A stretch of 64,000 bases of DNA from Terriglobia bacterium (GTDB taxonomy: Bacteria > Acidobacteriota > Terriglobia > 20CM-2-55-15). Location of the stretch: assembly GCA_965198225.1 (NCBI GenBank), contig CBDAOY010000008.1, positions 32,001-96,000 of the forward strand, in the 5' to 3' direction. The notes beneath the pieces are model-generated. The model searched no databases and was not told where the DNA came from. It saw only the letters and a list, made by a program, of their open reading frames with translations. Positions 1 through 64,000 of this stretch are shown in pieces (within the stretch, counting starts at the first letter, position 1; each line of letters starts with the position of its first letter). The position numbers and the translations under genes were made by a program.

Positions 1-231
1 GGTCATGAACTTCTGATCGGCGAATAGATGACCCAGTATCCAGACCCAGCGATGGATCCCGCTCAAATCGCCATAGGCGGTCGGATTGAAATAAGCGGCA
101 TAGATCATCGAGAAGGACTGAATGTTCATGATCAGGATCCCGAGCAGGGCAAAGCCCCTCATGGCATCCAGGGAAGGGATCCTTTTCGATTCCGGTACGG
201 GCCCTCGAGGCCCTTGTCTTCGTGACATCAT
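1..231 (-). CDS. DUF418/YeiB-family membrane protein, N-terminal part (continues off the window start)
   Basis: Manual minus-strand translation from ATG 231/228: MSRRQGPRGPVPESKRIPSLDAMRGFALLGILIMNIQSFSMIYAAYFNPTAYGDLSG...FADQKFMT, typical DUF418 N-terminus; absent from the ORF track because it is open-ended. Confidence 0.8.
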   Translation of the reverse strand, partial: MMSRRQGPRGPVPESKRIPSLDAMRGFALLGILIMNIQSFSMIYAAYFNPTAYGDLSGIHRWVWILGHLFADQKFMT

Positions 232-288
232 CGACAGCCCTCGATTCGGGCGCAACGGTGAGATTGCTGGAGAGCACTGATTCTGACT

Positions 289-840
289 TTACTCACTCAC
301 CCTCTTGATTAATCTGCTGGATGGTTCCTGTGCCGGGTTGGCGACTTTGCGAGAGGCCTCGATCCCGGTCGCAGGGAGTTGCTCCGTGTCGATCAAGCCG
401 ACCTGCGCGAGTACGGAGGCCTGGTCCCAGTAGATGCGCTCACCGGCGATCTTTCCGTCTTTGAACTGCACAACCACGACGACGGCGAATTCGACCCGTT
501 TGCCCGTAGGCGGTACGCCGGGGAGTATCCACGGCATCTCGATCGTGTGGGTAAATTTGTGAATCAATTCATCCACTACGCGGTCATCTCCAACCGTGCG
601 GGCGACCGGTACGGCTTCGGTGTCTGGTGGATGACCGGGGAGGAAATAAGTGTTGTAGAAGTGACGGACTTCGTTGAAGCCGACGCCGCCTGTCATCACA
701 GGGACGTGATTGACGAACGGATCCGACGTCATTGTGGCCATCGTCGCATCGATACTCTTCTCCTCGAACTCGGCCCTCATGTGCCGCTCCCACATCTCGA
801 CCATCGTCTGCTGTTCCGGAGTAAGGTTACGATCATTCAT
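289..840 (-). CDS. SnoaL/NTF2-like ester cyclase family protein
   Basis: WERHMRAEF..DATMATM..PFVNHVPVMTGGVG..ERIYWDQASVL motifs; start moved to ATG 840 behind GAGGG. Confidence 0.8.
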   Translation of the reverse strand: MNDRNLTPEQQTMVEMWERHMRAEFEEKSIDATMATMTSDPFVNHVPVMTGGVGFNEVRHFYNTYFLPGHPPDTEAVPVARTVGDDRVVDELIHKFTHTIEMPWILPGVPPTGKRVEFAVVVVVQFKDGKIAGERIYWDQASVLAQVGLIDTEQLPATGIEASRKVANPAQEPSSRLIKRVSE

Positions 841-960
841 GGTTTCTCGACCCTCCTTCTCTATATGCCGGCGTCCGACTGCGGCCCATGCAAGCCAGCC
901 TCTCGGATCTGTATGATTTCGCCTCCTAGTCCGGGGCATGTTGGACAACCGATCACGTTC

Positions 961-1021
961 GTCAGACGGGTTGGCGTCAAGCCCACCCGGGGGCGGCGGA
1001 CCTCCAAACGGCTTGTTACTG
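961..1021 (-). other. degenerate attC-like site
   Basis: Minus strand just after the stop: CAGTAAC-AAGCC-GTTTGGAG...GCTTGAC-GCCAACCC-GTCTGAC; box spacing is attC-like but R' is mutated. Confidence 0.35.
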
Positions 1022-1609
1022 TCAGTTGGTGGCTTCCAGAGCGTCGAGCACGCGCCGCCCTCGCGGTGAGAGACGGTACCCCGTCTCCAGGCTTTCGGTC
1101 AGACCAAGGTTTTTCAGCTTCCGGACGTTAAGCTTGAGCCTCTCCTTTTCCTGCCCAACACGCGTCGCGAGATCGCCTGCCCGGACTCCGGGTTCGGCAC
1201 CGACCAGTCGAAGTGTGGTGAGGGTCCAGGGACCGTGCCGGCTTGCGCGGTCGAGTCGCTCGAGCCGCCCCTTGATTTCGGCCAAATCGACGGTCGTCAG
1301 CCTATTCTGATTACGCAGGGCTATTCGGGGATCGTCCCCCACATAGCTCACCTCGATTCTGTAAATACTCCCCGCGACCCTGCGGTTCAATTCCGCGCGC
1401 AATTCGCTGGTTGACTCGTAGCCGGCGGCGCGAGCCTCCCGGGTTGTGATCGACGATTGCGGCACCTGTCGAACAGCACCGATTCGGACAACACCAATGG
1501 CGGTCTTCAGCGTGCCCCCGGACCGTACGGATGGCCTTCGCCACCGACGGAAGGCGAGCGTCACTTCGCCCTGCCGGATCCCCCGCAGAAAATGGTTGCG
1601 GAAGAGCAC
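1022..1609 (-). CDS. ASCH/PUA-like domain protein with C-terminal winged HTH
   Basis: GEVTLAFRRWRRPSVRSGGTL motif; C-terminal KLNVRKLKNLGLTESLETGYRLSPRG. Confidence 0.7.
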   Translation of the reverse strand: MLFRNHFLRGIRQGEVTLAFRRWRRPSVRSGGTLKTAIGVVRIGAVRQVPQSSITTREARAAGYESTSELRAELNRRVAGSIYRIEVSYVGDDPRIALRNQNRLTTVDLAEIKGRLERLDRASRHGPWTLTTLRLVGAEPGVRAGDLATRVGQEKERLKLNVRKLKNLGLTESLETGYRLSPRGRRVLDALEATN

Positions 1610-1671
1610 ACTGTCGTTCCTCGGTCAGGTCCGTCCCACGGAATTCGGCAGTTGGCTGCGAGCCGGACGTA

Positions 1672-2049
1672 TCACCCAGGTAGCAGCTCAAGCGTCGGGA
1701 TCATGCGGCGCTCCGCCGTGAACCCACGCACCCACTTTTGTGATGCCTTCGTGTTGTACTTCTCGGCATAGGCCCGGCTGCCGGCTTCCCGCAATCGCTC
1801 GCTTCGCGTGTGCCTCGCACGGACCGCGACCTCTCGCTCAGCGAGATGGACAGTTCCGCGTGGTTCGGCGCGAAAGGCGCGGTACCACCCGGTTGGGTTA
1901 TCACTCCATGACCGAACGAAAACCCTGCGGCCGACAACAACGACCCACACTCCGGTATAGCGATGTTCGCTGCCGGCGCGAATACCAAGAATCTTGGCTT
2001 GCTGGAGCGCCTGGAGCACGGGGCCTGAGAAACGGCGCTCGGTAGTCAT
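1672..2049 (-). CDS. DUF2255-family protein
   Basis: GIRAG..HRYTGVWVVVVGRRVFVRSW..GWYRAF..YAEKY. Confidence 0.65.
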   Translation of the reverse strand: MTTERRFSGPVLQALQQAKILGIRAGSEHRYTGVWVVVVGRRVFVRSWSDNPTGWYRAFRAEPRGTVHLAEREVAVRARHTRSERLREAGSRAYAEKYNTKASQKWVRGFTAERRMIPTLELLPG

Positions 2050-2133
2050 GTCGTTGACATCAGTCAGTTCGTCGGGGTTGGTTTGTGCCGCCTAGTGGCC
2101 CCGGGACCAGGCCGTGCGACCGGCACCGCCAAC

Positions 2134-2203
2134 CGACAACACTCGAGAAATGCTGCGGAGCCGATCGCGTTTACGGAGAGCCAGCTTCATTGTTTTGTTG
2201 GAT
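2134..2203 (-). other. degenerate attC overlapping the 3' end of the ADP-ribosylglycohydrolase gene
   Basis: Minus: ATCCAAC-AAAAC-AATGAAGC-TGG...GCAGC(tt lost)ATT-TCTCGAGT-GTTGTCG. Confidence 0.5.
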
Positions 2204-3181
2204 AGTCCCTTGAGCCCGGAGTGCTGACAACTCTTCGGCGATAGGAATCAGGTTGTGATTGTTGAGATCGTCGACAACATCGTACCACTCGTCGTTAACA
2301 CTGTCGGGATGCCTGGCACCAAGGATCCCCCCGGCAATGGACGCGATGGAATCGGCGTCGCCTCCCACGTTGGTTGCGAGGAGAATGACCGATCCCACAG
2401 ATCGCATCAGGGTTCCGAGTGCCAGCGCCAGTGGCACCTTGGTCAACGGTGTTTCGGGAAAGTATCGCTCCGCGAGTTCATCTGCCCCGACGTTGGTCCT
2501 CTGTTTCAAGTCGTTGCGAATCGAGCGAACTGCCAGAGAAAAGACAGCTCCCCGCGAACTTGGCCAGAGTGTCTCCGCTATGGCGGCCGCCCGCGCGGCG
2601 AATTCGCCGATCTCCTCGCCGGAGGCGCCGTCGATCGCCGCTGACACGGCGGCGGCCGTTGCCGCGGCACCGGCGATTGCCAGCGAGTCGCCGTGGGTGG
2701 GAATGGAGGCCTCTCGGGCGGCGGAGAAAATGCCGTTCAAGTTTCCCGAGGAATAAACTATGCCCACCGGTGCCACGCGGATTGCCGCGCCGCAGCCGTC
2801 ATGCTCGAGATCAACTCGCTCCGGGTCGTTCGCTTCGTGGAACCTCCACAGGGATTGAACTCCCGGGTGCACGCTCTTCCGGCATCCAAGCATTTCCCGT
2901 CCGACGCCCGCGTGTGAGACCGTGCGATCCTTGATAATCGCTCGTGCAACCGCGATCGTCCGCTCGGTATCGTCCGTGGTCTCCCCGATCCGCCACTCAC
3001 GCTTCCGATGGCCGACATAACGCGGGATCACCGAACCTGGAGTTCCCTCGAAGCCGCGAACTCCATCGGGATACCACTCGGTGACCTGTTGCCGGGAAAG
3101 CGTCTCCGTTTGCTTTCCGATGGCATCCCCGGTCGCGACGCCCTTGAGGCAGCCAATGATCCGTTCGTGTGATGTCATCAT
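2171..3181 (-). CDS. ADP-ribosylglycohydrolase family protein
   Basis: G.ATGDAIG, GETTDDT, GAAIRVAPVG, THG and GGDADSIASIAG motifs. Confidence 0.9.
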   Translation of the reverse strand: MMTSHERIIGCLKGVATGDAIGKQTETLSRQQVTEWYPDGVRGFEGTPGSVIPRYVGHRKREWRIGETTDDTERTIAVARAIIKDRTVSHAGVGREMLGCRKSVHPGVQSLWRFHEANDPERVDLEHDGCGAAIRVAPVGIVYSSGNLNGIFSAAREASIPTHGDSLAIAGAAATAAAVSAAIDGASGEEIGEFAARAAAIAETLWPSSRGAVFSLAVRSIRNDLKQRTNVGADELAERYFPETPLTKVPLALALGTLMRSVGSVILLATNVGGDADSIASIAGGILGARHPDSVNDEWYDVVDDLNNHNLIPIAEELSALRAQGTIQQNNEAGSP

Positions 3182-3326
3182 GATTCAGGGCGCGCTCACG
3201 CCCTGCTTCGTCGCCCGCTGACACGTTGGACGAATGCAGTAACGGATAACAAGATAGCCGCCAACAACATCACGATAAGCGTTGCAAACTTCGTTCCGGT
3301 GACCCAGGGCAGCCCTGCACTGGGCC

Positions 3327-3583
3327 TGTAACAGTGCTATCGGCACCATCGCCGATGGGTCTTGCGGGCGAGGTCGAGGAGGGAGACGGAAAGCGATGCT
3401 CTTTCATCGGTGACGGCTTCCGACAAAGAGATCGCCCGCAACCCCCATCGGCCCGAAGGGTTCGGCCCAACGGCGCCGTCTTCGGTGTCGTAACGCCCTC
3501 GCAATGAAACAGCATTGGCTCGAGCGTCACTCCTAGAATCCGACGCCGTTCCGCCGAACGCTGGTACCGATAGCACTGTTACA
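3327..3583. mobile_element. 257-bp MITE-like element with TGT...ACA ends
   Basis: 22-bp terminal inverted repeats TGTAACAGTGCTATCGGCACCA (3327-3348) / TGGTACCGATAGCACTGTTACA (3562-3583), 1 mismatch; no credible ORF. Confidence 0.7.
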
Positions 3584-3598
3584 AGAGGCCCGCTTTGC

Positions 3599-4030
3599 CT
3601 AAACGCTCGTTTGCCGGAGAGCCGGCTTTGTGTGGGACCAATGGCTGTGAATGATCCTCCACTGCCCATCGACACGACGATAGACCTCCGTGGAATTCCA
3701 GCGGGCCAACAGGGATTCTTGCTGATCAGCTAGTTTTCCATAGTTGACGACGTTCGAACTCAACACCGCCACGTCACCGTGGTGCTGAACCCTAGGAGCC
3801 ATCATCTCGTACCGTGGATCCGTGAACGGGAGTTCGAGGTCCTTTATCGGACCCAACAGTGCTCTCATGGCTTCCAATCCATCCCTGCGTTCTTCCTGGT
3901 TTGGATCGAAGTAGGTCACCTCAAGTGCGTACAGGTCCAGGTAGCAGGTAGCCCTGGGGATCACCGGTGACCCAACGGTCGAGCGCGGATCGCTCCGAGG
4001 CTATGATCTCTTCGGATACACTAGCCCATC
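3599..4030 (-). pseudogene. DUF4440/SnoaL-like (NTF2 fold) protein, frameshifted
   Basis: N-part SEEIIASERSALDRWVTGDPQGYL and C-part DLYALEVTYFDP...RWNSTEVYRR..WRIIHSHWS are in different frames, joined by the 7-bp tandem duplication CTACCTG-CTACCTG near 3938-3951. Confidence 0.75.
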
Positions 4031-4149
4031 GAGTCTCCCCCTCTCCTGAACTGCATTGGTACAAGACGCTGCGAAGCCCGGGAAGAGGACAAAGGGATCC
4101 GAAAAATCGCTTCTGGATAGTATGGGTGCGGGCCCGGTACAACGTTCAG

Positions 4150-4593
4150 TCATGAGTCTTGTCGCTCCAGAAAGGTTTTCAGGCTTTCGCGGAGAAAATA
4201 GTCCCACCCCGCCTGGCCGCTTTCGCGGCTGAAATCTGGATTGTCCTGCGGAAAGGTCTCAATTCCCTTGTGAGAAAACTTCAATTTCGTACCGCTGGGC
4301 GTTTCCGACAGTTCCCATGTGACAGACGAGTTTCCGGCGTAACCTCCGTATCGCCAGTTGTAAGCAATTCTCCTTCCCGGAACCACGTCGGTCACTTTCC
4401 ACTGGTGTGGGTAGTCCCGGTCTTCGACCCGTACATTGAACTGCGTTTCGAAACCTACTTCAGGTTCGAAGTCAGTGATCGTCTCGAAGAACCACTGACG
4501 CATTTGATCCTTGTCGGTAATGGCCTTCCAAACCACAGCGATGGGAGCGTTGAATGTGTGTTCCACGACGATCGGGTCTGCATTTATGTCCAT
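4150..4593 (-). CDS. SRPBCC/AHSA1-like domain protein (cassette gene)
   Basis: FNAPIAVVWKAITD..MRQWFF..F.PEVG..GTKLKFSHKG..GWDYFL; directly follows an attC R' box. Confidence 0.9.
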   Translation of the reverse strand: MDINADPIVVEHTFNAPIAVVWKAITDKDQMRQWFFETITDFEPEVGFETQFNVRVEDRDYPHQWKVTDVVPGRRIAYNWRYGGYAGNSSVTWELSETPSGTKLKFSHKGIETFPQDNPDFSRESGQAGWDYFLRESLKTFLERQDS

Positions 4594-4808
4594 GTGGTTC
4601 GTCCTGAAAGAATTGTCAACTGCAATCTAACGTCGTTGCCGTTAAGCTGCGGGCGCGAAACAAGGCGGCGCAAGCGAAGCTTGCGACCGCTAAGACCAGC
4701 TATCCGCCAGCTTCAACGGCTTGATACTCATGAAGGCCCCCAAAGCTGCCCGCCAGGCGGGCAGGCTGGAAAGGTAACCAAACCGATTCCAAGAAGGGGG
4801 CTTTCTGA

Positions 4809-5855
4809 ATGCGATTCTATACCAACCAACATGAGTACTACTGCGGGATCGACCTGCATGCACGGACGATGTGGATTTGCATCCTCGACTCGACCGGAGA
4901 AGTCTTGGTCGACAAGAACGTCAGTGCCGGACCCGAGGAGTTTCTGAGAGTGATCGAACCCTATCGATCCGATGTGGCCGTTGGCGTGGAATGCATTTTC
5001 ACTTGGTATTGGCTGGCGGACCTGTGCGAGCGGGAAGAGATCCGGTTCGTGCTGGGTCACGCCCTGTACATGAAAGCGATTCACGGTGGGAAAGCCAAGA
5101 ACGACCGGATCGATGCCTACAAGATCGCTGTGCTACTGCGCGGCGGCATGTTGCCCCAGGCCTACGTGTATCCGGAACCGATGCGCGCCACGCGGGATCT
5201 GCTCCGTCGCCGGCTGTATCTGGTCCGTATCCGCGGTGAGCTGCTGACTCACATCCAGAACACGAATCACCAGTACAATCTCGGCCCGATTCCATCGAAA
5301 CTCCAATACCCATCCAATCGCGACGGATTCGTCGAACGATTCACCGATCCGAGCGTCCGGAAGAGCATGGACGCGGATCTGGAACTGATCGGTCACCTGG
5401 AACGCGTGATCCATGCGATTGAGGTCTATGTCCTCAAGCAAGCCCGCCAGCACGATCCCGGAGCCGTTCATCTGTTGCGGTCCATCCCGGGTATCGGCAA
5501 GATCCTGGCGCTGACGATTCTCTATGAGATTCAGAACATCGACCGATTCGAACGCGTTCAGGATTTCGTCTCCTACTCCCGGCTAGTGAAGTGTGCCAAG
5601 GAGTCGGCCGGCAAGAGAATCAGCTCCAGTTCCGGCAAGAAGATCGGTAACGTCCATTTGAAGTGGGCGTTCTCTGAAGCTGCCGTTCTGTTCCTGCGGC
5701 AGAATCCCGATGGCCAGAAATTCTTGGCTCGGCTCAGCCGCAAGCACGGCAAACCGAAAGCATTGAGCATTCTCGCTCACAAGATCGGCCGCATCACCTA
5801 TCACCTGATGCGGAGGAGGACGAACTTCGACATGCGAAAGTTTCTTGCGGCTTGA
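4809..5855 (+). CDS. IS110-family transposase (DEDD RuvC-like plus Tnp20 domain)
   Basis: YCGIDLH, VGVEC, KNDRIDA, LRSIPGIG, KESAGK, GNVHLKWAFSEAA; intact 348 aa. Confidence 0.95.
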   Translation: MRFYTNQHEYYCGIDLHARTMWICILDSTGEVLVDKNVSAGPEEFLRVIEPYRSDVAVGVECIFTWYWLADLCEREEIRFVLGHALYMKAIHGGKAKNDRIDAYKIAVLLRGGMLPQAYVYPEPMRATRDLLRRRLYLVRIRGELLTHIQNTNHQYNLGPIPSKLQYPSNRDGFVERFTDPSVRKSMDADLELIGHLERVIHAIEVYVLKQARQHDPGAVHLLRSIPGIGKILALTILYEIQNIDRFERVQDFVSYSRLVKCAKESAGKRISSSSGKKIGNVHLKWAFSEAAVLFLRQNPDGQKFLARLSRKHGKPKALSILAHKIGRITYHLMRRRTNFDMRKFLAA

Positions 5856-6240
5856 CGGAAGGGAGCGGGAGAACCCTTTGCCTAACTGGCGTCGCTACGG
5901 TCTCATCCTCCATCGAGAATCATCATGCGTGCGGCACCGACCGCGATCACCGATTCTCATGGACCTTAGACCAGACAGCCATCTCGCTTGATTGGTTCCC
6001 GCTCCCGTTCCGACCCGACTGGTGCTCTGCCCCTCACCCGAGCCTGGAGCTAACTGGCGGCACACGCCGACACTTGAGTAGGACGGTACGAGGGTACTGA
6101 TGAATTTCTAGGTCGCGGTTCGATCCTGAACCGCAGTGCTGAGTCTTGACAGCGCTTGAACCTCAATAGGTGTTTGGTGCAGCGCATCTCGGCTGCACCG
6201 GCAATCGAATCCAAGTCGGAGCACGTCTCTCAACTTCGAA
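5856..6240 (+). ncRNA. putative bridge/seek RNA of the IS110 element
   Basis: Stem GGGAGCGGGAGAACC (5861-5875) / GGTTCCCGCTCCC (5994-6006) encloses target matches; a second loop carries donor-junction matches; boundaries approximate. Confidence 0.7.
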
Positions 6241-6316
6241 TTGGCTCACTGTCGTGAGCCATGAGGATTGGTGTCGCTCTTGACTCTACGGGGCCTTATA
6301 GGTGTTAGACAGCTCA

Positions 6317-6688
6317 TTAAGTGACGTGCGGCAGCGGTTCCAACTCTTCTAGGGCCGCCTTGGCTGATCGCATGGCATGCCAGAGATCCCAGTCTTGCTG
6401 TAATCCGAGCCAAAAGTCGGCACTCATCCCTGTGACGCGAGCCAACCGCAGCGCTGTGTCCGGGGTGACTGATCTCTTGCCTCGAATGATCTCATTCAGA
6501 CGGGGAAACGATACGCCCAGACGAATGGCAAAGGCCGACTGCGACACACCGAGCGGCTTTAGAAACTCCTCAAGGAGCATTTCGCCCGGATGCGTCGGAG
6601 GTTCATGGGTGGGCAGCGGGCGTGCCACCAGCGGCTTTTTCTTTGATCGGCGTTTAATGGTAGTCGGTGACTTCGACTTTGTCGGCAT
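6317..6688 (-). CDS. higA: HigA-family antitoxin (HTH)
   Basis: PTHPGEMLLEEFLKPLG.SQ...RLNEIIRGKRSVTPDTALRL...FWLGLQ. Confidence 0.92.
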   Translation of the reverse strand: MPTKSKSPTTIKRRSKKKPLVARPLPTHEPPTHPGEMLLEEFLKPLGVSQSAFAIRLGVSFPRLNEIIRGKRSVTPDTALRLARVTGMSADFWLGLQQDWDLWHAMRSAKAALEELEPLPHVT

Positions 6689-6947
6689 AGCCGTTCTCCC
6701 AAGAAAAACACACCCGGTACTGTTCATTGATCCGAATGCTATATTGGCCTGCTCTGTCGCCCACCAGTCGTTCCAAACGGTTGCCCGGCGGCACCGCCAA
6801 CTCGTGAAGATCTCGTACGCGGTTGAGTTGGGTCAGCTTTCGACGGGCTACGGGCCACAGCTCAATCAGACAGGTTCGCCGAGCTCGCCGGCTTTTGACA
6901 CCGTTGAAGATGTCCGTGGTGGCCTGATCGGCGAACGTCCGTATCAC
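6654..6947 (-). CDS. higB: HigB-family (RelE-like) toxin
   Basis: MIRTFAD..T.DIFNG..VPPGNRLERL.GDRAGQYSIRINEQYRVCF.W..VEVTDYH. Confidence 0.92.
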   Translation of the reverse strand: MIRTFADQATTDIFNGVKSRRARRTCLIELWPVARRKLTQLNRVRDLHELAVPPGNRLERLVGDRAGQYSIRINEQYRVCFSWENGYADKVEVTDYH

Positions 6948-6952
6948 GGACT

Positions 6953-6976
6953 CTATTATAACGGACTACGTAATAG
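6953..6976. promoter_or_regulatory. imperfect palindrome upstream of higB, candidate HigA operator overlapping a -10 box
   Basis: CTATTA...TAATAG inverted repeat; the minus strand contains TATAAT; directly upstream of the higB start. Confidence 0.5.
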
Positions 6977-6998
6977 TGTCCAGGGGCCGTCGTTGGCT

Positions 6999-7051
6999 GT
7001 CTAACGGTTTGTGGCTCTGTGGCCGCCGTCTGGTGCAGCCACTTGTTATAA
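6999..7051 (-). other. attC site, internally shortened
   Basis: Minus: TTATAAC-AAGTG-GCTGCACC...GAGC-CACAAACC-GTTAGAC; its R' extension GTTAGACAGC is the exact complement of GCTGTCTAAC at the end of the same cassette (6304-6313). Confidence 0.8.
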
Positions 7052-7063
7052 CCGCTGTTCAGG

Positions 7064-7369
7064 TTAGCTGGCCTGCACGCACTTGATACGTCCGAGTTCT
7101 GCCGCCTCCGCTGCCTGCGCGTGATAGAGATCCCAACGGAGTTGGAGGTTCATCCACAAATCGGCGGTAGTCCCAAAGAACTTCGCCAGTCGAAGGGCCG
7201 TGCTTGGGGTGATCCCACGTCGACCGTTCACCAGTTCATTAATGCGTTGATACGGAACACGGATGCCATCAGCCAACTGGCGCTGGCTGAGGCCCATCGG
7301 ATTCAGGAATTCTTCTAAGAGCATCTCGCCAGGGTGAGTAGGCTGACGATGCGTTGGGATTCGGACCAT
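7064..7369 (-). CDS. higA: second HigA-family antitoxin
   Basis: PTHPGEMLLEEFLNPMGLSQ..YQRINELVNGRRGITPSTALRLAKFFG..WMNLQ. Confidence 0.92.
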   Translation of the reverse strand: MVRIPTHRQPTHPGEMLLEEFLNPMGLSQRQLADGIRVPYQRINELVNGRRGITPSTALRLAKFFGTTADLWMNLQLRWDLYHAQAAEAAELGRIKCVQAS

Positions 7370-7399
7370 TGAAGCCTCCGATTCAGTTGCGACCCTTGC

Positions 7400-7693
7400 T
7401 CAGTGGTAGTCGACAATCTCCACATTCTCCGGACCAAGCTCCGTCCACACGAAGCAGACGCGATACTGATCGTTCACGCGCATGCTGGGCTGCCCAGCCC
7501 GATCCTTCTTCAGGGCTTCCAGTTGGTTGCCAGGCGGTGCCCGCAGGTCTCGTAGCGTGCTGGCCGAATCGAGCAGCTCCAGCTTACGCCTCGCGGCCTT
7601 CCGAACGGTTGCCGGGCAGACCTGACGGGCCCGCTTAGTTTCCGATCCATTGAAAATATCTTCCGTGCCACCGTCGCGAAACGAATGAATCAC
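7400..7693 (-). CDS. higB: second HigB-family toxin
   Basis: MIHSFRD..TEDIFNG..LRAPPGNQLEALKKDRAGQ.SMRVNDQYRVCF.W..VEIVDYH. Confidence 0.9.
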   Translation of the reverse strand: MIHSFRDGGTEDIFNGSETKRARQVCPATVRKAARRKLELLDSASTLRDLRAPPGNQLEALKKDRAGQPSMRVNDQYRVCFVWTELGPENVEIVDYH

Positions 7694-7878
7694 ATTACCA
7701 CGATAGCACGGATGCCATGCTACTCGAAGGGCGTGTTACCGTTGTTCGATGTTCGTCGGTATAACGAATAGGGTTTTATCCGCGGTGCGGGCACGCGAAG
7801 TTTCGAAAAACGGCGAACGGACACACGGATCCAACAGCGGGACGGAGAGGATCTCTGGTTTGAAACCGGCAAACGGAA

Positions 7879-8292
7879 TCATGACGAATCCCAGGTTTGT
7901 GGCGGGAGGATTCGGACAGAAACGAGCGTTCCGATGCCGCAGGACGGGCACGGGCGGGGTTCGGCAATCCACTGGAGGAGCGGTTCTGGACGCGGTTTGC
8001 GTGGTGCCTGTGCTCGAGGCAGAAGCTGGCGGCAGCGGGCGAGGTTGCGAGCTTTGTGGCGGTTGGCCATGAAGCCGAAGTGGCGGATGCGCATCAGACC
8101 ACGTGGGAGCACGTGCAGGAGAAAGCGTCGGATGAACTCGTCGGCGTCCAGGGTCATCGTTTTGAGTCAATCGCCACTTTTGCGGTCGCGATAGAGGAAC
8201 GAGACTCCATCGGGTTCGACGGTTCGGATGCGGTGGTTGGAGATCGCGACTCTGTGGGTGTAGCGAGCCAGGTAGTCCAGGACCGTGTCGCT
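7879..8292 (-). pseudogene. IS91-family (Y2 HUH) transposase, C-terminal remnant
   Basis: YLARYTHRVAISNHRI..VSF.YRD, in-frame TGA at 8167-8169, then MTLDADEFIRRFLLHVLP.G.MRIRHFGFMANR and CPSC; 5' part missing. Confidence 0.88.
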
Positions 8293-8425
8293 TCGTAGTG
8301 ACCCAAAACACGCAATTCCGCCACTAGCGATACTTCGGAAAACATCCCGGCACAAGCGGGGGGCTACGTCATCACCCCCAGACTCCCGATGCTTCGGGAC
8401 GGGTTGGTCAGTGAGGAAGCCGCCG

Positions 8426-10111
8426 CTACCCGCTCGAGCGGTTGAGGGCGGGTAGGCTCAGAAGGGTTCCAACCGCCACCACCGCTACGGCTCCGACCAC
8501 ATTGTAGTAGAGGAAGGAAATGTCCGTCGTCTCGCTGACGGCGAACACTGACAGCATTCCCGCCAGCAGTCCAAGGAAGGCGCCGTTCCCGTCGGCCCTC
8601 TTTACCAGGAAGGCCAGAAGGAACACGCCCAAAAGGGACCCGTAAAAGTAAGATCCGACCAGATTGACGGCCTCGATCAGCGAGCCTAACTGACCGGCAA
8701 AGAGCGCAAATCCACTGGCAAGCATCCCCCAGAACAGGGTCGCTATCCGGGAAGCCTTCAGATAGTGTTCAGGAGGAGCCTCCCGTTTGAAGTAACGCCG
8801 ATAAAAATCCACGATCGTGGCACTGGAGAGGGCGGTCAGCTCGGAGTCGAGTGAAGACATGGCGGCCGCGAAGATGACCGCGATCATCAGACCCAGCACG
8901 CCAGCCGGCACGTACTTTATCAGGTAAGAAGGAAAGACGTAATTGACGTCGTTGGAGGATGCCCCACGCACCTCCTCGACCAGCTGCTTGGACTCGCTGC
9001 GCAGATCCGAAAGCTGCTGGTCGTACCCACTGATCTGTTGCCGCAAACCGAGCAGATCTTCCCCGTTGCGACGCGCCGCGAGCAGACTGAGGGTGGCTTC
9101 CTTTCTGAGATCGTGAGTGGCTTCATGTTCCGTATCCAGACGGGCGAACTCCTGGGCACGGGAACTGTCTTCAACCGCGGCCGTCTCGGCTGGATTGAAG
9201 ATCAAAGGAGGCCGTTCAAAGTGATAGAAGACAAACAGCAGGACGCCGATGGCCAGGATGGCGAACTGCATGGGGACCTTCACGAAGGCATTGAAGATCA
9301 GAGCGAGCCGACTCTGCTTCAGAGAGCTTGCTGTGAGATAACGCTGGACCTGGCTCTGATCGCAACCAAAATAAGCCAGCGCGAGAAAGAACCCTCCGAT
9401 CAAACCGGACCACAGCGTGTAGGTGTTGGTCGGATCCCAGGACAGATCGATACTCGACCACATCTGCTGGATTCCTCCGATGTAGACCACGTCCCCCATG
9501 GCCACCTCCGAGGGCAGAGCCCCGAACAGCACCACCAGAGCGACCGCGATCCCTGCAAACATCATCAGCATCTGCAGAACATCGGTCCAGATGACAGCCG
9601 TGATTCCACCCATCACCGTGTAAAGAATGGTCACCGCCCCCATGATCACGATGGTGACGGTCTCGTCCCAACCCATGATCACCGACAGCACCACCGCAGG
9701 GGCGTACAGCACAATTCCGGCCGCCATGCCGCGAGATAACAAGAACAGGAAACTGGTCAGGGACCGCGTCTTGGCATCAAAGCGATTCTCCAGGTATTCA
9801 TAGGCGGTATACACCCTGGCCCGGTAGAAGAAGGGAACAAACAACACACAGAGCAGCACCATCACCAGGGGCTGCGGCAGGTAGACCTGGATGAATTCCA
9901 TTCCACTCTCATAGGCCTGCCCGGTGGTGCCGATGAAGGTGATGGCGCTGGCCTGGGTGGCCATCACGGAAAGACCGATCGCCCCCCAGGGAAGGCGCCG
10001 ATTGGCCAGAAAGAAGCCCTCAACGCCGACGTTTTTCCGGCTCTGAGAGTAGGCAAAGGCCAGCACAGCGCCGAAGTAGATAGCAAAAACGAACCAGTCC
10101 AGGGTACTCAT
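8426..10111 (-). CDS. sodium:solute symporter (SSS) family transporter
   Basis: GLSVMATQASAITFIGTTGQ, YEYLENRFD, YFGCDQSQVQRYL, AAAMSSLDSEL; many TM segments; start set to ATG 10111. Confidence 0.93.
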   Translation of the reverse strand: MSTLDWFVFAIYFGAVLAFAYSQSRKNVGVEGFFLANRRLPWGAIGLSVMATQASAITFIGTTGQAYESGMEFIQVYLPQPLVMVLLCVLFVPFFYRARVYTAYEYLENRFDAKTRSLTSFLFLLSRGMAAGIVLYAPAVVLSVIMGWDETVTIVIMGAVTILYTVMGGITAVIWTDVLQMLMMFAGIAVALVVLFGALPSEVAMGDVVYIGGIQQMWSSIDLSWDPTNTYTLWSGLIGGFFLALAYFGCDQSQVQRYLTASSLKQSRLALIFNAFVKVPMQFAILAIGVLLFVFYHFERPPLIFNPAETAAVEDSSRAQEFARLDTEHEATHDLRKEATLSLLAARRNGEDLLGLRQQISGYDQQLSDLRSESKQLVEEVRGASSNDVNYVFPSYLIKYVPAGVLGLMIAVIFAAAMSSLDSELTALSSATIVDFYRRYFKREAPPEHYLKASRIATLFWGMLASGFALFAGQLGSLIEAVNLVGSYFYGSLLGVFLLAFLVKRADGNGAFLGLLAGMLSVFAVSETTDISFLYYNVVGAVAVVAVGTLLSLPALNRSSG

Positions 10112-10345
10112 GGGGCGCTGTAGTCCAGAAACACCGTAAAGAGATAAAGGAGTCCTATCAGGAGACTGGTGTAGATGACGATGGACCCGTAGAGCCAATT
10201 CCAGCTGGGGAAAAAGCTGATTCGTTCCTCTTCGTCTTCCAGAGTATCGGTCTGGCCGTGCTGATCGTCATTCACGATGGGTGTCCACCGAGCAAGTCAA
10301 TAACAGCGCAAATACCAGTCGTTTCATAGACATGAAGTCTATCAT

Positions 10346-10722
10346 GTGTAGGTGCGGTCTATGACCGCACATTCCGCGGATCGATAAGACTGTGCGGTCA
10401 TAGACAGTCACAGACACACATACACCCACCGTGCAACATCTCTCGCCCCCGGTGTAGGGGCGCTCTATCAAGCTGTGAACGAATACCATTTGTTTGAGAA
10501 TCGGGTGGCGGGGCTTTTCATGAAGAACCTGCGATTCTCAAGTGTAGGTGCGCTCTATGAGCGCACAAATGCCCGCGGGACCACAAGTTGTGCGGTCATA
10601 GACCGCACCTACACGTGAAAAGCCCCGCCACCCGATTTTCCGTTCCCATAATTCGTTCACAGCTTCTATGAGCGCACAGCGTTTCGGCTCGAAGAATGTG
10701 CGGTCACAGACCGCACCTACAC
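10346..10722. repeat. cluster of GTAG-type REP palindromes with a nested MITE
   Basis: Several copies of GTAGGTGCG(C/G)TCTATGA(G/C)CGCAC in inverted pairs; IR AAGCTGTGAACGAAT (10470-10484) / ATTCGTTCACAGCTT (10651-10665) splits one REP. Confidence 0.85.
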
Positions 10723-11132
10723 CCGTTTGCGGAGTTTGCCAATGCCGGTTATCAAAGCGTAGACCAGCAACGGTTCCCAGGTGAGGCCCCCGATGATGTG
10801 GCCCCAGAAGTGGACATGGACAGGGGCGCCGAGGTTGTAGGGCCATACCTGGAAGATAGTTTCGTTGCCCGACCACCAGGTGTAGCCGAGGCCGACGGAT
10901 TCGACGAGCATGTAGGGAGCGATCAGGGCGTAGGAGACGATGAGGCGCGCGCGGCGCGTGGTTTCTTTCGATGAGAAGAAGACGATAGCAATCAGGACGA
11001 CGGCCGTCATGGAGGCGTAACGCGCCCAATCGGCGAGGTCCGCCCAATCGGCGAGGTGACCGTGAGCGCGAACCGGATCGTGCCGACGGCCAGGATCAGA
11101 GGGATGAAGAGTTTTAGAGGGCTGTAGGGCAT
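10717..11132 (-). pseudogene. small membrane protein, apparently frameshifted
   Basis: Hydrophobic N-part (MPYSPLKLFIPLILAVGTIRFALTV) and C-part (RYASMTAVVLIAIVFF...HFWGHIIGG) in different frames around a 17-bp direct repeat at 11023-11057. Confidence 0.5.
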
Positions 11133-11156
11133 CGGGAAATGGGGTAGAGTACCGGC

Positions 11157-11501
11157 ATGTCGGATTGCCTGTTCTGCAAGATCATCGCCGGGGACATTCC
11201 TGCGAAGAAAGTATACGAAGACCAGGACGTGTTGGCGTTCGAAGATATCAGCCCGAAGGCCCCGACACACGTGCTCGTGATTCCCAAGAAACACATCCCG
11301 ACTTTGAACGACCTGGAGGAAGAGGACAACCCGGTTATGGGTAAGATCTTCCAGGTCGCGAAGCAGATCGCGCGGGAGCAGGGAATCGACCAATCCGGTT
11401 ACCGTACCGTTTTCAACGTGAACGAGTCAGCGGGACAGGCCGTCTTTCACATCCACCTGCACGTATTGGGTGGTCGGGCGTTGACGTGGCCGCCGGGCTA
11501 G
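11157..11501 (+). CDS. hinT: histidine triad (HIT) nucleotide-binding protein
   Basis: DCLFCKI, PKAPTHVLVIPK, GQAVFHIHLHVLGGR. Confidence 0.95.
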   Translation: MSDCLFCKIIAGDIPAKKVYEDQDVLAFEDISPKAPTHVLVIPKKHIPTLNDLEEEDNPVMGKIFQVAKQIAREQGIDQSGYRTVFNVNESAGQAVFHIHLHVLGGRALTWPPG

Positions 11502-11613
11502 GAGTCTGCGCGGCAGAACGATTTTGGGTCATTGCGACCACAACATAGTGTCTGTGCGCAGCACTTAGCATCGACATGGAGTACCGAGTTTCTTCTGCCG
11601 CGCAGACTCCTAG
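11499..11613. mobile_element. short MITE / paired IS ends with CTAG termini
   Basis: CTAGGAGTCTGCGCGGCAGAA ... TTCTGCCGCGCAGACTCCTAG perfect IR; a solo end recurs at about 23700-23732. Confidence 0.75.
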
Positions 11614-11749
11614 CAGGACAATCCTGCCGAGGGGGTCGTTCCCGGACGCAGCCCCTTATTGGCTAAATCGCTAGTACACATAAGGATAAGGCCCAGCGAA
11701 CCAGCAGATAACCCTAAAGCCCGGATCGCATCCGGTCGATGCGAACCTT

Positions 11750-12124
11750 ATGGGCACCGATACCCTTGCGGCTATGGACGAGAAGAGACGTTCCGCTCGA
11801 ATCGTGCCGATCGGCCCGAACGAGGATGTCGTCGTGTTGCACGTGGCAGGAGAGCAGCACTTGGCGAAGATTCTCGACCTGAGCGACGGTGGGACTTGCG
11901 TCTACACGGTAGAGCCGGGCTTCCCGCTCGACGTCGGCGAGACCTGCGGCATGTCTCTGTACCACAACAGGAGCGTCCTGGATCTGGACGTCCGGGTCTG
12001 CCGAAAGAACGGACAGGTCGTCGGCCTGGAATTCCATACCCTGTCGGCCGAGGCTAGGGAGCACCTGAGTGCCAAGATCATCCGGCTCGAAGTCGAGTGG
12101 ATGCGTGTAAAGCCCAACGTCTAA
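11750..12124 (+). CDS. PilZ domain protein
   Basis: EKRRSAR (RxxxR) and DLSDGG (DxSxxG) motifs, VGLEF. Confidence 0.85.
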   Translation: MGTDTLAAMDEKRRSARIVPIGPNEDVVVLHVAGEQHLAKILDLSDGGTCVYTVEPGFPLDVGETCGMSLYHNRSVLDLDVRVCRKNGQVVGLEFHTLSAEAREHLSAKIIRLEVEWMRVKPNV

Positions 12125-13251
12125 TATGCCTCCATGAAAAGTTTCTCGAAATCGTCTTCCGTCACCGGCTGCCGGGGATTAGTCGCGTGCGACGGGTCAT
12201 CAAACGCCTTTGCGGCCAGTTGCCCCACGTCGTTGCTGTCCACTCCGTGATTGCGTAGTCCCAGCGTCATCCCGACGTCTTTCAGCAAAGCCCCGACTTC
12301 TGCAACACCATCCACACCACCGAGCGCTTTCCCTACTTCACCATAAAGGCCCGAGTTCTCCGACGCGTTGAAGCGCATCGTGAAAGGCAGGACCAGCCCG
12401 TTGGCCAACCCGTGAGCCGTCCCATAGACGGCCGACAGGGAGTGGGCCATCGAGTGGTTCATCCCCAGGAACTTCTGGTTGTAAACCAGAGCGCCGGTCA
12501 TCGCCGCCAGCATCACGTCGGACCGTGCGTTCAGATTGTCGGGTTTCTCGACGACCGCTCGAAGGCCGTCGCGGAGCAACTCGAGTCCAAACAGCGCCAT
12601 GCGGTCGATCATCGGGTTCAGGACGGTGGATACATATCCTTCCACCAGGTGTGTCAGGGCGTCCACGCCGGTGTTGACCGTGACGGCTGCCGGCAGCTCG
12701 AGAGTCAGTTTGGGATCGACCAACGCGAGATTCGGGATCAGGTACGGACTGCCCAGTGCGAGCTTCATCTTCTGATCGGTGTCGGTAATGACGGAGAAGG
12801 ACGACACCTCCGACCCTGTACCGGCGGTGGTCGGTATAGCAATGAGCGGTGGCAGCCGATCGCCGATCTTGGCCATCCCGCCCTTCCCGCTGTCGTATTG
12901 CGCCATCGGCGGCGGATGCGTTTTCATCAGGCCGATCGCCTTCGCGGTGTCCATCGCGCTGCCGCCGCCAAGCGCCACAATGCCGTCGGCCCCGCAGTCA
13001 TCGCAGACACCCAACCCCGTTTCGACGCCGTTGTCGGTGGGGTTCGCGACGACATCACTGAACACCCGGACGCGGAGCCCGGCCGCGCTGATGTTCGACT
13101 CCAACGACTCCGCGATACCGCAGGCGACCAGTCCCGGATCGGTGACGAGCAGGACCGAACTCATCCCCATCTTCCGGGCTTCCTTCCCGGCCCTTTGCGA
13201 AGCGTCCGGCCCGAAGATCACCCGGTTGGGCAATGTAAAATACGTCAGCAT
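12121..13251 (-). CDS. iron-containing alcohol dehydrogenase
   Basis: GGGSAMDTAK, IPTTAGTGSE, DALTHLVE, HSMAH, HGLAN. Confidence 0.93.
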   Translation of the reverse strand: MLTYFTLPNRVIFGPDASQRAGKEARKMGMSSVLLVTDPGLVACGIAESLESNISAAGLRVRVFSDVVANPTDNGVETGLGVCDDCGADGIVALGGGSAMDTAKAIGLMKTHPPPMAQYDSGKGGMAKIGDRLPPLIAIPTTAGTGSEVSSFSVITDTDQKMKLALGSPYLIPNLALVDPKLTLELPAAVTVNTGVDALTHLVEGYVSTVLNPMIDRMALFGLELLRDGLRAVVEKPDNLNARSDVMLAAMTGALVYNQKFLGMNHSMAHSLSAVYGTAHGLANGLVLPFTMRFNASENSGLYGEVGKALGGVDGVAEVGALLKDVGMTLGLRNHGVDSNDVGQLAAKAFDDPSHATNPRQPVTEDDFEKLFMEAY

Positions 13252-13302
13252 CGTTTGACGATTGTATTGGCGGCCGGGGTGAACATCCAGCAGGGACTTT
13301 TT

Positions 13303-13380
13303 AACCACGGAGGCGCGGAGGCACGGAGGTTTTTGAAATAAAGATCCGGGAGTCTCCGCGCCTCCGTGTCTCCGTGGTTA
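13303..13380. repeat. intergenic imperfect palindrome built from 9-bp units (AACCACGGAGGCGCGGAGGCACGGAG ... CTCCGTGGTT)
   Basis: Arms are complementary; a related copy lies at 53579-53673. Confidence 0.75.
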
Positions 13381-13390
13381 ATTCTTCTTC

Positions 13391-14281
13391 TTATTCTTTT
13401 GGCTTTCGGGCTGTAACGTAGAAGTGGTTGGCCAGGACGTGGGCGTCGGGGAGGCGATTGAGCCAGCGGTCCAGGTAGCGGAACGGTGCCGCGATCCAGC
13501 CGAAGCCGCCCATGATCCCTCGATTGACCCAGCGGCGTACGGGATTGGCGCAGTGGACCGGGAACAGCAGCTTCCCGTAGTAGGTCATGAAGGTCAGCAT
13601 CGTAGTCGTCGGTCCGGTACGGATTCCGACCTGGACTTCGGCGAAGTCTCCGAACAGGGAGGCCAGACCCTCGCGCGAGAACCGGGAAAAGTCGGAAGGG
13701 TAGGCGTGGTAGGGATGGCAGAACGGCACAACGGCTTCGACCAGTCCTTCCGGCTTGAGGACGCGGTAGGTTTCCCGGACGACTCCTCCGGGGTCCGCGA
13801 CGTGTTCGAGCAAGGCCAGGCAGGCAACTCGGTCGCACGAGCCTTCAGCAAACGGAAGCCGGCCGGCATTGGCGACGAGGTCCACTCCATAGAAAGGGGA
13901 CAGGTCAATGTTGACGAACCCTCCGGTGTCCAATCCGCCTCCACCCAGCCAGAGATTCATGCCGTGGTCGGCCTCCGGCAGCGGTGGTGCGCCGCTATCG
14001 ACGTAGACCGGCTCTGGAGGGGCCAGAGTTCGAAAGAGACGCGAGCCGAACTCGCGGCCGTGTCGTCGGACGTACTGGTCTTCCATCCGCGCCGTCGAGC
14101 CGCCGTCCAGGGCGCCGCCGAAGAGCTGCCGATCCTCCGGGGTCATCATGATCGGTACGCCGTCGGCGGTTACCTTGTAATCGATGCTGCACGCTGCGCA
14201 TTCCAGTTGCGTATCGTGCAGGTTGAGCGGCCCATGGCATCGAACGCAGCGCAGCTGTTCCTGCCAGTCCGAATCTCTCAT
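13391..14281 (-). CDS. class I SAM-dependent methyltransferase with N-terminal Trm112-like Zn ribbon
   Basis: LRCVRCH..LECAAC..GVPIM; LWLGGG, LPFAEGSCD, LEHVADP, RVLKPEG; start overlaps the upstream stop. Confidence 0.85.
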   Translation of the reverse strand: MRDSDWQEQLRCVRCHGPLNLHDTQLECAACSIDYKVTADGVPIMMTPEDRQLFGGALDGGSTARMEDQYVRRHGREFGSRLFRTLAPPEPVYVDSGAPPLPEADHGMNLWLGGGGLDTGGFVNIDLSPFYGVDLVANAGRLPFAEGSCDRVACLALLEHVADPGGVVRETYRVLKPEGLVEAVVPFCHPYHAYPSDFSRFSREGLASLFGDFAEVQVGIRTGPTTTMLTFMTYYGKLLFPVHCANPVRRWVNRGIMGGFGWIAAPFRYLDRWLNRLPDAHVLANHFYVTARKPKE

Positions 14282-15609
14282 CGGAAGGGCCAGAACGCTC
14301 TCGCCGGGCAATCCTCGATTATGCTCGACGCCTTGACGATATGATCCTGTTGTTCGAGGCTCAGAAGGTCGGTCGTTAGTGTTCGAAACTTTAGCTCGAG
14401 TTCGTCCTGGCTGAGCGGATTGCGCGAGTCGCCGCGCGGGTATTCCACCAGCGCCGAGCGTTCGGTCCCGTCGCGGCCTCGGAGAGTCACCCGGGCTGGC
14501 CATTTTCCCGGGTAGTTCTCACCCAGCGATTCATCCTTCACGACTTCGATGTTCGGCATCAGGGCCCGGATGTCGTTCGCGTTCACGTCCTCGAAGTCCG
14601 TCAGGCCGGCGTGTCCTCGCGACAATGCGGTCGCCACGGTGAACGGGAGAGAAAACTTCGCAGAGTAGGCCGTCGTGGGCTCCACGCCGTCGAGCAGGTC
14701 GCAGGCAGCCGGGTATAGAGCGACCGTGACGCGTTCGATTTCCTCCGGTCCGACACCGTCTCCGCGAACTTCGAGCACGGCATCTATGGCGGAGTGGGTG
14801 TGCCGGCAGGCCGCGTGTTTCTTGAATGAGTTGCCCGTCATGCGGAACTCCGACCCCAACCCGCGGGTCAGCAATTCAGGTTGCGGCTCAGCAGACATCG
14901 CATCCAGGAAGCCTTTCGGTCCCTCGAAGATCCGTCGCGCCGCCGTGAACCCCCGCTTTGCCAGCTCCGCGGCCACGACGCCGTCAGCGGCCGCATGGGC
15001 CGGGTGAAGCTGCTTGCTCATCGCACCGTCTTCGAGGAATACCCAGAGGCCGGCCGCCTGCGTACCCGCCGATCCCAGGGCGTGGATGATCTGCTCGGGT
15101 TCCAGCTTCAGCAGCTTCGCCGCTGCCACGGCGGCGCCAAACGTGCCGCACGTTGCAGTCGTGTGCCAGTAATCGTAGTGGGTTCGGCCGGCGGCTTCAC
15201 CGGCGCGGATCGCGATTTCGTAACCGACGACGATGGCCTCGATCAGCTCGACACCCGAGCTGTCGAGCGCTTCTCCCATCGCAAGGGCGGCCGGGATCAC
15301 CGCCGCCGCGGGGTGAAGGACCGATGCGGGATGGAGGTCGTCCATCTCCATCGTGTGGGATGCGGCGGCGTTGATGCGGGCTGCCCAGGTTACCGATGTC
15401 TTCCAGCCGTCGGGCAGAGCCGTCGCGCGCGCCCGTCCTCCCTCTTCGCGTGCAAGACCCGTAAGCATGCGGGCTGGAGGTTCGACGGAACCGCGGATGG
15501 CGGAGCCGGCCCAGTCCAGCAGACTCTGACTCACCATCGTCAACACTTCGGGCCGGAGGTGGGCAATCCGGGTAGACTTGACGAACGCCGCCAGCTCTTC
15601 TGAGATCAC
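14278..15609 (-). CDS. MmgE/PrpD family protein
   Basis: HTMEMDDLH, HPAAAVIPAA, GYEI, WHTTATCG, SKQLHP, KKHAACRHTH, AKFSLPF, PRGDSRNPL. Confidence 0.93.
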   Translation of the reverse strand: MISEELAAFVKSTRIAHLRPEVLTMVSQSLLDWAGSAIRGSVEPPARMLTGLAREEGGRARATALPDGWKTSVTWAARINAAASHTMEMDDLHPASVLHPAAAVIPAALAMGEALDSSGVELIEAIVVGYEIAIRAGEAAGRTHYDYWHTTATCGTFGAAVAAAKLLKLEPEQIIHALGSAGTQAAGLWVFLEDGAMSKQLHPAHAAADGVVAAELAKRGFTAARRIFEGPKGFLDAMSAEPQPELLTRGLGSEFRMTGNSFKKHAACRHTHSAIDAVLEVRGDGVGPEEIERVTVALYPAACDLLDGVEPTTAYSAKFSLPFTVATALSRGHAGLTDFEDVNANDIRALMPNIEVVKDESLGENYPGKWPARVTLRGRDGTERSALVEYPRGDSRNPLSQDELELKFRTLTTDLLSLEQQDHIVKASSIIEDCPARAFWPFR

Positions 15610-16391
15610 GATGAGTGCCCCCGCTTGAATGAGTCCGGTACGTCCCGCTCGGCCGGTCCATCGTAAGTCGCGTCATCGAGGTTGATTGCCCGGAAGGGAC
15701 GCTCTCGGGTTGTTTCCTCGACGTGGTGGGCGGCGAGCCCGACCGACCGCGAGATGACAAAGAACGCCTTCCCGTACTGCCACCCGATGCCCAGGTCCGA
15801 GATGATGCCCGATATCGCGCCGTCTACGTTCAAGGGCTTTCCCAGCTCGTCGGCAATCTCTTCGGCCAGCTTGACGTGCGCACCGTCCAGGCTCCACTCC
15901 CGCGCTTTCTCCACCAACTTCACGGTGCGGGGGTCGCGGTCGTGAAGGGGATGGCCATAACCGGGTACGCGCAGCTTCCGGCTCTTGTGGTCGGCGACGA
16001 TCGATCGGGCCGTGTGACCGTTCTCGGAAGCTTCCTGCAGCAGTCGGGCGCACTGTTCGACGGCGCCTCCGTGATGTTCGCCCAGCGAAATGAGGCCCGC
16101 CGCAACCGAGGCCTGCAGCGGCACGCCACCCGAGGCGACGAACCGTGTGGCGTCCACCGATGGCGCCAGGAAGAAATGGTCGGTGCTGGAGACGACGATG
16201 GTTTCCAGCATCCGGCCTTCGTTTCCGGCCGGAAGCTCTCCCGTGAATGTGAGGTAGATGACATCGCCGAACGAACAGTGCTCCATCAGGTCGTCGACCC
16301 GGTATCCTCGGACAAGGATCTTGTTTTGAGTAACCTTCGAAAGTGAAGTTTTCCAGAACGTGGACATGCTTCTTCTATCCTCTTCTTTCAT
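15606..16391 (-). CDS. citryl-CoA lyase-like protein (short citrate-synthase fold)
   Basis: WKTSLS..ILVRGY, STDH, GEHHGGA, RVPGYGHP.H.DPR, LNVDGAI, SRSVGLAAH. Confidence 0.85.
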   Translation of the reverse strand: MKEEDRRSMSTFWKTSLSKVTQNKILVRGYRVDDLMEHCSFGDVIYLTFTGELPAGNEGRMLETIVVSSTDHFFLAPSVDATRFVASGGVPLQASVAAGLISLGEHHGGAVEQCARLLQEASENGHTARSIVADHKSRKLRVPGYGHPLHDRDPRTVKLVEKAREWSLDGAHVKLAEEIADELGKPLNVDGAISGIISDLGIGWQYGKAFFVISRSVGLAAHHVEETTRERPFRAINLDDATYDGPAERDVPDSFKRGHSS

Positions 16392-16936
16392 TCGTCAGAG
16401 GCCTGATTCCTGGTCTGTGACCGGTAGATCTGCCGCATGCGCAGGAAGAACCGCTGGTAGTCGGTGCTCTTGTAATCCGGATACGTCCAGGGGAAGAAAT
16501 GGTAGTTGTTGTTCTTGAAGTGCATGGTCACTTCGGCAAAGATCCCATTTCCCATATAGACCCTGTGATAGAAATTCTTCGTCGAAGCCAGGACGACCTT
16601 GCTGAGTTCGATGTAACCGGGGTCGATGTTGATGGGGCGCGCGATGTCGCCTGCGGCTCCGCGGGCGTCTTCCTCCATGCGGTTTGTCATTCGCTTCAGG
16701 GCCGGGAGGTCGTCGGCCTCGATCAGCCTCTCGAACGACAGGAAGACGCGGTCGATGATGTCGCCCATTTCGGCGGCGTAGTAGTCTGTGAACTCGAAGG
16801 GCAGGATGCCGCTCCGGTGATCGATCGGTCCGAATTCGGCGACGAGCCGCGGTTCCAACTCGTCGAGAAGCCCGGGATCTGCCAGTAGCAATCCCGCAAA
16901 CGGCTTGACGGGGTTGAACGACCGGATTGCGCCCAT
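16388..16936 (-). CDS. DUF4416 family protein
   Basis: FEFTDYYAAEMG, RPINIDPGY, VLASTKNFYHRVY, WTYPDY. Confidence 0.85.
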   Translation of the reverse strand: MGAIRSFNPVKPFAGLLLADPGLLDELEPRLVAEFGPIDHRSGILPFEFTDYYAAEMGDIIDRVFLSFERLIEADDLPALKRMTNRMEEDARGAAGDIARPINIDPGYIELSKVVLASTKNFYHRVYMGNGIFAEVTMHFKNNNYHFFPWTYPDYKSTDYQRFFLRMRQIYRSQTRNQASDE

Positions 16937-16998
16937 TGTCGAAGTTCCTCGCACCCGCCCCTTGGATGGACCGGCGAGCGACTAATATAACGGTAGTC

Positions 16999-17952
16999 AT
17001 GGCCCGGAGACCATTGTCACTGAAAGAAATGGAGCAGAGGTACCTGGCTCCGGGCGGTGTCCCGGTGTCTGCGCAGTTGCTCCGCCGCCTGCAACGAGAC
17101 CCGCGGGCGGGCGTTCAGAAGCTCCGTGAAAAGCTCCAGAAACGCCTGGACCGGGAGCGCAGGGAACGCGAAAGACTCGAGGCGATGCTTCATTTCGAAC
17201 GAGTGCTCTGGCGGGCAGGTGTCGAAAAGATCGCCGGTGTGGATGAGGTCGGTATCGGACCCATGGCGGGACCAGTCGTGGCCGCCGCTGTGGTCTTTCC
17301 TCCCGACACCAGGATCGATGCGGTCGATGATTCCAAGCGTCTGGACGCCGAAACACGGGAAGCCCTGGATCTCGAGATACGCGGAGCCGCCGCCGACATA
17401 GGCATCGGTGTCGTCTCCCCGGACGAGATCGATCGACTCAATATCTACCACGCGGGAATCCGCGCGATGCGCATCGCCGTCTTGAGTCTTGCAGCGCCTC
17501 CACAGCATATCCTGGTCGACGGCCGCGTCATTCCCGATCTGCCCCAACCGCAGAACAGCTTCAACAAGGGAGACGGTTTGAATTTCTCGATCGCGAGCGC
17601 TTCGATCGTGGCAAAGGTGTATCGCGACCGACTCATGCTGGAGTTGGACCATGTCTATCCCGGCTACGGTTTCGCCAGCCACAAGGGGTACTGTACCCCC
17701 GCACACCAGCAGGCGGTTCGGGAGCGTGGCCCGTGTCCGATCCACCGGCGATCGTTCGACTACATTCGCGAACTACAGGGGCAGTACGGTGAAGTTTTTT
17801 ACGCCCTGAAGACGAGAGCCCAGAAGGCGAGTTCCCCCGCCCAGCTTCAGGCGTGGGAAGAAGAGCTACGCAAGGTCCGTGATCAACTGTCGGACCACGA
17901 GAATCGCAAGCTCCGGATCCTCGCCGGTCGTCGCTGGAAGCGGATTCGTTGA
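16999..17952 (+). CDS. rnhB: ribonuclease HII with C-terminal extension
   Basis: IAGVDEVG.GP.AGPVVAAA, DDSKRL, ILVDG, KGD, SIASASIVAKV.RD, HKGY.T..H, PIHRRSF. Confidence 0.93.
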   Translation: MARRPLSLKEMEQRYLAPGGVPVSAQLLRRLQRDPRAGVQKLREKLQKRLDRERRERERLEAMLHFERVLWRAGVEKIAGVDEVGIGPMAGPVVAAAVVFPPDTRIDAVDDSKRLDAETREALDLEIRGAAADIGIGVVSPDEIDRLNIYHAGIRAMRIAVLSLAAPPQHILVDGRVIPDLPQPQNSFNKGDGLNFSIASASIVAKVYRDRLMLELDHVYPGYGFASHKGYCTPAHQQAVRERGPCPIHRRSFDYIRELQGQYGEVFYALKTRAQKASSPAQLQAWEEELRKVRDQLSDHENRKLRILAGRRWKRIR

Positions 17953-18125
17953 ACCCCGTCTCCCCACGTAAAAGCTAGTCAAATGGGCGTTCCAGGTCGG
18001 CGGAATCGCGTTCGTGGGTTGTGCCTGCCCGAATAGTTATTGTATATTGCGCGCAACTCTAGTTGCACAATCTGAGCGATGGGCTTTTGGCCCGCAAGCT
18101 ATTTCTCGCTAGCGAGTTGCGCGCG

Positions 18126-20171
18126 ATGAAAATGCATTCTCCAAGGTTCAAGGACCCCCTGATCAGTCAGGCCCGACCGATCACTCTGCTCAGCCCCGTA
18201 ATCGAGGAAACCCTAAGGCACTCCGGAGTCCGCCCGGACCGGGAGCTTGTGCTTGAGCATTTCATGAGTGGCGCCCCTCGGATCGCCGTCGTTCACGGGT
18301 CCGAAGATCACCCGCCGAGCATCGGCTCGAGGGAAACCGCACGAAGACTGATCCGCCAGCTCTGGTTCGACGGGGCGTTGCCGTTCGAGGTCTCCCAATC
18401 GATGCCATGTGAAGAGCTGTCGCGGGGGTTGCCGGGATCTCACTACGCGTTCCTGGCCCGGAATGTCTGTGCCGCCAACCTGGCCACGGTGATGGAGGCC
18501 CACGGATACGACGCAGCGATCGTTTTGGGGGTCTGCGACAAGATGCTGGTGGGGTCGCTCCGCGCCCTCATCGAAGCCGATCTGGCCCGCCAGCGGCGGA
18601 AGATCCGGCCGGTGTATGCCGCGTTCGTGCCGACGCCCGTCGGTCGAGAGGTCCATCTGGGCGGGGCGGAGCGGGGAAAGTTCGAGTCCTTCCGTGGGCG
18701 ACTGACCGAGGCCGAGGCGGCCGAACTGTTCTCCCTGCTGGTACTCCCGATCAAACCGCAGGTCTACGAGGCTGTGAAGGCGTGCCTGGATCACCTCTTT
18801 CAGAAGCGGACGATCCTGGAATCAGAGAAGGACGAGTTGGAGCGGCTCGTGGCTCGAGCGGCGGCGGCGTCCGGAGCGAACTGCGTGTCGTCTGACGCTT
18901 CCATTGTCAACCGCCTGATGATTGCGACCTTCGGCCTGGTCCCGCGCCACATGGATCTGTCCTTGAAGCCGCCCAGCGATGATCAGCTGGCGCACGTCGT
19001 TCAGCGGATCCTCCAGGGTATCCAGAAGCGGGAACGGCGGATCAGCGCGTCCCATCTGACCCGAACGAATCTGCAGAACGGCATCACGGTTTGGGGAGCG
19101 ACCGGCGGCCACCCGACGTGGTTGCTCCATCTCCATTACCTGGCTGAAGCGCTCGGCGTGCGCCTCAGCCCGACCGCGCTCAGCCGGAAAATGGCCAAGG
19201 TTCCGAAGCTCCTTTCCTTCGACGACAATGCCGGACTCTCGGCCCACGCCCTGGCTGCCGAAGCGGACTCGGGCGGGAACGACGGCATCGACACCGTCAT
19301 GCGGACGCTTTCAGAGAAGCGTTTCGTCGATGACCGGTCCGCAACGCTCGATGGTTCCTGGATGCAGCGCATCATGGATGCGCGTTCGGCGAACGGGAAT
19401 TTCTTTCACTCGACGATGACTCCGATATCGCCGTCATCAGGTCTGGCTCGGGTTCACGGAAACCTGTGTACGATGGGGTTGGCGCGGCTGGGTTCGCTCA
19501 ACGGGAATCTGGACCGCTATGACAGGAAGATCTACCTGTCGGACTACTATCTGGGCCAGGAAGAGCTACTCGCCGAGCTCACCAGCGAAGGCGGTGTTCT
19601 GGAGCGTCTGCGAAAAAAGGTTACGCGCGATGATCTCTACTGGACCTGGCGTATCAATTGGGCCGCGAGCGATTCAGGAGAACTCGCGCAATGGAGCAAG
19701 CGCCGGCTCTGGGAATACCTGCTCGCCGAAGACCTGCTGCGCGTCATCCTGTTCGTTGCCGGCGAAGGCCCCCGGGCGTCGGGAATGCCGGAGATCCGAG
19801 TCTCCGGCCCAGCTGCGGAATCGATCGGCGGAGGCGTCGTCCTGGCCACGGATGGCCGGGTTTCTTTCGGACATACCGGTATGTCGATCGCTCATATCGT
19901 TCCCGAAGCCATCCACGGCGGCGGACTGTCGGCCATACGCGCCGGTGACTGGATCTATCTGAACCTGCTCAAGGGCCAGTTCCAGATCGTTACCCGGCTG
20001 AAGAAAGCCGGCGGCTACCGCGTTCTGTCCGAGCGGGAACTCGCCAAACGCGTTGATTCCAAGAAGAGAATCCACGAGCTGGAGCGTCGCCGCGCCCAGT
20101 TCCTTCCCTCCGTTCGATCCGTCCTGGACACGGTCGGTTCCGCCGACGAAGGCGTCTCGCCGCTAGGGTAG
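18126..20171 (+). CDS. divergent IlvD/Edd-family dehydratase-like protein
   Basis: GVCDKM, ATGGHP..LLHL, GPRASGMPE, LATDGRVS, HIVPEA..GG.L..IRAGD motifs. Confidence 0.7.
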   Translation: MKMHSPRFKDPLISQARPITLLSPVIEETLRHSGVRPDRELVLEHFMSGAPRIAVVHGSEDHPPSIGSRETARRLIRQLWFDGALPFEVSQSMPCEELSRGLPGSHYAFLARNVCAANLATVMEAHGYDAAIVLGVCDKMLVGSLRALIEADLARQRRKIRPVYAAFVPTPVGREVHLGGAERGKFESFRGRLTEAEAAELFSLLVLPIKPQVYEAVKACLDHLFQKRTILESEKDELERLVARAAAASGANCVSSDASIVNRLMIATFGLVPRHMDLSLKPPSDDQLAHVVQRILQGIQKRERRISASHLTRTNLQNGITVWGATGGHPTWLLHLHYLAEALGVRLSPTALSRKMAKVPKLLSFDDNAGLSAHALAAEADSGGNDGIDTVMRTLSEKRFVDDRSATLDGSWMQRIMDARSANGNFFHSTMTPISPSSGLARVHGNLCTMGLARLGSLNGNLDRYDRKIYLSDYYLGQEELLAELTSEGGVLERLRKKVTRDDLYWTWRINWAASDSGELAQWSKRRLWEYLLAEDLLRVILFVAGEGPRASGMPEIRVSGPAAESIGGGVVLATDGRVSFGHTGMSIAHIVPEAIHGGGLSAIRAGDWIYLNLLKGQFQIVTRLKKAGGYRVLSERELAKRVDSKKRIHELERRRAQFLPSVRSVLDTVGSADEGVSPLG

Positions 20172-20192
20172 GGGCGCGCATCTTCCCGTCTC

Positions 20193-20263
20193 GTGTAGGT
20201 GCGGTCTATGACCGCACAGCGCAGCGATTGGCAAGAATGTGCGCTCATAGAGCGCACCTACAC
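20193..20263. repeat. GTAG REP doublet (REPIN-like)
   Basis: GTAGGTGCGGTCTATGACCGCAC ... GTGCGCTCATAGAGCGCACCTAC. Confidence 0.85.
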
Positions 20264-20604
20264 CCGCCCGGTAGTGCCGCCTCACTATGTTTTCGGAGTT
20301 CTTCCAAAACTGAACCGGTCTCTTCAACTCGTGCCGAAAACCCCTCGTCGCAGGACCATGTGGATTGGACATTGGACGAATCCGCATTGGAAGTTGGAGA
20401 TTGCAGATTGCTCGATTTCTTATTGGTCCGAAATCTGAAATGAAGCAATCTCCAATGACCAACCTACGATGTGGATTGTTCAGATATCGCGATTTGCAAT
20501 ATTGACCCGCTCTCCGACATTTCTGCGTGTCGGACACACGCGGTCTAGGACCTTTTGGCGTAAGCAAACACCCCGGGGACAGGGCAAGTCCCTGCCCCCC
20601 TCCC

Positions 20605-21915
20605 ATGTACGAAAAGGTCCTATTCAAGAACATCGACGATCCCGAGGCGGTCAAGATCGACCGGTATGAGGGGGCGAAAGAAAGAAAAAGAAGTCTGGAG
20701 AGTTGGGAGGGTACCAGGCGATCCGGAAGGTCCTGGCCGAGAGCACTCCCGATGAGGTCATCGAGGTAACGAAGGAGTCGGGGCTTCGCGGTCGGGGAGG
20801 GGCCGGCTTTCCGGCTGGGCTGAAGTGGAGCTTCGTGCCCAAGAACACGGGCAGGCCCACCTATCTGTGCTGCAACGCCGACGAGAGCGAGCCCGGAACC
20901 TGTAAGGATCGCGTCATCATCGAGCGCGACCCCCACCAGCTGCTCGAAGGCATCATGATCGCCGCCTACGCGGTCGAGTGCCACACGGCGTTTATCTACA
21001 TTCGGGGTGAGTTCTTGGAGGGCTTTCACGTTCTCGAGCGCGCCGTCGCCGAAGCTCGCGCGAAGGGTTTCCTGGGCGCCGGCGTCTTCGGGTCCAAGTT
21101 TGACCTCGAAATCGTCGTCCATTCCGGCGCCGGAGCTTACATCTGCGGCGAGGAGACCGGTCTGCTCGAGTCGCTGGAAGGCAAGCGGGGGCACCCGCGC
21201 CAGAAGCCGCCGTTTCCCGCCGTCGAGGGGCTGTACCGCTGTCCCACCGTCGTCAACAATGTCGAAACGCTGGCCAACCTGCCTCACCTGTTCAACCGAG
21301 GTGTCGACTGGTTCCAGAGCATCGGAAGACCTCCGAACAACACTGGGCCAAAACTCTACTGCGTCAGCGGTCACGTTCGGAAGCCGGCCGTCATCGAGCG
21401 GGAACTCGGTTTTCCCTTGAGAGAGTTGATTTTCGACCTGTGTGGCGGCATTCGTCACGGTAACGAACTGAAAGGCGTGATCCCGGGTGGGTCCTCGGTT
21501 CCGATCCTCAAGGCTGACGAGATCGACGTCCTGATGGACTTCGACTCACTGGCCGAGAGGGGCACTCTGCTCGGATCTGCGGGCGTCATCGTCGTCGACG
21601 AAACGACCTGCATGGTCCGGCTTGCCATGAGGACGGCGCGGTTCTACGCTGAGGAGTCCTGCGGGCAATGCAGCCAGTGCCGGGAGGGAACCTGGTGGAT
21701 GGAACAGGTACTCCACCGCATCGAACACGGTCAGGGCTCCATGGCGGATCTGAACACGATCGAAGACATGTGCGGTCACATGAAGGGGGCTACGATCTGC
21801 GTTCTCAGTGACGCCTGCGCGATGCCGGTCGAGGCGATGATCCAGAAATACCGCGACGAGTTCCAGTACCACATTACCGAAAAGCGGTGCCTCGTGGGCG
21901 CCCGCCCACGCCTGA
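20605..21915 (+). pseudogene. nuoF: NADH-quinone oxidoreductase subunit F, stand-alone, with apparent frameshifts
   Basis: SGLRGRGGAGFP, NADESEPGT.KDR, GAGAYICGEETGL, ESCGQCSQCREG, TIC; N-terminal MYEKVLFKN is out of frame with the core across 20671-20699; likely stop 21913-21915 is also out of frame. Confidence 0.8.
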
Positions 21916-21923
21916 CGTTTAAA

Positions 21924-22157
21924 CTACTGCTTGGGCGGTGGCAGCTTTCTGGCCTCCACCTTGGAGTCGAAGCCGGCTTCCTTGTGACTGCCGTCGCAGA
22001 ATGGCTTGTTGCCGGAATGTCCGCAGCGGCAGAGGCTGACTGCGGTACGTCCGGACAAGTCAAATTCCTGACTGTCCCCGTCCTTGATCGCGAAGTCGCC
22101 TCTCAGAAAAAGGGGGCCATTGGTTCTTACTATGATTTCGGTATCGTCAGCCATCAT
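21924..22157 (-). CDS. CDGSH iron-sulfur domain protein
   Basis: NGPL...LCRCGHSGNKPFCDGSH. Confidence 0.93.
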   Translation of the reverse strand: MMADDTEIIVRTNGPLFLRGDFAIKDGDSQEFDLSGRTAVSLCRCGHSGNKPFCDGSHKEAGFDSKVEARKLPPPKQ

Positions 22158-22480
22158 GTTCTCCTCGTCCCGAAAAAACTGGATTTCCTGCTAAACCGTT
22201 GAACAACAGTCTAATAGCGTACGTGTGCGGGGTTGATAGCGGCCGTCGGCGGCATTTTTCCTACTTGGGGAGGACCTGAACCGGCCGGTCGTTGACAATA
22301 CTCTCATGAATTGCTCGAAACGGATGGTATAATCCCGCGCTTTTGATAGGCGTCTACGGGAATTCGGGTTCCGGATCGACAGGATGTCGCCGGTTGGCGG
22401 TAAACGACTCGACCTTCCAGCCGTCTATATGTAGTGGGCACAGTGGAGGATGTGCAATTTCTCCCGGCCAGGGGATTGCA

Positions 22481-22497
22481 TTGGCTTCGAAATTGCA
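22481..22497 (+). promoter_or_regulatory. sigma-54 (-24/-12) promoter candidate upstream of the DksA-like gene
   Basis: TTGGCTTCGAAATTGCA = GG-N10-GC with TGGC and TTGCA consensus. Confidence 0.6.
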
Positions 22498-22565
22498 TAC
22501 ATTTGAGCGGGAACGCACCTCCAGTGCGATGGAGTTGTCGCCAGCCAGTCGGGAGGAGGAGAAAA

Positions 22566-22958
22566 ATGGATAAGCGAAAGTTGCAACGGCGGCAGACACT
22601 GACGGAGGAATATGACAATCTGGTCCGGTCACTGAACCGCAATCGTGCCGCGGAAGAGGAAATACGTCTGGAAAAGACCGAAGACGAAGGCGACCTCGCC
22701 TTGATCAGCCACAATAAGGAACTTCTCTACAATCTACACGAGACGGATTTTCGTCGGCTGAAGGCGATCGAAGACGCCTTGCAGCGCATGGACCGCGAAG
22801 AGTACGGAACCTGTTCGAGTTGCGAAGAGGAGATCAACGAGAAGAGGCTGGTTGCCGTGCCGTGGGCGACCCTGTGTCTCGTATGCCAGGAAGAGGCCGA
22901 GCGCGAACATGCGTCCGAGAGCGCAATGGCGGGCGTGACGCGCGGTCGGGATAAATAA
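22566..22958 (+). CDS. TraR/DksA C4-type zinc finger protein
   Basis: EDEGDLA coiled-coil tip, YGTCSSCEEEI..RL.AVPWATLCLVCQ; GGAGGAG RBS before ATG 22566. Confidence 0.9.
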   Translation: MDKRKLQRRQTLTEEYDNLVRSLNRNRAAEEEIRLEKTEDEGDLALISHNKELLYNLHETDFRRLKAIEDALQRMDREEYGTCSSCEEEINEKRLVAVPWATLCLVCQEEAEREHASESAMAGVTRGRDK

Positions 22959-22970
22959 GCCGTTCCGACC

Positions 22971-23693
22971 TCAACCCGCCACCAGTTTAGCGATAAGGAA
23001 CAGTCCCACCCCCGCGAACACCACGAATGCGAGCCCTACACCCGGCTCACGGTTCACCTCGGGCATCAGGTCCGATGCCGCGACGTAGAGCGTGGCCCCG
23101 GTGGAGATCGGCAGCGCGTAGGTCGGCGAGCTTCCGGTCAGGAACACAGCCAGCACCCCAGCGACCGTCGCCAACCCGAGCAGAACAGCGGCGCCAAAGG
23201 CCTGGCGGTTCGAGAACCCCGAGCTCAGCGCGATCGACGAGACTGTGAATCCGTCAGGAATCTTGTGGATCAGGACCGCGAGGAAGATGAGCAGCCCGGT
23301 TTCCGGCGAGACCTGGAACCCGGCGCCAATTGCCACCCCGTCGAAGAGAGTGTGAACGAGCAGTCCGATCAACGCAGAAACGCCGACCGCTGGGTTCACC
23401 ATTTCCTCATGGTGCGTTTCTTCTCCGAAGTGCAGGTGGGATGCGAAGGTATGCTCGAAAGTATGAACGAGAAGATATCCAACGAGAATCCAGACCGGAG
23501 CGGTCTCTAGGAGGTTGAGGCTTTCGGGCACCATTTCCAGGAAGACGGTACCCAGCATGAAGCCCGATCCCAGAGCGATGAAGTAACGGAGCGTCGTCCG
23601 CGCCCAGCGGTGTGAAGTAACGATCGCCCCGCCCACGACGTTGGCGCCCGCCGCGACGAGGGCCAGCCCGAATGATAGTAGGAAAGCAGACAT
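22971..23693 (-). CDS. ZIP-family metal transporter
   Basis: GSGFML, His-rich loop HLHFGEETHH, HTLFDGVAIG, HKIPDG, LYVAASDLMPE. Confidence 0.9.
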   Translation of the reverse strand: MSAFLLSFGLALVAAGANVVGGAIVTSHRWARTTLRYFIALGSGFMLGTVFLEMVPESLNLLETAPVWILVGYLLVHTFEHTFASHLHFGEETHHEEMVNPAVGVSALIGLLVHTLFDGVAIGAGFQVSPETGLLIFLAVLIHKIPDGFTVSSIALSSGFSNRQAFGAAVLLGLATVAGVLAVFLTGSSPTYALPISTGATLYVAASDLMPEVNREPGVGLAFVVFAGVGLFLIAKLVAG

Positions 23694-23738
23694 ATGAGGG
23701 ACCCAAAATCGTTCTACCGCGCAGACTCCTAGGATCAA

Positions 23739-24800
23739 TCAGCCGCTATGCCGGACGGTTAAGATATCACCGTCGCAGACTTCGTATTCCTTTCCCTCCA
23801 CGCGCAGCAAGCCGTTCTCGCGCAGCTCGGCGAAACTGGGATGTTTCCGGAAGTCGTCAAAACGGGAGACTTCCGCGCGGATGAAGTGCTTCTCGAGGTC
23901 CGTGTGAATAGCCCCTGCGGCCTGCTGGGCCTTCGTGCCGCGCCGAATCGTCCAGGCCCGACACTCTTCCTCTCCTGCCGTCAGGAACGAGATCAGTCCC
24001 AGGAGGTGGTAGGTCGAACGGATCAGGCGCTCCATCCCGGGCTCGTGTAGCCCGTAATCAGCCAGGAACGCCGAGAGTTCCTCGGCGGGAAGCTCCGCCA
24101 TCTCCGCCTCCAGTTTTCCACAGACGAACACGCGCTCGGTGTTCGCAACCGATTCCTCGGGAGTGTCCGGAATCTGCTCGACCTGATCATCGCCGAGGTT
24201 GATGGCGTAGATCATGGGCTTTTCTGACAGGAAAGCGAACCCTCGCAGCTGTCTGCGGTCCGCGTCACTGATTTCCATTTCCCGTAACGGCCGTTCTGTT
24301 TCAAGCCACTCGTGAACGCCCCGCAGCAGATCGCGTTCCCGCGCCAGCGAATCGTCTTTGATCTTCTTCAGGTCCTTGTCCAGTCGTTCGAGGCGCTTTT
24401 CAACCGACGCCAGATCGGCCAGTATCAATTCGGCGTCGAAGTTTCGGACATCCCGCTCGGGGTCAACAGAACTCTCCGGGTGCGGAACCGCATCATCCTC
24501 GAAAGCCCGGACTACGTGGACCATCGCGTCGACGTCACGGACCGGATCCAGGGCCAGGCTCTGGCCCCGGCCCCGGATCAGACCCTGGACATCGACGAAC
24601 TCGATCGTAGCGTGGGTGGTTTTCCTGGGGTTGAAGACCGAGGCGAGGAATTCCACTCGATTGTCTGGAACTCGAACGATACCGATATTCGGTTCGGCTT
24701 TCCGCCCGCGATGAGTATCGGTCTCGACCCGGGCTCGGGTCAGCATTCTGAAGATCGTCGTCTTGCCGGTCAACGCCAGCCCGACAATGCCGGCTCTCAT
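23739..24800 (-). CDS. ychF: YchF-family ATPase
   Basis: GIVGL..GKTT, VPD.RV, EFVDV.GL, RAWTI..G..A..AAG.IHTD, FIRAEV, EGKEY. Confidence 0.92.
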   Translation of the reverse strand: MRAGIVGLALTGKTTIFRMLTRARVETDTHRGRKAEPNIGIVRVPDNRVEFLASVFNPRKTTHATIEFVDVQGLIRGRGQSLALDPVRDVDAMVHVVRAFEDDAVPHPESSVDPERDVRNFDAELILADLASVEKRLERLDKDLKKIKDDSLARERDLLRGVHEWLETERPLREMEISDADRRQLRGFAFLSEKPMIYAINLGDDQVEQIPDTPEESVANTERVFVCGKLEAEMAELPAEELSAFLADYGLHEPGMERLIRSTYHLLGLISFLTAGEEECRAWTIRRGTKAQQAAGAIHTDLEKHFIRAEVSRFDDFRKHPSFAELRENGLLRVEGKEYEVCDGDILTVRHSG

Positions 24801-25061
24801 CGCTGTGGGTCCGCTCTCTGTGCCGCGTGTCCGGCCAATTCGCTCCGCATCTGTATGTCGTCGATCCTCAAATCCGGGCCCGTTGCGCCCGGGTGCACGT
24901 CGACACTATCTATGCGCCCCCGCCAGGACCGTATTAAGTGAAACCCTAACATACATTTCCGCGCGTTTTTTTTGGTTGACACGCTTATGGCTTGTCAGTA
25001 GTCTGCGGGGGACAGAAGTAGTCCACAGTGGGAAAAATTGTACTAACAGGGATTATTTTTC

Positions 25062-25502
25062 ATGTTGCGCGGTAATTCACCAGCCAGAATCGATGAGAAA
25101 GGTAGACTCAAGATTCCAGCGGTGTTCCGCGCCGACATCGAGGATTCCTGGGGCAGCGACTTCTACATCACCAGCATGACCGGCGAATCCGCCTGGATTT
25201 ATCCCCTCAATGTCTGGCAAGAAATCGAAGAACGCCTCGCCAAGCTCCCTTCCTTGCACCCTACCAAGAAAAAGTTTCTGGACCGAACGAATTACTACGG
25301 CCAGTTAACTTCCATGGATAAGCAGGGTCGGGTTCTGATATCGCCTCTCCTTCGAGAGGCCGCGGGTGTGGTGGGCGAAGTCGCTGTCCTGGGATGTTTG
25401 AACTACCTCGACGTCTGGAACGACGAGACGTTCAAGAAGGGTATGGAAGACCAGCCTCTTACCGACGAGGACCTGCAGGTCTTGAGCGAGTTGGGGGTCT
25501 GA
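25062..25502 (+). CDS. mraZ: division/cell wall cluster repressor MraZ
   Basis: Two DxxGR repeats (IDEKGRL, MDKQGRV); first gene of dcw. Confidence 0.95.
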   Translation: MLRGNSPARIDEKGRLKIPAVFRADIEDSWGSDFYITSMTGESAWIYPLNVWQEIEERLAKLPSLHPTKKKFLDRTNYYGQLTSMDKQGRVLISPLLREAAGVVGEVAVLGCLNYLDVWNDETFKKGMEDQPLTDEDLQVLSELGV

Positions 25503-25509
25503 GTGCTTG

Positions 25510-26370
25510 ATGTACGACCACACACCTGTCCTGCTCGAAGAAGCGATGCATTTTCTGGATCCCCGGGAAGGGGGGGCATTCATCGATGCGACAGTCGGGG
25601 CCGGGGGGCACGCCGCCGCGATCCAGCAGCGAACCGCGCCTACCGGTCGATTGCTGGCCATGGATCAGGACTCCGAGGCTCTGGAACTGGCACGCCGGCG
25701 GCTGGAGCCCTACACGTCGAGGACAGTGTTCGTTCATGCGAACTTCGGTGACATTGCCGAGGTGGCGCGGCAGGAGGGTTTCCTGGGCGTGGATGGTGTG
25801 ATTGCAGATCTGGGGGTGTCCTCGATGATGCTCGACGATGCGAATCGGGGTTTTTCATTCCGTCTCGAAGGTCCGCTCGACATGCGAATGGATAGACGAC
25901 AGAAGCTGACGGCCGCCGATATCGTCAATTACTGCGACGAGCGCGAGCTGGCCGACATCATCTATAACCTCGGCGAAGAACGTCGCTCGCGGCCGCTGGC
26001 CCGATCGATCGTCCGGTTTCGCCCGCACGCGACGACCGGGGATCTTGTCCGGGCGATTGAGGCTGTGATGGGCAGGCCGCGATACGGCCGAATACACCCG
26101 GCAACCCGCACCTTCATGGCTTTACGCCTCGCCGTTAACAAAGAGCTCGAAAACCTCGAGACATTGATCACCGCTTGTACCGATATCGTGAGGACCGGCG
26201 GGAGACTCGTCGTCATCAGCTTTCATTCGCTCGAGGATCGAATCGTCAAACACCGGCTGCGCGAGCTGGGGCAGGTTCTGACTAAGAAGGTCGTCCGGGC
26301 CACAAACCGAGAACGCGACCTCAACCCGCGCGCCCGGAGCGCCAAGCTTCGCGCGATGGAGATTACTTGA
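25510..26370 (+). CDS. rsmH: 16S rRNA m4C1402 methyltransferase
   Basis: HTPVLL.E, DATVGAGGH, DLGVSS, GPLDMRMD, HPATRTF, ISFHSLEDRIVK, NPRARSAKLR. Confidence 0.96.
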   Translation: MYDHTPVLLEEAMHFLDPREGGAFIDATVGAGGHAAAIQQRTAPTGRLLAMDQDSEALELARRRLEPYTSRTVFVHANFGDIAEVARQEGFLGVDGVIADLGVSSMMLDDANRGFSFRLEGPLDMRMDRRQKLTAADIVNYCDERELADIIYNLGEERRSRPLARSIVRFRPHATTGDLVRAIEAVMGRPRYGRIHPATRTFMALRLAVNKELENLETLITACTDIVRTGGRLVVISFHSLEDRIVKHRLRELGQVLTKKVVRATNRERDLNPRARSAKLRAMEIT

Positions 26371-26768
26371 TGTCCACGATCGACATTCACTTCGAGAAGA
26401 AGATCGACAACTCCAGGATCATACGCCCGATCGACGCCCGGTGCCGGCTGGAGTACATCTGCCTGACACTACTGGGCGCGATATTCGTACTCGGTGTGCT
26501 TTTCTACGCCTGGCAGCAGTACCAGTGGATCCAGTACGGATACCGGATCGAGGAGGCGCAGAAGAAGGTCGAGCAGCTTCATGAAACTGGCCGCCAGCTT
26601 CGAATCGAGCGGGCCACGCTCAGCAACCCTCAGAGAATCGATGCCCTTGCCCGGGGAGAACTGGGGATGGTGGGGCCGGGCGCAGGACAGGTCGTGACGC
26701 TGGGCGTCGGATTCCGTTTGCCGTCCGAAAAGGACAGCGAAGTTCTCGTAGCCAACACGACCCGATAA
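26367..26768 (+). CDS. ftsL: cell division protein FtsL
   Basis: Single TM plus coiled coil, L..PQRI..A...LGM; lies between rsmH and ftsI. Confidence 0.85.
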   Translation: MMSTIDIHFEKKIDNSRIIRPIDARCRLEYICLTLLGAIFVLGVLFYAWQQYQWIQYGYRIEEAQKKVEQLHETGRQLRIERATLSNPQRIDALARGELGMVGPGAGQVVTLGVGFRLPSEKDSEVLVANTTR

Positions 26769-26780
26769 ACCGCAAGGCCC

Positions 26781-28817
26781 ATGAGACGACGCAGTGTAAA
26801 AATCAACCGGCGCCTGGTTGCGATCGCTCTTTTCATGAGCGTCTGGGGAATGGCAATAGGCGCGCGCCTGTACTTCCTGCAGGTCGTCGAGTCGGCGGAT
26901 TTCAGGGCGCGTGCCCAACGTCAGCAGCAGCGGGTTCTCGAGATCAGCCCGCAGCGTGGGCCCATCTACGATCGCAATGGAAAGGAGCTCGCCGTCAGTA
27001 TCGACGTTGAATCGTTGTACGCGGTGCCCGCAGAGATCGAGGACCCGCATCGAACTGCCGCATTTCTTTCCGAGATTCTCGACATTCCAACTCCGTCCCT
27101 GGAGTCCCGTCTTGATACCGAGCGGTCCTTTATCTGGATCGAGAGGAAGATTACGGCCCGGGAGGCCGCTCGGGTCAAGGCGCTCGAAGTAAAAGGACTT
27201 TACTTTCAGAAGGAATCGAAGAGGTTTTACCCCAAACGCGAGTTAGCGGCGCATGTTCTGGGCTTCGTCCGGCTCGACGACGAAGGCGGCGGGGGTATCG
27301 AGTACCGCTTTGACGATGTGGTCGGCGGCACCCCGGGCAAGGTCGTGGTGATGACCGACGCGAGAGGCCGCAGCTTTCATCGCCTGGAACAGCCGCCCAC
27401 AAGCGGCGGCGGCCTGAGAACCACGATCGACCAGAACATCCAGTACATCGTCGAGAGGGAACTCGTCAGCACCGCCCGGAAAACCAACGCCGCCGGCATT
27501 TCGATCATCGTAATGGACCCTTCCAACGGTGAAGTGCTCGCGATGGCCAACTACCCGCAGTTCAACCCGAACGAGTACGGCGCCTATCCGCCCCGTAGCT
27601 GGTCGAACCGCGCGATCAGCCACGTCTACGAACCCGGCTCCACGTTCAAGGTCGTTACAGCGGCCGCGGTCCTGGAGGAGAATCTTTCCAGCCTCGACGA
27701 GATCATCGATTGCCAAATGGGCTCGATTGTTCTCTTTGGCCACCGCATCCGCGATCACAAGCCCTTCGGTGAACTCAGTGTTCGCGAGATCCTGCAGTAT
27801 TCCTCCGACGTCGGGATCATCAAGCTGGGTCTGCGGCTGGGCGATGCTCGGTTCGCGGACTACATCGACCGGATCGGTTTCGGGAGAGCCACCGAAATCG
27901 ACCTGCCCGGTGAGGAGCACGGCCTGACGAAGCCAGCGTCGGAATGGTCCCGCGTTTCTGTCGGTGCGATATCGATGGGGCAGGAAATCGGCACGACTGC
28001 CTTGCAAATCGTCAACTTGATGTCGGCTGTCGCCAATGGCGGAATACTCTACCGGCCCTTCGTCGTGAAGAGCGTGGAGGATGGCGATGGCAAGATCCTT
28101 CGGGAAACCCGCCCCAGCGGCAGGCGCGTCATGTTCCCTGAAACCGCCCGGTCCCTCCAGGACGCCCTCGAAGCGGTCGTGGCGGCCGGAACTGCCCGAT
28201 CCGCACAGATCCCGGGCTTTACCGTGGCGGGAAAGACGGGGACGGCACAGAAATACCACCGCGAGATCGGGACCTACTCGCCGACCAAGCACGTCGCGTC
28301 GTTCGCCGGATATGCTCCGGCGAGCAACCCGGTGGTTTCCGCCATCGTCGTCATCGATGAGCCGGAGGGGGCCGACGGTGGAGGTGAGGTAGCCGCGCCG
28401 GTCTTCAAAGCGGTCGTCGAGCAGATTCTTCGCTACCGCTCGATCGTTCCCGACGCTCCCTCATCCGTACCGCGATTCACTGAAGAGGGCGACGATCTGC
28501 TGGCGCCGCCCAGCCCGCGGCGTCGGATTGAAGATGTTATAGTGAATGGTTGGGAAGTCGTGGATACCTCCCTGCCGGAGAATTTGGGTTTCCCGAGTAC
28601 TTCTTCCCGTGAGGAACACGCGCTCGTTCAACTCCCAGTCCCGAATTTTTACGGAAAGTCCCTTCGACAGGTGACCGGCGACTGCCTGAGGCTTGGCTTG
28701 AGGTTGCAATCGGGCGGCTCCGGGGTTGCCGTGGAGCAGGCTCCCTCGCCCGGATCGCTGGTTCGACCTGGCACTCGCATCCAGGTTCGGTTTTCGACCA
28801 TCACGGGAGGGTCGTAG
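26781..28817 (+). CDS. ftsI: class B penicillin-binding protein FtsI with PASTA domain
   Basis: RGPIYDRNG, R.YP, EPGSTFK, SSD, GKTGTAQK, C-terminal PASTA-like segment. Confidence 0.93.
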   Translation: MRRRSVKINRRLVAIALFMSVWGMAIGARLYFLQVVESADFRARAQRQQQRVLEISPQRGPIYDRNGKELAVSIDVESLYAVPAEIEDPHRTAAFLSEILDIPTPSLESRLDTERSFIWIERKITAREAARVKALEVKGLYFQKESKRFYPKRELAAHVLGFVRLDDEGGGGIEYRFDDVVGGTPGKVVVMTDARGRSFHRLEQPPTSGGGLRTTIDQNIQYIVERELVSTARKTNAAGISIIVMDPSNGEVLAMANYPQFNPNEYGAYPPRSWSNRAISHVYEPGSTFKVVTAAAVLEENLSSLDEIIDCQMGSIVLFGHRIRDHKPFGELSVREILQYSSDVGIIKLGLRLGDARFADYIDRIGFGRATEIDLPGEEHGLTKPASEWSRVSVGAISMGQEIGTTALQIVNLMSAVANGGILYRPFVVKSVEDGDGKILRETRPSGRRVMFPETARSLQDALEAVVAAGTARSAQIPGFTVAGKTGTAQKYHREIGTYSPTKHVASFAGYAPASNPVVSAIVVIDEPEGADGGGEVAAPVFKAVVEQILRYRSIVPDAPSSVPRFTEEGDDLLAPPSPRRRIEDVIVNGWEVVDTSLPENLGFPSTSSREEHALVQLPVPNFYGKSLRQVTGDCLRLGLRLQSGGSGVAVEQAPSPGSLVRPGTRIQVRFSTITGGS

Positions 28818-28872
28818 CAGCTACGGGCTGCTATGCCGGACGATGTCCGCACATTGTTCTAGGTTGAGGGAT

Positions 28873-28897
28873 GTGCGCTCATAGAGCGCACCTACAC
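28873..28897 (-). repeat. GTAG REP copy
   Basis: GTGCGCTCATAGAGCGCACCTACAC. Confidence 0.8.
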
Positions 28898-28977
28898 CGG
28901 AGGTGACGGAGCCGCATTCCGTCGTCGCGGTGTCGACGGACCGTTTACTGGAGGCGAACAGAAAGCAAGATTGGACG

Positions 28978-30438
28978 ATGAAATTGGGCGATCTGTTGGA
29001 AGGCATGGATGTCCGAAAAGTGACCGGCGATATGGGTGTTCCGGTGTCCGGTGTTGCCTACGACTCCCGGCAAGTCGAGTCTGATGCCGTTTTCGTTGCG
29101 ATCAAGGGAGCCGAGGCTGACGGGAACGACTACATCGATGAGGCGATCGGCCGAGGCGCCATAGCGGTCGTTTCACAGCAACCCCGCCGAGAGGAGATTC
29201 CGTGGATCCAGGTGGAATCGACGCGTTCCGCCCTGGCTGCGCTGGCTTCGAATTATTTCGGGCGGCCGACTTCCCACTTGCGTCTGGTCGGGATCACGGG
29301 CACCAACGGCAAGACGACCACGACTTACCTCGTCGAGTCGATCCTGAAGGCGGCCGACCGACAGGTCGCTGTGATGGGGACCATTGACTACCGCGGCCCC
29401 GGATTCGCGCGCTCCGCCGAGCGAACGACCCCGGAAGCCCCGGATCTGGAGCGTCTCTTTCGATCCGCCGTGGATGCCGGTTGCGGCTACGGGGTCCTGG
29501 AGGTGTCGTCGCACGCGATCGTACTCGGGCGTGTCGAGCGGCTCGATTTCGAAGTCGCGGCTTTCACGAACCTGACCGGAGATCATCTCGACTTCCACGG
29601 CGGGATGCGGGCTTATTTCGAGGCCAAGAAGAAGCTGTTCTCCGGCCTGGCCGGTCGCGCACCCCGATGGGGCGTCATCAACCGGGACGACGACACTTTC
29701 GAGGAACTCCGCGACAGCGGCCCGGCCGCCATCCTGTCATACGGACTGCATTCCAACGCGGATATCCATCCGCATAGCTGTCGTTTCGACGAGCGGGGCA
29801 CCGACGTCGGATTCGAGACCCCGCGGGGACGACTCCGGATCCGATCGTCCCTGATGGGACGACCGAACTTGTACAACCTGGCCTTGGCGTTAGGGATCGG
29901 TATAGCCCTGGAGGTGCCGACGGAGTCGATCATCACCGGCATTGAAGCCCTCCGATGTGTGCCGGGACGCTTTGAACTCATCGATTGCGGCCAACGCTTC
30001 CGGGTCATCGTCGATTATGCGCATACCGACGATGCTCTCGAGAACTTGCTGGAAGCGGCCCGCGAGATAACTCGCGGCAGGCTCATCGTGGTGTTCGGCT
30101 GTGGCGGGGATCGAGATCGGACGAAACGCTCGCGCATGGGCGCCGTGGCCGGTCGCCTGAGCGATTTTGTCGTCGTCACTTCCGACAACCCGCGGAGCGA
30201 GGATCCAGCCGAAGTGATACGGATGGTAGAGGACGGCCTGCGTGATGGCGGCAGCAGCTGGGTTTCTCACGTCGATCGGCGCGTCGCGATACGTGCCGCG
30301 ATCGAGATGGCCAGGGATGAGGACACCGTGGCCATCGCCGGGAAGGGGCACGAGGACTACCAGTTGATCGGAGACGTCCGAATCCCGTTCGACGACCGAG
30401 TCATTGCCCGAGAGTTTCTCGATGAACTTAACGCTTGA
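28978..30438 (+). CDS. murE: UDP-MurNAc-dipeptide:DAP ligase
   Basis: GITGTNGKTTT, EVSSH, DHLDFH, DYAHT, DNPR, AGKGHE. Confidence 0.96.
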   Translation: MKLGDLLEGMDVRKVTGDMGVPVSGVAYDSRQVESDAVFVAIKGAEADGNDYIDEAIGRGAIAVVSQQPRREEIPWIQVESTRSALAALASNYFGRPTSHLRLVGITGTNGKTTTTYLVESILKAADRQVAVMGTIDYRGPGFARSAERTTPEAPDLERLFRSAVDAGCGYGVLEVSSHAIVLGRVERLDFEVAAFTNLTGDHLDFHGGMRAYFEAKKKLFSGLAGRAPRWGVINRDDDTFEELRDSGPAAILSYGLHSNADIHPHSCRFDERGTDVGFETPRGRLRIRSSLMGRPNLYNLALALGIGIALEVPTESIITGIEALRCVPGRFELIDCGQRFRVIVDYAHTDDALENLLEAAREITRGRLIVVFGCGGDRDRTKRSRMGAVAGRLSDFVVVTSDNPRSEDPAEVIRMVEDGLRDGGSSWVSHVDRRVAIRAAIEMARDEDTVAIAGKGHEDYQLIGDVRIPFDDRVIAREFLDELNA

Positions 30439-31813
30439 AGAAATCGCTGGGCATGTCGAGGGGAGACTGTATGGACCCGCCACGGCGGGCGTCCGCGGGT
30501 ATTCGATCGACAGCCGGACGCTCAAGCGTGGGGAATTGTTCTTCGCCATCAAGGGGCCGCGATTCGACGGCCACGAATTCGTCGCGCAAGCGGCTCAGCG
30601 TGGAGCGGCTGGCGTCGTGGTATCCGACGCCGTGCCCAGTATCGACGGTCTGGCTCGGATAGAGGTCGCTTCGACGCTGGTGGCGATTCAGAAGCTGGCT
30701 CGCGCGGTGCGGCGGCTCTGGGGTCGGCCGATCATCGCGGTCACCGGCAGCGTCGGAAAGACTACAACAAAGGAAATGATCGCCGCCGTCCTCGGAAGAC
30801 GGTTCACCGTTTTCCGCTCGGTCGGCAACTTGAACAACGAGTACGGGCTGCCGCTCTGTCTTCTCCGGATCGAGAAATACCACGAGTTGGCGGTGCTGGA
30901 GATGGGAATGTCGGCCGCGGGTGAGATTGCGACTCTCGCTTCGATCGCCGAACCGAACGAAGGTATCGTCACCAACGTCAATCCCGTCCACATGGAATTC
31001 TTTGAATCCATCGACGACATCGCCCGGGCAAAGGCTGAATTGCTGGACGGCCTGGTAGGGGACCGCCGGGCATACCTGAACTACGACGATTCCCGAGTGC
31101 GCTCCATGGCGCGACGATTCGACGGCGACATCGTGACCTATGGAATCCGATCGGCCGCCGCCTTTCGCGTGATCCAGATCGAGAATCTCGGTCTCGAGGG
31201 TACCGGTTTTACGGTCCGTCACGGTCGCCGGAGGGTGAACTTCGTGCTGCCGTTGCTGGGCGATCACAATGTTTCGAATGCCACCGCCGCCATCTCCGTC
31301 GCTCTGACTCACGGGCTCAGCTGGGACGACGCGCGTTTGGCCGTCGAGGGAATGGCCCCGGAAAGAATGAGGGGCGAAGTCATCCCGTTCCGTGACGGCT
31401 TTGCGGTGATTGACGACTCCTACAACTCGAATCCGAGGGCCCTGACCGAGATGATCCGTCTACTGGGGAAAATGGTCGGCTTCGGCAGGAAGATTCTGGT
31501 TGCGGGCGAGATGCTCGAACTGGGTGAGACCAGCGGCGAGTCGCACGCCGCCTGCGGCAGGGAAGCCGTCAAAGCAGGAATTGACCTGATCGTCGGCGTC
31601 TCCGGCGATGCGAAGGAACTGATAGCGGGCGCGGCCGCGGCCGGTGCGGATCAGTCTCGACTCCGTTTCGTTCGCGACGCAGTCGATGCCGGGGACTACC
31701 TGGTTCAGACAGTGAAGAAAGACGACCTTGTATTGTTGAAGGGTTCGCGCCGCGTTCGTCTGGAGCAGGTGCTGGACACACTACGACTGAGCTTTTCAAG
31801 CCTGGAACCGTAA
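30422..31813 (+). CDS. murF: UDP-MurNAc-tripeptide:D-Ala-D-Ala ligase
   Basis: [31 protein letters not shown]. Confidence 0.96.
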
Positions 31814-32961
31814 TGCTGTATCACTTGCTGTGGGAATACCTCTATCCGATCGCGGCCGACTGGCCGGTCCTGAGTGTTCTGAACGTCTTTCAGTACATTA
31901 CCTTCCGGACGGCGATGGCGAGTATCACGGCGCTGTTGATCAGCCTGCTGCTCGGAGGGTGGCTGATCGGGCGACTCCGGGACTTTCAGATCGGCCAGAA
32001 CATCCGTGAGGATGGGCCGCAGTCGCATCACTCCAAAGCCGGCACCCCCACGATGGGCGGCGTTCTGATTGTCGTTTCGATCGTCCTGTCCACCCTGCTG
32101 TGGACCGATTTGAGCAACCCGTTCGGGTGGCTGCTGATCGGGTCCACACTGGCGTTCGGAGCGGTTGGCTTCGCTGACGACTACCTGAAGATCGTGCGGA
32201 AACGTTCGCTCGGGTTGAGGGCTCGAGCCAAGATCGGCCTGCAGGTGCTGATCACGCTGCTCGTCGGCTACGTGCTGCTCGACCTGACCGGTCGAGGCGT
32301 CTTCTCGACCCGTCTGACCGTACCTTTCTTCAAGACGTTTACACCCGATCTCGTGATGTCCGAGCTGGTGGCGGCACCGCTGTTCTTCTTCGGATTTCTG
32401 CCTTTCCTCTTGTTTATCAGCCTCGTCATCGTCGGCTCTTCGAACGCCGTGAACCTCACCGACGGGCTCGACGGACTGGCGATCGGATCGGTCTTGATCG
32501 CCTCCGGCGCGTTGACCGTGTTGACCTACGTGACGGGGCACGTCGTTTTCTCGGAATATCTCGACCTGCAGCATCTGCCCCGGGTCGGTGAAGTCACGAT
32601 CTTCTGTGGCTCGATGGCTGGAGCGAGCATGGGTTTCCTCTGGTACAACGCCCACCCGGCCGACGTCTTCATGGGAGACGTGGGTTCATTGTCGCTGGGT
32701 GGAGCGATCGGTACCGTTGCCGTCGTGATCAAACAGGAGTTGTTGTTGGTTTTTATTGGAGGAATCTTCGTTGTCGAGGCACTTTCGGTGATGGTCCAGG
32801 TGTTTTCTTTCAAGGTGCGCGGGAAGCGCGTCTTCAAGATGGCCCCACTCCACCATCACTTCGAACTCCTGGGCTGGGACGAATCGAAGATCATCATCCG
32901 ATTCTGGATTGCCGCGTTGTTGTTCGCGTTGGCGAGTCTGTCGACGCTGAAGCTGCGTTAG
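31813..32961 (+). CDS. mraY: phospho-N-acetylmuramoyl-pentapeptide transferase
   Basis: [40 protein letters not shown]. Confidence 0.97.
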
Positions 32962-33225
32962 GGCCCCTGCGGGGCCCTGGGCCCTTCGGGCCCCGTAGGA
33001 CGTTGTCCGTAGGCCGTTGGGGCCCTTCGGGCCCAGTAAGACGTTACCCGTAGGCCGTTGAAGAGGAGAAGAGAGACGAAGTGGCGAGTGACAAGTGACG
33101 AGTGAATAACGTGAGAATCAAGAGACAAACTTCCGGAATGGACGAGAAGTGCCGCACAACGGCCTACGGGCAACGGCCTACGCACAACGGTGCCGCCCAA
33201 CGGCCTACGGACAACGGCCTACTCC
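32960..33225. repeat. intergenic mosaic of short repeats (CAACGGCCTACG units on both strands, GGGCCC hairpins)
   Basis: CGTAGGCCGTTG copies at about 33008-33060 face CAACGGCCTACG copies at 33157-33222; the same unit recurs at 37185-37210. Confidence 0.75.
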
Positions 33226-33256
33226 GAACGAGCGCAAGCGAGTTCGGAACGTAACG

Positions 33257-34597
33257 ATGGTACTCGTCGTCGGCATGGCCCGAAGCGGTCTCGCAGTCTC
33301 ACGGCTTCTCCGCCACCAGGGCGTTTCCGTGTTCGCCACCGATTCGGACCGGAGTGGGTTGGAGCCGGAGTTCAACCTGCTCGGTGTGCCCTACGAGACA
33401 GGTCGGCACGACGTGAAGAAATTTATCGACGCCCGCGAGATCGTTGTCAGCCCCGGCGTGCCTCTCGACAGCGAGCCCCTCGTCGCGGCCCGCGAGAACG
33501 AGGTCCCCATCGTCAGCGAGTTAGAAGTGGCATCTCGTTACCTGAAAGGCGACATCGTTGCGATCACCGGCTCCAACGGAAAGACGACGACGACGAAACT
33601 CATCGGAGAAATACTGGCACTGGGTGACCGGCCGGTCCAAGTCGGTGGCAACATCGGGGTTGCGGCGTCCGACCTGGTTGCAGGCTCGAGCGATGAAACG
33701 GTGAATGTGCTCGAGGTCAGTAGCTTTCAACTGGATGCGATCGTCGATTTTCGTCCGGATGTTGCCCTCCTCCTGAACGTCACGCCCGACCACATGGATC
33801 GATACGCCGACTTCGCCGCCTACCGGGATGCGAAGTTCAACCTGTTCCGGAACCAATCGGATTCTGACTTTGCAGTTCTGAACGTTGATGATCCGGAGTG
33901 CTACCCGGCCCCGGAGTGGCTCGCAGCCCGCCAGTTCCTGTTCAGCAGCAGCCGCCGACTGGATTCAGGCGCCAGTCTGTCCGGAGACGATCTGTTCGTT
34001 CTCGGTCGGAGAATTCTTTCGCTCGGCGAGATCCCCCTCAGGGGGAGGCACAACGTCGACAACGTGCTGGCCGCGTGCCTCGTTGCCGATCTCCACGGGA
34101 TCACTCCGAACTCGATGGCTTCTACCATTCGTTCATTTGCCGGTGTCGAACATCGACTCGAGACTGCGGGCGCGATCGACGGCATCGAGTTCGTCAACGA
34201 TTCGAAGGCGACCAACGTCGATTCGGCTGTGAAAGCCGTCGAGAGCTTCGACGCCAACGTGATCGTCATCGTCGGTGGGACAGACAAGGGCGCGTCGTAT
34301 GAACCTCTGGTCAGCGCGATGGAAGGTCGGGTCAAGCGGGTGCTCCTGATAGGCGCCGCCGCCGACAAGCTGGAGGATGCAATCGGCGATCGCTTATCGG
34401 CTGTCCGTGTGGCTTCGATGGACGATGCAGTCGCACAGGCGCTGGATTCAGGACAAGCCGGAGACGTCGTCCTGCTCGCTCCCGCGTGTTCGAGTTTCGA
34501 CATGTTCGCGAATTACGAAGAACGGGGCAGGGCGTTCAAGAATGCAGTGCGTGCGCGTGCCGAAGTGACAAGTGAGGGGCCCTTTGGGCCCCAGTAG
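33257..34597 (+). CDS. murD: UDP-MurNAc-L-Ala:D-Glu ligase
   Basis: VVGMARSG, SPGV, TGSNGKTTT, EVSSFQL, HRLE, NDSKATN, PACSSFDMF; start approximate. Confidence 0.95.
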   Translation: MVLVVGMARSGLAVSRLLRHQGVSVFATDSDRSGLEPEFNLLGVPYETGRHDVKKFIDAREIVVSPGVPLDSEPLVAARENEVPIVSELEVASRYLKGDIVAITGSNGKTTTTKLIGEILALGDRPVQVGGNIGVAASDLVAGSSDETVNVLEVSSFQLDAIVDFRPDVALLLNVTPDHMDRYADFAAYRDAKFNLFRNQSDSDFAVLNVDDPECYPAPEWLAARQFLFSSSRRLDSGASLSGDDLFVLGRRILSLGEIPLRGRHNVDNVLAACLVADLHGITPNSMASTIRSFAGVEHRLETAGAIDGIEFVNDSKATNVDSAVKAVESFDANVIVIVGGTDKGASYEPLVSAMEGRVKRVLLIGAAADKLEDAIGDRLSAVRVASMDDAVAQALDSGQAGDVVLLAPACSSFDMFANYEERGRAFKNAVRARAEVTSEGPFGPQ

Positions 34598-34845
34598 TCA
34601 GATGCCAGTAGTCAGTTGAAGAGAGAAGAAGTGCCAAGTGACGAGTAAGACAAGCGGCAGTGCGGTCGCACGGGGAAGTGCCAAGTGAGGGGCCCTTTGG
34701 GCCCAGTAGTCAGTTGCCAGTAGTCAGTAGTCAGTTGAAGAGAAGAGAAGTGACAAGTGACGAGTAAGACAATGACTGGTCAGTTTAGGCCCAAGCGATG
34801 TCGAGCAGGAGGTTCCGACTTGTCACTCTTCACTCGTCACTCGCA
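34569..34845. repeat. two roughly 90-bp direct copies built from heptamers (CAGTAGT, AAGTGAC) plus a complementary arm
   Basis: CAAGTGAGGGG..CCTTTGGGCCC..AGTAGTCAG..TTGAAGAG..AAGTGACGAGTAAGACAA at about 34569-34653 and 34682-34772. Confidence 0.75.
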
Positions 34846-34884
34846 CTTGCATTTGAAAGAGTAGACGTTCGCTGAAGAACAAAC

Positions 34885-35976
34885 ATGGCTAGGAAGTTAA
34901 AGCCCGACTGGATCCTGTTCGTCACGACTCTGACGCTCGTGTTGATCGGCGTGCTCATGGTGTTCAGTTCGTCGGCCGTCTTGGCGAAGGAGTGGTACGG
35001 CGACCCCAACCGTTTCGCATTGAGGCACGTCGCCGCTGCGTCGCTCGGCTTGATTGCCATGTTCGCACTGATGAAGGTCGACTACCATCGCTACAGGCAC
35101 CCTGCGGTTGTGTTCTCGCTGCTCTCGGTAGTGATCGTGCTACTCGCGTTGGCGTTTCTCATGCCGACGTCGTCGAACACGCACCGCTGGATCCGTTTCG
35201 CGGGCTTGTCCTTCCAGCCTGCCGAGCTGGCCAAGCTGTCGCTCATCGTGTTCCTCGCATATTTCCTCGAGAAGCGAAAGGAGCGCGTGAACGACTTCAG
35301 CCTGACCTTGATTCCCATTGCGGTGATCAGCCTGCTCCTGGCAGGGCTGATCGTCTTGCAGCCCGACCTGGGAACCGCGATATCGATTCTTGCGGTCGTC
35401 TCGGTGTTGCTTTTCGTCGCTGGGCTGAACTTGAGATGGATCATCGTTGGCGCGATCGCGGCAGCACCGATTCTCTATGTTCTTGTGTATCAGGTTCCCT
35501 GGAGAAGGGAGCGTCTGCTTGCCTTCCTGGATCCCTGGGCCGACCCTCTGGGCAGCGGCTTTCAGATCATTCAGTCGTTGATATCGGTCGGGACAGGGGG
35601 CATCGCGGGCGTCGGCTTCATGGAAGGGCAGCAGAAGTTGTTTTACCTGCCCGAGCCCCACACCGACTTCATCTACGCGGTCGTGGGAGAAGAGCTCGGG
35701 CTGATCGGGACGGCGCTCGTGCTGGCGCTGTTCAGCGTATTCCTCTGGCGTGGCCTGCGCGGCGCAGCCAGAGCGCCCGACCCGTTTGGCTTCTACCTGG
35801 CGCTCGGGATCACGATGATGGTGGCGGTTCAGGCGTTCATCAATATGAGTGTGGTGCTGGGTCTGCTGCCGACGAAGGGAATCCCGTTGCCGTTTCTGAG
35901 CTACGGTGGCAGCTCTTTCCTGATCATGCTTGCGGGCGTCGGCGTCCTGATCAACGTGTCCCAACATGGGAGTTGA
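34885..35976 (+). CDS. ftsW: SEDS-family glycosyltransferase FtsW
   Basis: RWI, FQPAELAK, QPDLG, LPEPHTDFI, PFLSYGGSS. Confidence 0.96.
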   Translation: MARKLKPDWILFVTTLTLVLIGVLMVFSSSAVLAKEWYGDPNRFALRHVAAASLGLIAMFALMKVDYHRYRHPAVVFSLLSVVIVLLALAFLMPTSSNTHRWIRFAGLSFQPAELAKLSLIVFLAYFLEKRKERVNDFSLTLIPIAVISLLLAGLIVLQPDLGTAISILAVVSVLLFVAGLNLRWIIVGAIAAAPILYVLVYQVPWRRERLLAFLDPWADPLGSGFQIIQSLISVGTGGIAGVGFMEGQQKLFYLPEPHTDFIYAVVGEELGLIGTALVLALFSVFLWRGLRGAARAPDPFGFYLALGITMMVAVQAFINMSVVLGLLPTKGIPLPFLSYGGSSFLIMLAGVGVLINVSQHGS

Positions 35977-36071
35977 GGCAGCGGAATGGACGCGAAATCT
36001 TTGCACACAGGACTCGTATGTCTTTGTTTTTGAGGCGCGAAAAAAAGTTTGCCCGGTCCTGATCTGTCACT

Positions 36072-37148
36072 ATGAAGGCGATAATCGCAGGAGGTGGCAC
36101 AGGTGGTCACCTGTTCCCGGGAATCGCCGTTGCACGTGAGATTCTGCGACGCGAACCCGAAGCGGGGATCCTTTTCGCCGGCGCGGATCGTGGCATCGAG
36201 AAGCGAGTCGTTCCGCGGGAGGGCTTCAAACTGGAAACGTTGCCGATCGGAGGTATCAAGGGGACAGGTTTCGTCCGGGGCGCGAAGAACCTGTGTGCGA
36301 TGACGCTGGCGCTGGTGCGCGCCCTGGGCGTTCTGGGTCGCTTCGAGCCGGACGTCGTCGTCGGCGTCGGGGGTTACGCGTCGTTCCCCGTGGTCGGCGC
36401 GGCGATCCTGCGTGGAATACCGCGCGGCATAATGGAACAGAACGTTTCTCCCGGCCTCGCGAATCGGGTTTTGGGTTACCGGGTGGACTTTGCTGCGGTG
36501 ACCCACGAACGCACCGCGGCCTTCTTTCCGGGGAAAGCGGTGGTAACCGGCAATCCCGTACGTGCCGCGTTCAAGGAAATCGGACCAAAGGCAAGCCGGG
36601 AGCCGTTCACGATCTTGATCGTTGGGGGGAGCCAGGGGGCCGAGGCGATTAACCGGGCCGTGATGGATGCTCTGGACTCGCTGGAGGGCTTGCAGAGCAG
36701 GATCCGATTCGTCCATCAAAGCGGCGAGCGTCAGCTCGAGGAAATCCGAAGCTGCTACCGAGAACGAGGATTCGAGGCGCAAGTCGAGAGCTTTCTGGAT
36801 GACATCGCCCGTCAGTATGCAGCCTCTGACTTGATCATCTCACGAGCCGGTGGGACGACAGTCGCGGAAATAAAAGCGTCAGGCCGGGCGGCGATCCTGG
36901 TTCCGCTACCGTCGGCAGCGTTGGATCAACCCGGGAACGCAAAGGCGATGGTCGATGAGGCGGCCGCAGTGATGATAGGCAACGCTGAGTTGACAGGAGC
37001 GAGCCTGTCCGAGGAGATCATTCGCCTCCTCGAGGACACGGAAGCGTTGGCGCGCATGGAGAAGAACGCGAGAAAGATGGCCGTCCTGGACGCCGAGTCC
37101 CGGATCGTTGATCTGATCGAACAGGCTGTCGCAAGACGACGAAAATGA
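36072..37148 (+). CDS. murG: lipid II GlcNAc transferase
   Basis: GGGTGGHLFP, GGYAS, EQN, GNPVR, GGSQGA, SRAGG. Confidence 0.96.
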   Translation: MKAIIAGGGTGGHLFPGIAVAREILRREPEAGILFAGADRGIEKRVVPREGFKLETLPIGGIKGTGFVRGAKNLCAMTLALVRALGVLGRFEPDVVVGVGGYASFPVVGAAILRGIPRGIMEQNVSPGLANRVLGYRVDFAAVTHERTAAFFPGKAVVTGNPVRAAFKEIGPKASREPFTILIVGGSQGAEAINRAVMDALDSLEGLQSRIRFVHQSGERQLEEIRSCYRERGFEAQVESFLDDIARQYAASDLIISRAGGTTVAEIKASGRAAILVPLPSAALDQPGNAKAMVDEAAAVMIGNAELTGASLSEEIIRLLEDTEALARMEKNARKMAVLDAESRIVDLIEQAVARRRK

Positions 37149-37218
37149 TCAGTCCGCAGCAAGAGAGAATCGATTTGCGTCCGACAACGGCCTACGGCCT
37201 GCGGCCTACGACCTTCTA

Positions 37219-38613
37219 ATGTTCGAACGTATCAAACATGTGCACTTCGTGGGAATCGGAGGCTCCGGGATGAGCGGCATCGCCGAGGTCTTGTTGACGC
37301 TCGGCTACAAAGTGACCGGCTCCGATCTGCGAACCACACGGGTGACTAAGGCTCTGGAATCCGGGGGGGCCGCGGTGTTTCCGGCGCATGCGCCCGAGAA
37401 CCTCGGCGGTGCACACGTCGTGGTCCGCTCCTCGGCCGTACCGGCCGACAACGTCGAGCTCACGGAGGCCAGGTCCCGGAAGATACCGGTGATTTCCCGA
37501 GCTGAAATGCTGGCCGAGCTCGCCCGTCTCAAGTACACGGCGGCCGTGGCCGGCACACACGGCAAGACAACCACGACGTCCATGATCGCGACCATCCTGG
37601 ATCGGGCAGGGATGGATCCAACCTTTGTCGTCGGTGGGCGACTCAACACGGTCGGACGGAACGCCCGTCTCGGCAAGGGGGAATTCATCGTTCTCGAAGC
37701 CGACGAGAGTGACCGTTCTTTTTTGATGCTGTCGCCGACGATTGCCGTCGTCACGAACATCGAAGCCGATCACCTCGATCATTACGACGATCTCGAGGAC
37801 ATCCAGGACGCTTTCGTTTCTTTCGTCAACAAGGTGCCCTTCTACGGAGCCGTGATTGCGGACACGGATCAGCCGACTGTGAGGGCGATCCTCCCCCGAA
37901 TCAAGCGGCGGGTGATCAGCTTTGGGGCCGGCGAGAACGCCGACGTGGCGGTACTGGATTGTGCGCTCGATCCCTTGGGTTCGCGCTTTGTCGTTCGTTA
38001 CAACGGCGGCAAACGGCAGCAGTGTGTCTTGCAGATCCCCGGGTTGCACAACGTGCTCAACGCCGCGGCCGCGTTCACTGCAGCGCTCGAGATGGGCGTG
38101 GCCGCAGACACCATCGCTCTGGCTCTGGAAGAGTTTGGTGGAGTCGAGCGGCGGTTTGAAATCAAGTCCCGAACCGGTGTCGTCGTCATCGACGATTACG
38201 CGCACCATCCGACAGAGATCCGGGCAACGCTCGGCGCGGCGCGAGGTGCGGGGTTTCGCAGGATCTTGGCTGCGTTCCAGCCGCATCGCTACAGCCGCAC
38301 CCACCACCTGTTCGATGCCTTTGTCCATGCCTTCCACGATGCCGACGCCGTCCTGATCACCGACATCTATCCAGCCGGAGAGCCGCCGATCGACGGAGTG
38401 GACTCGGAACGGCTGGTTGAGAGTATGAAGGAAACAGGCAAGACCGAAGTCCGGCACGCGGCAGATTTCGGCGCCATTCGGTCCTACATGATGGAACACG
38501 CCAAGATGGGCGATGCCGTCGTCATCATGGGAGCGGGCAGCATCACGAAGTTGGCCGATGAACTGGCCGTTGACCTCCAACAGCGGGAGCCATTGCAGGT
38601 GGAGCATGAGTAG
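37219..38613 (+). CDS. murC: UDP-MurNAc:L-Ala ligase
   Basis: HFVGIGGSGMSG, GTHGKTTT, EADESD, DDYAHHPTE, FQPHRYSRT. Confidence 0.96.
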   Translation: MFERIKHVHFVGIGGSGMSGIAEVLLTLGYKVTGSDLRTTRVTKALESGGAAVFPAHAPENLGGAHVVVRSSAVPADNVELTEARSRKIPVISRAEMLAELARLKYTAAVAGTHGKTTTTSMIATILDRAGMDPTFVVGGRLNTVGRNARLGKGEFIVLEADESDRSFLMLSPTIAVVTNIEADHLDHYDDLEDIQDAFVSFVNKVPFYGAVIADTDQPTVRAILPRIKRRVISFGAGENADVAVLDCALDPLGSRFVVRYNGGKRQQCVLQIPGLHNVLNAAAAFTAALEMGVAADTIALALEEFGGVERRFEIKSRTGVVVIDDYAHHPTEIRATLGAARGAGFRRILAAFQPHRYSRTHHLFDAFVHAFHDADAVLITDIYPAGEPPIDGVDSERLVESMKETGKTEVRHAADFGAIRSYMMEHAKMGDAVVIMGAGSITKLADELAVDLQQREPLQVEHE

Positions 38614-39418
38614 GATGCACTCGGCGAAGTGGATTCGGTGGCTGCGGAAGAAGTCGCGCTCAGCACTGCTGCGCTACCTCTACATCAGCCTGTTCGCTCT
38701 GATGCTGCTCAGCTTTGGATGGGGACTCTACCGGGTCGCCAAATACACCGGGACGACGGAACGGCTCGAGATCCGTCAGGTGTCGGTGTCCGGACTGGAC
38801 CGTGTCTCGAAGAACGAAGTTCTTGCCCGCGCCGGGTATGCACCGGGTGCGAACATTCTTCGGGTCAGTCTCGACGAAACCCGCCGGGCGGTCGAAGAAA
38901 TCCTCTGGGTGCGTCATGCCACGGTGCAACGTGTATGGCCGGACGAGCTCGTCATTGTGATCGTCGAAAGGGAACCCATCGCGTTGGGACGGATCGGCGG
39001 CGAGATCTACCAGGTGGATGTCGACGGCGTCATCCTGTCGACCGACACCAGGACGGACACGAGCTTTCCCGTTCTCGACGGCCTGCGTCCCGGCGACATC
39101 GAAGGCAACAAAAGAAAGATCGAGGCGTACAGGGCTGCCCTCGAGGCAATCGGACAGAGCGAGCTTTCAGAAGTACGCGTCTCGGACATCGGAGAGATAT
39201 CCGTTGTGCCGATCCACAACCCGGTGCTGATCGACCTGGGATCGGCCAACCATCGTGAGCGTTGGGAAAAGTATGTTCAACTCCGGGTCAGAATCCGCGA
39301 GGACTATCCGAGCGCTTTCCACATCGATTTGCGATTTCAGGACCAGGTAATAATCCGAACTGAGGACAACGAACCTGCTGGGAAAATCATATGGGGCGAA
39401 GAGAAAAAACTATTGTAG
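38606..39418 (+). CDS. ftsQ: cell division protein FtsQ/DivIB
   Basis: TM, POTRA (WV..ATV.R.WPD.L.I..VER.P) and IDLRF motif; upstream of ftsA. Confidence 0.88.
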   Translation: MSRMHSAKWIRWLRKKSRSALLRYLYISLFALMLLSFGWGLYRVAKYTGTTERLEIRQVSVSGLDRVSKNEVLARAGYAPGANILRVSLDETRRAVEEILWVRHATVQRVWPDELVIVIVEREPIALGRIGGEIYQVDVDGVILSTDTRTDTSFPVLDGLRPGDIEGNKRKIEAYRAALEAIGQSELSEVRVSDIGEISVVPIHNPVLIDLGSANHRERWEKYVQLRVRIREDYPSAFHIDLRFQDQVIIRTEDNEPAGKIIWGEEKKLL

Positions 39419-40611
39419 GGCTCGACATCGGCTCGACGAAAGTCTGTACGCTCATTGCCGCCGCCCGTAACGGCGGCATGGAGACGATCGGGTTCGGTAT
39501 GGCCGAATCCAGGGGGCTGAAGAAGGGAGTCGTCGTCAACCTCGAGGCGACCGTCGAATCGATCAAGAAGAGTGTTGTGGAAGCGGAGATGATGGCCGGC
39601 ACGGAAGTAGACCGGGTGTTCGTGGGCCTGGCCGGCCCACACATCCGGAGCTTCAACAGCAAGGGTGCAATCCCCATCGCCACGCATTCCAGGGAAATCA
39701 ACCGCGAAGACGTCCGGCGCGTGATCGAGACCGCGCGAGCCGTCGCTCTGGCTCCGGACCGGGAGATCATCCACATCCTGCCCCAGGAGTTCGTTGTCGA
39801 CGACCAGGATGGTATAGGGGACCCGCTCGGTATGGTCGGCACGCGGCTCGAAGTCAATGTCCACATCGTGACCAGTTCCGTGACCGCTGCACAGAACATC
39901 GTTACTGCTGTCAACCGCAGCGGGCTCGAAGTCGGAGATACGGTTCTCGAACCCATCGCGGCCGGCGAGGCGACTCTTAGCGAAGACGAGAAGGAACTGG
40001 GTTGCGTGCTTCTGGACATCGGAGGCGGGAAGACCAACCTGGCCGTCTACCATCATGGCGCCGTCCGCCATACGGTGGTGCTTCCTATCGGGAGCGACCA
40101 TTTCACGAACGACATCGCAGTCGGGCTGCGCACCCCCATTCCCGAGGCTGAACGCCTGAAGAGGGAATTCGGCTGCGCCCTTTCGTCGATGGCTGACGAG
40201 GATGTGACCTTCGATTTCGCCGGCGTGGGCTCCAGGCAGACTCGTACGATCGGACAGCGAGTATTGAGCGATGTCCTTCAACCGCGCGCGGAAGAGATCA
40301 TTCACTTCGTCCGCGACGAAATCCGTGGAGCGGGCTACGAGCGTCAGGCCGGTGCGGGGGTGGTCCTCACCGGCGGTGGCGCGGTGCTCCGGGGCATTCC
40401 GGAGTTGGTGGAAGAGTTCCTGGACCTGCCGGTGAGACTTGGCGTAACCCAGGGGTTCAGCGACGCGCGCTTCGTCGAACCCGAATACGCCACCGTCGTC
40501 GGACTGGCAGTCTTTGGTGATCGACGTCGTCGGACACACGAGTTCCATGAGTACTCGGGTTCACCGTTCAAGCGCATGGTTTCCAAGCTCAGGGGGCTGG
40601 GGCTTTTTTGA
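39391..40611 (+). CDS. ftsA: cell division protein FtsA
   Basis: [31 protein letters not shown], amphipathic C-terminus. Confidence 0.96.
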
Positions 40612-40732
40612 CTGGCCCCGGACCGGATCAGGAATATCCGGTTTCGTCCGGACACCGGAGCATCATCAGCCGGAAACGATTCTCGGTTTGATACGCGGCG
40701 AGAGCTCCGGCGGGCGTAACAAGGGGGAGGCA

Positions 40733-41818
40733 GTGGTAGAGAACGTACAAATGGAAAACACAGTCAGGTTTCTCTTCGATGAGCGGCGTGACGATGGAGC
40801 ATCGATAAAAGTAATCGGCGTCGGCGGTGGCGGATCGAATGCCGTCAACCGCATGATCGAAGCCGGCGTCGATGGCGTCGAGTTTCTGGTCGCGAATACA
40901 GACCTTCAGGCCCTCAAACAGTCTCACGCCCCTGTCAAACTCCAGATCGGGGCCAGGCTGACAAAAGGGCTCGGGGCCGGTGCCAATCCTGAGATCGGTC
41001 GTGAGGCTGCCCTCGAGGATACCGATAAGATCATAGAGGCGCTGGAAGGTGCCGACATGATCTTTGTGACGACCGGTCTGGGCGGAGGCACGGGCACGGG
41101 CGCCGCGCCAATTGTCGCCAGCCTGGCGGCCGAGCTGGGGGGACTGACCGTCGCGGTCGTGACCAAGCCGTTCGCGTTCGAGGGAAAGAAAAGGATGACG
41201 CAGGCCGAACGCGGCCTGGGGGATCTAAAGGAGTGTGTCGATACAGTCATCACCATTCCGAACGAACAGTTGCTCGCGACGCTGGAGAAAGGAACAAGCC
41301 TCTTCGACGCTTTCCACATTGCCGATGACATCTTGCGACAGGCGGTCCAAGGCATTTCCGACCTGATCACGGTGCCGGGGCTGATCAACCTCGATTTCGC
41401 GGACGTGAAAACGGTCATGCACGGTATGGGCATGGCTCTGATGGGCACCGGGGTCGCTTCCGGCGAGAATCGCGCCGTCGAGGCAGCACGTCGCGCCATT
41501 TCTTCCAGGCTGCTCGAAGATGGTTCGATTCAGGGTGCCAAGGGCGTCCTGATCAACATCACCGGTGGCGGCGACCTACTGTTGCACGAGGTCAGCGAAG
41601 CGTCGGGCATCATCCATGAGGCAGCCGACGGCGAAGCCAACATCATTTTTGGAGCCGTTCTCGACGAGCGAATGAAGGACGAGGTCAAGATCACCGTGAT
41701 CGCGACCGGGTTTGAACGAACCGGCGCGGAGGCCGCGCTCCCGCAGATCGCACGCGGCGAAGTCGAAGGAACGGACTTGGAGATTCCGGCGTTCCTTAGA
41801 CGCGCCACAACGAACTAG
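40733..41818 (+). CDS. ftsZ: cell division protein FtsZ
   Basis: [38 protein letters not shown]; GTG start behind GGGAGG. Confidence 0.97.
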
Positions 41819-41858
41819 GAACGATCCGCCCGCACGGTATCGATTTTTCGATCCGAAG

Positions 41859-41923
41859 GTGTATGTGCGCTCTATGAGCGCACATTGTTTCTGTCGCGTG
41901 TGCGCTCATAGAGCGCACCTACA
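41859..41923. repeat. GTAG REP doublet after ftsZ
   Basis: GTGCGCTCTATGAGCGCAC ... GTGCGCTCATAGAGCGCACCTAC. Confidence 0.85.
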
Positions 41924-41972
41924 CTGACCCTCCAAGACTGCTGTTCTCCCGCAAACCCTCTATAATTATTCT

Positions 41973-42386
41973 ATGAACGGTGCCAGGATCATCGTAGCTC
42001 CCGGTATCCTCGAGGAGGTCATCGCGCATGCCCGCGGTTGCTTTCCGGAAGAGGGTTGCGGCTTCCTCGTGGGCCGGGAAGAGCGCGTCGAGCGGTTCGT
42101 CCCCGCCGAAAACGCGCTCGGAAGTAGGACAGCCTACAGTGTCGAACCCCGGTTCCTGTTCGAATTGTTCCGCGAACTCCGGGCGTCGGGCGAGAGTCTG
42201 GTGGCGATCTATCACTCCCACCCATCAGGCGAAGCGGCGCCGTCGTCGAGGGATATTGCCGAGGCGTACTATCCCGATAGCGCGCACCTCATCGTGTCGC
42301 TTCAAGACGAGAGTCAACCTGCGGTCCGGGCCTTCCGAGTCGTCGACGACAGCGTCACAGAAATCGAGCTTCATGCTATAGTCTAG
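41973..42386 (+). CDS. JAB/MPN+ (M67) metallopeptidase
   Basis: PEEGCG, YHSHP....PS..D JAMM motif. Confidence 0.9.
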   Translation: MNGARIIVAPGILEEVIAHARGCFPEEGCGFLVGREERVERFVPAENALGSRTAYSVEPRFLFELFRELRASGESLVAIYHSHPSGEAAPSSRDIAEAYYPDSAHLIVSLQDESQPAVRAFRVVDDSVTEIELHAIV

Positions 42387-42435
42387 TGGCCTGTAACAGG
42401 TCACTAAGTACTCAAAACGTCACAGGGAGACTCCG

Positions 42436-43080
42436 ATGCTTATCCTGCTGATCACCATGCTCTGGTCGGCCCCGATCATGCCTCAGGCCGCACAGGAAGT
42501 CGCTGCCGCGGTGCCGGACCCGGCGTCTAATTTCGCCATGAGAGCCCGCCCGAACTTGCTCTTTGGCCAAGGCGCCCAAAGCCGCCACGACTTCTACGAC
42601 GTCGTTATCACCCAGCGACCTGTCGAAGGCGTGTTGATCAAGCTCCCCTACACGAGAAAGGGTGGCAAGCTGACCTTCGACTTGCATCACCGCATTGCCA
42701 TGTCGGACGATTTCGGACTTCCCGCCGAGGTCATGACCGTCGTCGAACTGGTCACCGGCGGGACGAACCGACTCGGCAGCTACACGCTGCTCGACATGAT
42801 CAACGAGGGCGACAAGTTCGTAGAGGGGATCGAACGGACCAGTGATGCCGACATCGACAGGTTCGTCATGCCGATGGCGCGCAAGTCCATCACGATCAAG
42901 ACCCAGCCTGGTCCGCAGTCGATCAGCGTCATCGGTCGCGAAATGGTAATCACGCGCGGAGCCTCCGCCACGAGAGTCGACACGCCGGGCACCCGCATTG
43001 CAATGGTTTCCAACATCAGGTTCGAAGCCGTCAACGAAACCAACCCCCTCAAGAAGAGCGGCCCCGGCCCAGGAAACTAG
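42436..43080 (+). CDS. hypothetical exported protein
   Basis: Signal-peptide-like N-terminus, host-like codon usage, GGGAG RBS; stop lies in the CTAG at the island border. Confidence 0.7.
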   Translation: MLILLITMLWSAPIMPQAAQEVAAAVPDPASNFAMRARPNLLFGQGAQSRHDFYDVVITQRPVEGVLIKLPYTRKGGKLTFDLHHRIAMSDDFGLPAEVMTVVELVTGGTNRLGSYTLLDMINEGDKFVEGIERTSDADIDRFVMPMARKSITIKTQPGPQSISVIGREMVITRGASATRVDTPGTRIAMVSNIRFEAVNETNPLKKSGPGPGN

Positions 43081-43185
43081 GGCGTGTTAACACTAACGTA
43101 GCGCCTCGACGATGAGAGCGAAGTGAAGGAAGGCGAGGAACATGACGTCGAGTTTATCGAAACGGGAGAAGATACGCCGGAAACC
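43081..43185 (-). mobile_element. truncated IS5 copy (terminal 105 bp)
   Basis: CTAG followed by GGCGTGTTAACACTAA; matches 52750-52854 with two substitutions. Confidence 0.9.
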
Positions 43186-43552
43186 TCATCCCGCCTCGGC
43201 CGCCAGCCTCGAAGAAGGTTTCGACGAGCTGTTCACCATCAATCGGCTCGAGCTCTCGTCTTCGCTACGATTCTGCCTGGGGACGACGAACATCATCGAC
43301 AGTTCCCACTCCGGAATCCGTATCCGAACCCGTCGGGTCGGTCGATGGCGGAACGGCCAGATGGTGCTACGATGGGCCGCCTCGGCTTTCTTGGCTACCG
43401 AAAAGGGCTTCCGGCGAATCCACGGCTATCGTGATCTCTCGATGCTTCAGGCCAAGCTCAATGACGCGGTCACCGGCGACGACAAATCCAAGGTGGCTTA
43501 ACTGATGACCCGAACCGCCATCGAAAGTTTCAACTACGTTCGGGACAGCTTC
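43186..43552 (+). pseudogene. IS256-family transposase C-terminal remnant with right end
   Basis: HP.ASASLEEG.DE.FT.NRL..L.TTNII.S....IR..TRRV.RWR...M..RW.A......EK.FRRI.GY. Confidence 0.8.
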
Positions 43553-43597
43553 GTCCCGGAGCCGACCATGTGTTTCCTGGCTTTACGAATCTCAATA

Positions 43598-43635
43598 GGG
43601 GTCACTCCTCCATTGGTCGAAAATTGCACGTTAAG
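43598..43635 (+). mobile_element. Tn3-family 38-bp terminal inverted repeat
   Basis: GGGGTCACTCCTCCATTGGTCGAAAATTGCACGTTAAG: GGGG start, ACGnTAAG end, exactly 38 bp. Confidence 0.8.
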
Positions 43636-43744
43636 GAGTGCAGCGGGCTGTCCTGCCGGTCGATAAACTATCGTTTTCGGACATATCCATGTCACATGCC
43701 TAAACCCATGACACTAAGGGGCGCTTCACCCCTCGATTCCAGGG

Positions 43745-43850
43745 GTTTTTTGGGCCGGGGGCAAAAGCGCTTCGCGTCGGGCTCTACGCCCGCGTCTCAA
43801 CCTACGACAAGAAGACACTACCCATGCAGCTGTTTGCGATGCGGGACTTC
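43745..43850 (+). pseudogene. serine resolvase N-terminal fragment
   Basis: KALRVGLYARVSTYDKKTLPMQL (YxRVS motif) behind the Tn3 IR. Confidence 0.65.
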
Positions 43851-43900
43851 TATCAACTCAGCGCCGGTTTCGGCCGTACGCTCAACAACCGACCACCTCA

Positions 43901-44444
43901 ATGAGCAAGTTACTGTACTTTGCCTATGGTTCGAATATGCTGACGGAGCGGCTTCGCAGAAAGGTGTCCGTCAGCGTGCCCGGTTGTAGCCGCATATGTC
44001 GACGATTTTGTTTTGGAGTTTTCAAAGAAAAGCAAGGACGGTTCAGGCAAGGCGACTCTCGTGCAGTCACGAGGGCAGCGTCAGGACGGTGTTCTTTTCG
44101 AGATAAAGACCTGCGAGCGGGAAAATCTGGACCTCGCCGAAGGGGTCGGATTCGGCTATGATCGAGATGACAGCTTCAGTGTGATATTGGCTGATACAGG
44201 CGTTTCCAAGACCGTTATAACCTACATCGCGCCCGTCCAGCATCCATGTTTGAAGCCATTCGACTGGTATCTGGCACTCGTCGTTGCTGGCGCCAAGCAG
44301 CATAACCTCCCCGAGAAAATCATCGCTTCTTACCGGGATACCGAATTCCGTGAGGACGAAAAGGAGGAGCGTAAACTAGAAGCGCGGAAGGTGCTTAAAG
44401 AGGCAGGATGGGGAAGCGTCGAGCAGGTATTGGAACTGAATTGA
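43901..44444 (+). pseudogene. gamma-glutamylcyclotransferase (AIG2-like) protein, frameshifted
   Basis: YFAYGSNM N-part and FSKKSKDGSGKAT..GVLFEI..LDLAEG..PFDWY..VVAGA..H.LP C-part are in different frames. Confidence 0.75.
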
Positions 44445-44536
44445 AAGCATCAATCATTACGGGAACATATTAGCCTCCTTGGTCGATATGATCCGACAGC
44501 CGCCATGAGACCAACGGAGAGGAATGGGAGGTAGGC

Positions 44537-46009
44537 ATGGGCATCTTAATCGCACAGTTTGTGGCTGATCGTCTCCCCCGAATTTCCGGCTGGGTGAAGC
44601 TAACCGCAATCGCCGGGCTGCTCTTGATCTTTGCGGCTCTGCAGTCCACGCCCGCCCCGCGCGCTCCCCAAGCGGGAACCGAACCCCTGGGGTGCGCGGA
44701 TAAATCCATTGTCGCCAGCGCGGTAAGCACAACGGAGGACGTTCAAGCGTTCGTCCAATGCGCCTATGAGTATGTCCAGGAAATGGGATTTGAGGAGGCC
44801 CGGCGGGCCTTTCACGAGGATACGCGTTGGAAGAGCGGAGCCATCTATGTCTTCGTCTCCGAAGCGACCCCGATGAGCGATCAGGCGCGACTGTTCGTTT
44901 GGGCGCCCGCTCCTCCAAGGGTAGGATCCTCGCTAGGACTCCTCATCGACGCCTTCGGCAACGACTACTACAAGGAACAGCATCGTATCGTGAGCGGCTT
45001 CGGTGAGGGCTGGCTCTATTACTCGTTCCCAAACCCCGCAACGGGCCGGGAGGAGCCGAAGGCGACCTACATCAAGGGCATCGACTGGGAGGGAAACCTG
45101 GCCGCGATCGGGGCGGGGGTCTACCGCCGTGACCTTCCCGTCACCTGCGAGGCGGAAGAAGTCCACGCCATGGGGCTTGAGGCTGCACCTTCCGTTGAGA
45201 GGTTGAAGGTGTTTGTCCGCTGCGCGGCAATGAAGCTGGAATCGAAAGGGTACTTTGCCACTCGTGCGCTGTCTACCGATCCACGTTGGAACAGTGGTTC
45301 GATCTACCTGTTCGGCCTGGATACCTACGGCTACACGTTATTCAGCGGCGATCCCGACAGCCAGACGCATGGCATCTTTTCCCCAGCTTCCGAGTTGAAC
45401 GCCCATCCGGACGGCCCCTTCGGGGGTCGGGATGTGGTGAGCGTTGCGGACGCTTTCGGGGAAACCTTACTGTACTACTCGACGCGCAATCCCTCTACCG
45501 GAATGCCGCAGAGCAAGGTGGCTTTCGTCAAGAGGGTCGTGACCAATGGTCTGCCGGTTCTGGTCGGCTCCGGCTATTATGAGCCCCTGTCGCTGCCGGC
45601 GCCGGACGCGCAATCGGTCTGGAGCTATCTCCAAAGCGCGACGTACACGGACTGGCCGCTGTTTCCCGAAACGAGCCGCTTCCAACCGGGGATGTCGCCC
45701 CATGGCGCCCTGCTCATCACCTACGTCAACGATACCGCGCGGAACGCATTGACGCGCGGAACAGGCCCGATTGCTCCTGGCCCGCTGCCGGCCGGCTCGA
45801 TCATCGTCAAGGAGAACTACATGCCGGATCGCACGCTGGCTGCGGTGACGGTCATGTACAAGAGCGCCGGCTACAACCCGGAACACGGGGACTGGTACTG
45901 GCTGAAGCGCGCAGCGAACGGAAACGTGGACGCTGAGGGCAAGATCGAAGGATGCCAGAACTGTCACAGCGCCGCCGCGCGCGACTACGTGCTGACGGAG
46001 GTCCAGTAG
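44537..46009 (+). CDS. exported tandem Cache-domain protein fused to a cytochrome P460-like c-type heme domain
   Basis: Two repeats of (FV.CA...W.SG.IY.F...YY...NP.TG....K......G.GyY); C-terminal PHG..TYVN, GSIIVKENY, TVMYK, GDWYW, CQNCH. Confidence 0.75.
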   Translation: MGILIAQFVADRLPRISGWVKLTAIAGLLLIFAALQSTPAPRAPQAGTEPLGCADKSIVASAVSTTEDVQAFVQCAYEYVQEMGFEEARRAFHEDTRWKSGAIYVFVSEATPMSDQARLFVWAPAPPRVGSSLGLLIDAFGNDYYKEQHRIVSGFGEGWLYYSFPNPATGREEPKATYIKGIDWEGNLAAIGAGVYRRDLPVTCEAEEVHAMGLEAAPSVERLKVFVRCAAMKLESKGYFATRALSTDPRWNSGSIYLFGLDTYGYTLFSGDPDSQTHGIFSPASELNAHPDGPFGGRDVVSVADAFGETLLYYSTRNPSTGMPQSKVAFVKRVVTNGLPVLVGSGYYEPLSLPAPDAQSVWSYLQSATYTDWPLFPETSRFQPGMSPHGALLITYVNDTARNALTRGTGPIAPGPLPAGSIIVKENYMPDRTLAAVTVMYKSAGYNPEHGDWYWLKRAANGNVDAEGKIEGCQNCHSAAARDYVLTEVQ

Positions 46010-46204
46010 CGGGCTGTCCGGATGAGGCCGCGACCGGGTTGGTGCGACTCCGGTACTGGGACAGGTCCGGAGTCGCTCAGAATCGGCGTTCGGCCCTTCC
46101 CAGGCACTGGCGAGTTGAACGCGTCCGGGCGTCAGACAATTGGCTTTTCAGGTCGATCGGCCCGCTGCTTATGGCCACCGCTTTACCGCTAGGTTCCCTG
46201 CTAC

Positions 46205-46444
46205 TCATTCCAACCATTTGCGGCGCGGTCGATTCTTTAGCCGGTTGATCAACCAGCTTGCGCCCTCGACGGTCGACGGTTCGATATCGGCCAAATCATC
46301 CGCGTTGCGTTCCTTCTTGAGCCGCGCGATATGGGCCAGTTGCTTTTGAGTCGGGGGACTTGGCCCGGTACTCCGAAAGAACCACGCCAGCGAACCGACA
46401 ACGGCCACGACGAACACGACAGCCAGGAAGATCAGAAGTCCCAT
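46205..46444 (-). CDS. small membrane-anchored hypothetical protein
   Basis: N-terminal TM followed by PTQKQLAHI..L ... T..EASWLI..L. Confidence 0.55.
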   Translation of the reverse strand: MGLLIFLAVVFVVAVVGSLAWFFRSTGPSPPTQKQLAHIARLKKERNADDLADIEPSTVEGASWLINRLKNRPRRKWLE

Positions 46445-46631
46445 AATTTACTCGCCCGCAGCCTTTGTTTCGGCCCCGGAATCTCGCCCTGGATCGCGTT
46501 TCAGAGGCGTCCCCAGAGGTGGAGAGCCCCGCTGACTGAAACAACCGCCTTCGCGAAGCGTTGCAACAGGCTTCTATCACAGCTTCATGGCTAAACACCG
46601 CTCGCTCGGCACGGTTGAGCGCCGCCCGTTA

Positions 46632-47436
46632 GTGCGCCAAGCGAAGCTTGGCGCTTCTTGCAGGGTGCGAGTCCCTGCGGAGAAAGGGTTAACTACCCAC
46701 TCCTACTGAGTGTTGCAACTGCGACTGCGGAGGTGAAAGCCGAACAAGTCAGTTGAAGCGTACACAGGGAAGCATGCAGGCCGCAGGAGGGACCGCGACC
46801 TCCAAGGCTTGATACAGCCCCGTCATGGCGTTTGATGCAGACGGCGACGGTGTTAACGGTACCGGAAGCCAACATAGACGAACCGTTGTGGTGAGGTTCG
46901 CGAGGGTCTGCCGGGGTCCACCTTAGAGCGTGGCATGTATGCAGAGAAGCGTCAGGAACTTGGGAGACCCTGCGGTTTCCCGAGCTGAGACGCGATCGGA
47001 AACGACAGATCGCAGGGCATACGGCTAGTGAGCCCACACACGGGGAAACCCAGACCCAGGTAGGCCGGAGCCTAAACGAACTGGACGCCTGATCGACGAC
47101 AGCCACGGGTAGACAGGCTCGACCAAACAAAGAGCCATCGATGATTCGCAGGGAGTCAGATCCGCTCATACTACTCGGAGACGGTAGCGCCGATCACATG
47201 GGGAAGGGGCGGACAGAAGTACGTAGCTGGTACAGGAAACATTGTCCGGCGACGAAGGGCCGGAACAAACAATGCCAACCTCACTGCTGGCGATAGCAAA
47301 GAAGGCTGAGGAAAGGAAACATCCCTTTCTTGGTGCTGGACGCGGAAGCGAGTACTTCTGAGGAGCCCGGTGCCGGAAAACGGCACGCCGGGATCTGCGC
47401 GGGGGCGGTTCGGGCAACTGGCCGTCCTACCGCGAT
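46632..47436 (+). ncRNA. group II intron with the RT ORF internally deleted
   Basis: 5' GTGCG at 46632; domain V GAGCCCGGTGCCGGAAAACGGCACGCCGGGATC; domain VI ending CCTACCGCGAT at 47436; only about 29 codons of ORF remain (MPTSLLAIAKKA.. from 47272). Confidence 0.88.
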
Positions 47437-47484
47437 GATGCACAAAGCTTGTCCCTGCCAAGGAATCGGGCATAGCATGTAACT

Positions 47485-47583
47485 ATGAGTAAGCCCTTGG
47501 TTTCCACGTCGAGCGACGTCATGGGGGGGCCTGTTTTATCCGGAACACGTGTGCCCGTGCAGACCCTCTTCGAGTACTTGGAG
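47485..47583 (+). pseudogene. DUF433 antitoxin N-terminal fragment
   Basis: MSKPLVSTSSDVMGGPVLSGTRVPVQTLFEYLE, then the sequence changes character. Confidence 0.7.
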
Positions 47584-47584
47584 C

Positions 47585-47755
47585 CTGGTCAAAGCCACGT
47601 ACTTCACATCGCCGTCGAGGACGTAGCCGAGCATGCACCCCACGGGTAGATTCTCCGAGTACTGCCCTGTAGTGAAACGAGAGAGTCCATCCATCACGTA
47701 CTTCTTCGCCAGCGACCTCCTGCCGTTGTCGCGGGGTACGTTCAGGCGCTTACCG
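47585..47755 (-). pseudogene. fragment of a hypothetical protein
   Basis: KRLNVPRDNGRRSLAKKYVMDGLSRFTTGQYS..LPVGCMLGYVLDGD reads like real coding sequence but has no start or end of its own. Confidence 0.45.
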
Positions 47756-47794
47756 CGCCGCATTGTGCTAGGCTGCTCGGGAACGGGGGATCCC

Positions 47795-49351
47795 ATGAAG
47801 GCTACCATCTGTCTGATCGTCACGCTCCTGCTCGCGGCGCCCGCCGCCGCGCAATTCGCCGAGGTCGGGTCGCTCGACTTTCCGACGTCCGCGCGTTCGG
47901 AGGAGGCGCAGCGCCATTTCCTGCGGGGCGTCGCCATCCTGCACAGCTTCGGCTGGAAGCAGGCCATCGAGCAGTTCCAGGCCGCGCAGGCCATCGAGCC
48001 GGACTTCGTTCTCGCGTACTGGGGCGAGACGCTAAGCTACAACCACCCGCTGTTCGGCGGCGGGCCCGGCCTCGACGAGGAGAATCCCCGCGCGGTGCTC
48101 GCGCGGCTCGGTCCGACGCCGTCGGCGCGGGCCGCCAAGGCACCGACCGATCGCGAGAGGGGCTTCCTCGAAGCGGTCGAGGTCCTGTGGAGCGACGAGG
48201 GAATCTACAACGAGCGGCGGGTCGGCTACATGGAGGCGATGGAGCGGCTCTACGAGCGCTACCCCGACGACGACGAGGTGGCGACGTTCTACGCGCTCTC
48301 GATGCTGTCCGGATCCCGTGCACTCGGCGATCAGTCGTTGCGGCTTGAGGTGCGGGCCGGCACGATCGCGATGAAGGTGTTCAACGAGAACCGCGACCAT
48401 CCCGGAGCGGTGCACTACACCATTCACGCCTTCGACGATCCGATCCATGCCCCGCTGGCACTCGACGCGGCCCACCGCTACGCCGAGATAGCACCGGCGG
48501 TCTCGCACGCGCGGCACATGCCGACGCACATTTTCATCCAGCACGGCATGTGGGACCTCGTCTCGCAGCACAACCAGTTGGCGCACGACGCGGCCATCGC
48601 TCTGTGGGAGCCCGACGACAGCGTCAGCGACGCGGTCCATTCGCTCGACTGGGGTCAGTACGGCGATCTGCAGCGCGGGGACTACGACAAGGCCCGAGTC
48701 TGGATCGAAAGGCTGGAACGGCTCATCGCCGACAGCGACGGGCAGGCGCGAGCCGTCAGCGCGCTGCCCTTGGTCAACGCCCGCTACGTGGTGGAGACCG
48801 AGCAGTGGCGCGTCGAGCCGATCACGGACGACTCGTCGATGCACGAGCTGCTGGCCACGGGCCTGAGCGCGGTCCGCAGCGGCGACCTGGCCACGGCGCG
48901 CGAGGCCGAGGCGGCGCGGGCGGCGCGGGCCGAGAACGGGGGCGCACAAGATCGCATCGCCCACAAGGAGGTCACCGCCTCGATTCAGGCGGCCGAAGGC
49001 GAGGCCGAGGCGGCGATCGCCTCGATGGACGAGGCTATCGCCATCGTCGAGACGCTGCGTCTGCCGAACGGCGCGGCTAGCCCAGTCAAGCCGCCGTACG
49101 AGCTGTACGGCGAGATCCTGCTGCAGCTCGGGCGCTACGACGACGCGCTCGAGAAGTTCGAGACCTCGCTGCTCCGCATGACGAACCGTATGCGTTCGCT
49201 GCTCGGCGCGGCCCGCGCTGCCGCGGCCGTCGGGGATCGCGCCACCGCCCGCGAGCGCTACGCGACGCTCGCCGACTTCTGGATTGGCGCGGCCGACGAT
49301 CCGGGCTACGCCGAGGCGCGTGAGTTCATCGCCTCGACGAACGACAACTGA
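47795..49351 (+). CDS. exported TPR-repeat protein
   Basis: Signal peptide MKATICLIVTLLLAAPAAA; F.RGVA.LHSF, YWG, HPGA.HY.IH..D, HA.HMPTHIF; very high GC3. Confidence 0.85.
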   Translation: MKATICLIVTLLLAAPAAAQFAEVGSLDFPTSARSEEAQRHFLRGVAILHSFGWKQAIEQFQAAQAIEPDFVLAYWGETLSYNHPLFGGGPGLDEENPRAVLARLGPTPSARAAKAPTDRERGFLEAVEVLWSDEGIYNERRVGYMEAMERLYERYPDDDEVATFYALSMLSGSRALGDQSLRLEVRAGTIAMKVFNENRDHPGAVHYTIHAFDDPIHAPLALDAAHRYAEIAPAVSHARHMPTHIFIQHGMWDLVSQHNQLAHDAAIALWEPDDSVSDAVHSLDWGQYGDLQRGDYDKARVWIERLERLIADSDGQARAVSALPLVNARYVVETEQWRVEPITDDSSMHELLATGLSAVRSGDLATAREAEAARAARAENGGAQDRIAHKEVTASIQAAEGEAEAAIASMDEAIAIVETLRLPNGAASPVKPPYELYGEILLQLGRYDDALEKFETSLLRMTNRMRSLLGAARAAAAVGDRATARERYATLADFWIGAADDPGYAEAREFIASTNDN

Positions 49352-49516
49352 CGTAGCCCGGAGCCCGTCGCGCCTTGCGGTCACGGGCTCCTGATCTTGC
49401 AGCGAAGCCGGCTTCGCGCCTCGTGCGCGGGGCCGGCAGACTAGTCTCGGCCCCCCTGACCTGCCTCAGCCCGAGACACCTCTAGGGCCAGTCGTGCCAC
49501 ATTCACAGCATCGAAC

Positions 49517-49796
49517 GTGAAGCTAGCCACTGAAGCGCACCACCACCGTGTCGCCGAAGCTGGCAAGCTGCAGCTCGAACGCGCCCTCGGCATCCGTCTG
49601 CCCGAGCGGGTGGCGACGCGCAAGAAGCGATTGGCCACGATCCAGGCGGCAATGAAGCGGCTCGAAGAGCGTCGGCTGCGGACCAGGAAGCGGGACGGGA
49701 ATCCGGAGACGACAAACCGGGCAGCGGAAAGAAAGGCCAGCCGTTCAAACGCCCCATGGGTGAGCCCAAGCCAAAAGCCCAGGACAACTTCACCGA
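49517..49796 (+). pseudogene. IS1182-family transposase internal fragment
   Basis: LPERVATRKKRLATIQAAMKRLEER then, frameshifted, FKRPMGEPKPKAQDNFTD. Confidence 0.6.
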
Positions 49797-50828
49797 CCGC
49801 TCTACATCTTTTCGGGAGAGCATCTGCTATGCGCCCGGTTGCGGTGCTCCAATGTCGACGGTGCGGACGGCGCCGTCGAGGAATTGAACCGCATCATCGG
49901 CCAGATCCGGCAGAGCTGGCCGGAGGTGTCGATTATCATCCGGGCCGACTCGGGCTTTTGCCGGGATGAATTGCTGAGTTGGTGCGAGGCCCACCAGGTC
50001 GATTACGTGGTGGGTCTGGCCAAGAACGATCGGCTCAAGCGCGAGATCGCTGAATCGATGAGTCAGGCCGAAGCCGAGTTTAACGACACCGGGAAACCGG
50101 CGCGGGTGTTTAACGATTTCCGGTATCGCACTCGGAAGAGCTGGACCTGCGAACGACGCGTCATCGGCAAGGCCGAGTTCCTGGAGAAAGGCGCCAATCC
50201 TCGATTCGTTGTGACCTCACTGTCGCCGGAACGCCTGGACGCCCGCGCCCTCTATGAAGACTTTTACTGTGCGCGGGGCGACATGGAAAATCGCATCAAG
50301 GAACAGCAGTTGGATCTATTCGCCGACCGGACCAGCGCGGCAACCATGCGCGCCAATCAACTCCGGCTCTATCTGTCCTCGGCCGCCTACATGCTCCTGC
50401 ACGCGTTACGCCGTCTGGGACTGAAGAATACCGATCTGGCCCGCGCTCAGTGCCAGACGATCCGCTTGAAGCTCCTCAAGATCGGAGCTCAAGTCCGTCT
50501 GACGGTTCGCAACATCTGGATCTCCATGTCGGAAGCCTATCCCTACGCCGAGGTCTTTGCCCTCGTCCATCGAAACCTGCAGGCGCTTCCTCTGCGCTGC
50601 TGAGAACCGACCCGATCCCCTGCGCCAAAATCGACTCGCTCTTTTCGGCTCCGTCGAGGTTTGTCTCAGTGCGTTTCGTCACCCTCTTCTGAACCCGAAA
50701 ACGCAGCAACTCCCGCTTGTCGACACCGCCGAGTCACGCCACACATGCCCAATTCGAACCCAGATCCTCCCGAATCCGATTCTTACTGCCCAAATCCCCC
50801 TGATCGCCGGACTGGTGAAACATGCGGG
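49797..50828 (+). mobile_element. IS1380-family element, 5'-truncated
   Basis: PLYIF.GEHLLCARLR, IIIRADSGFCR, YCARGDMENRIKEQQLDLFADRTS, ANQLRL; right end GTGAAACATGCGGG. Confidence 0.85.
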
Positions 50829-51008
50829 CTAGTAGGGGTTACGATAGCAACGGTGCAAAATCCAACGCTATGGGCTGCTGGACCTGAAGCGATCAGGCAG
50901 TGTCCGACTTGAAGGGTTCGTTGAAATGATTGGGCTGTGTCGTGATTCTTTGGGGTTTCTGTGAGCCCCAGAGTGCCCGATTTGATTGACCGATGAAATC
51001 GTACATAA

Positions 51009-51542
51009 TGGCCGGGTGAACCTCCGAGCCATCGCCGTCTACCTCCGGGTATCCACGAGCCGTCAAGACCTCCGATCTCAGGAGCCCGAACTCCAGAGTT
51101 GGCTTCAGACCCACGCCGCTGACCGCCCTGTCGTCTGGTATTGAGATCGGCATACCGGTCGCTCCCTAGACCGTCCAGCTCTTGGGCGGCTCGAACGGGA
51201 CATCATCGCCGGCAAGGTAGGAACTGTCGTCGTCTGGCGCAACGACCGGATGGGTCGGCGCGCCCGCCAGCTACTGGTCTTCCTTGAGGACCTGGACGAG
51301 CGCAAGATCGACTACATCTCGGTACGAGACGGGCATCTGACGGGCGACAGTGCTTCAGCCAAGATATTCCGCCATATGCTGGTCGGCATGGCCGAGTATG
51401 AGAGTAACCTGATCTCGGAGCGTACCCGTGCGGGCCTGGCCGCAAAAAAGGCTCGGGGTGAGACGTGGGGCGGGCGAAAGAAGGGGCAGCGCTACCGGCT
51501 GACGCCGGAGAAGCTCCAGGCAGTCAAGGGACTCCTCGCCGA
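51009..51542 (+). pseudogene. serine recombinase (resolvase) pseudogene
   Basis: AIAVYLRVST..Q, internal stop, DRP.L, VVVWRNDRMGR, AEYE..LISERTRAGL..GGR; cut at a Tn3-like IR. Confidence 0.8.
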
Positions 51543-52746
51543 GGGGCTCTGGGTGCAATTAAACAAAGGTACCAAATCCGTCATAGAAATCGGTCCGAAT
51601 TGCGAGGCTACTAGGCACTCAGGTCGAGGGCTGGAAGCAGGAGCGGGGCACCTGGGTCAAATATCGGAATACGGTCCTTTCGCTGACAGCGAGTGCATTG
51701 ACGATCTCCGGGATCGTCAATCCTTGTTTTCTGAGCTGGGCCGCCCGGGTGGGCTTTGATTTGGTGGTCCCTTTCTGCCTGCCGCGATAGATCCCTTGAG
51801 TTTTGGCCACAGCGATTCCTGCGTGTTGACGCTCTCGGCGATACTCCAGTTCGATTTCTGCCAACCCGAACATGACGCTGGCTACCATCCGGCCCACCGG
51901 GACCGCTGAGGTCAATCTGTTGGGTGATCGAAACAACGCGCACGCCGCGCTCGCCCCAATCGGCGATCCGATTGATGCCGTCTTGAAGTCGACGCGAGAT
52001 TCGGTCGAGTTTCCAGACGATGACCGTCTTGATCGTGCCGTCGAATATCGCTTTTTCCATCTGTTCGAAAGCGACACGGTGGACAGTCTGTCCCGTTTCT
52101 TTGTCCTCGAACCAGGTCACCCTGGATGGGGAAATCCCGTGGGCTCGGAGCCACCGCGTGATTTCGGCCTTTTGGCTGTCGGTCTTCTGTCGCCGGGATG
52201 AGACGCGACAGTAGTTGCCGTAGTAGCCGTGAAAGAACCGTTTTGGCTGTCGGTCTTCTGTCGCAGCATGCGATCATAACGACACTGCCCTTTCCAATGG
52301 GTTGAGGTGGTATCTCATACTGCCAAGTAGAGTATGGTCTAGTTGGCAGTAATCTCGAGCTGCTGAAAGCCCGGTTTTTCGCACTCAGTGTCGGCAGAAA
52401 TCTCTGGAAACCCTATTTGTCACCCTCAGACTGCCGAAACAGGATTCCCCCTGGCGCGTGCTCGGGTGGGTAGGGAATGCCACGGATGAGCATTCTAACT
52501 GCGAACGAGAAGGAAGCCCTCGAGTCGCCTCCGGATCGGTCGTTGCCCGGCATCACATCAACCTGCACGGCAAGTACGATTTCGCGGCCGAGAAGCTGCA
52601 AGATTCGGTCGGTCTGGAGGTGCCCAAAATCCGTCAGCTCGAGGTGGGTTGAAACTGGGAGTATAGATTTCGGCTCAAACGCTAGAGGCAACAAAGGTTA
52701 ACCGTGATCGCTATGACGGATTTGGTACCTTTGTTTAAATGCACCC
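51543..52746. mobile_element. internally deleted Tn3-family element
   Basis: 36-bp IRs GGGTGCAATTAAACAAAGGTACCAAATCCGTCATAG (51551-51586) / 52711-52746 with 1 mismatch; holds a resolvase and fused TnpA-like termini (MPRMSILTANEKEALESPP; HINLHGKYDF). Confidence 0.8.
51619..52230 (-). pseudogene. resolvase, frameshifted
   Basis: YCRVSSRRQ, FEDKETG, VWKLDRISR, frameshift near 51900, AEIE.E.RRERQ.AGI, C-terminal HTH. Confidence 0.8.
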
Positions 52747-52749
52747 TAG

Positions 52750-53561
52750 GGCGTGTTAACACTAACGTAGTGCCTCGACGATGAGCGCGAAGTGAAGGAA
52801 GGCGAGGAACATGACGTCGAGTTTATCGAAACGGGAGAAGATACGCCGGAAACCCTTGAGTCGGCGGAAGAGCCTCTCGACTTCGTTCCTGCGGCGGTAG
52901 AGCACGCGGTCGTATTCCCACGGCTCCAGGCGGTTGCGCTTGGGCGGCACGACGGGAATCCACCCAAAATCCAGAGCCAATTGGCGGGTCTGGTCGTCCT
53001 GGTAGGCACGGTCCATCAGCAGCGGCAGCGGCGCGGGCAATGGCCCCAGGCCGGCGAGCAGATCGCGGCCCTGCGGGGCGTCGTGCGCTTGGCCGGGCGA
53101 GAGCGCAAACGTTATCGCCGTTCGAGCATTCGCGGCAACCAGATGAATCTTGGTGGTCCATCCGCCGCGGGATTTGCCGATCGCTTGCGGACCGTTTTTT
53201 TTAACGCTCCCGTGCCGTCGGGATGCACCTTCACAATGGTTGAGTCCATCGAAACGGCTTCGACCCGGATGCGGACCAGTTGCTCGCGCTGGAGTTTCTC
53301 GAAGACGGCGTCGAGCACGCCGTTCTTGGACCAGCGGTTCATCCGGGTGTAGATGGTGTGCCAGTTGCCAAAGCGCTTGGGCAGACCGCGCCACTTGCAG
53401 CCCTGCTCAGCCACATACAAAATGGCGTTCAAGACCGTCAGGTTCGAAAGACTGACGTTGCCCCGCTGACGCGGCAGTTCCGGCTCGATGCGACAATACT
53501 GCTCCTGTGTGATCTCCATGCGTGATTATAAAACATTCATGCTCATTAGTGTTAACACGCC
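52750..53561 (-). mobile_element. complete IS5-family element (IS427-like, two ORFs)
   Basis: 16-bp perfect IRs GGCGTGTTAACACTAA, CTAG on both flanks; ORFs 53112-53519 and 52762-53394 overlap at an A8 run (53195-53202), consistent with -1 frameshifting. Confidence 0.93.
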
Positions 53562-53578
53562 CTAGTCTCTCGGAACCT

Positions 53579-53673
53579 TAACCACGGAGGCACAGAGGCA
53601 CGAAGGTAGGGCAGTCAGGCCTTTGTTTTTCCTGAAAAAATCCTATCTCTGCGCCTCCGAGCCTCCGTGGTTA
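53579..53673. repeat. second copy of the AACCACGGAGGC...CTCCGTGGTT palindrome
   Basis: Same family as 13303-13380. Confidence 0.75.
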
Positions 53674-53715
53674 AGACCTTCTTATTACCCTGGTCTGACT
53701 AAGCGGAAGAGTCGG

Positions 53716-54879
53716 TCAGGCGAGTTCGGCGCCTTTTGTGGGTTTCACGCTCTCCTCTTCCGCGGCCTTCCGGTAGATTTCCAACACCCTTTCGGCGGAA
53801 GATTTCCAGGAGAATTTTCGGACCTGCACCAGCCCCTTTTCAATCGCTTCCTGGCGTGCGACCTGATCGACGAGCAACAGTTTCATCGCGCGGGCGATCT
53901 CGAAGACATTCTCGGGGTTGACGAGAATGGCGGCATCGCCGAGGACCTCTGGGAGTGAAGAGGTGTTGGAGGCCACGACCGGTGTCCGGTTCGCCATCGC
54001 CTCCAGCGGTGACAGCCCGAAACCTTCGTAGAGGGAGGGTGAGGCATACATCACCGCGGCTTCGTAGAAGACCTGCAGGATCGGGTATGGTACGAACCCG
54101 AAGAACCGCACATCCTGCTGGACACCGCTGCGGACCACCATGAGCCTCAAGTATTGATGCTTGCTCAGCTCGTCGCCGATGATGATCAGTTTGAGTTTCT
54201 TGTACTTCTTGTTGTCGCCCAGCTGGTTCTTCAGGACCGCGAAGGCCTCGATCAACCGGTGAATGTTCTTATGGGGTTTGATCTGTCCGGAATAGAGAAT
54301 GAAGGGGTTCTTGAGCTGGTACCTCTCCAGGACCTGCTTCTGTTCCTGAGGGTCATGGCTGAGGGTGACACGCTCGTCCAGGGCGTTGTGAACCACCGAT
54401 ATCTTGCCCGGGTCCAGATCGAAGATGTTGACCAGGTCGTCACGGGTCGAACCCGAGACCGCCAGCACGGTATTCGCAGACTTCACGACTCTTTTCGTGT
54501 AAAGGTACCGACGGTAGTTGTCGAACTTCGAGGAGCCCTCCTGTGGGAACAGGAGGTGGACGCAGTCGTGGATAGTCACGACGAGCCGGCAGGGGACCAG
54601 AATCGGGGCCTCGTGGTGCGGCACGTGTAGTACGTCGATTGCCTTACGGCGAAGCCAGAGGGGCGTCTTCAGGTGAAAATCCCAGGCGCTGCCCTCCTCA
54701 GGCACATCGGCGGGTTCGAAGTTCGAGCCGAGCGGCCCGAGTTCCATGAAGTGACGGCGCGAACCGAGGAGGAAGTAATCGTTTTCGCGATCTATCTCGG
54801 ACAGGTTTCGGACGAGGTTCCAGATATGGGTGCCCAACCCGAATTTATGAACCTTTCGGATGTCGATGGCGATTCGCAT
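53716..54879 (-). CDS. glycosyltransferase family 4 (GT-B)
   Basis: [42 protein letters not shown]. Confidence 0.93.
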
Positions 54880-54894
54880 GGTTTTCCGACGTCT

Positions 54895-55167
54895 AGCAGC
54901 CCGTGGCAGAAGTCTGATGGTTCGCGCGCACGGGTCTTCGGAGGCGGAGACGAGGCGCGAGGAGGAATTGATGCTGTTTCATCATGACGACGAGCAACAA
55001 AGTATCCGAACCGCAACCCCCGTGCGCGCGGAGGGTTACGGCGGCGTCACACACGGGCGTTGTTGCCGCGCGACATTTCTCCGGACCCGCAGGCCGGTCG
55101 GCCGGCGCCTAGCATCTGGCGCAACGCCGCCGTAACGCGAGCCATCAGACTTCTGCCACGGGCTACT
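54895..55167. mobile_element. MITE-like element between divergent genes
   Basis: IR AGCCCGTGGCAGAAGTCTGATGG(T/C)TCGCG at 54898-54926 and 55136-55164. Confidence 0.75.
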
Positions 55168-55427
55168 CGCATGACTGCTTTCGAAGGAATAGCACATCTG
55201 CATCGCCCTTTCAAATGGCACCGGCAGGCTCGATCCGGTTCGTACGTGGGCAACCGGGCGTCCGGATTCCCCTCCGGAGCTCGTTCGGCGACGACGTTCG
55301 GACTCGATCGTTTGCTATAATCATCATCATGATTCGACGATACGTTGGACATTGTTCGAGCCTGTCGAGACAGACTCCGGGGGCAGGTGCGACCGCTCGG
55401 GCGCTGCCGTTTCGGCGTCGAATCCGA

Positions 55428-56753
55428 TTGCGTCGCTCTGCGACCCGATTGCCCGTGCTCGCGGGCATCTCCGTGGTCGGGTTATTGGCCGGTCTTCACG
55501 CGTCGCTTCCGTCTCGAGCGCAAAGCCGGACTGTCGTCCAGATCGAGTTGGCCGACATCATCCATCCGATCACCGCAGACTACCTTTCCGAGGGACTCGC
55601 GCATGCTGCCGAGATCGAGGCCGATGCCGTAATCGTTCGGTTGGACACGCCCGGAGGGCTCGTCGACTCGATGCGCGGGATGGTCGAAGAAATCCTGGCG
55701 TCGGAAGTTCCGGTGATTGTCTGGGTCGGACCCAGCGGTGTCCGTGCGGCATCGGCAGGTTTCTTCATACTGCTGTCGGCCGATGTGGCCGTCATGGCTC
55801 CGGGGACGAACACCGGCGCGGCTCACCCGGTCTCGTCTCTGGGGGCGGAGATCGACGAAGTGATGGAGCAGAAGATTGTCAACGATGCGTCGGCTTTCCT
55901 GCGAAGCTACGCAGCCGAGCGGGGGCGCAATCCGGAGCTGGCGGAGACCGCCGTGACTGAAAGCGCCGCGTTCACGGCCGAAGAGGCGCTGGAGGCCAGC
56001 TTGATCGACGCCGTTGTCAAAGACATTGCAGAGTTGATTCAGACCTTCGACGGCCGGGAGATTACCCGGTTCGACGGCTCGTCGGTGACGCTCGAGATGG
56101 AGGGCGCGGCCATCGACCTGTTCGAGATGACGTCCCGACAGCGGTTGCTGTCGATGATCATGAACCCCAACATCGCCCTGGTGTTGGGGCTCCTGGGGAT
56201 GCTCGGTCTCTACCTGGAAATCACGAGTCCGGGCATGATTTTCCCGGGCGTGATCGGTGGAATCAGCCTCATCCTTGCTCTCTTCGCCTTCAACCTGCTT
56301 CCGATCAACCTCACCGGCGTCCTGTTGATTCTCCTTGCGATCGGACTGTTTGTCGTCGAGGCCACCGTGCCCAGTCACGGCGTCCTGGCCATGGGTGGCG
56401 TCGTCGCCATGATTGCCGGCGGCTTGATGCTGGTGGAGGGACCGATCCCCGAGCTGCAGATTCAACTTCCGACAGTGTTGTCGGTTGCCCTGCCGCTGGC
56501 ATTGATTACCGTTTTCCTGGTCCGCCTGATTTTTGTCTCTCATCGTAAGAAAGCCGTCACGGGCCGGTCTGGAATAGTTGGATCGGTGGGAACCGCTGCA
56601 ACCGAGATCTTCCGAGAAGGCAAAGTGCTCCTGCAGGGCGAGTACTGGCTGGCGCACTCCAGGAACCCGATTTCTCAGGGTTCCAAGGTTCGCGTTGTAC
56701 AAATCGACGGCCTCAATCTTGAAGTCGAAACCGAAAGCGAGGGACAGCAATGA
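55428..56753 (+). CDS. nfeD: NfeD-family membrane-bound serine protease
   Basis: LDTPGG, RAASAG, MAPGTN.GAAHPV, TM bundle, C-terminal OB fold (G.V...GEYW.A); start approximate. Confidence 0.9.
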
Positions 56754-57526
56754 CACCACTCAACCTGTGGATGATAGCGCTGGCGATCGTCCTGGTCTGG
56801 CTCTTTAATTCTTTGAACATCCTCCGCGAGTACGAGCGCGGTGTCATCTTTCGGCTCGGACGCCTGCTCGCCGAACCCAAAGGACCCGGCCTCATCTTCG
56901 TCTTCTGGCCGATCGACAAGATAGTGCGGGTGAGCCTGCGATTGATCACGATGGATGTGCCCTCGCAGGATGTGATCACCAAGGACAACGTGACCGTGAA
57001 GGTGAACGCCGTCGTGTATTTCCGGGTGGTGGACTCCTCTAGCGCGGTCGTCAAAGTCGAGAACTTCCTCTACGCAACGTCTCAGCTCGCGCAGACGACT
57101 CTCCGATCAGTCCTTGGCGAGGTGATTCTGGACGAGCTGCTGAGCGAGCGCGAGAAACTGAATCAGCGACTTCAGGAAATTCTGGACCAGCATACCGATC
57201 CGTGGGGGATCAAGGTTTCCCTGGTCGAAATCAAGGGAGTCGACCTGCCAGAGGTCATGCAGCGAGCCATGGCCAAACAGGCCGAAGCCGAGCGCGAGAA
57301 ACGTGCCAAGATCATTCACGCCCAGGGTGAATACGACGCTTCCGGACGGTTGGCGGATGCCGCCCGGAACATCGCCGCCGAGCCGGTCGCCCTCCAACTG
57401 CGTTACCTTCAGACGCTGACCGAGATCGGAATCGAGAAGAACACGACTGTCGTCTTCCCATTGCCCATCGACATCCTGAGCTACTTCAACGACATGGCGG
57501 CAAAGACCAAGGAGGACGGAGGGTAA
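56750..57526 (+). CDS. SPFH/stomatin-like (slipin) protein
   Basis: [45 protein letters not shown]. Confidence 0.93.
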
Positions 57527-57529
57527 GAG

Positions 57530-58057
57530 GTGGACGAGCAGACTTCCTGGAGAGGACACAGCTTCACGCTGCTGATATTCGGTGGTGTCGTCATCCTCTG
57601 CTCGATTTTCTTCATTCTGGGTATGCTCGTCGGTCGTACCCAGGCTGAGGCGGTGGCCGGCGACCCCGTCGCCGAGGCGCTTCCCGAAGAAACGGACCCC
57701 GAAGAACTCGATCTGACCTTCTACGAGTCGGTCGATCAGAGTGAGCCCCCGCCACTGGAGCGGGTCCCTGCTTCCCAACCCGCTCCACCGCCGGTGCGGA
57801 CAGCCCCGCCACTAGCACGGACTGTCGACCGGGACGTGACTCTCCAGATCGCCGCGCTGAGCAACGCGGATCAGGCTGCCAAACTCCAGGAGGAGGTCCG
57901 GGCGATGGGATTTGCCGTGTTCGTGCTCCGGCCGGGCCCCGACGACACTTCCGGCCTCCATCGCGTCCAGGTCGGACCCCTGAGTGAAGCCGAGGTCGCA
58001 GATGTGCAGGCCCGGTTGGAGGCTGCCGGGTATAAGCCGATCGTCCGACGGCGATGA
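57530..58057 (+). CDS. SPOR domain protein
   Basis: TM, LTFY motif, Pro-rich linker, LQIAA...HRVQVGP. Confidence 0.85.
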   Translation: MDEQTSWRGHSFTLLIFGGVVILCSIFFILGMLVGRTQAEAVAGDPVAEALPEETDPEELDLTFYESVDQSEPPPLERVPASQPAPPPVRTAPPLARTVDRDVTLQIAALSNADQAAKLQEEVRAMGFAVFVLRPGPDDTSGLHRVQVGPLSEAEVADVQARLEAAGYKPIVRRR

Positions 58058-59577
58058 ATGTCGAACGATTCCTGGCGGGCCTGCAGTTTCCGCTGAAGCT
58101 CACCGGGGCCGCAGTTTCGGGTCTGCTCCTCGTCGCCTCCCTGCCCAAGCCGGACCTCTATCCCCTCGGCTGGATCGCCCTGCTGCCGCTGCTGTTGTTG
58201 ATCTCATCGGAGCAGACCGCCTTCGGCGCGTTCGCGATCGGCTACGCCGCGGGTATGGCCTACTATTCGGGCACCTTCTACTGGATCGCGGCGACGATGT
58301 CTACCTACGGCGGCCTGTCGCCGATCCTGTCCTTCGGTGTCTTCGCGCTCTTCGTGGTCGTCTTCTCGCTTCACACAGCCCTGTTCGCCGTCATGCTCCG
58401 ACTCCTCATCGGCAGGCTCGGCCCTTTCGGCCTGCTGCTGGCGGGGCCTGCGTGGGTCGGGGTAGAGTTGCTACAGACCTACCTGATCTTCGGGGGGTTT
58501 CCGTGGATGCTCGTCGGATACGCGCTCGCGCCCTATTTCGGTATTCTCCAGCTTGTGACCTGGACAGGAATCTATGGCCTGTCGTTCCTGCTGGTCTCCG
58601 TCAATGCCGCAGCTGCTTTGGCACTCTGGCGCCGGGATTGGAAAATCGGGGCCGCGGCAGCCGTGCCCGTGCTCTTCGCCCTGCTGGTTCCGGCACCGGA
58701 AAGTTCGACGCCATCGGAAGCTCTTTCCGTCCGACTCGTGCAGACCAACATCGACATCGACCAGTCCTGGCAGTCGGGGGACGCGGCCCGGCTTCTCGAC
58801 GAACTGCACGCAGTTTCGACCGCCAGGGGCCCGGGGCCGGACCTCCTCGTATGGCCGGAAACGCCGGCCCCTTTTTACCTCGGGCGAGATCCAGAGCTGC
58901 GGAAACGCACTGCAGCCATCGCCGGAAAATTGGACGCTCACTTCCTGCTCGGCTACATCGGTCACTCCGCAGAAGGAGTCTCCAACAGCGCCGGCCTGCT
59001 CTCGCCGGTTGGAGAACAGGTTTCGCGCTATGACAAGCTCCACCTGGTCCCGTTCGGCGAGTACGTTCCCTTCAGACGCCTGCTGTTCTTCGCCGAATCG
59101 CTGGTGCGAAACGTCGGAGATTTCTCCCCTGGTACCGAATACACGCTCAGCACCATAGATGGTCACAGGATATCGACGACGATCTGCTATGAAGATGTCT
59201 TTCCGGGTCTGATGCGGCAGTTCACCAAGAAAGGTGCCGAGGTGATCGTCAATATCACCAATGATGGATGGTTCGGGTCGACCTCGGCCCCCTATCAGCA
59301 CCTGCGAATGGCTAGGGTGCGGGCAGTCGAGAATCGTCGCTACCTGGTGAAGGCGACGAACACTGGCATCACGGCGATCATCGATCCATTCGGTCGGATT
59401 CTGTCACGGACGGAGTTGGGCGAAAGGACCACTCTTGAAGGGGAGGTCGGCTACCGTAACGATCTGACATTTTACGTCCGGTACGGCGACGTGTTCGCCT
59501 ATGTCATGGCGATGATGACTGCCGCGGCGCTGGTCGTCAGTGGCCGCAGGCCGTCGCGCCCGGCGGGTACGGACTGA
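58054..59577 (+). CDS. lnt: apolipoprotein N-acyltransferase
   Basis: GFPW, WPE, YDK.HLVPFGEY, ICYED, NITNDGWF, RAVE. Confidence 0.95.
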   Translation: MNVERFLAGLQFPLKLTGAAVSGLLLVASLPKPDLYPLGWIALLPLLLLISSEQTAFGAFAIGYAAGMAYYSGTFYWIAATMSTYGGLSPILSFGVFALFVVVFSLHTALFAVMLRLLIGRLGPFGLLLAGPAWVGVELLQTYLIFGGFPWMLVGYALAPYFGILQLVTWTGIYGLSFLLVSVNAAAALALWRRDWKIGAAAAVPVLFALLVPAPESSTPSEALSVRLVQTNIDIDQSWQSGDAARLLDELHAVSTARGPGPDLLVWPETPAPFYLGRDPELRKRTAAIAGKLDAHFLLGYIGHSAEGVSNSAGLLSPVGEQVSRYDKLHLVPFGEYVPFRRLLFFAESLVRNVGDFSPGTEYTLSTIDGHRISTTICYEDVFPGLMRQFTKKGAEVIVNITNDGWFGSTSAPYQHLRMARVRAVENRRYLVKATNTGITAIIDPFGRILSRTELGERTTLEGEVGYRNDLTFYVRYGDVFAYVMAMMTAAALVVSGRRPSRPAGTD

Positions 59578-59589
59578 GGAGATTTGCAG

Positions 59590-60697
59590 ATGAACGACGA
59601 ACTCGTAGAACAATTCGTACTCCTCAAGGACAGGAGCCACGAAGTACGGAGGTTTCTTTGACGTCTCGGGTAAACAGGAGCGGGTAGCGGACCTCGAGAA
59701 GCTGATAACGGCCCCGGACTTCTGGTCGGATCAGGAGCGCTCCAGCGAGGTGTTGCGCCAGAAAGCTCGCCTCGAAGAGAGCATCGAGATCGACCGCCTG
59801 ATCACCAGCCAGGTCTCCGACGCAGAAGCTCTCATCGAGCTGGCTCGGGAGGGGGAGGACATCGGCGAGGACCTGCCGCAGCTGTTGGGCGAGTTGGATG
59901 AGCTCGTCGACCGTGTCCAGTTCCAGATGCTGCTCGGCGGCGAAAACGACCGCCTGAATGCGATCGTCACGATCCACCCGGGCGCCGGGGGCACAGAAGC
60001 CCAGGACTGGGCTGCCATGCTCATGCGCATGTACATGCGTTGGGCGGAGAAGCAGGGCTACAAAACCCAGATACTGGACTATCAGGACGGTGACGAAGCG
60101 GGACTGAAATCGACGACTTTCACGGTCTCGGGCAACTACGCCTACGGCTACCTGTCGGCGGACACCGGGGTCCATCGGCTCGTTCGCATCTCTCCTTTCG
60201 ACGCCAACAAGCGCCGCCACACCTCATTCGCTTCGGTGTCCGTCTATCCGGAGATCGACGACAAGGTGGAGGTCGATATCGACGAGAAGGAGCTGAGGAT
60301 CGACACGTACCGTTCCAGCGGCGCCGGCGGTCAGCACGTCAACGTAACCGACTCGGCCGTTCGGATCACCCACATGCCGACCGGGATCGTCGTCCAATGC
60401 CAGAACGAGCGGTCACAGCACAAGAACCGCGACGTCGCGATGAAGATCCTTCGGGCCCGTCTCTACGAGCTCGAGATGGAGAAGAAGCGTGCCGAAGCCC
60501 AGGCCATCGAAGACACCAAGCTCGATATCGCCTGGGGAAGCCAGATCCGCTCCTACGTGCTTCAACCCTACCGCATGGTCAAGGACCATCGCACGAAAGT
60601 CGAAGTCGGCGATGTGGATCGTGTCCTGGACGGAGACCTGGAAGGCTTCATCAACGCATTCCTGGAGTGGAAGTCCGGTGCGGGGAGCAGGGAATAG
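59590..60697 (+). CDS. prfB: peptide chain release factor 2 with programmed +1 frameshift
   Basis: ATG 59590 runs to CTT-TGA-C (59656-59662) with an internal SD GGAGGT just upstream; SPF and GGQ motifs downstream. Confidence 0.96.
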
Positions 60698-60714
60698 TGG
60701 TCAGTGACCAGCAC

Positions 60715-60823
60715 CACCCCATCGGCTCATCCACCCGACTCCCCTCCTTGGATAAGGAGGGGTGGCTGCACCGCAGGTGCGGACGGGGTGGTTGATCAAC
60801 CGACTACTGACTACTGACTACTG
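60715..60823. repeat. intergenic hairpin repeat plus heptamer tandem (GACTACT)x3
   Basis: CCCCTCCTTGGATAAGGAGGGG palindrome; GACTACTGACTACTGACTACTG. Confidence 0.65.
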
Positions 60824-60840
60824 CCCCGAAGGGGCCCACC

Positions 60841-62928
60841 ATGCTGCAACTCGATTCGGATGTCCAGTTCGTCAAGGGTGTCGGCCCGAAACGAGCGGCA
60901 TTGCTCGGGTCCAAGGGGATCCACACGGTCACGGATCTGTTGCTTTGCTTCCCGCGGTGCTACCAGGATCGGGCGCACTTTGCGCCTTTGGACTCGCTCC
61001 AGCCTGGCGCAACCTACACCTGCCACGCCAAAGTGTACGGCGTCCACATGATTCCGACGCGTTCCCGTGGACGAATCATGGACGTCGTATTGACGGACGG
61101 CACCAGTTTCGTTCACGCCAAGTGGTTCAACGGGGACCATCTCTACCACAACAAGGTCTTCGTGCCGGGTCGCTCGGTGGTTTTTTTCGGTCGGGCGGAC
61201 ACCGACAATTACGATCACGGGCTCGTCTTCTTCAACCCGGAGTTCGAAGTCGTGCCGGACGCCGAAGATGTCAAGCCCGAGGACATGGGCCGGTACGTGG
61301 CCATCTACGCCGAAGGCGCCGGAATCACTTCCAGGCAGCTGCGCGGGATCATCGCGGCAGCTCTCGACGCGTTGTCCCCCCGTCTCCACGATCCGCTCCC
61401 GGCAGACATCCTCCGCCGCCACGGGTTTCCCGGGCTCCGTGTCGGTCTCGAACGCGTCCATCGTCCGACGCTCGAGGACGACATCGAGCAGCTGAACGCC
61501 CGGCGGTCACCCTACCATCGCCGTTTCATATTCGAGGAATTCCTCCTCGTCGAGCTCACAATAGCTCTGCGGCGTCACCGATTACGGGCAAGCGACGGGG
61601 TCCGTTTTCGAACGAGCGACAGTATTCGCGATCAACTCAAGAAAATCCTCCCGTTTCATCCCACTGCCGCGCAGAAGGGAGCCTTGAAGGAGATCGTTGA
61701 CGACCTGAAGGCTTCCTTTCCGATGAACCGGCTGCTTCAGGGCGATGTCGGGTGCGGCAAGACCATCGTGGCGTTCGAGGCGATCGTCATCGCTGTCGAG
61801 AACGGGTTTCAGGCGGTGATGATGGCGCCGACAGAGATCCTGGCCGAACAGCACCACATCAACGCCCGGCGCATCGTAGGTCCGCTGGGCTACTCCATCG
61901 GCCTCGTGAAGCGCACCCTCCGAAAGAGCGAGAAGAGCGAATTGCTCGAACGAATCCGCTCCGGGGAGATCCAGTTCGTAATCGGTACCCACGCTCTCCT
62001 GGAGGACGCGGCGGCGTTCGCCAGGCTTGGTCTGGTCATCGTCGACGAGCAGCATCGTTTCGGCGTGATGCAGCGGCTGCGCCTGATGGAGAAGGGTCAC
62101 CGCCCCAACACTCTCGTGATGACCGCCACGCCGATACCGAGAACGCTCGCGATGACCTATTACGGAGATTTGGATGCTTCCGTGATCGACGAGATGCCTC
62201 CCGGACGGACGCCGATCGAGACGACCCATGTCACCGAACGTTCCAGACAGAGCGTCTACCGCCTGCTTGGGGAGCAGACCGAGAGTGGGAAGCAGTGTTT
62301 CGTTGTTTACCCTCTGATTGAGGAGTCGGAGAAGCTCGATCTCCGTTCGGCGACCGAAGGTTGCGAGCGCCTGCGCCGGATCTTCCCAGAACGCCGGGTC
62401 GAACTGCTGCATGGCCGGATGAAGGGTGAAGAGAAGGAATCGATCATGGAGGATTTCGCGGCCGGCATGATCGACATGCTGGTGTCCACGACCGTCGTCG
62501 AGGTCGGGGTCGACGTCGCCAACGCCACCTTGATGCTGATAGAGCATGCGGAGAGATTCGGCATTGCCCAGCTCCACCAGCTTCGTGGGCGCGTCGGCAG
62601 GGGAAGCCACGCGTCGAAGTGTCTGTTGATCACCCCGAACAAGATTACCGACATCGCCCGTCAGAGGGTGGGCGCGGTTGCAGCAACCACCGATGGCTTC
62701 CGGCTTGCGGAGACGGACCTGCGAATTCGTGGCCCCGGCGAGCTTGCAGGGACGCGCCAGTCCGGCATTCCGGAGTTTCGTATCGCCGACCTTGTCGAGG
62801 ATGTCGACTTGCTTTCCCAGGCCAGGGACGAAGCGGAGCGGTGGGTAGAGGATGAAGAGAATCGCGACCGTCTGATCGAGGAACTCGGCCGGCGATGCGG
62901 CGCCGCCGGGCTCGCCACTGTCGGCTGA
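60841..62928 (+). CDS. recG: ATP-dependent DNA helicase RecG
   Basis: KGVGP, MNRLLQGDVGCGKT, APTEILAEQH, DEQHRFG, MTATPIPR, QLHQLRGRVGRG. Confidence 0.97.
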   Translation: MLQLDSDVQFVKGVGPKRAALLGSKGIHTVTDLLLCFPRCYQDRAHFAPLDSLQPGATYTCHAKVYGVHMIPTRSRGRIMDVVLTDGTSFVHAKWFNGDHLYHNKVFVPGRSVVFFGRADTDNYDHGLVFFNPEFEVVPDAEDVKPEDMGRYVAIYAEGAGITSRQLRGIIAAALDALSPRLHDPLPADILRRHGFPGLRVGLERVHRPTLEDDIEQLNARRSPYHRRFIFEEFLLVELTIALRRHRLRASDGVRFRTSDSIRDQLKKILPFHPTAAQKGALKEIVDDLKASFPMNRLLQGDVGCGKTIVAFEAIVIAVENGFQAVMMAPTEILAEQHHINARRIVGPLGYSIGLVKRTLRKSEKSELLERIRSGEIQFVIGTHALLEDAAAFARLGLVIVDEQHRFGVMQRLRLMEKGHRPNTLVMTATPIPRTLAMTYYGDLDASVIDEMPPGRTPIETTHVTERSRQSVYRLLGEQTESGKQCFVVYPLIEESEKLDLRSATEGCERLRRIFPERRVELLHGRMKGEEKESIMEDFAAGMIDMLVSTTVVEVGVDVANATLMLIEHAERFGIAQLHQLRGRVGRGSHASKCLLITPNKITDIARQRVGAVAATTDGFRLAETDLRIRGPGELAGTRQSGIPEFRIADLVEDVDLLSQARDEAERWVEDEENRDRLIEELGRRCGAAGLATVG

Positions 62929-62939
62929 GAAAGTCGTCC

Positions 62940-63500
62940 ATGCGGATCATCGCAGGTCAGTTCAGAAGTCGACGGTTGAGGGGCACTCCCCTGGAAGGTA
63001 TCCGGCCTACCAGCGACCGGCTTCGGGAAACGCTGTTTAACATTCTGAGCGATCGCGTAATAGAATCGGTATTTCTGGATGCGTACGCCGGAGTAGGCGG
63101 TGTCGGCCTGGAAGCGATAAGTCGCGGCGCATTGATGGTCTACTTCGTAGATCGGTCGACGAAGGCGTGTGGAATGATCCGATCGAACCTCGATACTCTG
63201 GCGGTTGAGGCCGGTTACAGAGTCCTCAATATGGATCTCGACGCCGCGGTTCGAACGTTTCGCGAGACGGACGTGCTATTCGACATTGCGTTCCTGGATC
63301 CACCGTACCATCGCGAGGACCTCTATGTCAGCGACCTCGAGAATTTTGGCTCCGGAACGTTACTCGCTTCCGACGGCCTGCTGATCGTGGAGCATTCCAG
63401 AAAAACGGATCTGCCCGAAGCTGTTGGCCGGATACGGAGAGTTCGGAATCTGAAGCAGGGAGACAGTGCGCTGACTTTCTACGCATCGGAGGGAGAGTGA
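62940..63500 (+). CDS. rsmD: 16S rRNA m2G966 methyltransferase
   Basis: MRIIAG, RPTSDR.RE.LFN, EAISRGA, DPPY. Confidence 0.95.
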   Translation: MRIIAGQFRSRRLRGTPLEGIRPTSDRLRETLFNILSDRVIESVFLDAYAGVGGVGLEAISRGALMVYFVDRSTKACGMIRSNLDTLAVEAGYRVLNMDLDAAVRTFRETDVLFDIAFLDPPYHREDLYVSDLENFGSGTLLASDGLLIVEHSRKTDLPEAVGRIRRVRNLKQGDSALTFYASEGE

Positions 63501-63985
63501 AGAGAACAACTGCGATCTATCCCGGCACTTTCGATCCTGTGACCAACGGTCACCTGGACATCATCGCGCGCAGCAGCAGGCTCTTCGGGAATATCGTCGT
63601 GGCGATCTTGATCAACCCTCAGAAGGACCCCATCTTCTCCGTCGAGGAGCGCCAGGAGTTGATCCGGCAGGCCATCGGTTCCGACACATCCAATGTCGAG
63701 GTCGACGTCTTTCAGGGCTTGTTGGTCAACTACGCAAAGAAGCGCAAGGCGAACGTGATCATAAGGGGAATCCGAGCCGTTTCCGACTATGAATACGAAC
63801 TCCAGATGGCCCTGATGAACCGCCGGCTGGAGCCCGAGATCGAGACCTTTTTCATGCTGCCCGCGGAGAGCTATTCATACCTGAGCTCAGGTTTGATCCG
63901 TGATGTGGCCGAGCATGGCGGTTCGATATCGGGTTTGGTCCCGGACGCCGTCGAGCGGAAACTGTTGGATAAGTTTGGGAAGTGA
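63497..63985 (+). CDS. coaD: phosphopantetheine adenylyltransferase
   Basis: IYPGTFDPVTNGHLDII, RGIRAVSDYEYE, LSS. Confidence 0.97.
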   Translation: MKRTTAIYPGTFDPVTNGHLDIIARSSRLFGNIVVAILINPQKDPIFSVEERQELIRQAIGSDTSNVEVDVFQGLLVNYAKKRKANVIIRGIRAVSDYEYELQMALMNRRLEPEIETFFMLPAESYSYLSSGLIRDVAEHGGSISGLVPDAVERKLLDKFGK

Positions 63986-64000
63986 CAAGTGTAGGTGCGG

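Follow-up and report, generated by a model that had tools for sequence, protein, structure and literature searches.

An IS110-superfamily insertion sequence inside an attC site of a Terriglobia bacterium, with a putative guide RNA matching its target

The seekRNA principle has been published for ISKpn4, ISPst6 and ISPa25, and in the seekRNAs of IS1111-type elements the match to the top strand lies 5' of the match to the bottom strand (PMC11187229). These three elements, placed by a review table at ..TTGAA*CG..TTGTTAG, belong together with ISPa21 to the IS1111-attC group, whose habit is to enter attC at its 5' end, antisense to the cassettes (PMC3001079). The group IIC-attC introns share this antisense invasion of the attC 5' end with the element described here (PMC3001079), but these introns, as retroelements that possess a ribozyme as well as a reverse transcriptase, work by an unrelated mechanism. 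In IS621 the handshake guides equal the partner DNA (PMC11208158). A second attC-targeting IS110 lineage was not found described in the literature searched; the figures and supplements of PMC11187229 may include the ISKpn4 junction and a tree with relatives of the family studied here.

The element studied here lies in a 64,000-nt stretch of a Terriglobia contig (hereafter the window), and its features are collected in Table 1. The IS is intact, occupies 1579 bp (4724-6302) and is bordered by TG on both sides: the left junction reads ..CAACGGCT-TG|ATACTCA and the right junction ..TTATAGG-TG|TTAGAC. The two TG copies are not accompanied by any longer target duplication, as is characteristic of the IS110 superfamily. 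Among the relatives, T is present at position -2 left of the IS in 78 of 80 and TT at +1,+2 on its right in 77 of 79, both features being independent of the patterns used in the search. These data agree with the TG core assigned by the earlier note, a commentary made from the sequence alone.

Table 1. Features of the element and of the interrupted site (window coordinates; guide and loop functions are predicted)
Feature	Position	Strand	Details or evidence
Larger part of the split attC-like site	4625-4723	-	L'', loop, L', R' = GTTAGAT; 4722-4723 is a TG core copy
IS left end	4724-4808	+	Terminal ATACTCAT; subterminal inverted repeat AAGGCCCC at 4733-4740
Transposase gene	4809-5855	+	348 aa, ORF intact, DEDD/Ser type
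Outer stem closing loop I, 5' half	5858-5875	+	Fold and compensatory changes
Putative right-target guide TGCCTAAC	5879-5886	+	Complementary to core G + TTAGRC(A)
Putative left-target guide	5984-5992	+	Guide 5984-5988, core TG 5989-5990, AT 5991-5992; permutation and mutual information
Outer stem of loop I, 3' half	5994-6010	+	Compensatory changes
Loop II	6031-6094	+	Closed by stem 6031-6035/6090-6094; contains TGAGTA 6075-6080
Putative left-donor guide	6166-6174	+	ATAGG + core TG 6166-6172, TT 6173-6174; covariation with the right end
IS right end	6280-6304	+	TTGACT 6280-6285; GGGGCCTT 6290-6297; ATAGG 6298-6302; TG core copy 6303-6304
Rest of the attC R'' box	6305-6310	-	TTAGAC (+) = GTCTAA (-); with the core C, GTCTAAC

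Excision of 4724-6304 in silico restores a palindrome of 105 nt (4625..6310) whose minimum free energy is -49.9 kcal/mol, the boxes at its ends reading ATCTAAC...GTTAGAC on the + strand and GTCTAAC ... GTTAGAT on the - strand. The restored site has the hallmarks of attC: the palindrome is imperfect, its L arms are paired, its boxes conform to R''=RYYYAAC and R'=GTTRRRY, and it lies downstream of a cassette ORF. It follows a HigB/HigA pair and precedes an AHSA1-like ORF, all on the - strand; this is the direction of the cassettes, and the IS is antisense to them. The only integron-type integrase of this genome is encoded on another contig and contains an in-frame TGA. A strict attC scan, run on the window without restoring the interrupted site, returned 0 sites, and a loose scan returned 13 + 15 sites compared with 13-22 in five shuffles, which is no better than chance. 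A further attC-like site was spotted by eye at 7000-7052. A search for the empty site in the genomes of 40 relatives found the AHSA1-like gene in only one of them (83% identity), with attC absent there.

The transposase belongs to the IS110 superfamily by its domains PF01548 (E 5e-16) and PF02371 (E 2e-18) and by its score of 194.4 bits with the NCBIfam model NF033542 (cut-off 140). Its residues D15, E61, D99, D102 and S266 align to D11, E60, D102, D105 and S241 of IS621; across 15 sequences the four acidic catalytic residues are invariant and S266 is nearly so (90% or more), so that both the DEDD tetrad and the catalytic serine of the superfamily are present. An IS110-superfamily element within attC, as proposed in the earlier note, is supported. 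The residue after the catalytic serine is Ala in the element's family and a conserved Gly in IS621, and the protein matches 8wt6 over the C-terminal domain (E 7e-10). IS621 and the IS110 group resemble our element in the composite DEDD + Ser active site, the 2-nt core, the candidate 2-nt handshakes and an internal loop that would read the left and right target on opposite strands. In IS621, however, the left end, upstream of the gene, encodes the RNA, the guides come in the reverse order and the core is CT; the donor-reading segments proposed for our element, moreover, do not lie in one simple loop.

The layout, on the other hand, is of the IS1111 type. Subterminal inverted repeats of 8 bp, where 7-17 bp is the range for this layout, pair perfectly with each other (AAGGCCCC with GGGGCCTT), the terminal ATACTCAT being the left end in 40/80 relatives. 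The non-coding DNA amounts to 85 nt upstream of the transposase gene versus 447 nt downstream, and within the longer, downstream region the top-strand match precedes the bottom-strand match in the 5' to 3' direction. TTGACT near the right end is a candidate -35 box of a promoter that would form at the junction of the excised circle, where the spacer between it and GATACT is 18 nt in 69/80 relatives, 17 nt in 10/80 and 19 nt in 1/80; the frequency of TTGAC itself is uninformative because this motif was required when right ends were accepted. A promoter and terminator consensus scan of 4600-6420, performed on the linear element, gave 0 sites each, and an Rfam search of 4300-6700 with E up to 1 gave no match.

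This combination of layout and target raises the question of whether the element is a plain member of the IS1111-attC group, which the earlier note cited as known. The likenesses are considerable: the invasion of the 5' part of attC in antisense orientation (PMC3001079), a DEDD/Ser transposase of about 347 aa (347 aa in ISPa21, 348 aa in the element), subterminal inverted repeats and a 3' non-coding region with the same order of target matches (PMC11187229), which we also see by eye in ISPa21, whose sequence was obtained via the accession numbers given in PMC7232449. The proteins, however, are only remotely related. The transposase of the element is 21% identical to that of ISPa21 over 215 aa (E 3e-4), and its pairwise alignment with IS4321 spans only 122 aa (26%, E 2e-6; 20% identity in the multiple alignment), whereas the ISPa21 and IS4321 transposases are 30% identical over their full length (E 1e-47). 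In place of the C-terminal motif G(M/L)xPxxxS(S/T)G of ISPa21 and IS4321 the element has RLVKCAKESAG; the full-length relation and the GL-P----S(t)G motif of IS1111 proper (PMC11187229) are thus missing in the comparison with IS4321 and ISPa21. IS4321/IS5075, of the IS1111 family proper, resemble the element in layout and in site-specific insertion into a repeated recombination-related sequence, and differ from it in the transposase as given above; a tblastn search with IS4321 as the query returned at least 5000 IS4321/IS5075 records.

The insertion point disagrees as well. ISPa21 is bordered by ..GGCTTGAA and TTGTTAGC.., and TGAA is present at both of its junctions. The crossover in the IS1111-attC group lies between R'' and L'', with no TG core, whereas in the lineage of our element it lies at ..TTG|TTAGRC, within the R'' box (GYCTAA|CA). 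The target guides are also spaced differently: in the IS1111-attC group a small hairpin separates them by about 24 nt, and in our element they are about 100 nt apart, enclosing a large inner domain. Plain membership in this group, judged by protein and junctions for ISPa21 and by the review-table insertion points for ISKpn4, ISPst6 and ISPa25, is therefore considered extremely improbable. The principle is already known; the element, as far as its sequence tells, belongs to a distinct lineage of very wide distribution, in which attC would be cut at another point.

To follow the non-coding region across this lineage we compared 80 non-identical relatives with both ends found. The end-finding patterns accepted 81 of 165 loci. 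They required a right end with GTG and TTGAC, a G at -1 of the left flank, and subterminal repeats that match at 7 or more of 8 positions. The single-sequence fold pairs approximately 5856-5872 with 5996-6012 (z -3.2), and the outer stem of loop I in window coordinates consists of 5858-5871/5996-6010 followed by CC 5874-5875 paired with GG 5994-5995. In 48 relatives, 14 of its 15 pairs carry compensatory changes; 90.3% of the stem cells are paired versus 68.5% in shuffles, and the covariation score is 0.637 versus 0.224, a value reached in 0/500 shuffles (slid controls 0.11-0.15). The stem 5861-5875/5994-6006 proposed in the earlier note was thus found with only slightly different limits. Many of the pairs are G-U when the + strand is read, which fits a transcript of the transposase strand.

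The two strands of this loop contain the segments that match the target. For the left-target guide with the core (5984-5990) the permutation test against the left flanks gave z 7.7 (0/10000 permutations), although this and the other permutation values overstate independence because the relatives have common ancestry. The best left-flank (LF) partners are register-exact: 5985 with LF-6, 5986 with LF-5 and 5987 with LF-4 are each best alone, and 5988 pairs best with LF-3, tied with LF-6 at a mutual information of 0.27. In this copy only 5 contiguous bases match, core included (GCTTG, 5986-5990). The AT that follows is identical to bases 1 and 2 of the left end, a candidate handshake. On the opposite strand of the loop, the right-target guide GCCTAAC (5880-5886) gave z 2.8 (29/10000 permutations) and, with wobble allowed, z 4.0 (0/10000). 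The 7-nt guide fits its own target with 0-1 mismatch, wobble included, in 66/79 relatives. The family consensus of this guide, GYCTAAC, is the sequence of the attC R'' box, as it should be since the right-hand target is the R'' (inverse-core) box itself. TTC targets occur in 11/80 relatives, and in the five guides that have G at the position of 5883 the neighbouring target is TTC in all five, as read from the tables by eye. In this copy TGCCTAAC matches the reverse complement of G+TTAGACA at 7/8 positions, with one C-A mismatch.

All four motifs of the earlier note, TGCCTAAC, GCTTG, TGAGTA and ATAGGTG, are located where it placed them, and both assignments in the target loop (5' strand to G+TTAGRC, 3' strand to the left flank with the core) held in the comparison that it had suggested, of guides with insertion flanks in homologs. 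In a single sequence each motif by itself is weak: across 20000 shuffles of 5856-6262 the four occurred at frequencies of 0.11, 0.36, 0.056 and 0.015, and all of them jointly at 0.0001. The real support comes from the comparison of the 80 relatives, and it covers three of the four segments.

It may be argued that the protein alone selects the target, for example by the structure of attC, and that the matching segments are features of the DNA, either a right-end copy inside the element or captured remnants of attC. ATAGGTG together with the upstream TTGAAC does resemble a second right end, the near-invariant GYCTAAC could be a protein-binding site, and xTAAC-TGG is present in loop II too. The register-exact match of 5984-5988 to highly variable left flanks, however, has no reason at the DNA level; rare guide variants accompany matching targets, the stem is kept by compensatory changes with G-U pairs included, and AT and TT after the 3'-type guides equal the partner DNA as in the IS621 handshakes (PMC11208158). 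We therefore regard targeting by the protein alone as very unlikely, if slightly less so than membership in the IS1111-attC group, and we return to guidance by an RNA.

For the donor DNA the picture is only half complete. The base at 6169 agrees with the one variable right-end base in 73/79 relatives versus 34.7 expected, and the mutual information of this pair, 1.02, is the highest among all column pairs, which upholds the reading of ATAGGTG as the right end plus core. The TT that follows it is identical to bases 1 and 2 of the right target, a second candidate handshake. Two other statements of the earlier note were not supported. TGAGTA as the right-donor guide gave a permutation z of 0.5, or 1.4 with wobble, and its central base, which faces an invariant C of the left end, is variable (G34/A29/T8/C8); 6-mers that exactly complement TG + left end do recur only near 6075, in at least 10/49 relatives. 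The second loop was also said to repeat the geometry of the first, yet about 85 nt separate loop II from ATAGGTG, which lies downstream in another region. Loop II itself is built like loop I (GAGCC..xTAAC-TGG ... TTGAxTAGGAC), and 3 of the 5 pairs of its stem show compensatory changes. When its columns were compared with 80 flank and end positions, no covarying DNA partner was detected in either flank or at either end. Donor recognition is accordingly only half explained, as the right-donor guide is unsupported and loop II is without a partner; the far R box of attC is one sequence that this loop might read.

The mechanism we propose would begin with transcription of the non-coding region, with or after the transposase gene, into a bridge/seek RNA. 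The first internal loop of this RNA would read double-stranded target DNA on both sides of the TG core, its 5' strand (GCCTAAC) pairing with the top strand right of the core (G+TTAGRC) and its 3' strand (..GCT-TG) with the bottom strand left of it. The downstream segment ATAGG-TG would read the right end of the excised circle likewise, and the DEDD/Ser recombinase would then exchange strands next to TG. In this scheme we infer that the RNA is made and bound, as well as the cleavage positions, the promoter at the circle junction and the recognition of the donor left end. RNA-library runs X19 and X20 yielded contigs over neither the transposase gene nor loop I, which weighs neither way, and two RNA-library contigs possibly represent carried-over DNA. 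On the evidence of sequence comparison we put at roughly 80% the probability that this is an intact IS110-superfamily IS of IS1111-type layout with a bridge/seek RNA that reads the attC target around a TG core.

The same mechanism may apply to an element that is now an inactive resident. The genome holds only one full copy and one truncated remnant, and the guide has one mismatch to the present target. At the same time, the ORF and both ends are intact; a contig from a public run carries an identical right end at another site, beside TG|TTAGGC, to which the right-target guide of our element is a perfect match, and fifteen runs from several studies each contain at least half of the element's sampled words. 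Inactivity of this copy thus appears unlikely, though considerably less so than either of the alternatives weighed above.

The transposase has at least 8000 candidate relatives at E 1e-20, and we collected 445 from species genomes and 579 from metagenome contigs (stretches chosen by peptide patterns and confirmed by tblastn). The lineage appears to insert at GYCTAA|CA near the 5' terminus of attC, antisense to the cassettes, parting R'' from the rest of the site. Judging from the flank consensus, all targets in the family would be attC sites. The far-end box was found by the strict pattern in 20/49 target sites, and a crude test for an inverted partner, which penalises bulges and so understates attC sites, was positive in 11/42 at p<=0.01 and 13/42 at p<=0.05. 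Our broader suggestion, which we hold tentatively and with the odds somewhat against it, is that this is a recombinase lineage remote from IS1111 proper, very abundant among environmental bacteria of many phyla and independently specialised for attC, which it would cut within R'' by means of a guide copying this box, and that its additional conserved loop, loop II, may read something undescribed for such RNAs.

Environmental integron cassette arrays are a major gene reservoir, and an insertion in the R'' box splits this box from attC and should therefore freeze the cassette boundaries. Since the lineage is large, it could be a common integron modifier that has been overlooked, in addition to the clinical ISPa21/ISKpn4 type. 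For the field of RNA-guided recombinases it would offer a natural set of putative guide RNAs encoded at the 3' side with a mapped target loop, and a case of two distant lineages that may read overlapping parts of one and the same site, attC.

The element is bounded by TG at both junctions (left ..GGCT-TG|ATACTCAT.., right ..TTATAGG-TG|TTAGAC..), and deletion by script of the element together with one TG restores a site (4625..6310) that forms a 105-nt palindrome of -49.9 kcal/mol. Since all of the small genes nearby are on the minus strand, the site reads in the cassette direction as GTCTAAC ... GTTAGAT, corresponding to R'' (RYYYAAC) and R' (GTTRRRY), respectively. The element splits the R'' box at GTCTAA|CA and is oriented antisense to the cassettes, so that the earlier note was correct in calling the target an inverse-core site. 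The transposase scores 194 bits against the NCBIfam model 'IS110 family RNA-guided transposase' (cut-off 140). Its D15, E61, D99, D102 and S266 align with the catalytic D11, E60, D102, D105 and S241 named in passages of the IS621 report (PMC11208158); across an alignment of 15 sequences none of the four acidic residues varies, and S266 is kept in at least 90%, while the residue following the serine is Ala in this family and Gly in IS621.

Coordinates (window positions unless stated) of the element, its proposed guides and its neighbours
Feature	Position	Remarks
Insertion sequence	4724-6302	85-nt left end + ORF + 447-nt non-coding region
Transposase ORF, intact, 348 aa	4809-5855	Pfam DEDD_Tnp_IS110 and Transposase_20
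Non-coding region downstream of ORF, 447 nt	5856-6302	
Subterminal inverted repeat, 8 bp, perfect	4733-4740 and 6290-6297	
Right-target guide	5876-5883	complement to right flank +3..+10; z 2.8 (29/10000); with G-T/U-G wobble z 4.0 (0/10000); n=80
Left-target guide	5981-5988	identity to left flank -10..-3; 302/640 cells vs 224.0 ± 10.1 permuted; z 7.7; 0/10000; n=80
Right-donor guide (proposed)	6073-6081	complement to left end 1..9; z 0.5 (wobble 1.4); n=80
Left-donor guide	base 6169	identity to sole variable base of ..ATA(N)GTG; 73/79 vs 34.7 expected
Remnant of second copy, 477 nt	L002 (own-genome locus) 1501-1977 = C6:276853-277329	equals window 5826-6302, single difference at 5877
AHSA1-like ORF	4150-4593	minus strand
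HigA/HigB pair	6317-6947	minus strand

The family of relatives is very large. At least 8000 candidates passed E 1e-20 in a word-indexed protein search, and relatives made up 445 of 476 pattern-matched stretches in species genomes and at least 579 of 597 in metagenome contigs. The best 80 of each set were fetched (60-75% identity); their record titles name Acidobacteriota, Binatia, Gemmatimonadota, Nitrospirota, Planctomycetota, Deltaproteobacteria and others. Plasmid relatives (49-63%) were found in Ca. Manganitrophus, Alteromonas, Catenovulum, Vibrio campbellii, Pseudoalteromonas and Salinivibrio, and in three of the first four annotated plasmid loci inspected the adjoining small genes are in the opposite orientation to the element, the fourth (L014) being ambiguous. 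The closest plasmid relatives (loci L014, L016 and L017) show decay: five stop codons interrupt the transposase frame of the Ca. Manganitrophus copy and one that of the Pseudoalteromonas copy, and the Salinivibrio copy is in two pieces matching over only 72% of the query. A tandem duplication of the final 22 right-end bases, before a TTAGGT flank, is seen in the plasmid copy from Catenovulum (L015 4067-4110).

Both ends could be placed by rule in 81 of 165 loci, 80 of them non-identical. The rules demanded G at -1, a left end of ATNCT type, a ..AT..GTG terminus on the right preceded by T[TG]GAC, and subterminal repeats matching in 7/8 bases or more; these features are therefore imposed and are not findings. 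Outside the rules, T stands at -2 in 78/80 relatives and TT at +1,+2 in 77/79. The right flanks (TTGGGC in 11, TTAGGC in 9, TTCGGC in 8, TTATGC in 6, and others) fit strict TTRRRY in 35/79 and a looser pattern in 64/79, and the left-flank consensus of 48 sites is ..GTCGGCTGCAGCGGCTTG. Left and right flanks combined resemble the R''-L'' arm of an attC site; a crude palindrome test of target sites was significant in only 13/42.

The closing stem of loop I, the target-binding loop of the proposed RNA (5858-5875/5994-6010), is supported by the alignment independently of the guide hypothesis. Compensatory changes occur in 14 of its 15 pairs, 90.3% of cells are paired compared with 68.5% in shuffles, and the covariation score of 0.637 was reached by none of 500 shuffles (0.224; slid controls 0.11-0.15); G-U pairs are numerous on the plus strand. 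The covariation of the target-loop segments with the insertion flanks, proposed as a check in the earlier note, was seen at both guides (z values in the table). The left-target excess falls at flank positions -3 to -7, and a mutual-information scan returned 5985/-6, 5986/-5, 5987/-4 and 5988/-3 as top partners (5988 ties -3 with -6). The right-target guide is near-invariant: 34 relatives have GTCTAAC and another 30 have GCCTAAC. According to tables read by eye, the five relatives with G at the equivalent of 5883 all lie beside TTC targets, with which 11/80 targets begin, and further rare variants fit their own targets (e.g. loci L070, L065 and L035). In the present copy, 7/8 positions of the right-target guide fit the target, with one C-A mismatch at 5881, and five contiguous bases of the left-target guide fit, core included.

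On the donor side, the left-donor guide gave the highest mutual information of all pairs (1.02). The right-donor segment that had been proposed (TGAGTA, 6075-6080) found no support: base 6078 (G34/A29/T8/C8) faces an invariant C of the left end, and a small excess is seen only at 6079 against left-end base 3 (56 vs 47.3), largely from one clade. Loop II (6031-6094) has the architecture of loop I and a supported closing stem; its variable bases covaried with none of the 80 flank and end positions compared. The two bases after the left-target guide are AT, as in the left end, and those after the left-donor guide are TT, as in the right target; by analogy with the handshake guides of IS621, they are candidate handshakes.

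The organism's own genome holds one full copy and one remnant. The remnant is abutted on its left by an IS256-type transposase gene with its end and followed on its right by TG, then by the last 7 bases repeated and by sequence that looks unlike attC; a HicA/HicB pair adjoins it. In a public RNA-library run (the library may contain DNA), a 255-nt contig is identical to 6133-6308 and then diverges; an identical right end therefore exists at another site, next to TG|TTAGGC, which the guide GCCTAAC fits perfectly. A contig from a second run of the same study, likewise an RNA library that may contain DNA, is identical to 6066-6222.

The integron context of the element is thin. Scans of the window for attC were empty or no better than shuffles, and the sole integron-type integrase of the genome (TIGR02249, 446.5 bits; C6:488798-489706, locus L004) lies on another contig and carries an in-frame TGA. 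A 313-aa tyrosine recombinase with identical scores is present in many copies on C6, C7 and C9. By eye, a second attC-like palindrome was seen at about 7000-7052, between two successive HigA/HigB-like toxin-antitoxin pairs (the second at 7064-7693), both on the minus strand; its end, ..CACTTG|TTATAAC, provides an unoccupied site of TTG|TT type. Overlapping ORF fragments at 7736-8311 are probably a decayed element adjoining the cassettes; one of them (7879-8157, minus strand) presumably resembles the C-terminus of an IS91-family transposase.

The principle of such targeting has already been published: according to passages of Siddiquee et al., the seekRNAs of ISKpn4 and ISPst6 co-purify with the transposase and match the attC target, and ISPa25 shows the same predicted matches (PMC11187229), while Durrant et al. 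predicted right-end-encoded bridge RNAs for IS1111 elements, with the donor-binding bases often in a multi-loop (PMC11208160). From the IS1111-attC group we compared ISPa21, which lies in integron In416 on plasmid pME-1a. Over its full length, the ISPa21 transposase shares 30% identity with that of IS4321 (E 1e-47), whereas the transposase studied here is 21% identical to that of ISPa21 over 215 aa only (E 3e-4) and aligns with IS4321 across only 122 aa. IS4321/IS5075 occur in at least 5000 plasmid records; neither Klebsiella nor Escherichia is among the ten commonest genera of the 1501 plasmid records matched (E up to 10) by the studied transposase. ISPa21 is flanked by ..GGCTTGAA on one side and TTGTTAGC.. 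on the other, each junction carrying TGAA, and a review table, a secondary source, gives ..TTGAA*CG..TTGTTAG for ISKpn4, ISPst6 and ISPa25 (PMC13604230); the crossover of the group therefore falls between R'' and L'', in contrast to the studied lineage, which crosses over inside R''. The non-coding region of ISPa21 contains, by eye, GATAACAATC and GTTTGAAC, 24 nt apart, a right-target match followed by a left-target match in the same order as in our element. The smr-cassette attC holding ISPa21 (plasmid locus L188, 15440-15520 and 16820-16890) also has, within a few bases of the ISPa21 junction, the motif used by the studied lineage, ..GAATTG|TTAGCG; in principle, one attC could serve either lineage.

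The observation in the earlier note of an element in attC with readable guide segments is thus confirmed, and its interpretation appears largely right: attC targeting, the target guides and the left-donor guide are supported, and the right-donor guide is not. Judged from sequence, the element would work like an IS1111-type seekRNA/bridge-RNA element that targets attC; by the same comparison, its transposase and insertion point place it outside both the IS1111 family proper and the IS1111-attC group. RNA-guided targeting of attC being already known, the novelty lies in this lineage's own transposase and insertion point.

What the first reader, a model, noticed from the sequence alone, without database searches (positions are those of the whole stretch)
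7757..8292. IS91-like (Y2) transposase remnant where intI/attI would be, at the head of the cassette array
Seen: on the minus strand the IS91-like gene ends at 7879, followed by about 110 bp ending CGGATAAAACCCTATTC|GTTATAC (7759-7782). GTTATACCG is near-complementary to the R'' (CGGTTATAAC) closing the first higBA cassette, so it marks that cassette's entry crossover. No attC hairpin or intI precedes it. Inference: the terminus of this rolling-circle-type element supplies an attI-like GTT site, or the element targets cassette cores. Either case would link IS91-like elements to cassette capture or mobilisation.
Basis: partly seen in the sequence, partly recalled or inferred. Interest (0 to 1): 0.78.

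Follow-up and report, generated by a model that had tools for sequence, protein, structure and literature searches.

The report
Decayed IS91-type element in cassette slot
The flagged stretch is the broken tail of a jumping gene whose intact relatives carry ends that imitate an integron recombination site and sit, like an extra cassette, exactly at the GTT core between integron gene cassettes.

Summary
Window 8355-7879 (minus strand) is a 5'-truncated, frameshifted IS91-family Y2 transposase remnant. Its 113-nt tail ends ...GGATAAAACCCTATTC directly against GTTATAC, the start of the first higBA cassette.

The alternative, that the element targets cassette cores, is. The remnant belongs to a subgroup encoding an IntI-like tyrosine recombinase plus the Y2 transposase. 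Intact relatives end in a covarying hairpin preceded by a GTTCAAC box.
- 24 of 27 distinct relatives abut GTT, against 5 of 53 chance matches.
- Their left end, (G)TTGAAC, is complementary to that box. The complementarity is kept through compensatory changes in five subgroups, so the joined ends form an attC-like site.
- In one genome the element sits precisely between an attC and its GTTAGGT core, and a sister genome holds the empty site.
- In 17 of 31 cases the junction 7-mer's reverse complement closes the next cassette downstream.

In the window the element is a fossil. Its hairpin's 5' half, both genes' function and everything upstream are lost, and no intI lies in the window. Which enzyme performs the insertion is inferred, not shown. 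My literature searches found only one single-case note of such an arrangement.

The parts
8167..8355 (-). IS91-family Y2 transposase remnant, upstream frame. It contains the YxxxY tyrosine pair motif (LDYLARYTHR). Homology starts near 8292, and 8293-8355 has no match.
   Evidence: Pfam PF04986 profile positions 103-141, E 7e-10. Translation.
7879..8157 (-). IS91-family Y2 transposase remnant, C-terminal piece in a different frame (frameshift near 8160). It ends ...WDSS*, like its relatives.
   Evidence: PF04986 profile positions 147-181. 53% identical to residues 302-391 of the intact 397-aa transposase of G042. Relatives also end ...DSS*.
7766..7878 (-). Shortened, decayed 3' non-coding end of the element. 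The last 16-18 nt (7783-7766, GCGGATAAAACCCTATTC) are the conserved 3' arm plus 8-nt spacer of the terminal hairpin. The R''-like box and 5' arm seen in relatives are missing or degenerate.
   Evidence: Terminal motif shared with G042, G050, G058, G066 and G145 and with 28 members from other phyla. The tail is 113 nt here, against about 320 nt in G042 and about 356 nt in G145, where the transposase ORFs end 320 and 356 nt before the terminus. No stable fold.
7759..7765 (-). GTTATAC: the R'-type core at the junction, which is the entry boundary of cassette 1 (higBA-1)
   Evidence: Near-complementary to CGGTTATAAC at 7054-7045. The same position is GTT in 24 of 27 relatives.
7064..7693 (-). higB-1 (7693-7400) and higA-1 (7369-7064), the cargo of cassette 1
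   Evidence: Pfam HigB-like_toxin E 1.5e-16 and HTH_3 E 4e-12
6999..7054 (-). attC-like site of cassette 1: R'' (CGG)TTATAAC, short L-type stem GTGGCT/AGCCAC, R' GTTAGAC
   Evidence: Sequence. Fold -9.9 kcal/mol, z -1.86. This is a weak hairpin and it is not repeated elsewhere in the genome.
6317..6947 (-). higB-2 (6947-6654) and higA-2 (about 6688-6317), the cargo of cassette 2, which starts at (G)TTAGAC 7005-6999
   Evidence: Pfam HigB-like_toxin E 2.5e-14 and HTH_3 E 2e-10
6304..6310 (-). GTCTAAC: the R'' of cassette 2, the exact reverse complement of the GTTAGAC that opens that cassette
   Evidence: only two copies of the 7-mer in the window
4630..6308 (+). IS110-family element (transposase 4809-5855, then a 450-nt non-coding region) inserted right after the R'' of attC2. 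The right end is at about 6303-6308. The left end is not defined.
   Evidence: Pfam DEDD_Tnp_IS110 and Transposase_20. The 3' part 5826-6308 is 99.6% identical to C6:276853-277335.
4623..4629 (-). GTTAGAT: an R'-type core beyond the IS110-family element, 29 nt before the start of the next small ORF
   Evidence: Sequence
4150..4593 (-). AHSA1/SRPBCC-family small ORF, probable cargo of a third cassette. Cassette status beyond this point is uncertain.
   Evidence: Pfam AHSA1 E 1.7e-22. Intergenic sequences.

Best explanation
The stretch is the fossil 3' third of an IS91-family element of the subgroup that encodes two proteins: an IntI-like tyrosine recombinase, lacking IntI's extra insertion, and a Y2 (HUH-type) transposase.

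Intact members are about 2.5-2.65 kb. They begin (G)TTGAACTAAACCGC. They end with a GTTCAAC box, a 4-5-nt spacer, a roughly 16-bp covarying stem with a loop, an 8-nt spacer and a G. When the two ends are joined, the box pairs with the left end (GTTCAAC with GTTGAAC). The result has the architecture of an attC site: an R box, a spacer and an L stem.

Such elements are found inserted at the G|TT of attC R' cores, in the orientation of the cassettes. They therefore occupy a cassette slot in integron arrays and in integrase-less attC clusters.

In the window, one such element once sat in the slot directly upstream of the higBA-1 cassette, so GTTATAC is that cassette's normal boundary. The element later decayed. 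About 200 nt of its 3' region (box and 5' arm) were lost, the transposase was frameshifted, and a deletion removed its 5' two-thirds together with whatever attC, attI or intI lay upstream. This fused the remnant to the 3' flank of a sodium:solute symporter gene.

Shown here: the anatomy, the junctions, the covariation, and one filled/empty site pair.

Inferred: the mechanism. I think the most likely course is that the Y2 enzyme peels off a single-stranded circle, whose folded joined ends are integrated at GTT cores by the element's own recombinase or by a host IntI.
For: 1. The remnant matches Y2_Tnp and is 53% identical to the C-terminus of the G042 transposase. That protein passes the NCBIfam IS91 equivalog (431 bits, cut-off 125).

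2. Relatives carry an upstream tyrosine recombinase whose best NCBIfam hit is the integron integrase model, below its cut-off. It scores 188 bits in G042. In the window genome's own copies it matches profile positions 4-176 and 238-315, missing the middle. A passage read in bioRxiv 10.1101/542381 places the recombinases of IS91 elements in an 'Integron-like' subgroup lacking IntI's insertion.

3. The terminal motif GGATAAAAYYCTRTWC ends the element in G042, G050, G066 and G145 (two copies).

4. A scan of genome contigs found 109 stretches, of which 80 loci were shown, holding 81 matches. 28 of these have the hairpin, giving 27 distinct junctions. GTT follows in 24 of 27 and strict GTTRRRY in 10 of 27. 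Among the 53 matches without the hairpin the figures are 5 of 53 and 1 of 53.

5. Hairpin: of 15 consensus pairs, 8 show compensatory double changes across 23 sequences.

6. The box and the left end are complementary in five subgroups, and the differences are compensatory:
- AGTTCAAC / GTTGAACT
- TTCAAGTC / GACTTGAA
- AGTCCAA / TTGGACT
- TTCAAACGG / CCGTTTGAA
- TTCAAACG / CGTTTGAA

7. In G042 the element lies 6 kb from intI, inside an array whose attC family recurs at least 10 times in the locus. The filled site reads ...gacgcgctggtc|GTTGAAC...CTGTAC|GTTAGGTGG. The 90%-identical cassette in G058 has the empty site ...gacgcgctggtc GTTAGGT.

8. The reverse complement of the junction 7-mer recurs within 3 kb downstream in 17 of 31 cases. 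It mostly lies at +380 to +1060 and is followed by a hairpin and a GTT core. The control, using the 7-mers of other loci, gave 59 of 558.

9. In three contigs the next attC is again followed by the left end of another copy.

10. IntI above cut-off is present in 21 of 150 relatives. All 6 genomes with verified termini are among those 21.
Against: - The window copy has neither the box nor a foldable hairpin. Its assignment rests on protein homology plus 16-18 terminal bases.
- The window's own attC-like site is a weak hairpin (z -1.86) and is unique in the genome. No validated attC model (IntegronFinder) could be run.
- GTTATAC itself departs from strict GTTRRRY, and its partner R'' matches only with a one-base indel.
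- Not all members lie in recognisable arrays. 14 of 31 junction 7-mers had no downstream partner. One G145 copy abuts a large kinase-like gene. Only 1 of 6 tested left flanks belongs to a repeated attC family within its locus.
- Three of 27 junctions lack GTT.
- The stem has no obvious extrahelical bases, which are a hallmark of canonical attC sites.
- A GTT next to the oriIS end is also what the classical IS91 target preference (GTTC/CTTG, recalled) would give.
- The host genomes are related to one another, so the IntI association is not a statistical test.
- No experiment shows which enzyme acts.
Confidence: 0.7

Rival explanations
1. Ordinary IS91-type rolling-circle insertion. The Y2 transposase alone places the oriIS end next to a short target (GTTN, akin to IS91's GTTC/CTTG). 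A cassette core was hit because cores happen to contain GTT. There is no functional tie to integrons, and the recombinase has another role.
For: - IS91's tetranucleotide target next to oriIS is established knowledge (recalled). The ori-IS/ter-IS rolling-circle model is cited in a passage of PMC7923331.
- Subgroup C elements (G067/G103) are flanked by x|TTGGAC... and ...C|TT followed by unrelated sequence, with no visible attC.
- Some subgroup A copies are outside arrays.
- Complementarity between the box and the left end could serve guide-type recognition of cleavage sites by an HUH enzyme, as in IS608 (recalled).
Against: - The bases after GTT match the R'' of the next cassette in 17 of 31 cases, against 59 of 558 in the control.
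- Strict GTTRRRY occurs in 10 of 27 junctions, where 1/16 would be expected given GTT.
- The insertion in G042 is exact at an attC core, with an empty homologue in G058.
- Repeated insertions are seen at successive attC sites.
- All 6 verified host genomes among the 150 relatives carry IntI, against 15 of the other 144.
Confidence: 0.13
2. One reading: the element's 3' terminus acts as an attI-like primary site. The higBA cassettes were captured there, by the element's IntI-like recombinase or by an IntI acting in trans, so the element seeded this integrase-less array.
For: - The recognisable array starts exactly at the terminus.
- In many relatives an ORF in the same orientation starts 20-55 nt after the junction.
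- The recombinase is IntI-like.
- The terminus carries the G of a G|TT core.
Against: - In G042 cassettes of the same attC family lie on both sides of the element, and the core exists without the element in G058.
- No intI lies in the window, and the remnant has lost its own recombinase.
- Upstream context in the window is deleted, so 'head of the array' may be an artefact of that deletion.
- The genome's only intI is on another contig. It has an internal TGA and an IS where its cassettes should be.
Confidence: 0.07
3. The element is a passive cassette. The recombinase and transposase genes are mere cargo in front of a special attC, and only host IntI moves it.
For: - The boundaries are exactly those of a cassette.
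- Host genomes mostly carry IntI.
Against: - The terminal sites (left end, box, stem base) are conserved across hosts labelled as at least eight phyla, while host attC families differ.
- The sites co-vary with the element's subgroups.
- Several copies occur per genome.
- One host genome of 5 showed no IntI at E<=1e-40.
- The stem lacks canonical extrahelical bases, which matches a recombinase lacking IntI's insertion.
Confidence: 0.1

Closest known systems
IS91-family insertion sequences that carry an upstream tyrosine recombinase gene (ISfinder examples such as ISShvi3, ISAzo26, ISSde12; these names are recalled)
   Same: - Y2_Tnp plus the Zn-binding N-terminal domain, and the IS91 equivalog is passed by the G042 relative.
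- The recombinase ORF lies directly upstream.
- A passage of PMC9229058 notes ISShvi3 adjacent to an attC in a Shewanella integron.
   Different: - The regular features found here were not found described in the papers my searches reached. These are the attC-like joined ends, covariation of box with left end, GTT junctions, and filled/empty attC sites.
- The window copy is only a remnant.
Integron gene cassettes and attC sites
   Same: - The element is bounded by G|TT cores.
- Its own 3' site has an R''-type box (GTTCAAC = RYYYAAC), and on circularisation a matching R' (GTTGAAC = GTTRRRY).
- It has a paired L-type stem, a variable loop and a size of about 85-100 nt.
- It has the same orientation as its neighbours.
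   Different: - The cargo is a transposase plus a recombinase.
- The site sequence is conserved across distant hosts.
- There are no evident extrahelical bases, and the spacers are unequal (4-5 against 8 nt).
- Recombination by IntI is untested.
IS1111-attC group of the IS110/IS1111 family, and group IIC-attC introns
   Same: - These are mobile elements specialised on attC sites. [quoted passage not shown]
- An IS110-family element sits in the second attC of this very window.
   Different: - The enzymes differ: a DEDD transposase guided by an RNA, or a ribozyme with reverse transcriptase.
- Those elements interrupt the attC. The IS91-type element sits at the crossover point and leaves the attC whole.
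ISCR elements (IS91-like) beside class 1 integrons
   Same: They are IS91-family Y2 transposases physically linked to integrons. [quoted passage not shown]
   Different: - ISCR1 lies outside the cassette array next to the 3' conserved segment, and mobilises adjacent non-cassette genes by read-through.
- No recombinase gene and no attC-like end is part of that description (recalled).
IS200/IS605 (IS608) guide-sequence recognition of cleavage sites (recalled)
   Same: An HUH enzyme, a subterminal hairpin, and a short sequence 5' of the hairpin foot that base-pairs with the cleavage or target site. The box/left-end pairing found here could work this way.
   Different: - A Y1 enzyme in a different family.
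- No recombinase.
- The targets are not attC cores.

Membership tests
IS91 family (Y2 HUH transposase) | Y2_Tnp catalytic domain with the paired tyrosines | tested here: met
   PF04986 hits on both frames, profile positions 103-181 of 183. The motif LDYLARYTHR is visible in the translation. Only the C-terminal part is present.
IS91 family (Y2 HUH transposase) | Complete transposase with the N-terminal Zn-binding domain and HUH region | tested here: not met
   The window copy starts at profile position 103 and is frameshifted. The intact relative in G042 has Zn_Tnp_IS91 plus Y2_Tnp and passes NF033538 (431 bits, cut-off 125). The window therefore holds a remnant of a member, not a functional member.
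IS91 family (Y2 HUH transposase) | oriIS end abutting a GTTC/CTTG-type tetranucleotide (feature recalled) | tested here: inconclusive
   The flank is GTTA in the window and GTT plus any base in 24 of 27 relatives. This is compatible with the feature, but the following bases track cassette cores.
attC site / gene cassette (for the element's own terminal site) | Inversely complementary R'' (RYYYAAC) and R' (GTTRRRY) cores | tested here: met
   In relatives, GTTCAAC precedes the hairpin and the left end supplies (G)TTGAAC. Five subgroups keep the complementarity. In the window copy the R'' box is lost.
attC site / gene cassette (for the element's own terminal site) | Paired L''/L' region with conserved structure and variable sequence | tested here: met
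   15-pair consensus stem, 8 pairs with compensatory changes in 23 sequences. This is not foldable in the window.
attC site / gene cassette (for the element's own terminal site) | Extrahelical bases that set strand choice (feature recalled) | tested here: not met
   The consensus stem is continuous. Asymmetry is present only in the spacers, 4-5 against 8 nt.
attC site / gene cassette (for the element's own terminal site) | Recombined by an integron integrase | not testable with these tools
   This needs a recombination assay.
attI site | Lies next to an intI gene and its promoter region, and is the primary insertion point of the array | tested here: not met
   No integron-integrase match in the window. 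The only intI above cut-off is at C6:488798-489706, with an internal TGA.
Cluster of attC sites lacking an integrase (CALIN), for the window's array | Two or more attC sites close together, with no intI nearby | tested here: inconclusive
   There is one complete attC-like site (7054-6999), one site split by an IS (6310-6304 ... 4629-4623), and boundary complementarities. No validated attC model was available. My own scanners failed.
IS1111-type attC-targeting IS (for the neighbouring IS110-family element) | DEDD transposase followed by a long downstream non-coding region, inserted at one end of an attC | tested here: inconclusive
   Pfam DEDD_Tnp_IS110 and Transposase_20. A 450-nt region follows the gene, and its end abuts GTCTAA|C. 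Subgroup phylogeny and the RNA were not tested.

The most novel reading that the evidence does not exclude
These elements (tyrosine recombinase plus Y2 transposase) are self-mobilising 'cassettes'.
- The rolling-circle enzyme makes a single-stranded circle.
- The joined ends of that circle fold into an attC mimic without extrahelical bases.
- The element's own IntI-like recombinase, which lacks the insertion IntI uses for those bases, integrates the circle at any G|TT core.

They would then be a portable cassette-recombination system, able to act in arrays that have no intI. They would also be a living intermediate between HUH elements and integrons, and so bear on the origin of attC sites or of IntI.
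Probability: 0.3. Interest if true: 0.85.

Novelty: new variant of a known kind. Interest (0 to 1): 0.7.

Why it matters
Integron cassette arrays are known to be invaded by two specialised kinds of mobile element: IS1111-attC insertion sequences and group IIC-attC introns. The evidence here adds a third kind with a different logic. It is an IS91-family element whose ends imitate a cassette, and it carries the closest known relative of the integron integrase.

If its recombinase really acts on folded single strands at GTT cores, three things follow.
- It gives a testable link between rolling-circle (HUH) transposition, which makes single-stranded circles, and integron recombination, which uses them.
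- It offers a possible way for cassettes to move in arrays that lack an integrase.
- It gives a candidate for how IntI and attC sites arose.

For annotation, it explains why IS91-type remnants turn up at cassette boundaries. It also provides a terminal motif by which to recognise them.

Tried and rejected
- **attC scanners of my own.** I tried arm alignment and constrained folding. Both returned nothing useful. Neither detected the window's own site, so I dropped them. No count rests on them.
- **Folding energy of reconstructed empty sites against other GTT positions.** This did not discriminate in these GC-rich loci. The observed site ranked 42 of 56, 27 of 66, 16 of 110 and 14 of 110. The script then crashed on the next case. 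I rejected it as a test.
- **BLAST of left flanks against their own loci.** A repeated attC family appeared only in G042 (1 of 6 elements).
- **Other copies of the window's remnant.** There are none in its genome. Only about 70% identity to the domain of a different IS91 subgroup was found. No close DNA relative of its 3' end was found in 150 related genomes.
- **Synteny with same-genus genomes.** Collinearity starts only at window position ~10300. Those genomes have no IntI. The test 'a conventional intI-attI lies here in relatives' therefore could not be made.
- **attC1.** It is not repeated in the genome.
- **Rfam scan of 1-14000.** It gave only two sub-threshold microRNA-model hits.
- **Pattern GGATAAAAYYCTRTWC in 400 class-level genomes.** There were 11 matches in 9 genomes. 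The reversed control pattern gave 7, so I kept only the 8 matches with hairpin and/or transposase context. The matches in G326, G394 and G217 look like chance.
- **The window genome's own 2503-bp subgroup.** Its flanks form half-palindromes that are not a repeat family elsewhere in the genome. This is left unexplained.
- **Alignment A2.** Its third row was given on the wrong strand and is meaningless.
- **Supplementary files of papers were closed.** Figure S2 of PMC9229058, which draws the ISShvi3 case, could not be seen.
Full report
**1. What is in the window**

On the minus strand, two adjacent reading frames match the Pfam Y2_Tnp domain of IS91-family transposases. Frame 8355-8167 matches profile positions 103-141. 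Frame 8157-7879 matches positions 147-181 of 183. The gene therefore lacks its first two-thirds and is frameshifted near 8160. It ends ...WDSS, with the stop codon at 7881-7879.

A 113-nt tail follows, and its last bases are GCGGATAAAACCCTATTC (7783-7766). Then comes GTTATAC (7765-7759).

Downstream on the same strand lie two higB/higA pairs. After higA-1 there is a 53-56-nt imperfect palindrome that runs from (CGG)TTATAAC to GTTAGAC (7054-6999). Six bases after the stop of higA-2 lies GTCTAAC (6310-6304), the exact reverse complement of that GTTAGAC. These are the only two copies of the 7-mer in the window.

This is the signature of cassettes. The first six bases of a cassette once belonged to the R' core of its own recombination site, so they pair with the R'' at that cassette's end. 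Cassette 2 shows this perfectly. Cassette 1 shows it with a one-base indel (GTTATACCG against CGGTTATAAC).

The array is short. Directly after the R'' of the second site sits an IS110-family element (transposase 4809-5855, then a 450-nt non-coding region). Beyond it lie GTTAGAT (4629-4623) and a small AHSA1-family ORF. Further small ORFs follow, but I could not show convincing boundaries for them.

Upstream of the remnant, about 70 bp away, a sodium:solute symporter gene ends. No integron integrase lies in the window. The genome's single intI above cut-off is on another contig. It contains a TGA and has a DDE transposase gene where cassettes should begin.

**2. What kind of element the remnant came from**

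The window's genome holds about ten copies of a different, 2503-bp IS91-family element. In it, a 313-aa tyrosine recombinase gene precedes the Y2 transposase gene. It is only about 70% identical to the remnant, and only within the conserved domain.

No close DNA relative of the remnant's tail was found in 150 related genomes. The best protein-level relatives (G145, G042 and others) have the same two-gene layout and transposases ending ...DSS.

For the G042 copy, the transposase passes the NCBIfam IS91 equivalog (431 bits, cut-off 125). The recombinase's best hit is the integron-integrase model at 188 bits, below its cut-off of 265, in two stretches. In the window genome's own copies the recombinase matches positions 4-176 and 238-315 of that model, so the middle is absent. 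This agrees with a passage in bioRxiv 10.1101/542381, which places recombinases 'found in IS91' in an Integron-like subgroup lacking IntI's helical insertion.

**3. Where these elements end**

In G042 and G145 the roughly 320-356-nt 3' region ends in a long hairpin followed by GGATAAAAYYCTRTWC. This is the motif that ends the window's remnant.

A pattern search in 400 class-level genomes gave 11 matches, and a reversed control pattern gave 7. Eight of the 11 matches had the hairpin and/or the transposase.

A second scan covered the species-representative genome collection, using the box upstream of the hairpin plus the start of the 3' arm. It returned 109 stretches, of which 80 loci holding 81 matches were shown. 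By a stem test, 28 matches carry the hairpin and 53 do not. My own arithmetic suggests about 30 chance matches are expected for such a pattern.

The record titles of the 28 members name at least eight phylum-level groups. Among 27 distinct member junctions, GTT follows the terminus in 24 and strict GTTRRRY in 10. Among the 53 non-members the figures are 5 and 1. The three exceptions read GCCAGGC, ATTATCG and GATAAGC.

The hairpin is a conserved structure rather than a conserved sequence. In 23 aligned ends the consensus has 15 pairs, and 8 of them show double compensatory changes.

**4. The two ends fit together like an attC site**

Left ends were located in seven subgroup A elements: L062, L061, L073, L076, L108, L136, and the second copies seen. 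They read GTTGAACTAAACCGC. The box in front of the 3' hairpin reads (A)GTTCAAC, its exact complement.

The same relation holds in four other subgroups with different sequences:
- TTCAAGTC with GACTTGAA in the window genome's own element.
- AGTCCAA with TTGGACT in G067/G103, across five copies.
- TTCAAACGG with CCGTTTGAA in G090.
- TTCAAACG with CGTTTGAA in G015.

For the last two, I had read the box at the 3' end (G015) or read it together with the left end (G090), and the left end then proved complementary.

Joined end to end, an element of the window's subgroup would therefore present:
- an R''-type box (GTTCAAC fits RYYYAAC),
- a 4-5-nt spacer,
- a roughly 16-bp stem and loop,
- an 8-nt spacer,
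- an R'-type core (G+TTGAAC fits GTTRRRY).

This is the architecture of an attC site. It differs from canonical attC sites in having no evident extrahelical bases. That would fit a recombinase lacking IntI's insertion, but this link is inference.

**5. They sit in cassette slots**

In G042 the element lies 6 kb from an intI that passes the cut-off. It sits inside an array of toxin-antitoxin and other small genes, each followed by a member of one attC family (ACCTAAC ... GTTAGGT). That family recurs more than ten times in the locus and dozens of times per genome in that genus.

- The left junction is a complete host attC, ending ...gacgcgctggtc, followed at once by GTTGAAC.
- The right junction is ...CTGTAC followed by GTTAGGTGG.
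- A 90%-identical copy of the left-hand cassette in G058 has the same attC running straight into GTTAGGT.

This is a filled/empty pair. It places the insertion at the core, with nothing duplicated beyond the shared GTT.

A general test used 31 junctions: 28 from the scan, plus G042, G050 and the window. The reverse complement of the 7-mer after the terminus recurs on the same strand within 3 kb in 17 cases. It mostly lies 380-1060 nt downstream, at the end of the first ORF, and is followed by a GC-rich hairpin and another GTT core. With the 7-mers of other loci as control, 59 of 558 were found. L130 and L137 are near-duplicates. The control is inflated because arrays share core sequences. The window counted as a miss because of its one-base indel.

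In three contigs labelled as one metagenome bin, the next attC is again followed by the left end of a further copy. In many loci an ORF in the same orientation starts 20-55 nt after the junction.

Among 150 relatives, 21 have IntI above cut-off. All six genomes with verified termini are among those 21. Four of five further host genomes also have it. These genomes are kin, so this is an association, not a test.

**6. Results that cut the other way**

- Fourteen of 31 junctions have no downstream partner.
- One G145 copy is a remnant next to a 1218-aa kinase-like gene, and the intact G145 copy is flanked by GATAAGC.
- Only one of six left flanks belongs to a repeated family within its locus.
- Folding energies did not separate insertion sites from other GTT positions.
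- Subgroup C shows no visible attC at its flanks.
- The window genome's own subgroup is flanked by half-palindromes of unknown meaning.
- The window's attC-like site is a weak hairpin.
- I could not run a validated attC model.

**7. Reading of the window**

The element once occupied the slot upstream of higBA-1, with its terminal G against the cassette's TTATAC. It has since decayed. About 200 nt of the 3' region are gone, including the box and the 5' arm (tail of 113 nt against about 320 nt in G042). The transposase is frameshifted and truncated. Everything upstream, including the recombinase gene and the preceding recombination site, has been deleted. Its position 'at the head of the array' may be a product of that deletion.

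Same-genus genomes are not collinear here and have no IntI. Whether an intI-attI once lay upstream therefore cannot be told.

**8. Mechanism: inference, with odds**

The junctions fit two chemistries. One is single-strand recombination at G|TT by an IntI-type enzyme, either the element's own or the host's. The other is cleavage by the HUH enzyme 5' of GTT at both ends.

I favour a division of labour: the Y2 enzyme makes the single-stranded circle and a tyrosine recombinase integrates it. The reasons are:
- the bases beyond GTT follow cassette cores,
- the joined ends imitate an attC,
- the recombinase is IntI's closest kin.

If IS91 polarity is as I recall it (displacement starting at the oriIS end), the strand released would be the bottom strand of the attC-like site, which is the strand integron integrases use.

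I put about 0.7 on the cassette-slot reading as a whole. I put about 0.3 on the stronger claim that the element's own recombinase does the integration.

**9. Prior knowledge**

Seven full-text searches bear on this. They found:
- the classification of IS91-borne recombinases with IntI,
- nothing describing attC-like joined ends, GTT junctions or box/left-end covariation.

Two further papers that mention IS91 or IS911 beside integrons do not bear on it (passages read). ISfinder/TnPedia text is not in the library, so a description there cannot be excluded. Supplements were closed.

**10. Verdict**

The window's copy itself is an inert fossil. It nevertheless points to a widespread and apparently undescribed habit of one IS91 subgroup.

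Noticed in passing
window 4630-6308 (+), and G000 C6:276853-277335: An IS110-family element (transposase 4809-5855 plus a 450-nt downstream non-coding region) is inserted right after the R'' GTCTAA|C of the second cassette's recombination site. Passages of PMC11187229 describe IS1111-type elements that target one end of attC sites in the same way. Its non-coding region holds CTCAATAGGTGTTTGG (6162-6177), which resembles the junction sequence CTTATAGGTGTTAGAC (6295-6310) and could be a guide segment. A 483-bp copy of the 3' part alone lies on contig C6.
   Followed up: partly
G000 C4:28266, C6:347720, C6:619051, C7:945357, C9:764851, C9:776564, C9:791527, C9:815636 (loci L002-L010): At least eight near-identical copies of a 2503-bp IS91-family element (313-aa tyrosine recombinase plus Y2 transposase), with ends CGACTTGAACG...GCTAACGAC. 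In most copies the left and right flanks are inverted repeats of each other (..ATCCACATGGGAGCATAGG | element | TATACGGGCATGTGGATT..). These flanks are not a repeat family elsewhere in the genome. This is unexplained.
   Followed up: partly
G000 C6:488798-489706: The genome's only integron integrase above cut-off (446 bits) has an internal TGA. A DDE transposase gene (489897-490958) lies where attI and the cassettes would be, and no array follows.
   Followed up: partly
window 10340-10722: A cluster of 26-34-nt palindromic repeats (GTGTAGGTGCGGTCTATGACCGCACA and its inverse). The same unit occurs dozens of times in a same-genus genome (G001) and marks the point where synteny with G002 and G003 begins. 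It looks like a REP or MITE-type repeat.
   Followed up: no
L064 (G058:C7:139218-139300): A solo copy of the terminal hairpin, fully palindromic and bounded by GTACAAC and GTTAGGC. It abuts the truncated 3' end of a frameshifted IntI-like gene (...DIRTVQELLGHRDVSTT).
   Followed up: no
L082 (6297-6382, minus) and L142 (about 1300-1420 nt downstream of its element): L082 has a tandem duplication of the 3' arm plus spacer, and each copy is followed by GTT. L142 has a second, solo hairpin with its box, followed by GTTAGGG, downstream of non-IS sequence. These could be remnants, or the site may be in use by other cassettes.
   Followed up: no
window 3327-3351 and 3559-3583: A 25-nt inverted repeat, 92% complementary and 207 nt apart, bounded by TTGTAAC and GTTACAG on the minus strand after the SnoaL_3 ORF. 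It is either an unusually long attC-like site or unrelated.
   Followed up: no

Follow-up and report, generated by a model that had tools for sequence, protein, structure and literature searches.

Group IIC-attC introns, such as S.ma.I2, are specialized for integron attC sites (PMC7923331, PMC4424553). They combine a IIC ribozyme, which has an EBS1 of 3 to 4 bp and no EBS2, with recognition of the folded bottom-strand hairpin, and they insert at TTGT/T in R'' (here and below, a slash within a junction marks the insertion point), antisense to the cassettes (PMC7923331). In the relevant sections of a 2015 review (PMC4424553), attC targeting is ascribed to class C alone and homing to all lineages except class C; the same review describes ORF-less bacterial group II introns that are served in trans by related proteins, and calls them rare. 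Among introns of other types, Sonbol and Siam (2021; PMC7923331) reported two class E fragments, H.ha.F1 and H.ha.F2, in an attC cluster of Halorhodospira halochloris and a chloroplast-like class 1 intron, UHB.I2, located directly after an attC. Hairpins upstream of the two fragments are shown in Additional file 1, Fig. S10, of that paper, in whose main text the authors went no further than to speculate that the upstream structure might matter; because the fragments are 5'-truncated, their junction, EBS, and IBS could not be analyzed. Finally, the IIE and IIF introns are IIB-like, measure 450 to 700 nt without the ORF, and have their alpha' element within d3 of domain I, where it occupies the terminal loop of a stem-loop (Nagy et al., 2013; PMC3753933).

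The intron described here was found in a 64,000-nucleotide stretch of the genome of a Terriglobia bacterium (hereafter, the window; GenBank assembly GCA_965198225.1, contig CBDAOY010000008.1). Very probably, it is non-autonomous and derives by deletion from an endonuclease-less IIB-like (IIE/IIF) intron, whose family homes into attC sites by pairing with their top strand. We found no paper describing an attC-homing family of IIB-like introns in the open-access literature. The intron comprises the following parts:

46632-47436, + strand: ORF-less group II intron of 805 nt (5' GUGCG at 46632-46636; 3' ...GAU at 47434-47436)
46668-46930, + strand: domain I core, Rfam group-II-D1D4-6 (RF02005; 112.1 bits, E 6e-31)
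47170-47171, + strand: unoccupied insertion site CCGCTCATA/CTACTCGG, which in a degenerate copy on C6 is occupied by a 911-nt nested intron-like repeat
47272-47361, + strand: what is left, within domain IV, of the gene for the intron-encoded protein; 29 codons, with ~19 initial residues that match the N-termini of intact relatives
47361-47436, + strand: domains V and VI (RF00029; 43.0 bits, with alignment)

The original prediction, made from the DNA alone, was of an ORF-less group II intron of class E or IIB-like type with these same boundaries, and Rfam models agree with it on the group and on a IIB-type domain I. The RF02005 match spans the full model (positions 1 to 225; cut-off, 49 bits) and is the sole gathering-level Rfam match in the window; the RF00029 match (cut-off, 40 bits) aligns model positions 1 to 77. 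The latter alignment includes the AGC triad hairpin of domain V with a 5-nt loop, GAAAA, between GUGCCG and CGGCAC, followed by a short domain VI in which the bulged branch-point A (47429) lies 7 nt from the intron 3' end, within the usual 7 to 8 nt. The 3' end, at position 47436, reads ...CCTACCGCGAT, and the termini conform to the group II pattern (5' GUGYG, 3' AY); three further copies in the same genome have identical ends, so that the predicted boundaries did not shift. No reverse transcriptase was found among the sense ORFs within the intron, the longest of which encode 51 and 50 aa. What is left of the protein gene is the 29-codon ORF, with 11 of 18 residues identical to the N-terminus of one intact relative, and the ribozyme measures ~620 nt once the ORF is left out. 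A candidate alpha-alpha' pair consists of ACCA, located in one of the first loops of domain I, and UGGU, located in the terminal loop that follows EBS1; both motifs are constant in 6 to 7 aligned copies and show no co-variation.

The IIB-like part of the class assignment thus holds, based on EBS1/EBS2 and RF02005, whereas class E by itself is plausible, the 5-nt domain V loop being common to IIE and IIF. With these two classes the intron shares a small IIB-like ribozyme, the 5-nt domain V loop, and the placement of EBS1 and EBS2 in domain I (PMC3753933). It has a short domain VI, whereas IIF introns tend to long domain VI stems, and, unlike the present family, the published IIE/IIF members are not described as attC-specific in the relevant parts of that paper (PMC3753933).

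The elements predicted to pair with the flanking exons are as follows:

46854-46859, + strand: EBS1, UAACGG, in the terminal loop of the hairpin at 46848-46864 (CGGT.../...ACCG)
46626-46631, + strand: IBS1, CCGUUA, the exact complement of 46854-46859
46826-46834, + strand: EBS2, UGGCGUUUG, unpaired in the Rfam consensus and located in an internal loop, 5' within the helix bearing the EBS1 hairpin
46616-46624, + strand: IBS2, UGAGCGCCG, with the core CGCCG at 46620-46624, followed by one spacer base (C46625)
47437, + strand: IBS3, G, the first base of the 3' exon

The complementarity of the TAACGG loop to CCGTTA, the last six exon bases, is exact, as originally predicted, and the loop was not displaced from its d3 position. 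The same IBS1 is found at an independent copy (C6:296063), and in relatives the two elements co-vary, in the combinations TAACGC-GCGTTA, TAACGA-TCGTTA, AGAAAT-ATTTCT, AACCTT-AAGGTT, and CAATTT-AGATTG. Because the match recurs and co-varies across relatives, the EBS1-IBS1 complementarity is judged to be above chance. In a set of 31 introns, EBS1 scores 5.58 against the intron's own exon versus 4.56 against permuted exons, and EBS2 scores 4.68 versus 3.85; in neither case did any of 2,000 permutations reach the observed value. EBS2 had initially been placed at CGGCG (46842-46846), a motif that is present along with its complement CGCCG (46620-46624) but sits in helices of the Rfam consensus. This candidate was rejected: it stays GGCGAC in a relative (L024) even though the IBS2 of that relative is AAUUG. 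The real element is the internal loop at 46826-46834, which forms with 46616-46624 a 9-bp run that includes four G-U pairs; visual comparison of loops and exons shows that the relatives' EBS2 loops and IBS2 exons change in step.

To find relatives irrespective of their exons, the genomes were scanned with the first 23 nt of the intron, which yielded at least 109 stretches; 80 loci with 81 junctions were examined, some of which share a genome and are therefore non-independent (e.g., 7 come from one assembly). Among the matches listed, the family is represented in many phyla. The proposed check on the relatives' 5' exon ends favored the prediction: among the matches listed, the exon ends in GTTA at 45 and in GTTG at 18 junctions, together 63 of 81. 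In the logo of the 78 unique exons among these matches, the most frequent bases are C at -5 (66%), G at -4 (92%), T at -3 (89%), T at -2 (92%), and A (65%) or G (25%) at -1, with T-G-A..C at positions -15 to -10. Of 23 complete copies, 19 have G at +1, and GTTRRRY is restored, often as GTTA/GGC, in 12 of the 19 cases with a known 3' exon (p 5e-4 versus an expectation of 1/4). All six relatives' proteins tested contain RVT_1 and five contain GIIM, a combination that fits classes C to F alike, and an endonuclease domain is absent from all six. The family is not exclusive to attC, because 18 of the 81 junctions end in neither GTTA nor GTTG and some of these follow ordinary genes, such as valS or a MoxR ATPase gene. 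A plasmid collection gave no evidence of the family on the plasmids included, its only match being a weak one that covers 29% of the query at 70%.

Many of the 5' exons form complete hairpins with an RYYYAAC-type left end. An alignment of 11 such intron-adjacent exons folds into an R box and an L box separated by a spacer, the L box having a bulged base, with compensatory changes in 10 of 15 pairs, and served to build our own attC covariance model, which is not a curated one. At 30 of 89 junctions (11 seeds and 19 others), a match to this model ends no more than 1 nt from the final base of the exon, and at the 19 non-seed junctions the match ends exactly at the junction. Flanking matches lie on the intron strand in 47 cases versus 7 on the opposite strand; for the best 52, the counts are 32 versus 1. 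The genes upstream have the same polarity: Pfam matches occur in 8 of 10 sense ORFs and in 0 of 10 antisense ORFs. This test replaced a noisy raw count of ORF orientation (upstream, 50/66 sense versus 32/66 antisense; downstream, 9 versus 7 of 18). Hairpin energies separate sites (35/77) from controls (105/462) only modestly (Mann-Whitney p 8.5e-4), since GC-rich controls fold well too. A strict attC regular expression (RYYYAAC...GTTRRRY plus hairpin) proved insensitive, with 39 matches genome-wide and 10 intervals in the 467 kb of loci, and was abandoned. The top strand was assigned from the position of the bulged base in what we take to be the structure of attC.

The hairpins might instead be another palindromic intergenic repeat or a terminator, with GTT/AAC ends imposed by EBS1. 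The scarcity of integrase genes would fit such an origin, as intI was found within 8 kb at just 2 of the 80 loci examined, and so would the training of the model on intron-adjacent sequences. Yet the left ends, GCCTAAC, GTCTAAC, ACCTAAC, and GCCCAAC, all conform to RYYYAAC although the intron does not contact them, and the +2/+3 bases, which lie outside IBS3, favor GC (7 of 19, p 1e-4). Further, model matches that are free of introns form same-strand arrays with a spacing of single small genes (toxin-antitoxin, TIR, AbiU2), and in both loci with intI this gene is divergent from the intron, as expected. We therefore regard a non-attC repeat as very unlikely; most arrays may lack an integrase or have intI beyond the 8-kb loci. 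The junctions, arrays, intI, and sense ORFs of the relatives together support integron attC sites, read on the top strand by introns in sense with the cassettes, as the targets of the family, in agreement with the prediction that a IIB-like intron reads the top-strand attC core by EBS1; the relatives did not turn out to be a family of non-attC insertions. This agreement comes from the relatives, because the window alone does not show it.

Membership in the known IIC-attC lineage has a negligible probability. As in that lineage, the relatives' proteins lack an endonuclease domain, the target is attC with insertion a few bases from a conserved GTT/AAC triplet, and some attC clusters have no integrase. 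Nevertheless, the present family has a IIB-type domain I (RF02005) in a ribozyme that is ~620 nt long when the ORF is excluded, an EBS1 of 6 bp, an EBS2 that matches the intron's own exon, a GTTR/G junction, and an orientation in sense with the cassettes; EBS2, orientation, and junction rule the lineage out. IIC-attC introns recognize a folded bottom-strand hairpin, whereas these introns pair with the 3' arm of the top strand (L', spacer, and R'), at GTTA/GGC instead of TTGT/T in R'' (PMC7923331). H.ha.F1, H.ha.F2, and UHB.I2 resemble the present family in being IIB-type introns in cassette orientation, in cassette arrays rich in toxin-antitoxin genes, with endonuclease-less proteins and with an attC-like hairpin noted upstream (PMC7923331). 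In contrast to the 5'-truncated H.ha fragments, the present family offers complete copies, an exact junction, pairings, and members in many phyla. Of the predicted "different attC-homing strategy", top-strand reading by EBS elements is thus upheld, whereas its novelty is partly preempted by the class E fragments H.ha.F1 and H.ha.F2 (PMC7923331).

The insertion site in the window is less complete than those of the relatives and consists of the following segments:

46554-46631, + strand: 78-nt remnant of the 5' exon with an attC-like right half; the homology of the left neighbor ends at 46553
46613-46620, + strand: L'-like box GGTTGAGC
46621-46627, + strand: spacer GCCGCCC, between the L'-like box and R'
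46628-46631, + strand: GTTA, the first four bases of R' and the end of the 5' exon
47437-47561, + strand: remnant of the 3' exon, whose GAT (47437-47439) completes GTTAGAT (GTTRRRY)

Removal of the intron restores GGTTGAGC-GCCGCCC-GTTAGAT in the L'/spacer/R' order, as predicted. The left half of the attC had been described as unrecognizable, and the attC model likewise finds no left arm: it gives 6.1 bits for 46530-46631, with R' GTTAGAT and the L'-like box present and no RYYYAAC partner. The lone model match in the window (4628-4729) is weak (E 0.18) and not nearby. These observations, along with the non-attC sites occupied by retargeted relatives, would also fit an insertion of this particular copy into ordinary intergenic DNA that happens to match EBS2, EBS1, and EBS3, the attC likeness being a by-product. 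We consider this unlikely on several grounds. The L' likeness extends past the paired stretch, as GGTTGAGCGCC is identical in 11 of 11 positions to the L' box of an intron-bearing attC at another locus (L027). A cassette-type DUF433 gene starts at 47485, in sense and 48 nt downstream of the intron, and its recognition by the original prediction is sustained by the ORF 47485-47649, a DUF433 fragment (26.8 bits; cut-off, 23.6). The homology of the left neighbor to seven related loci breaks off at 46553 and a different repeat unit, 98.8% identical to C4, runs from 47562 onward, so the site lies on an island of ~1 kb between two rearrangement breakpoints; as these bound the exon remnants, they could explain the loss of the left arm. 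Finally, the two other sites in this genome lie in cassette arrays. Given the score of 6.1 bits and the missing RYYYAAC partner, it is the right half and the cassette-like neighbor that point to a putative attC origin of the window site.

Three other copies of the intron are present in the genome. The copy on C5 is 100% identical and results from the duplication of a 5-kb block containing the window intron. The second, at C6:296063-296868 (806 nt, 98% identical), has a Phd-ParE pair on one side and a second ParE gene on the other, and a 27.3-bit match to the attC model, from outside the seed set, has its end exactly at the junction of this copy. The third, at C6:1003531-1005821, is longer and degenerate (90 to 94% identical); it lies at the end of three model-detected same-strand attC sites, with an AbiU2 gene on one side and, on the other, an ORF without a Pfam match that is preceded by LamG-like and TIR cassettes, and a weak 13-bit model match ends at its junction. 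This copy was considered as the intact full-length parent and rejected, as its protein gene has no N-terminal half and the 911-nt repeat occupies its domain IV.

Like known ORF-less introns served in trans, the window intron is a deletion derivative in which the ribozyme and the first part of the ORF are retained, and the 805-nt and 806-nt copies, differently flanked and 98% identical, have the same deletion. The reverse transcriptase ORF is absent from the intron, as in such introns, but a related intact protein, which they have, was not found in the genome: the sole close relative, on C6, is a C-terminal half (61% identical over 190 aa), and intact intron proteins reach 37% identity at best (six copies). 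Since no intact cognate reverse transcriptase is present in the genome, the window copy is probably a stranded relic, a reading also favored by the breakpoints at 46553 and 47562, which cut the cassette junction on both sides, and by the duplicate on C5. Contigs from RNA libraries (runs X15 to X18) partially cover related copies at 90 to 95% likeness and contain no spliced 46631/47437 joint; as they hold small shares of the stretch, they are neutral with respect to splicing and expression.

In the top-strand model that we favor, homing would be ordinary RNA-DNA pairing with the conserved right arm of attC on the cassette-coding (top) strand. EBS2 would bind the L' box (TGAGC-type), EBS1 would bind NCGTTR, which spans the spacer end and the initial four bases of R', and EBS3 would bind the following G; such pairing would place the insertion at GTTA/GGC, 3 nt past the crossover point of the integrase. 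Mobility would involve reverse splicing into transiently single-stranded DNA and priming at the replication fork, as in other endonuclease-less introns. The ORF-less form would formerly have been mobilized in trans, and the window copy would have been stranded when its cassette junction was cut on both sides, the 5-kb block was duplicated, and no intact cognate reverse transcriptase was left. Being in sense with the cassettes, the intron could be co-transcribed with them and spliced out. Sense orientation would thus make the intron removable from cassette transcripts by splicing, unlike the IIC-attC introns.

On this reading, the family represents a second, mechanistically different route of group II specialization on integrons, taken by a sequence-reading IIB-type intron on the other strand and in sense. 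Its members are common in cassette arrays from the environment, in many phyla. Among the matches listed, 13 of the 23 complete copies are ORF-less, with lengths of 643 to 883 nt; this proportion of over half is at odds with the description of such forms as rare (PMC4424553). For annotation, the family accounts for "broken" attC sites and fused cassettes. It also raises the questions of whether an intron-bearing attC recombines, whether these introns spread on cassettes, and whether they could be used as programmable tools for attC-directed insertion. A more tentative proposal, to which we give somewhat less than even weight, is that this IIE-type lineage, with its many phyla and mostly ORF-less copies, is a specialized parasite of cassette arrays that leaves attC perhaps still recombinogenic and spreads as a cassette leader. 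The intron would sit 3 nt into the downstream cassette, with GTTAG preserved by its own 5' G. The attC may therefore remain open to recombination, in which case the intron would pass from host to host at the head of a mobile cassette, a route that would explain the spread of the family across phyla. Should this be true, the integron integrase would be a vehicle for a retroelement.

Each sequence feature on which the original prediction rested is present in the window sequence where it had been placed. The intron and its parts are as follows.

46632-47436 (+): group II intron, 5' end GUGCG, 3' end GAU
46668-46930 (+): complete domain I core, Rfam RF02005 (group-II-D1D4-6), 112.1 bits
46826-46834 (+): EBS2, UGGCGUUUG, in an internal loop that varies with the exon
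46854-46859 (+): EBS1, UAACGG, a hairpin terminal loop, the hairpin being present also in the Rfam model
47272-47361 (+): intron protein remnant, a 29-codon ORF in which only residues 1 to ~19 of the intron protein survive
47361-47436 (+): domains V and VI, Rfam RF00029, 43.0 bits
47429 (+): bulged A of domain VI, from the RF00029 match

The RF02005 match is the sole gathering-level Rfam match in the 64-kb window. The intron contains no reverse transcriptase gene, its longest internal sense ORFs having ~50 aa, and keeps only the N-terminal remnant of its protein (11 of 18 identities to the N-terminus in an intact relative); it therefore derives by deletion from an intron that carried the ORF. 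Among 23 complete copies, 13 are 643 to 883 nt long, one has 1,364 nt, and nine have 1.8 to 2.3 kb. Intact proteins of the relatives span 406 to 480 aa; the RVT_1 domain was found in all six that were tested, GIIM in five, and an endonuclease domain in none. Four features set this family apart from IIC introns: its domain I is of the IIB type, EBS1 spans 6 bp, an EBS2 is present, and the ribozyme has ~620 nt. [quoted passage not shown] The family likely belongs to class E.

EBS1 is exactly complementary to CCGUUA at 46626-46631 (IBS1), and loop and exon change together in the relatives (TAACGC/GCGTTA, TAACGA/TCGTTA, AGAAAT/ATTTCT, AACCTT/AAGGTT twice, and CAATTT/AGATTG). For 31 introns, the mean longest EBS1-exon pairing run is 5.58 with the intron's own exon versus 4.56 with permuted exons, and none of 2,000 permutations scored as high, which bears out the predicted EBS1. 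The predicted EBS2 (CGGCG, 46842-46846) is ruled out, as it lies inside consensus helices and is invariant among the relatives; with this and the other corrections made here, the observation is confirmed and its interpretation supported. The loop at 46826-46834 can pair with 46616-46624 (UGAGCGCCG), followed by one spacer base and IBS1, and it, too, fits its own exon better than permuted ones (4.68 versus 3.85; 31 introns, 0 of 2,000 permutations as high). The +1 base of the 3' exon is G in 19 of the 23 complete copies. It is the coding strand that is recognized, with EBS2 reading the L' box, EBS1 the end of the spacer plus GTTR, and EBS3 the next G. Six loci (L089, L091, L103, L098, L024, and L046) combine wholly different EBS1 loops with matching non-GTTR exons; changes in EBS1 thus retarget the family to other sites.

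The 5' exon in the window resembles the right half of an attC, yet scores only 6.1 bits with a home-made attC covariance model built from 11 intron-adjacent exons. The predicted attC targeting is borne out by the relatives, with their GTTR ends, hairpins, and arrays, rather than by the window alone. Intron matches are found in 15 of 34 genomes of the same taxonomic family (the window's own counted), and several of their 5' exons share with the window the motif GGYTGAGCGCC-N(4-6)-GTTA at the junction. An exon-blind scan of one genome per species, with the first 23 nt of the intron as the query, matched at least 109 stretches, from which 80 loci with 81 junctions were examined. Hosts among the matches listed include Chromatiaceae, several Desulfobacterota groups, Nitrospira, Nitrospinia, NC10, Acidobacteriota, Chloroflexota, Spirochaetes, Lentisphaerae, Verrucomicrobiota, Chlamydiae, Legionella, Acidimicrobiia, Bacteroidota, and others (by label). 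The locus of one relative, L028, also encodes an Acido-Lenti-1 small RNA (2762-2806, +; RF01687, 44.5 bits). The GTTA end anticipated for the relatives' 5' exons was seen at 45 of the 81 junctions examined among the matches listed, and GTTG at 18. The logo of 78 unique exons shows C-G-T-T-R at positions -5 to -1 and T-G-A..C at -15 to -10. Many of these exons form a complete hairpin, and its far end (GCCTAAC, GTCTAAC, ACCTAAC, or GCCCAAC) lies beyond the intron contact. Among the 19 cases with a known 3' exon and a 5' exon ending in GTTN, joining the two restores a full GTTRRRY 12 times (P = 5e-4 against 1/4), and GGC directly follows the junction 7 times (P = 1e-4).

The 11 aligned exons fold into an R box, a spacer, and an L box, with compensatory changes at 10 of 15 pairs and a single bulged base in the 5' arm, a position that we take to fit the attC top strand. 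When the model was run on 93 loci, the 3' end of a match fell within 1 nt of the last exon base at 30 of 89 junctions, namely, the 11 seeds and 19 others. Matches remote from introns are arrayed, with as many as 7 in one 8-kb locus. In the flanks, 47 matches are on the strand of the intron versus 7 on the opposite one (32 versus 1 among the best 52).

The window covers 32001-96000 of contig C8 in a genome of 6.4 Mb and 9 contigs, which contains three more copies of the intron. The one on contig C5 is 100% identical; since it lies within a 5-kb segmental duplicate of window 44518-49513 (97.6% identity), it does not represent a separate insertion event. The others, and a repeat nested in one of them, are on contig C6.

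C6:296063-296868: intron copy, 806 nt, 98% identical, in different flanks (GCCGATCCGTTA before, GATTGCAG after)
C6:1003531-1005821: intron copy, 2,291 nt (CAGCCGTTG before, GGCCGAC after)
C6:1004372-1005282 (locus L021, 1373-2283, -): 911-nt repeat, starting with GTGCG and ending in CUCUAC

Two ORF-less copies with different flanks have the same deletion, which argues that the ORF-less form itself has probably been mobile in the past. The 806-nt copy, one of the 19 nonseed junctions, is flanked by a Phd-ParE pair and a second ParE gene. Three model-detected attC sites on the strand of the 2,291-nt copy lie directly upstream of it, separated by LamG-like, TIR, and unknown genes; a weak model match ends at the junction of this copy, and an AbiU2 gene lies 3' of it. 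This copy was rejected as an intact parent, its ORF retaining only the half from YADD to the maturase domain. No cognate intron protein is still encoded in this genome, the best intact ones (six copies) being 37% identical. The 911-nt repeat is inserted in domain IV of the 2,291-nt copy, the corresponding empty site in the window intron being 47170/47171. It is found in at least 15 copies (93 to 100% identity) plus a diverged one (81%), also directly upstream of six identical intron protein genes, and its 3' end is domain V/VI-like (37 to 38 bits, below the cutoff). Its appearance is that of a twintron, a nested ORF-less group II intron whose homing sites are other introns.

In the window, homology of the left neighbor to seven related loci ends at 46553 and a new repeat unit cuts the DUF433 gene from 47562, so that the intron and its remaining exon sequence (78 nt on the 5' side, 125 nt on the 3' side) form an island, set in a mosaic with many IS elements and repeats. 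We take this island to be a piece of what was once a cassette junction; given the low score of its exon, an ectopic insertion into look-alike sequence was also considered, and appears rather improbable. Other repeats include a 261-nt unit (3323-3583), which looks like a miniature mobile element and has more than 45 copies (95 to 99% identity) on all large contigs and a diverged set (about 81%), and two dispersed families of about 220 to 275 nt (10452-10723 and 54893-55167; 10 to 15 copies each, 89 to 97% identity). Mobile-element pieces cluster at 49797-53565: a DDE transposase (PF13701, 294 bits), fragments of resolvases, and an 820-nt repeat with 100% identical copies in two further locations. 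The window also encodes a JAB/RadC-like protein (41973-42386, +; PF14464, 75.5 bits), an AIG2-like protein (44013-44444), and a Cache and cytochrome P460 protein (44537-46009).

Integrase genes and neighboring ORFs bear on orientation.

C6:488798-489706 (-), locus L023: integron integrase gene, TIGR02249, 446 bits, the only one in the window's genome
L125, about 4550-5332 (-): ORF-less family member from another locus, 782 nt, adjoining intI at 5490-6385 (+)

The integrase gene of the window's genome has a TGA stop shortly after the catalytic tyrosine and is far from every intron copy. Beside it are two exact copies of a 61-nt stretch, 1.56 kb apart (L023, 9741-9801 and 11297-11359), which may bound a single cassette. 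In both of the loci with intI (51 to 67% identical to this integrase), the intron is directed away from intI, as cassettes are. The L125 member, inserted between CTTGTAGTTA and GAC, apparently sits at an attI-cassette junction and not in an attC. At the first 10 junctions with both sense and antisense upstream ORF candidates, Pfam matches (E value of 1e-4 or better) supported 8 of 10 sense and 0 of 10 antisense ORFs, and Pfam-supported neighbors are in sense at all three intron sites of the window's genome. The three lines of evidence agree that the intron lies in sense with the cassettes.

The IIC-attC introns use the folded bottom strand and insert at TTGT/T in antisense (PMC7923331; PMC4424553), and a 2015 review, in its account of attC targeting, ascribes it to class C only (PMC4424553). 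Sonbol and Siam (2021) described one attC cluster with class E fragments that lack their 5' ends, and a chloroplast-like intron located just 3' of an attC, both in sense (PMC7923331); the main text of that study, which only speculates on the role of upstream hairpins, contains no junction or EBS analysis. The open-access literature searched offered no closer precedent than these. To move, the intron would reverse splice into DNA left transiently single-stranded at replication forks, the route of other introns without an endonuclease (PMC8914252), and splicing out of cassette transcripts would make insertion harmless to downstream expression. Since the junction keeps GTTAG, one may speculate that the integrase still uses the intron-bearing site and moves the intron along with the downstream cassette. 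Such an attC-associated family is of real interest to researchers of both group II introns and integrons.
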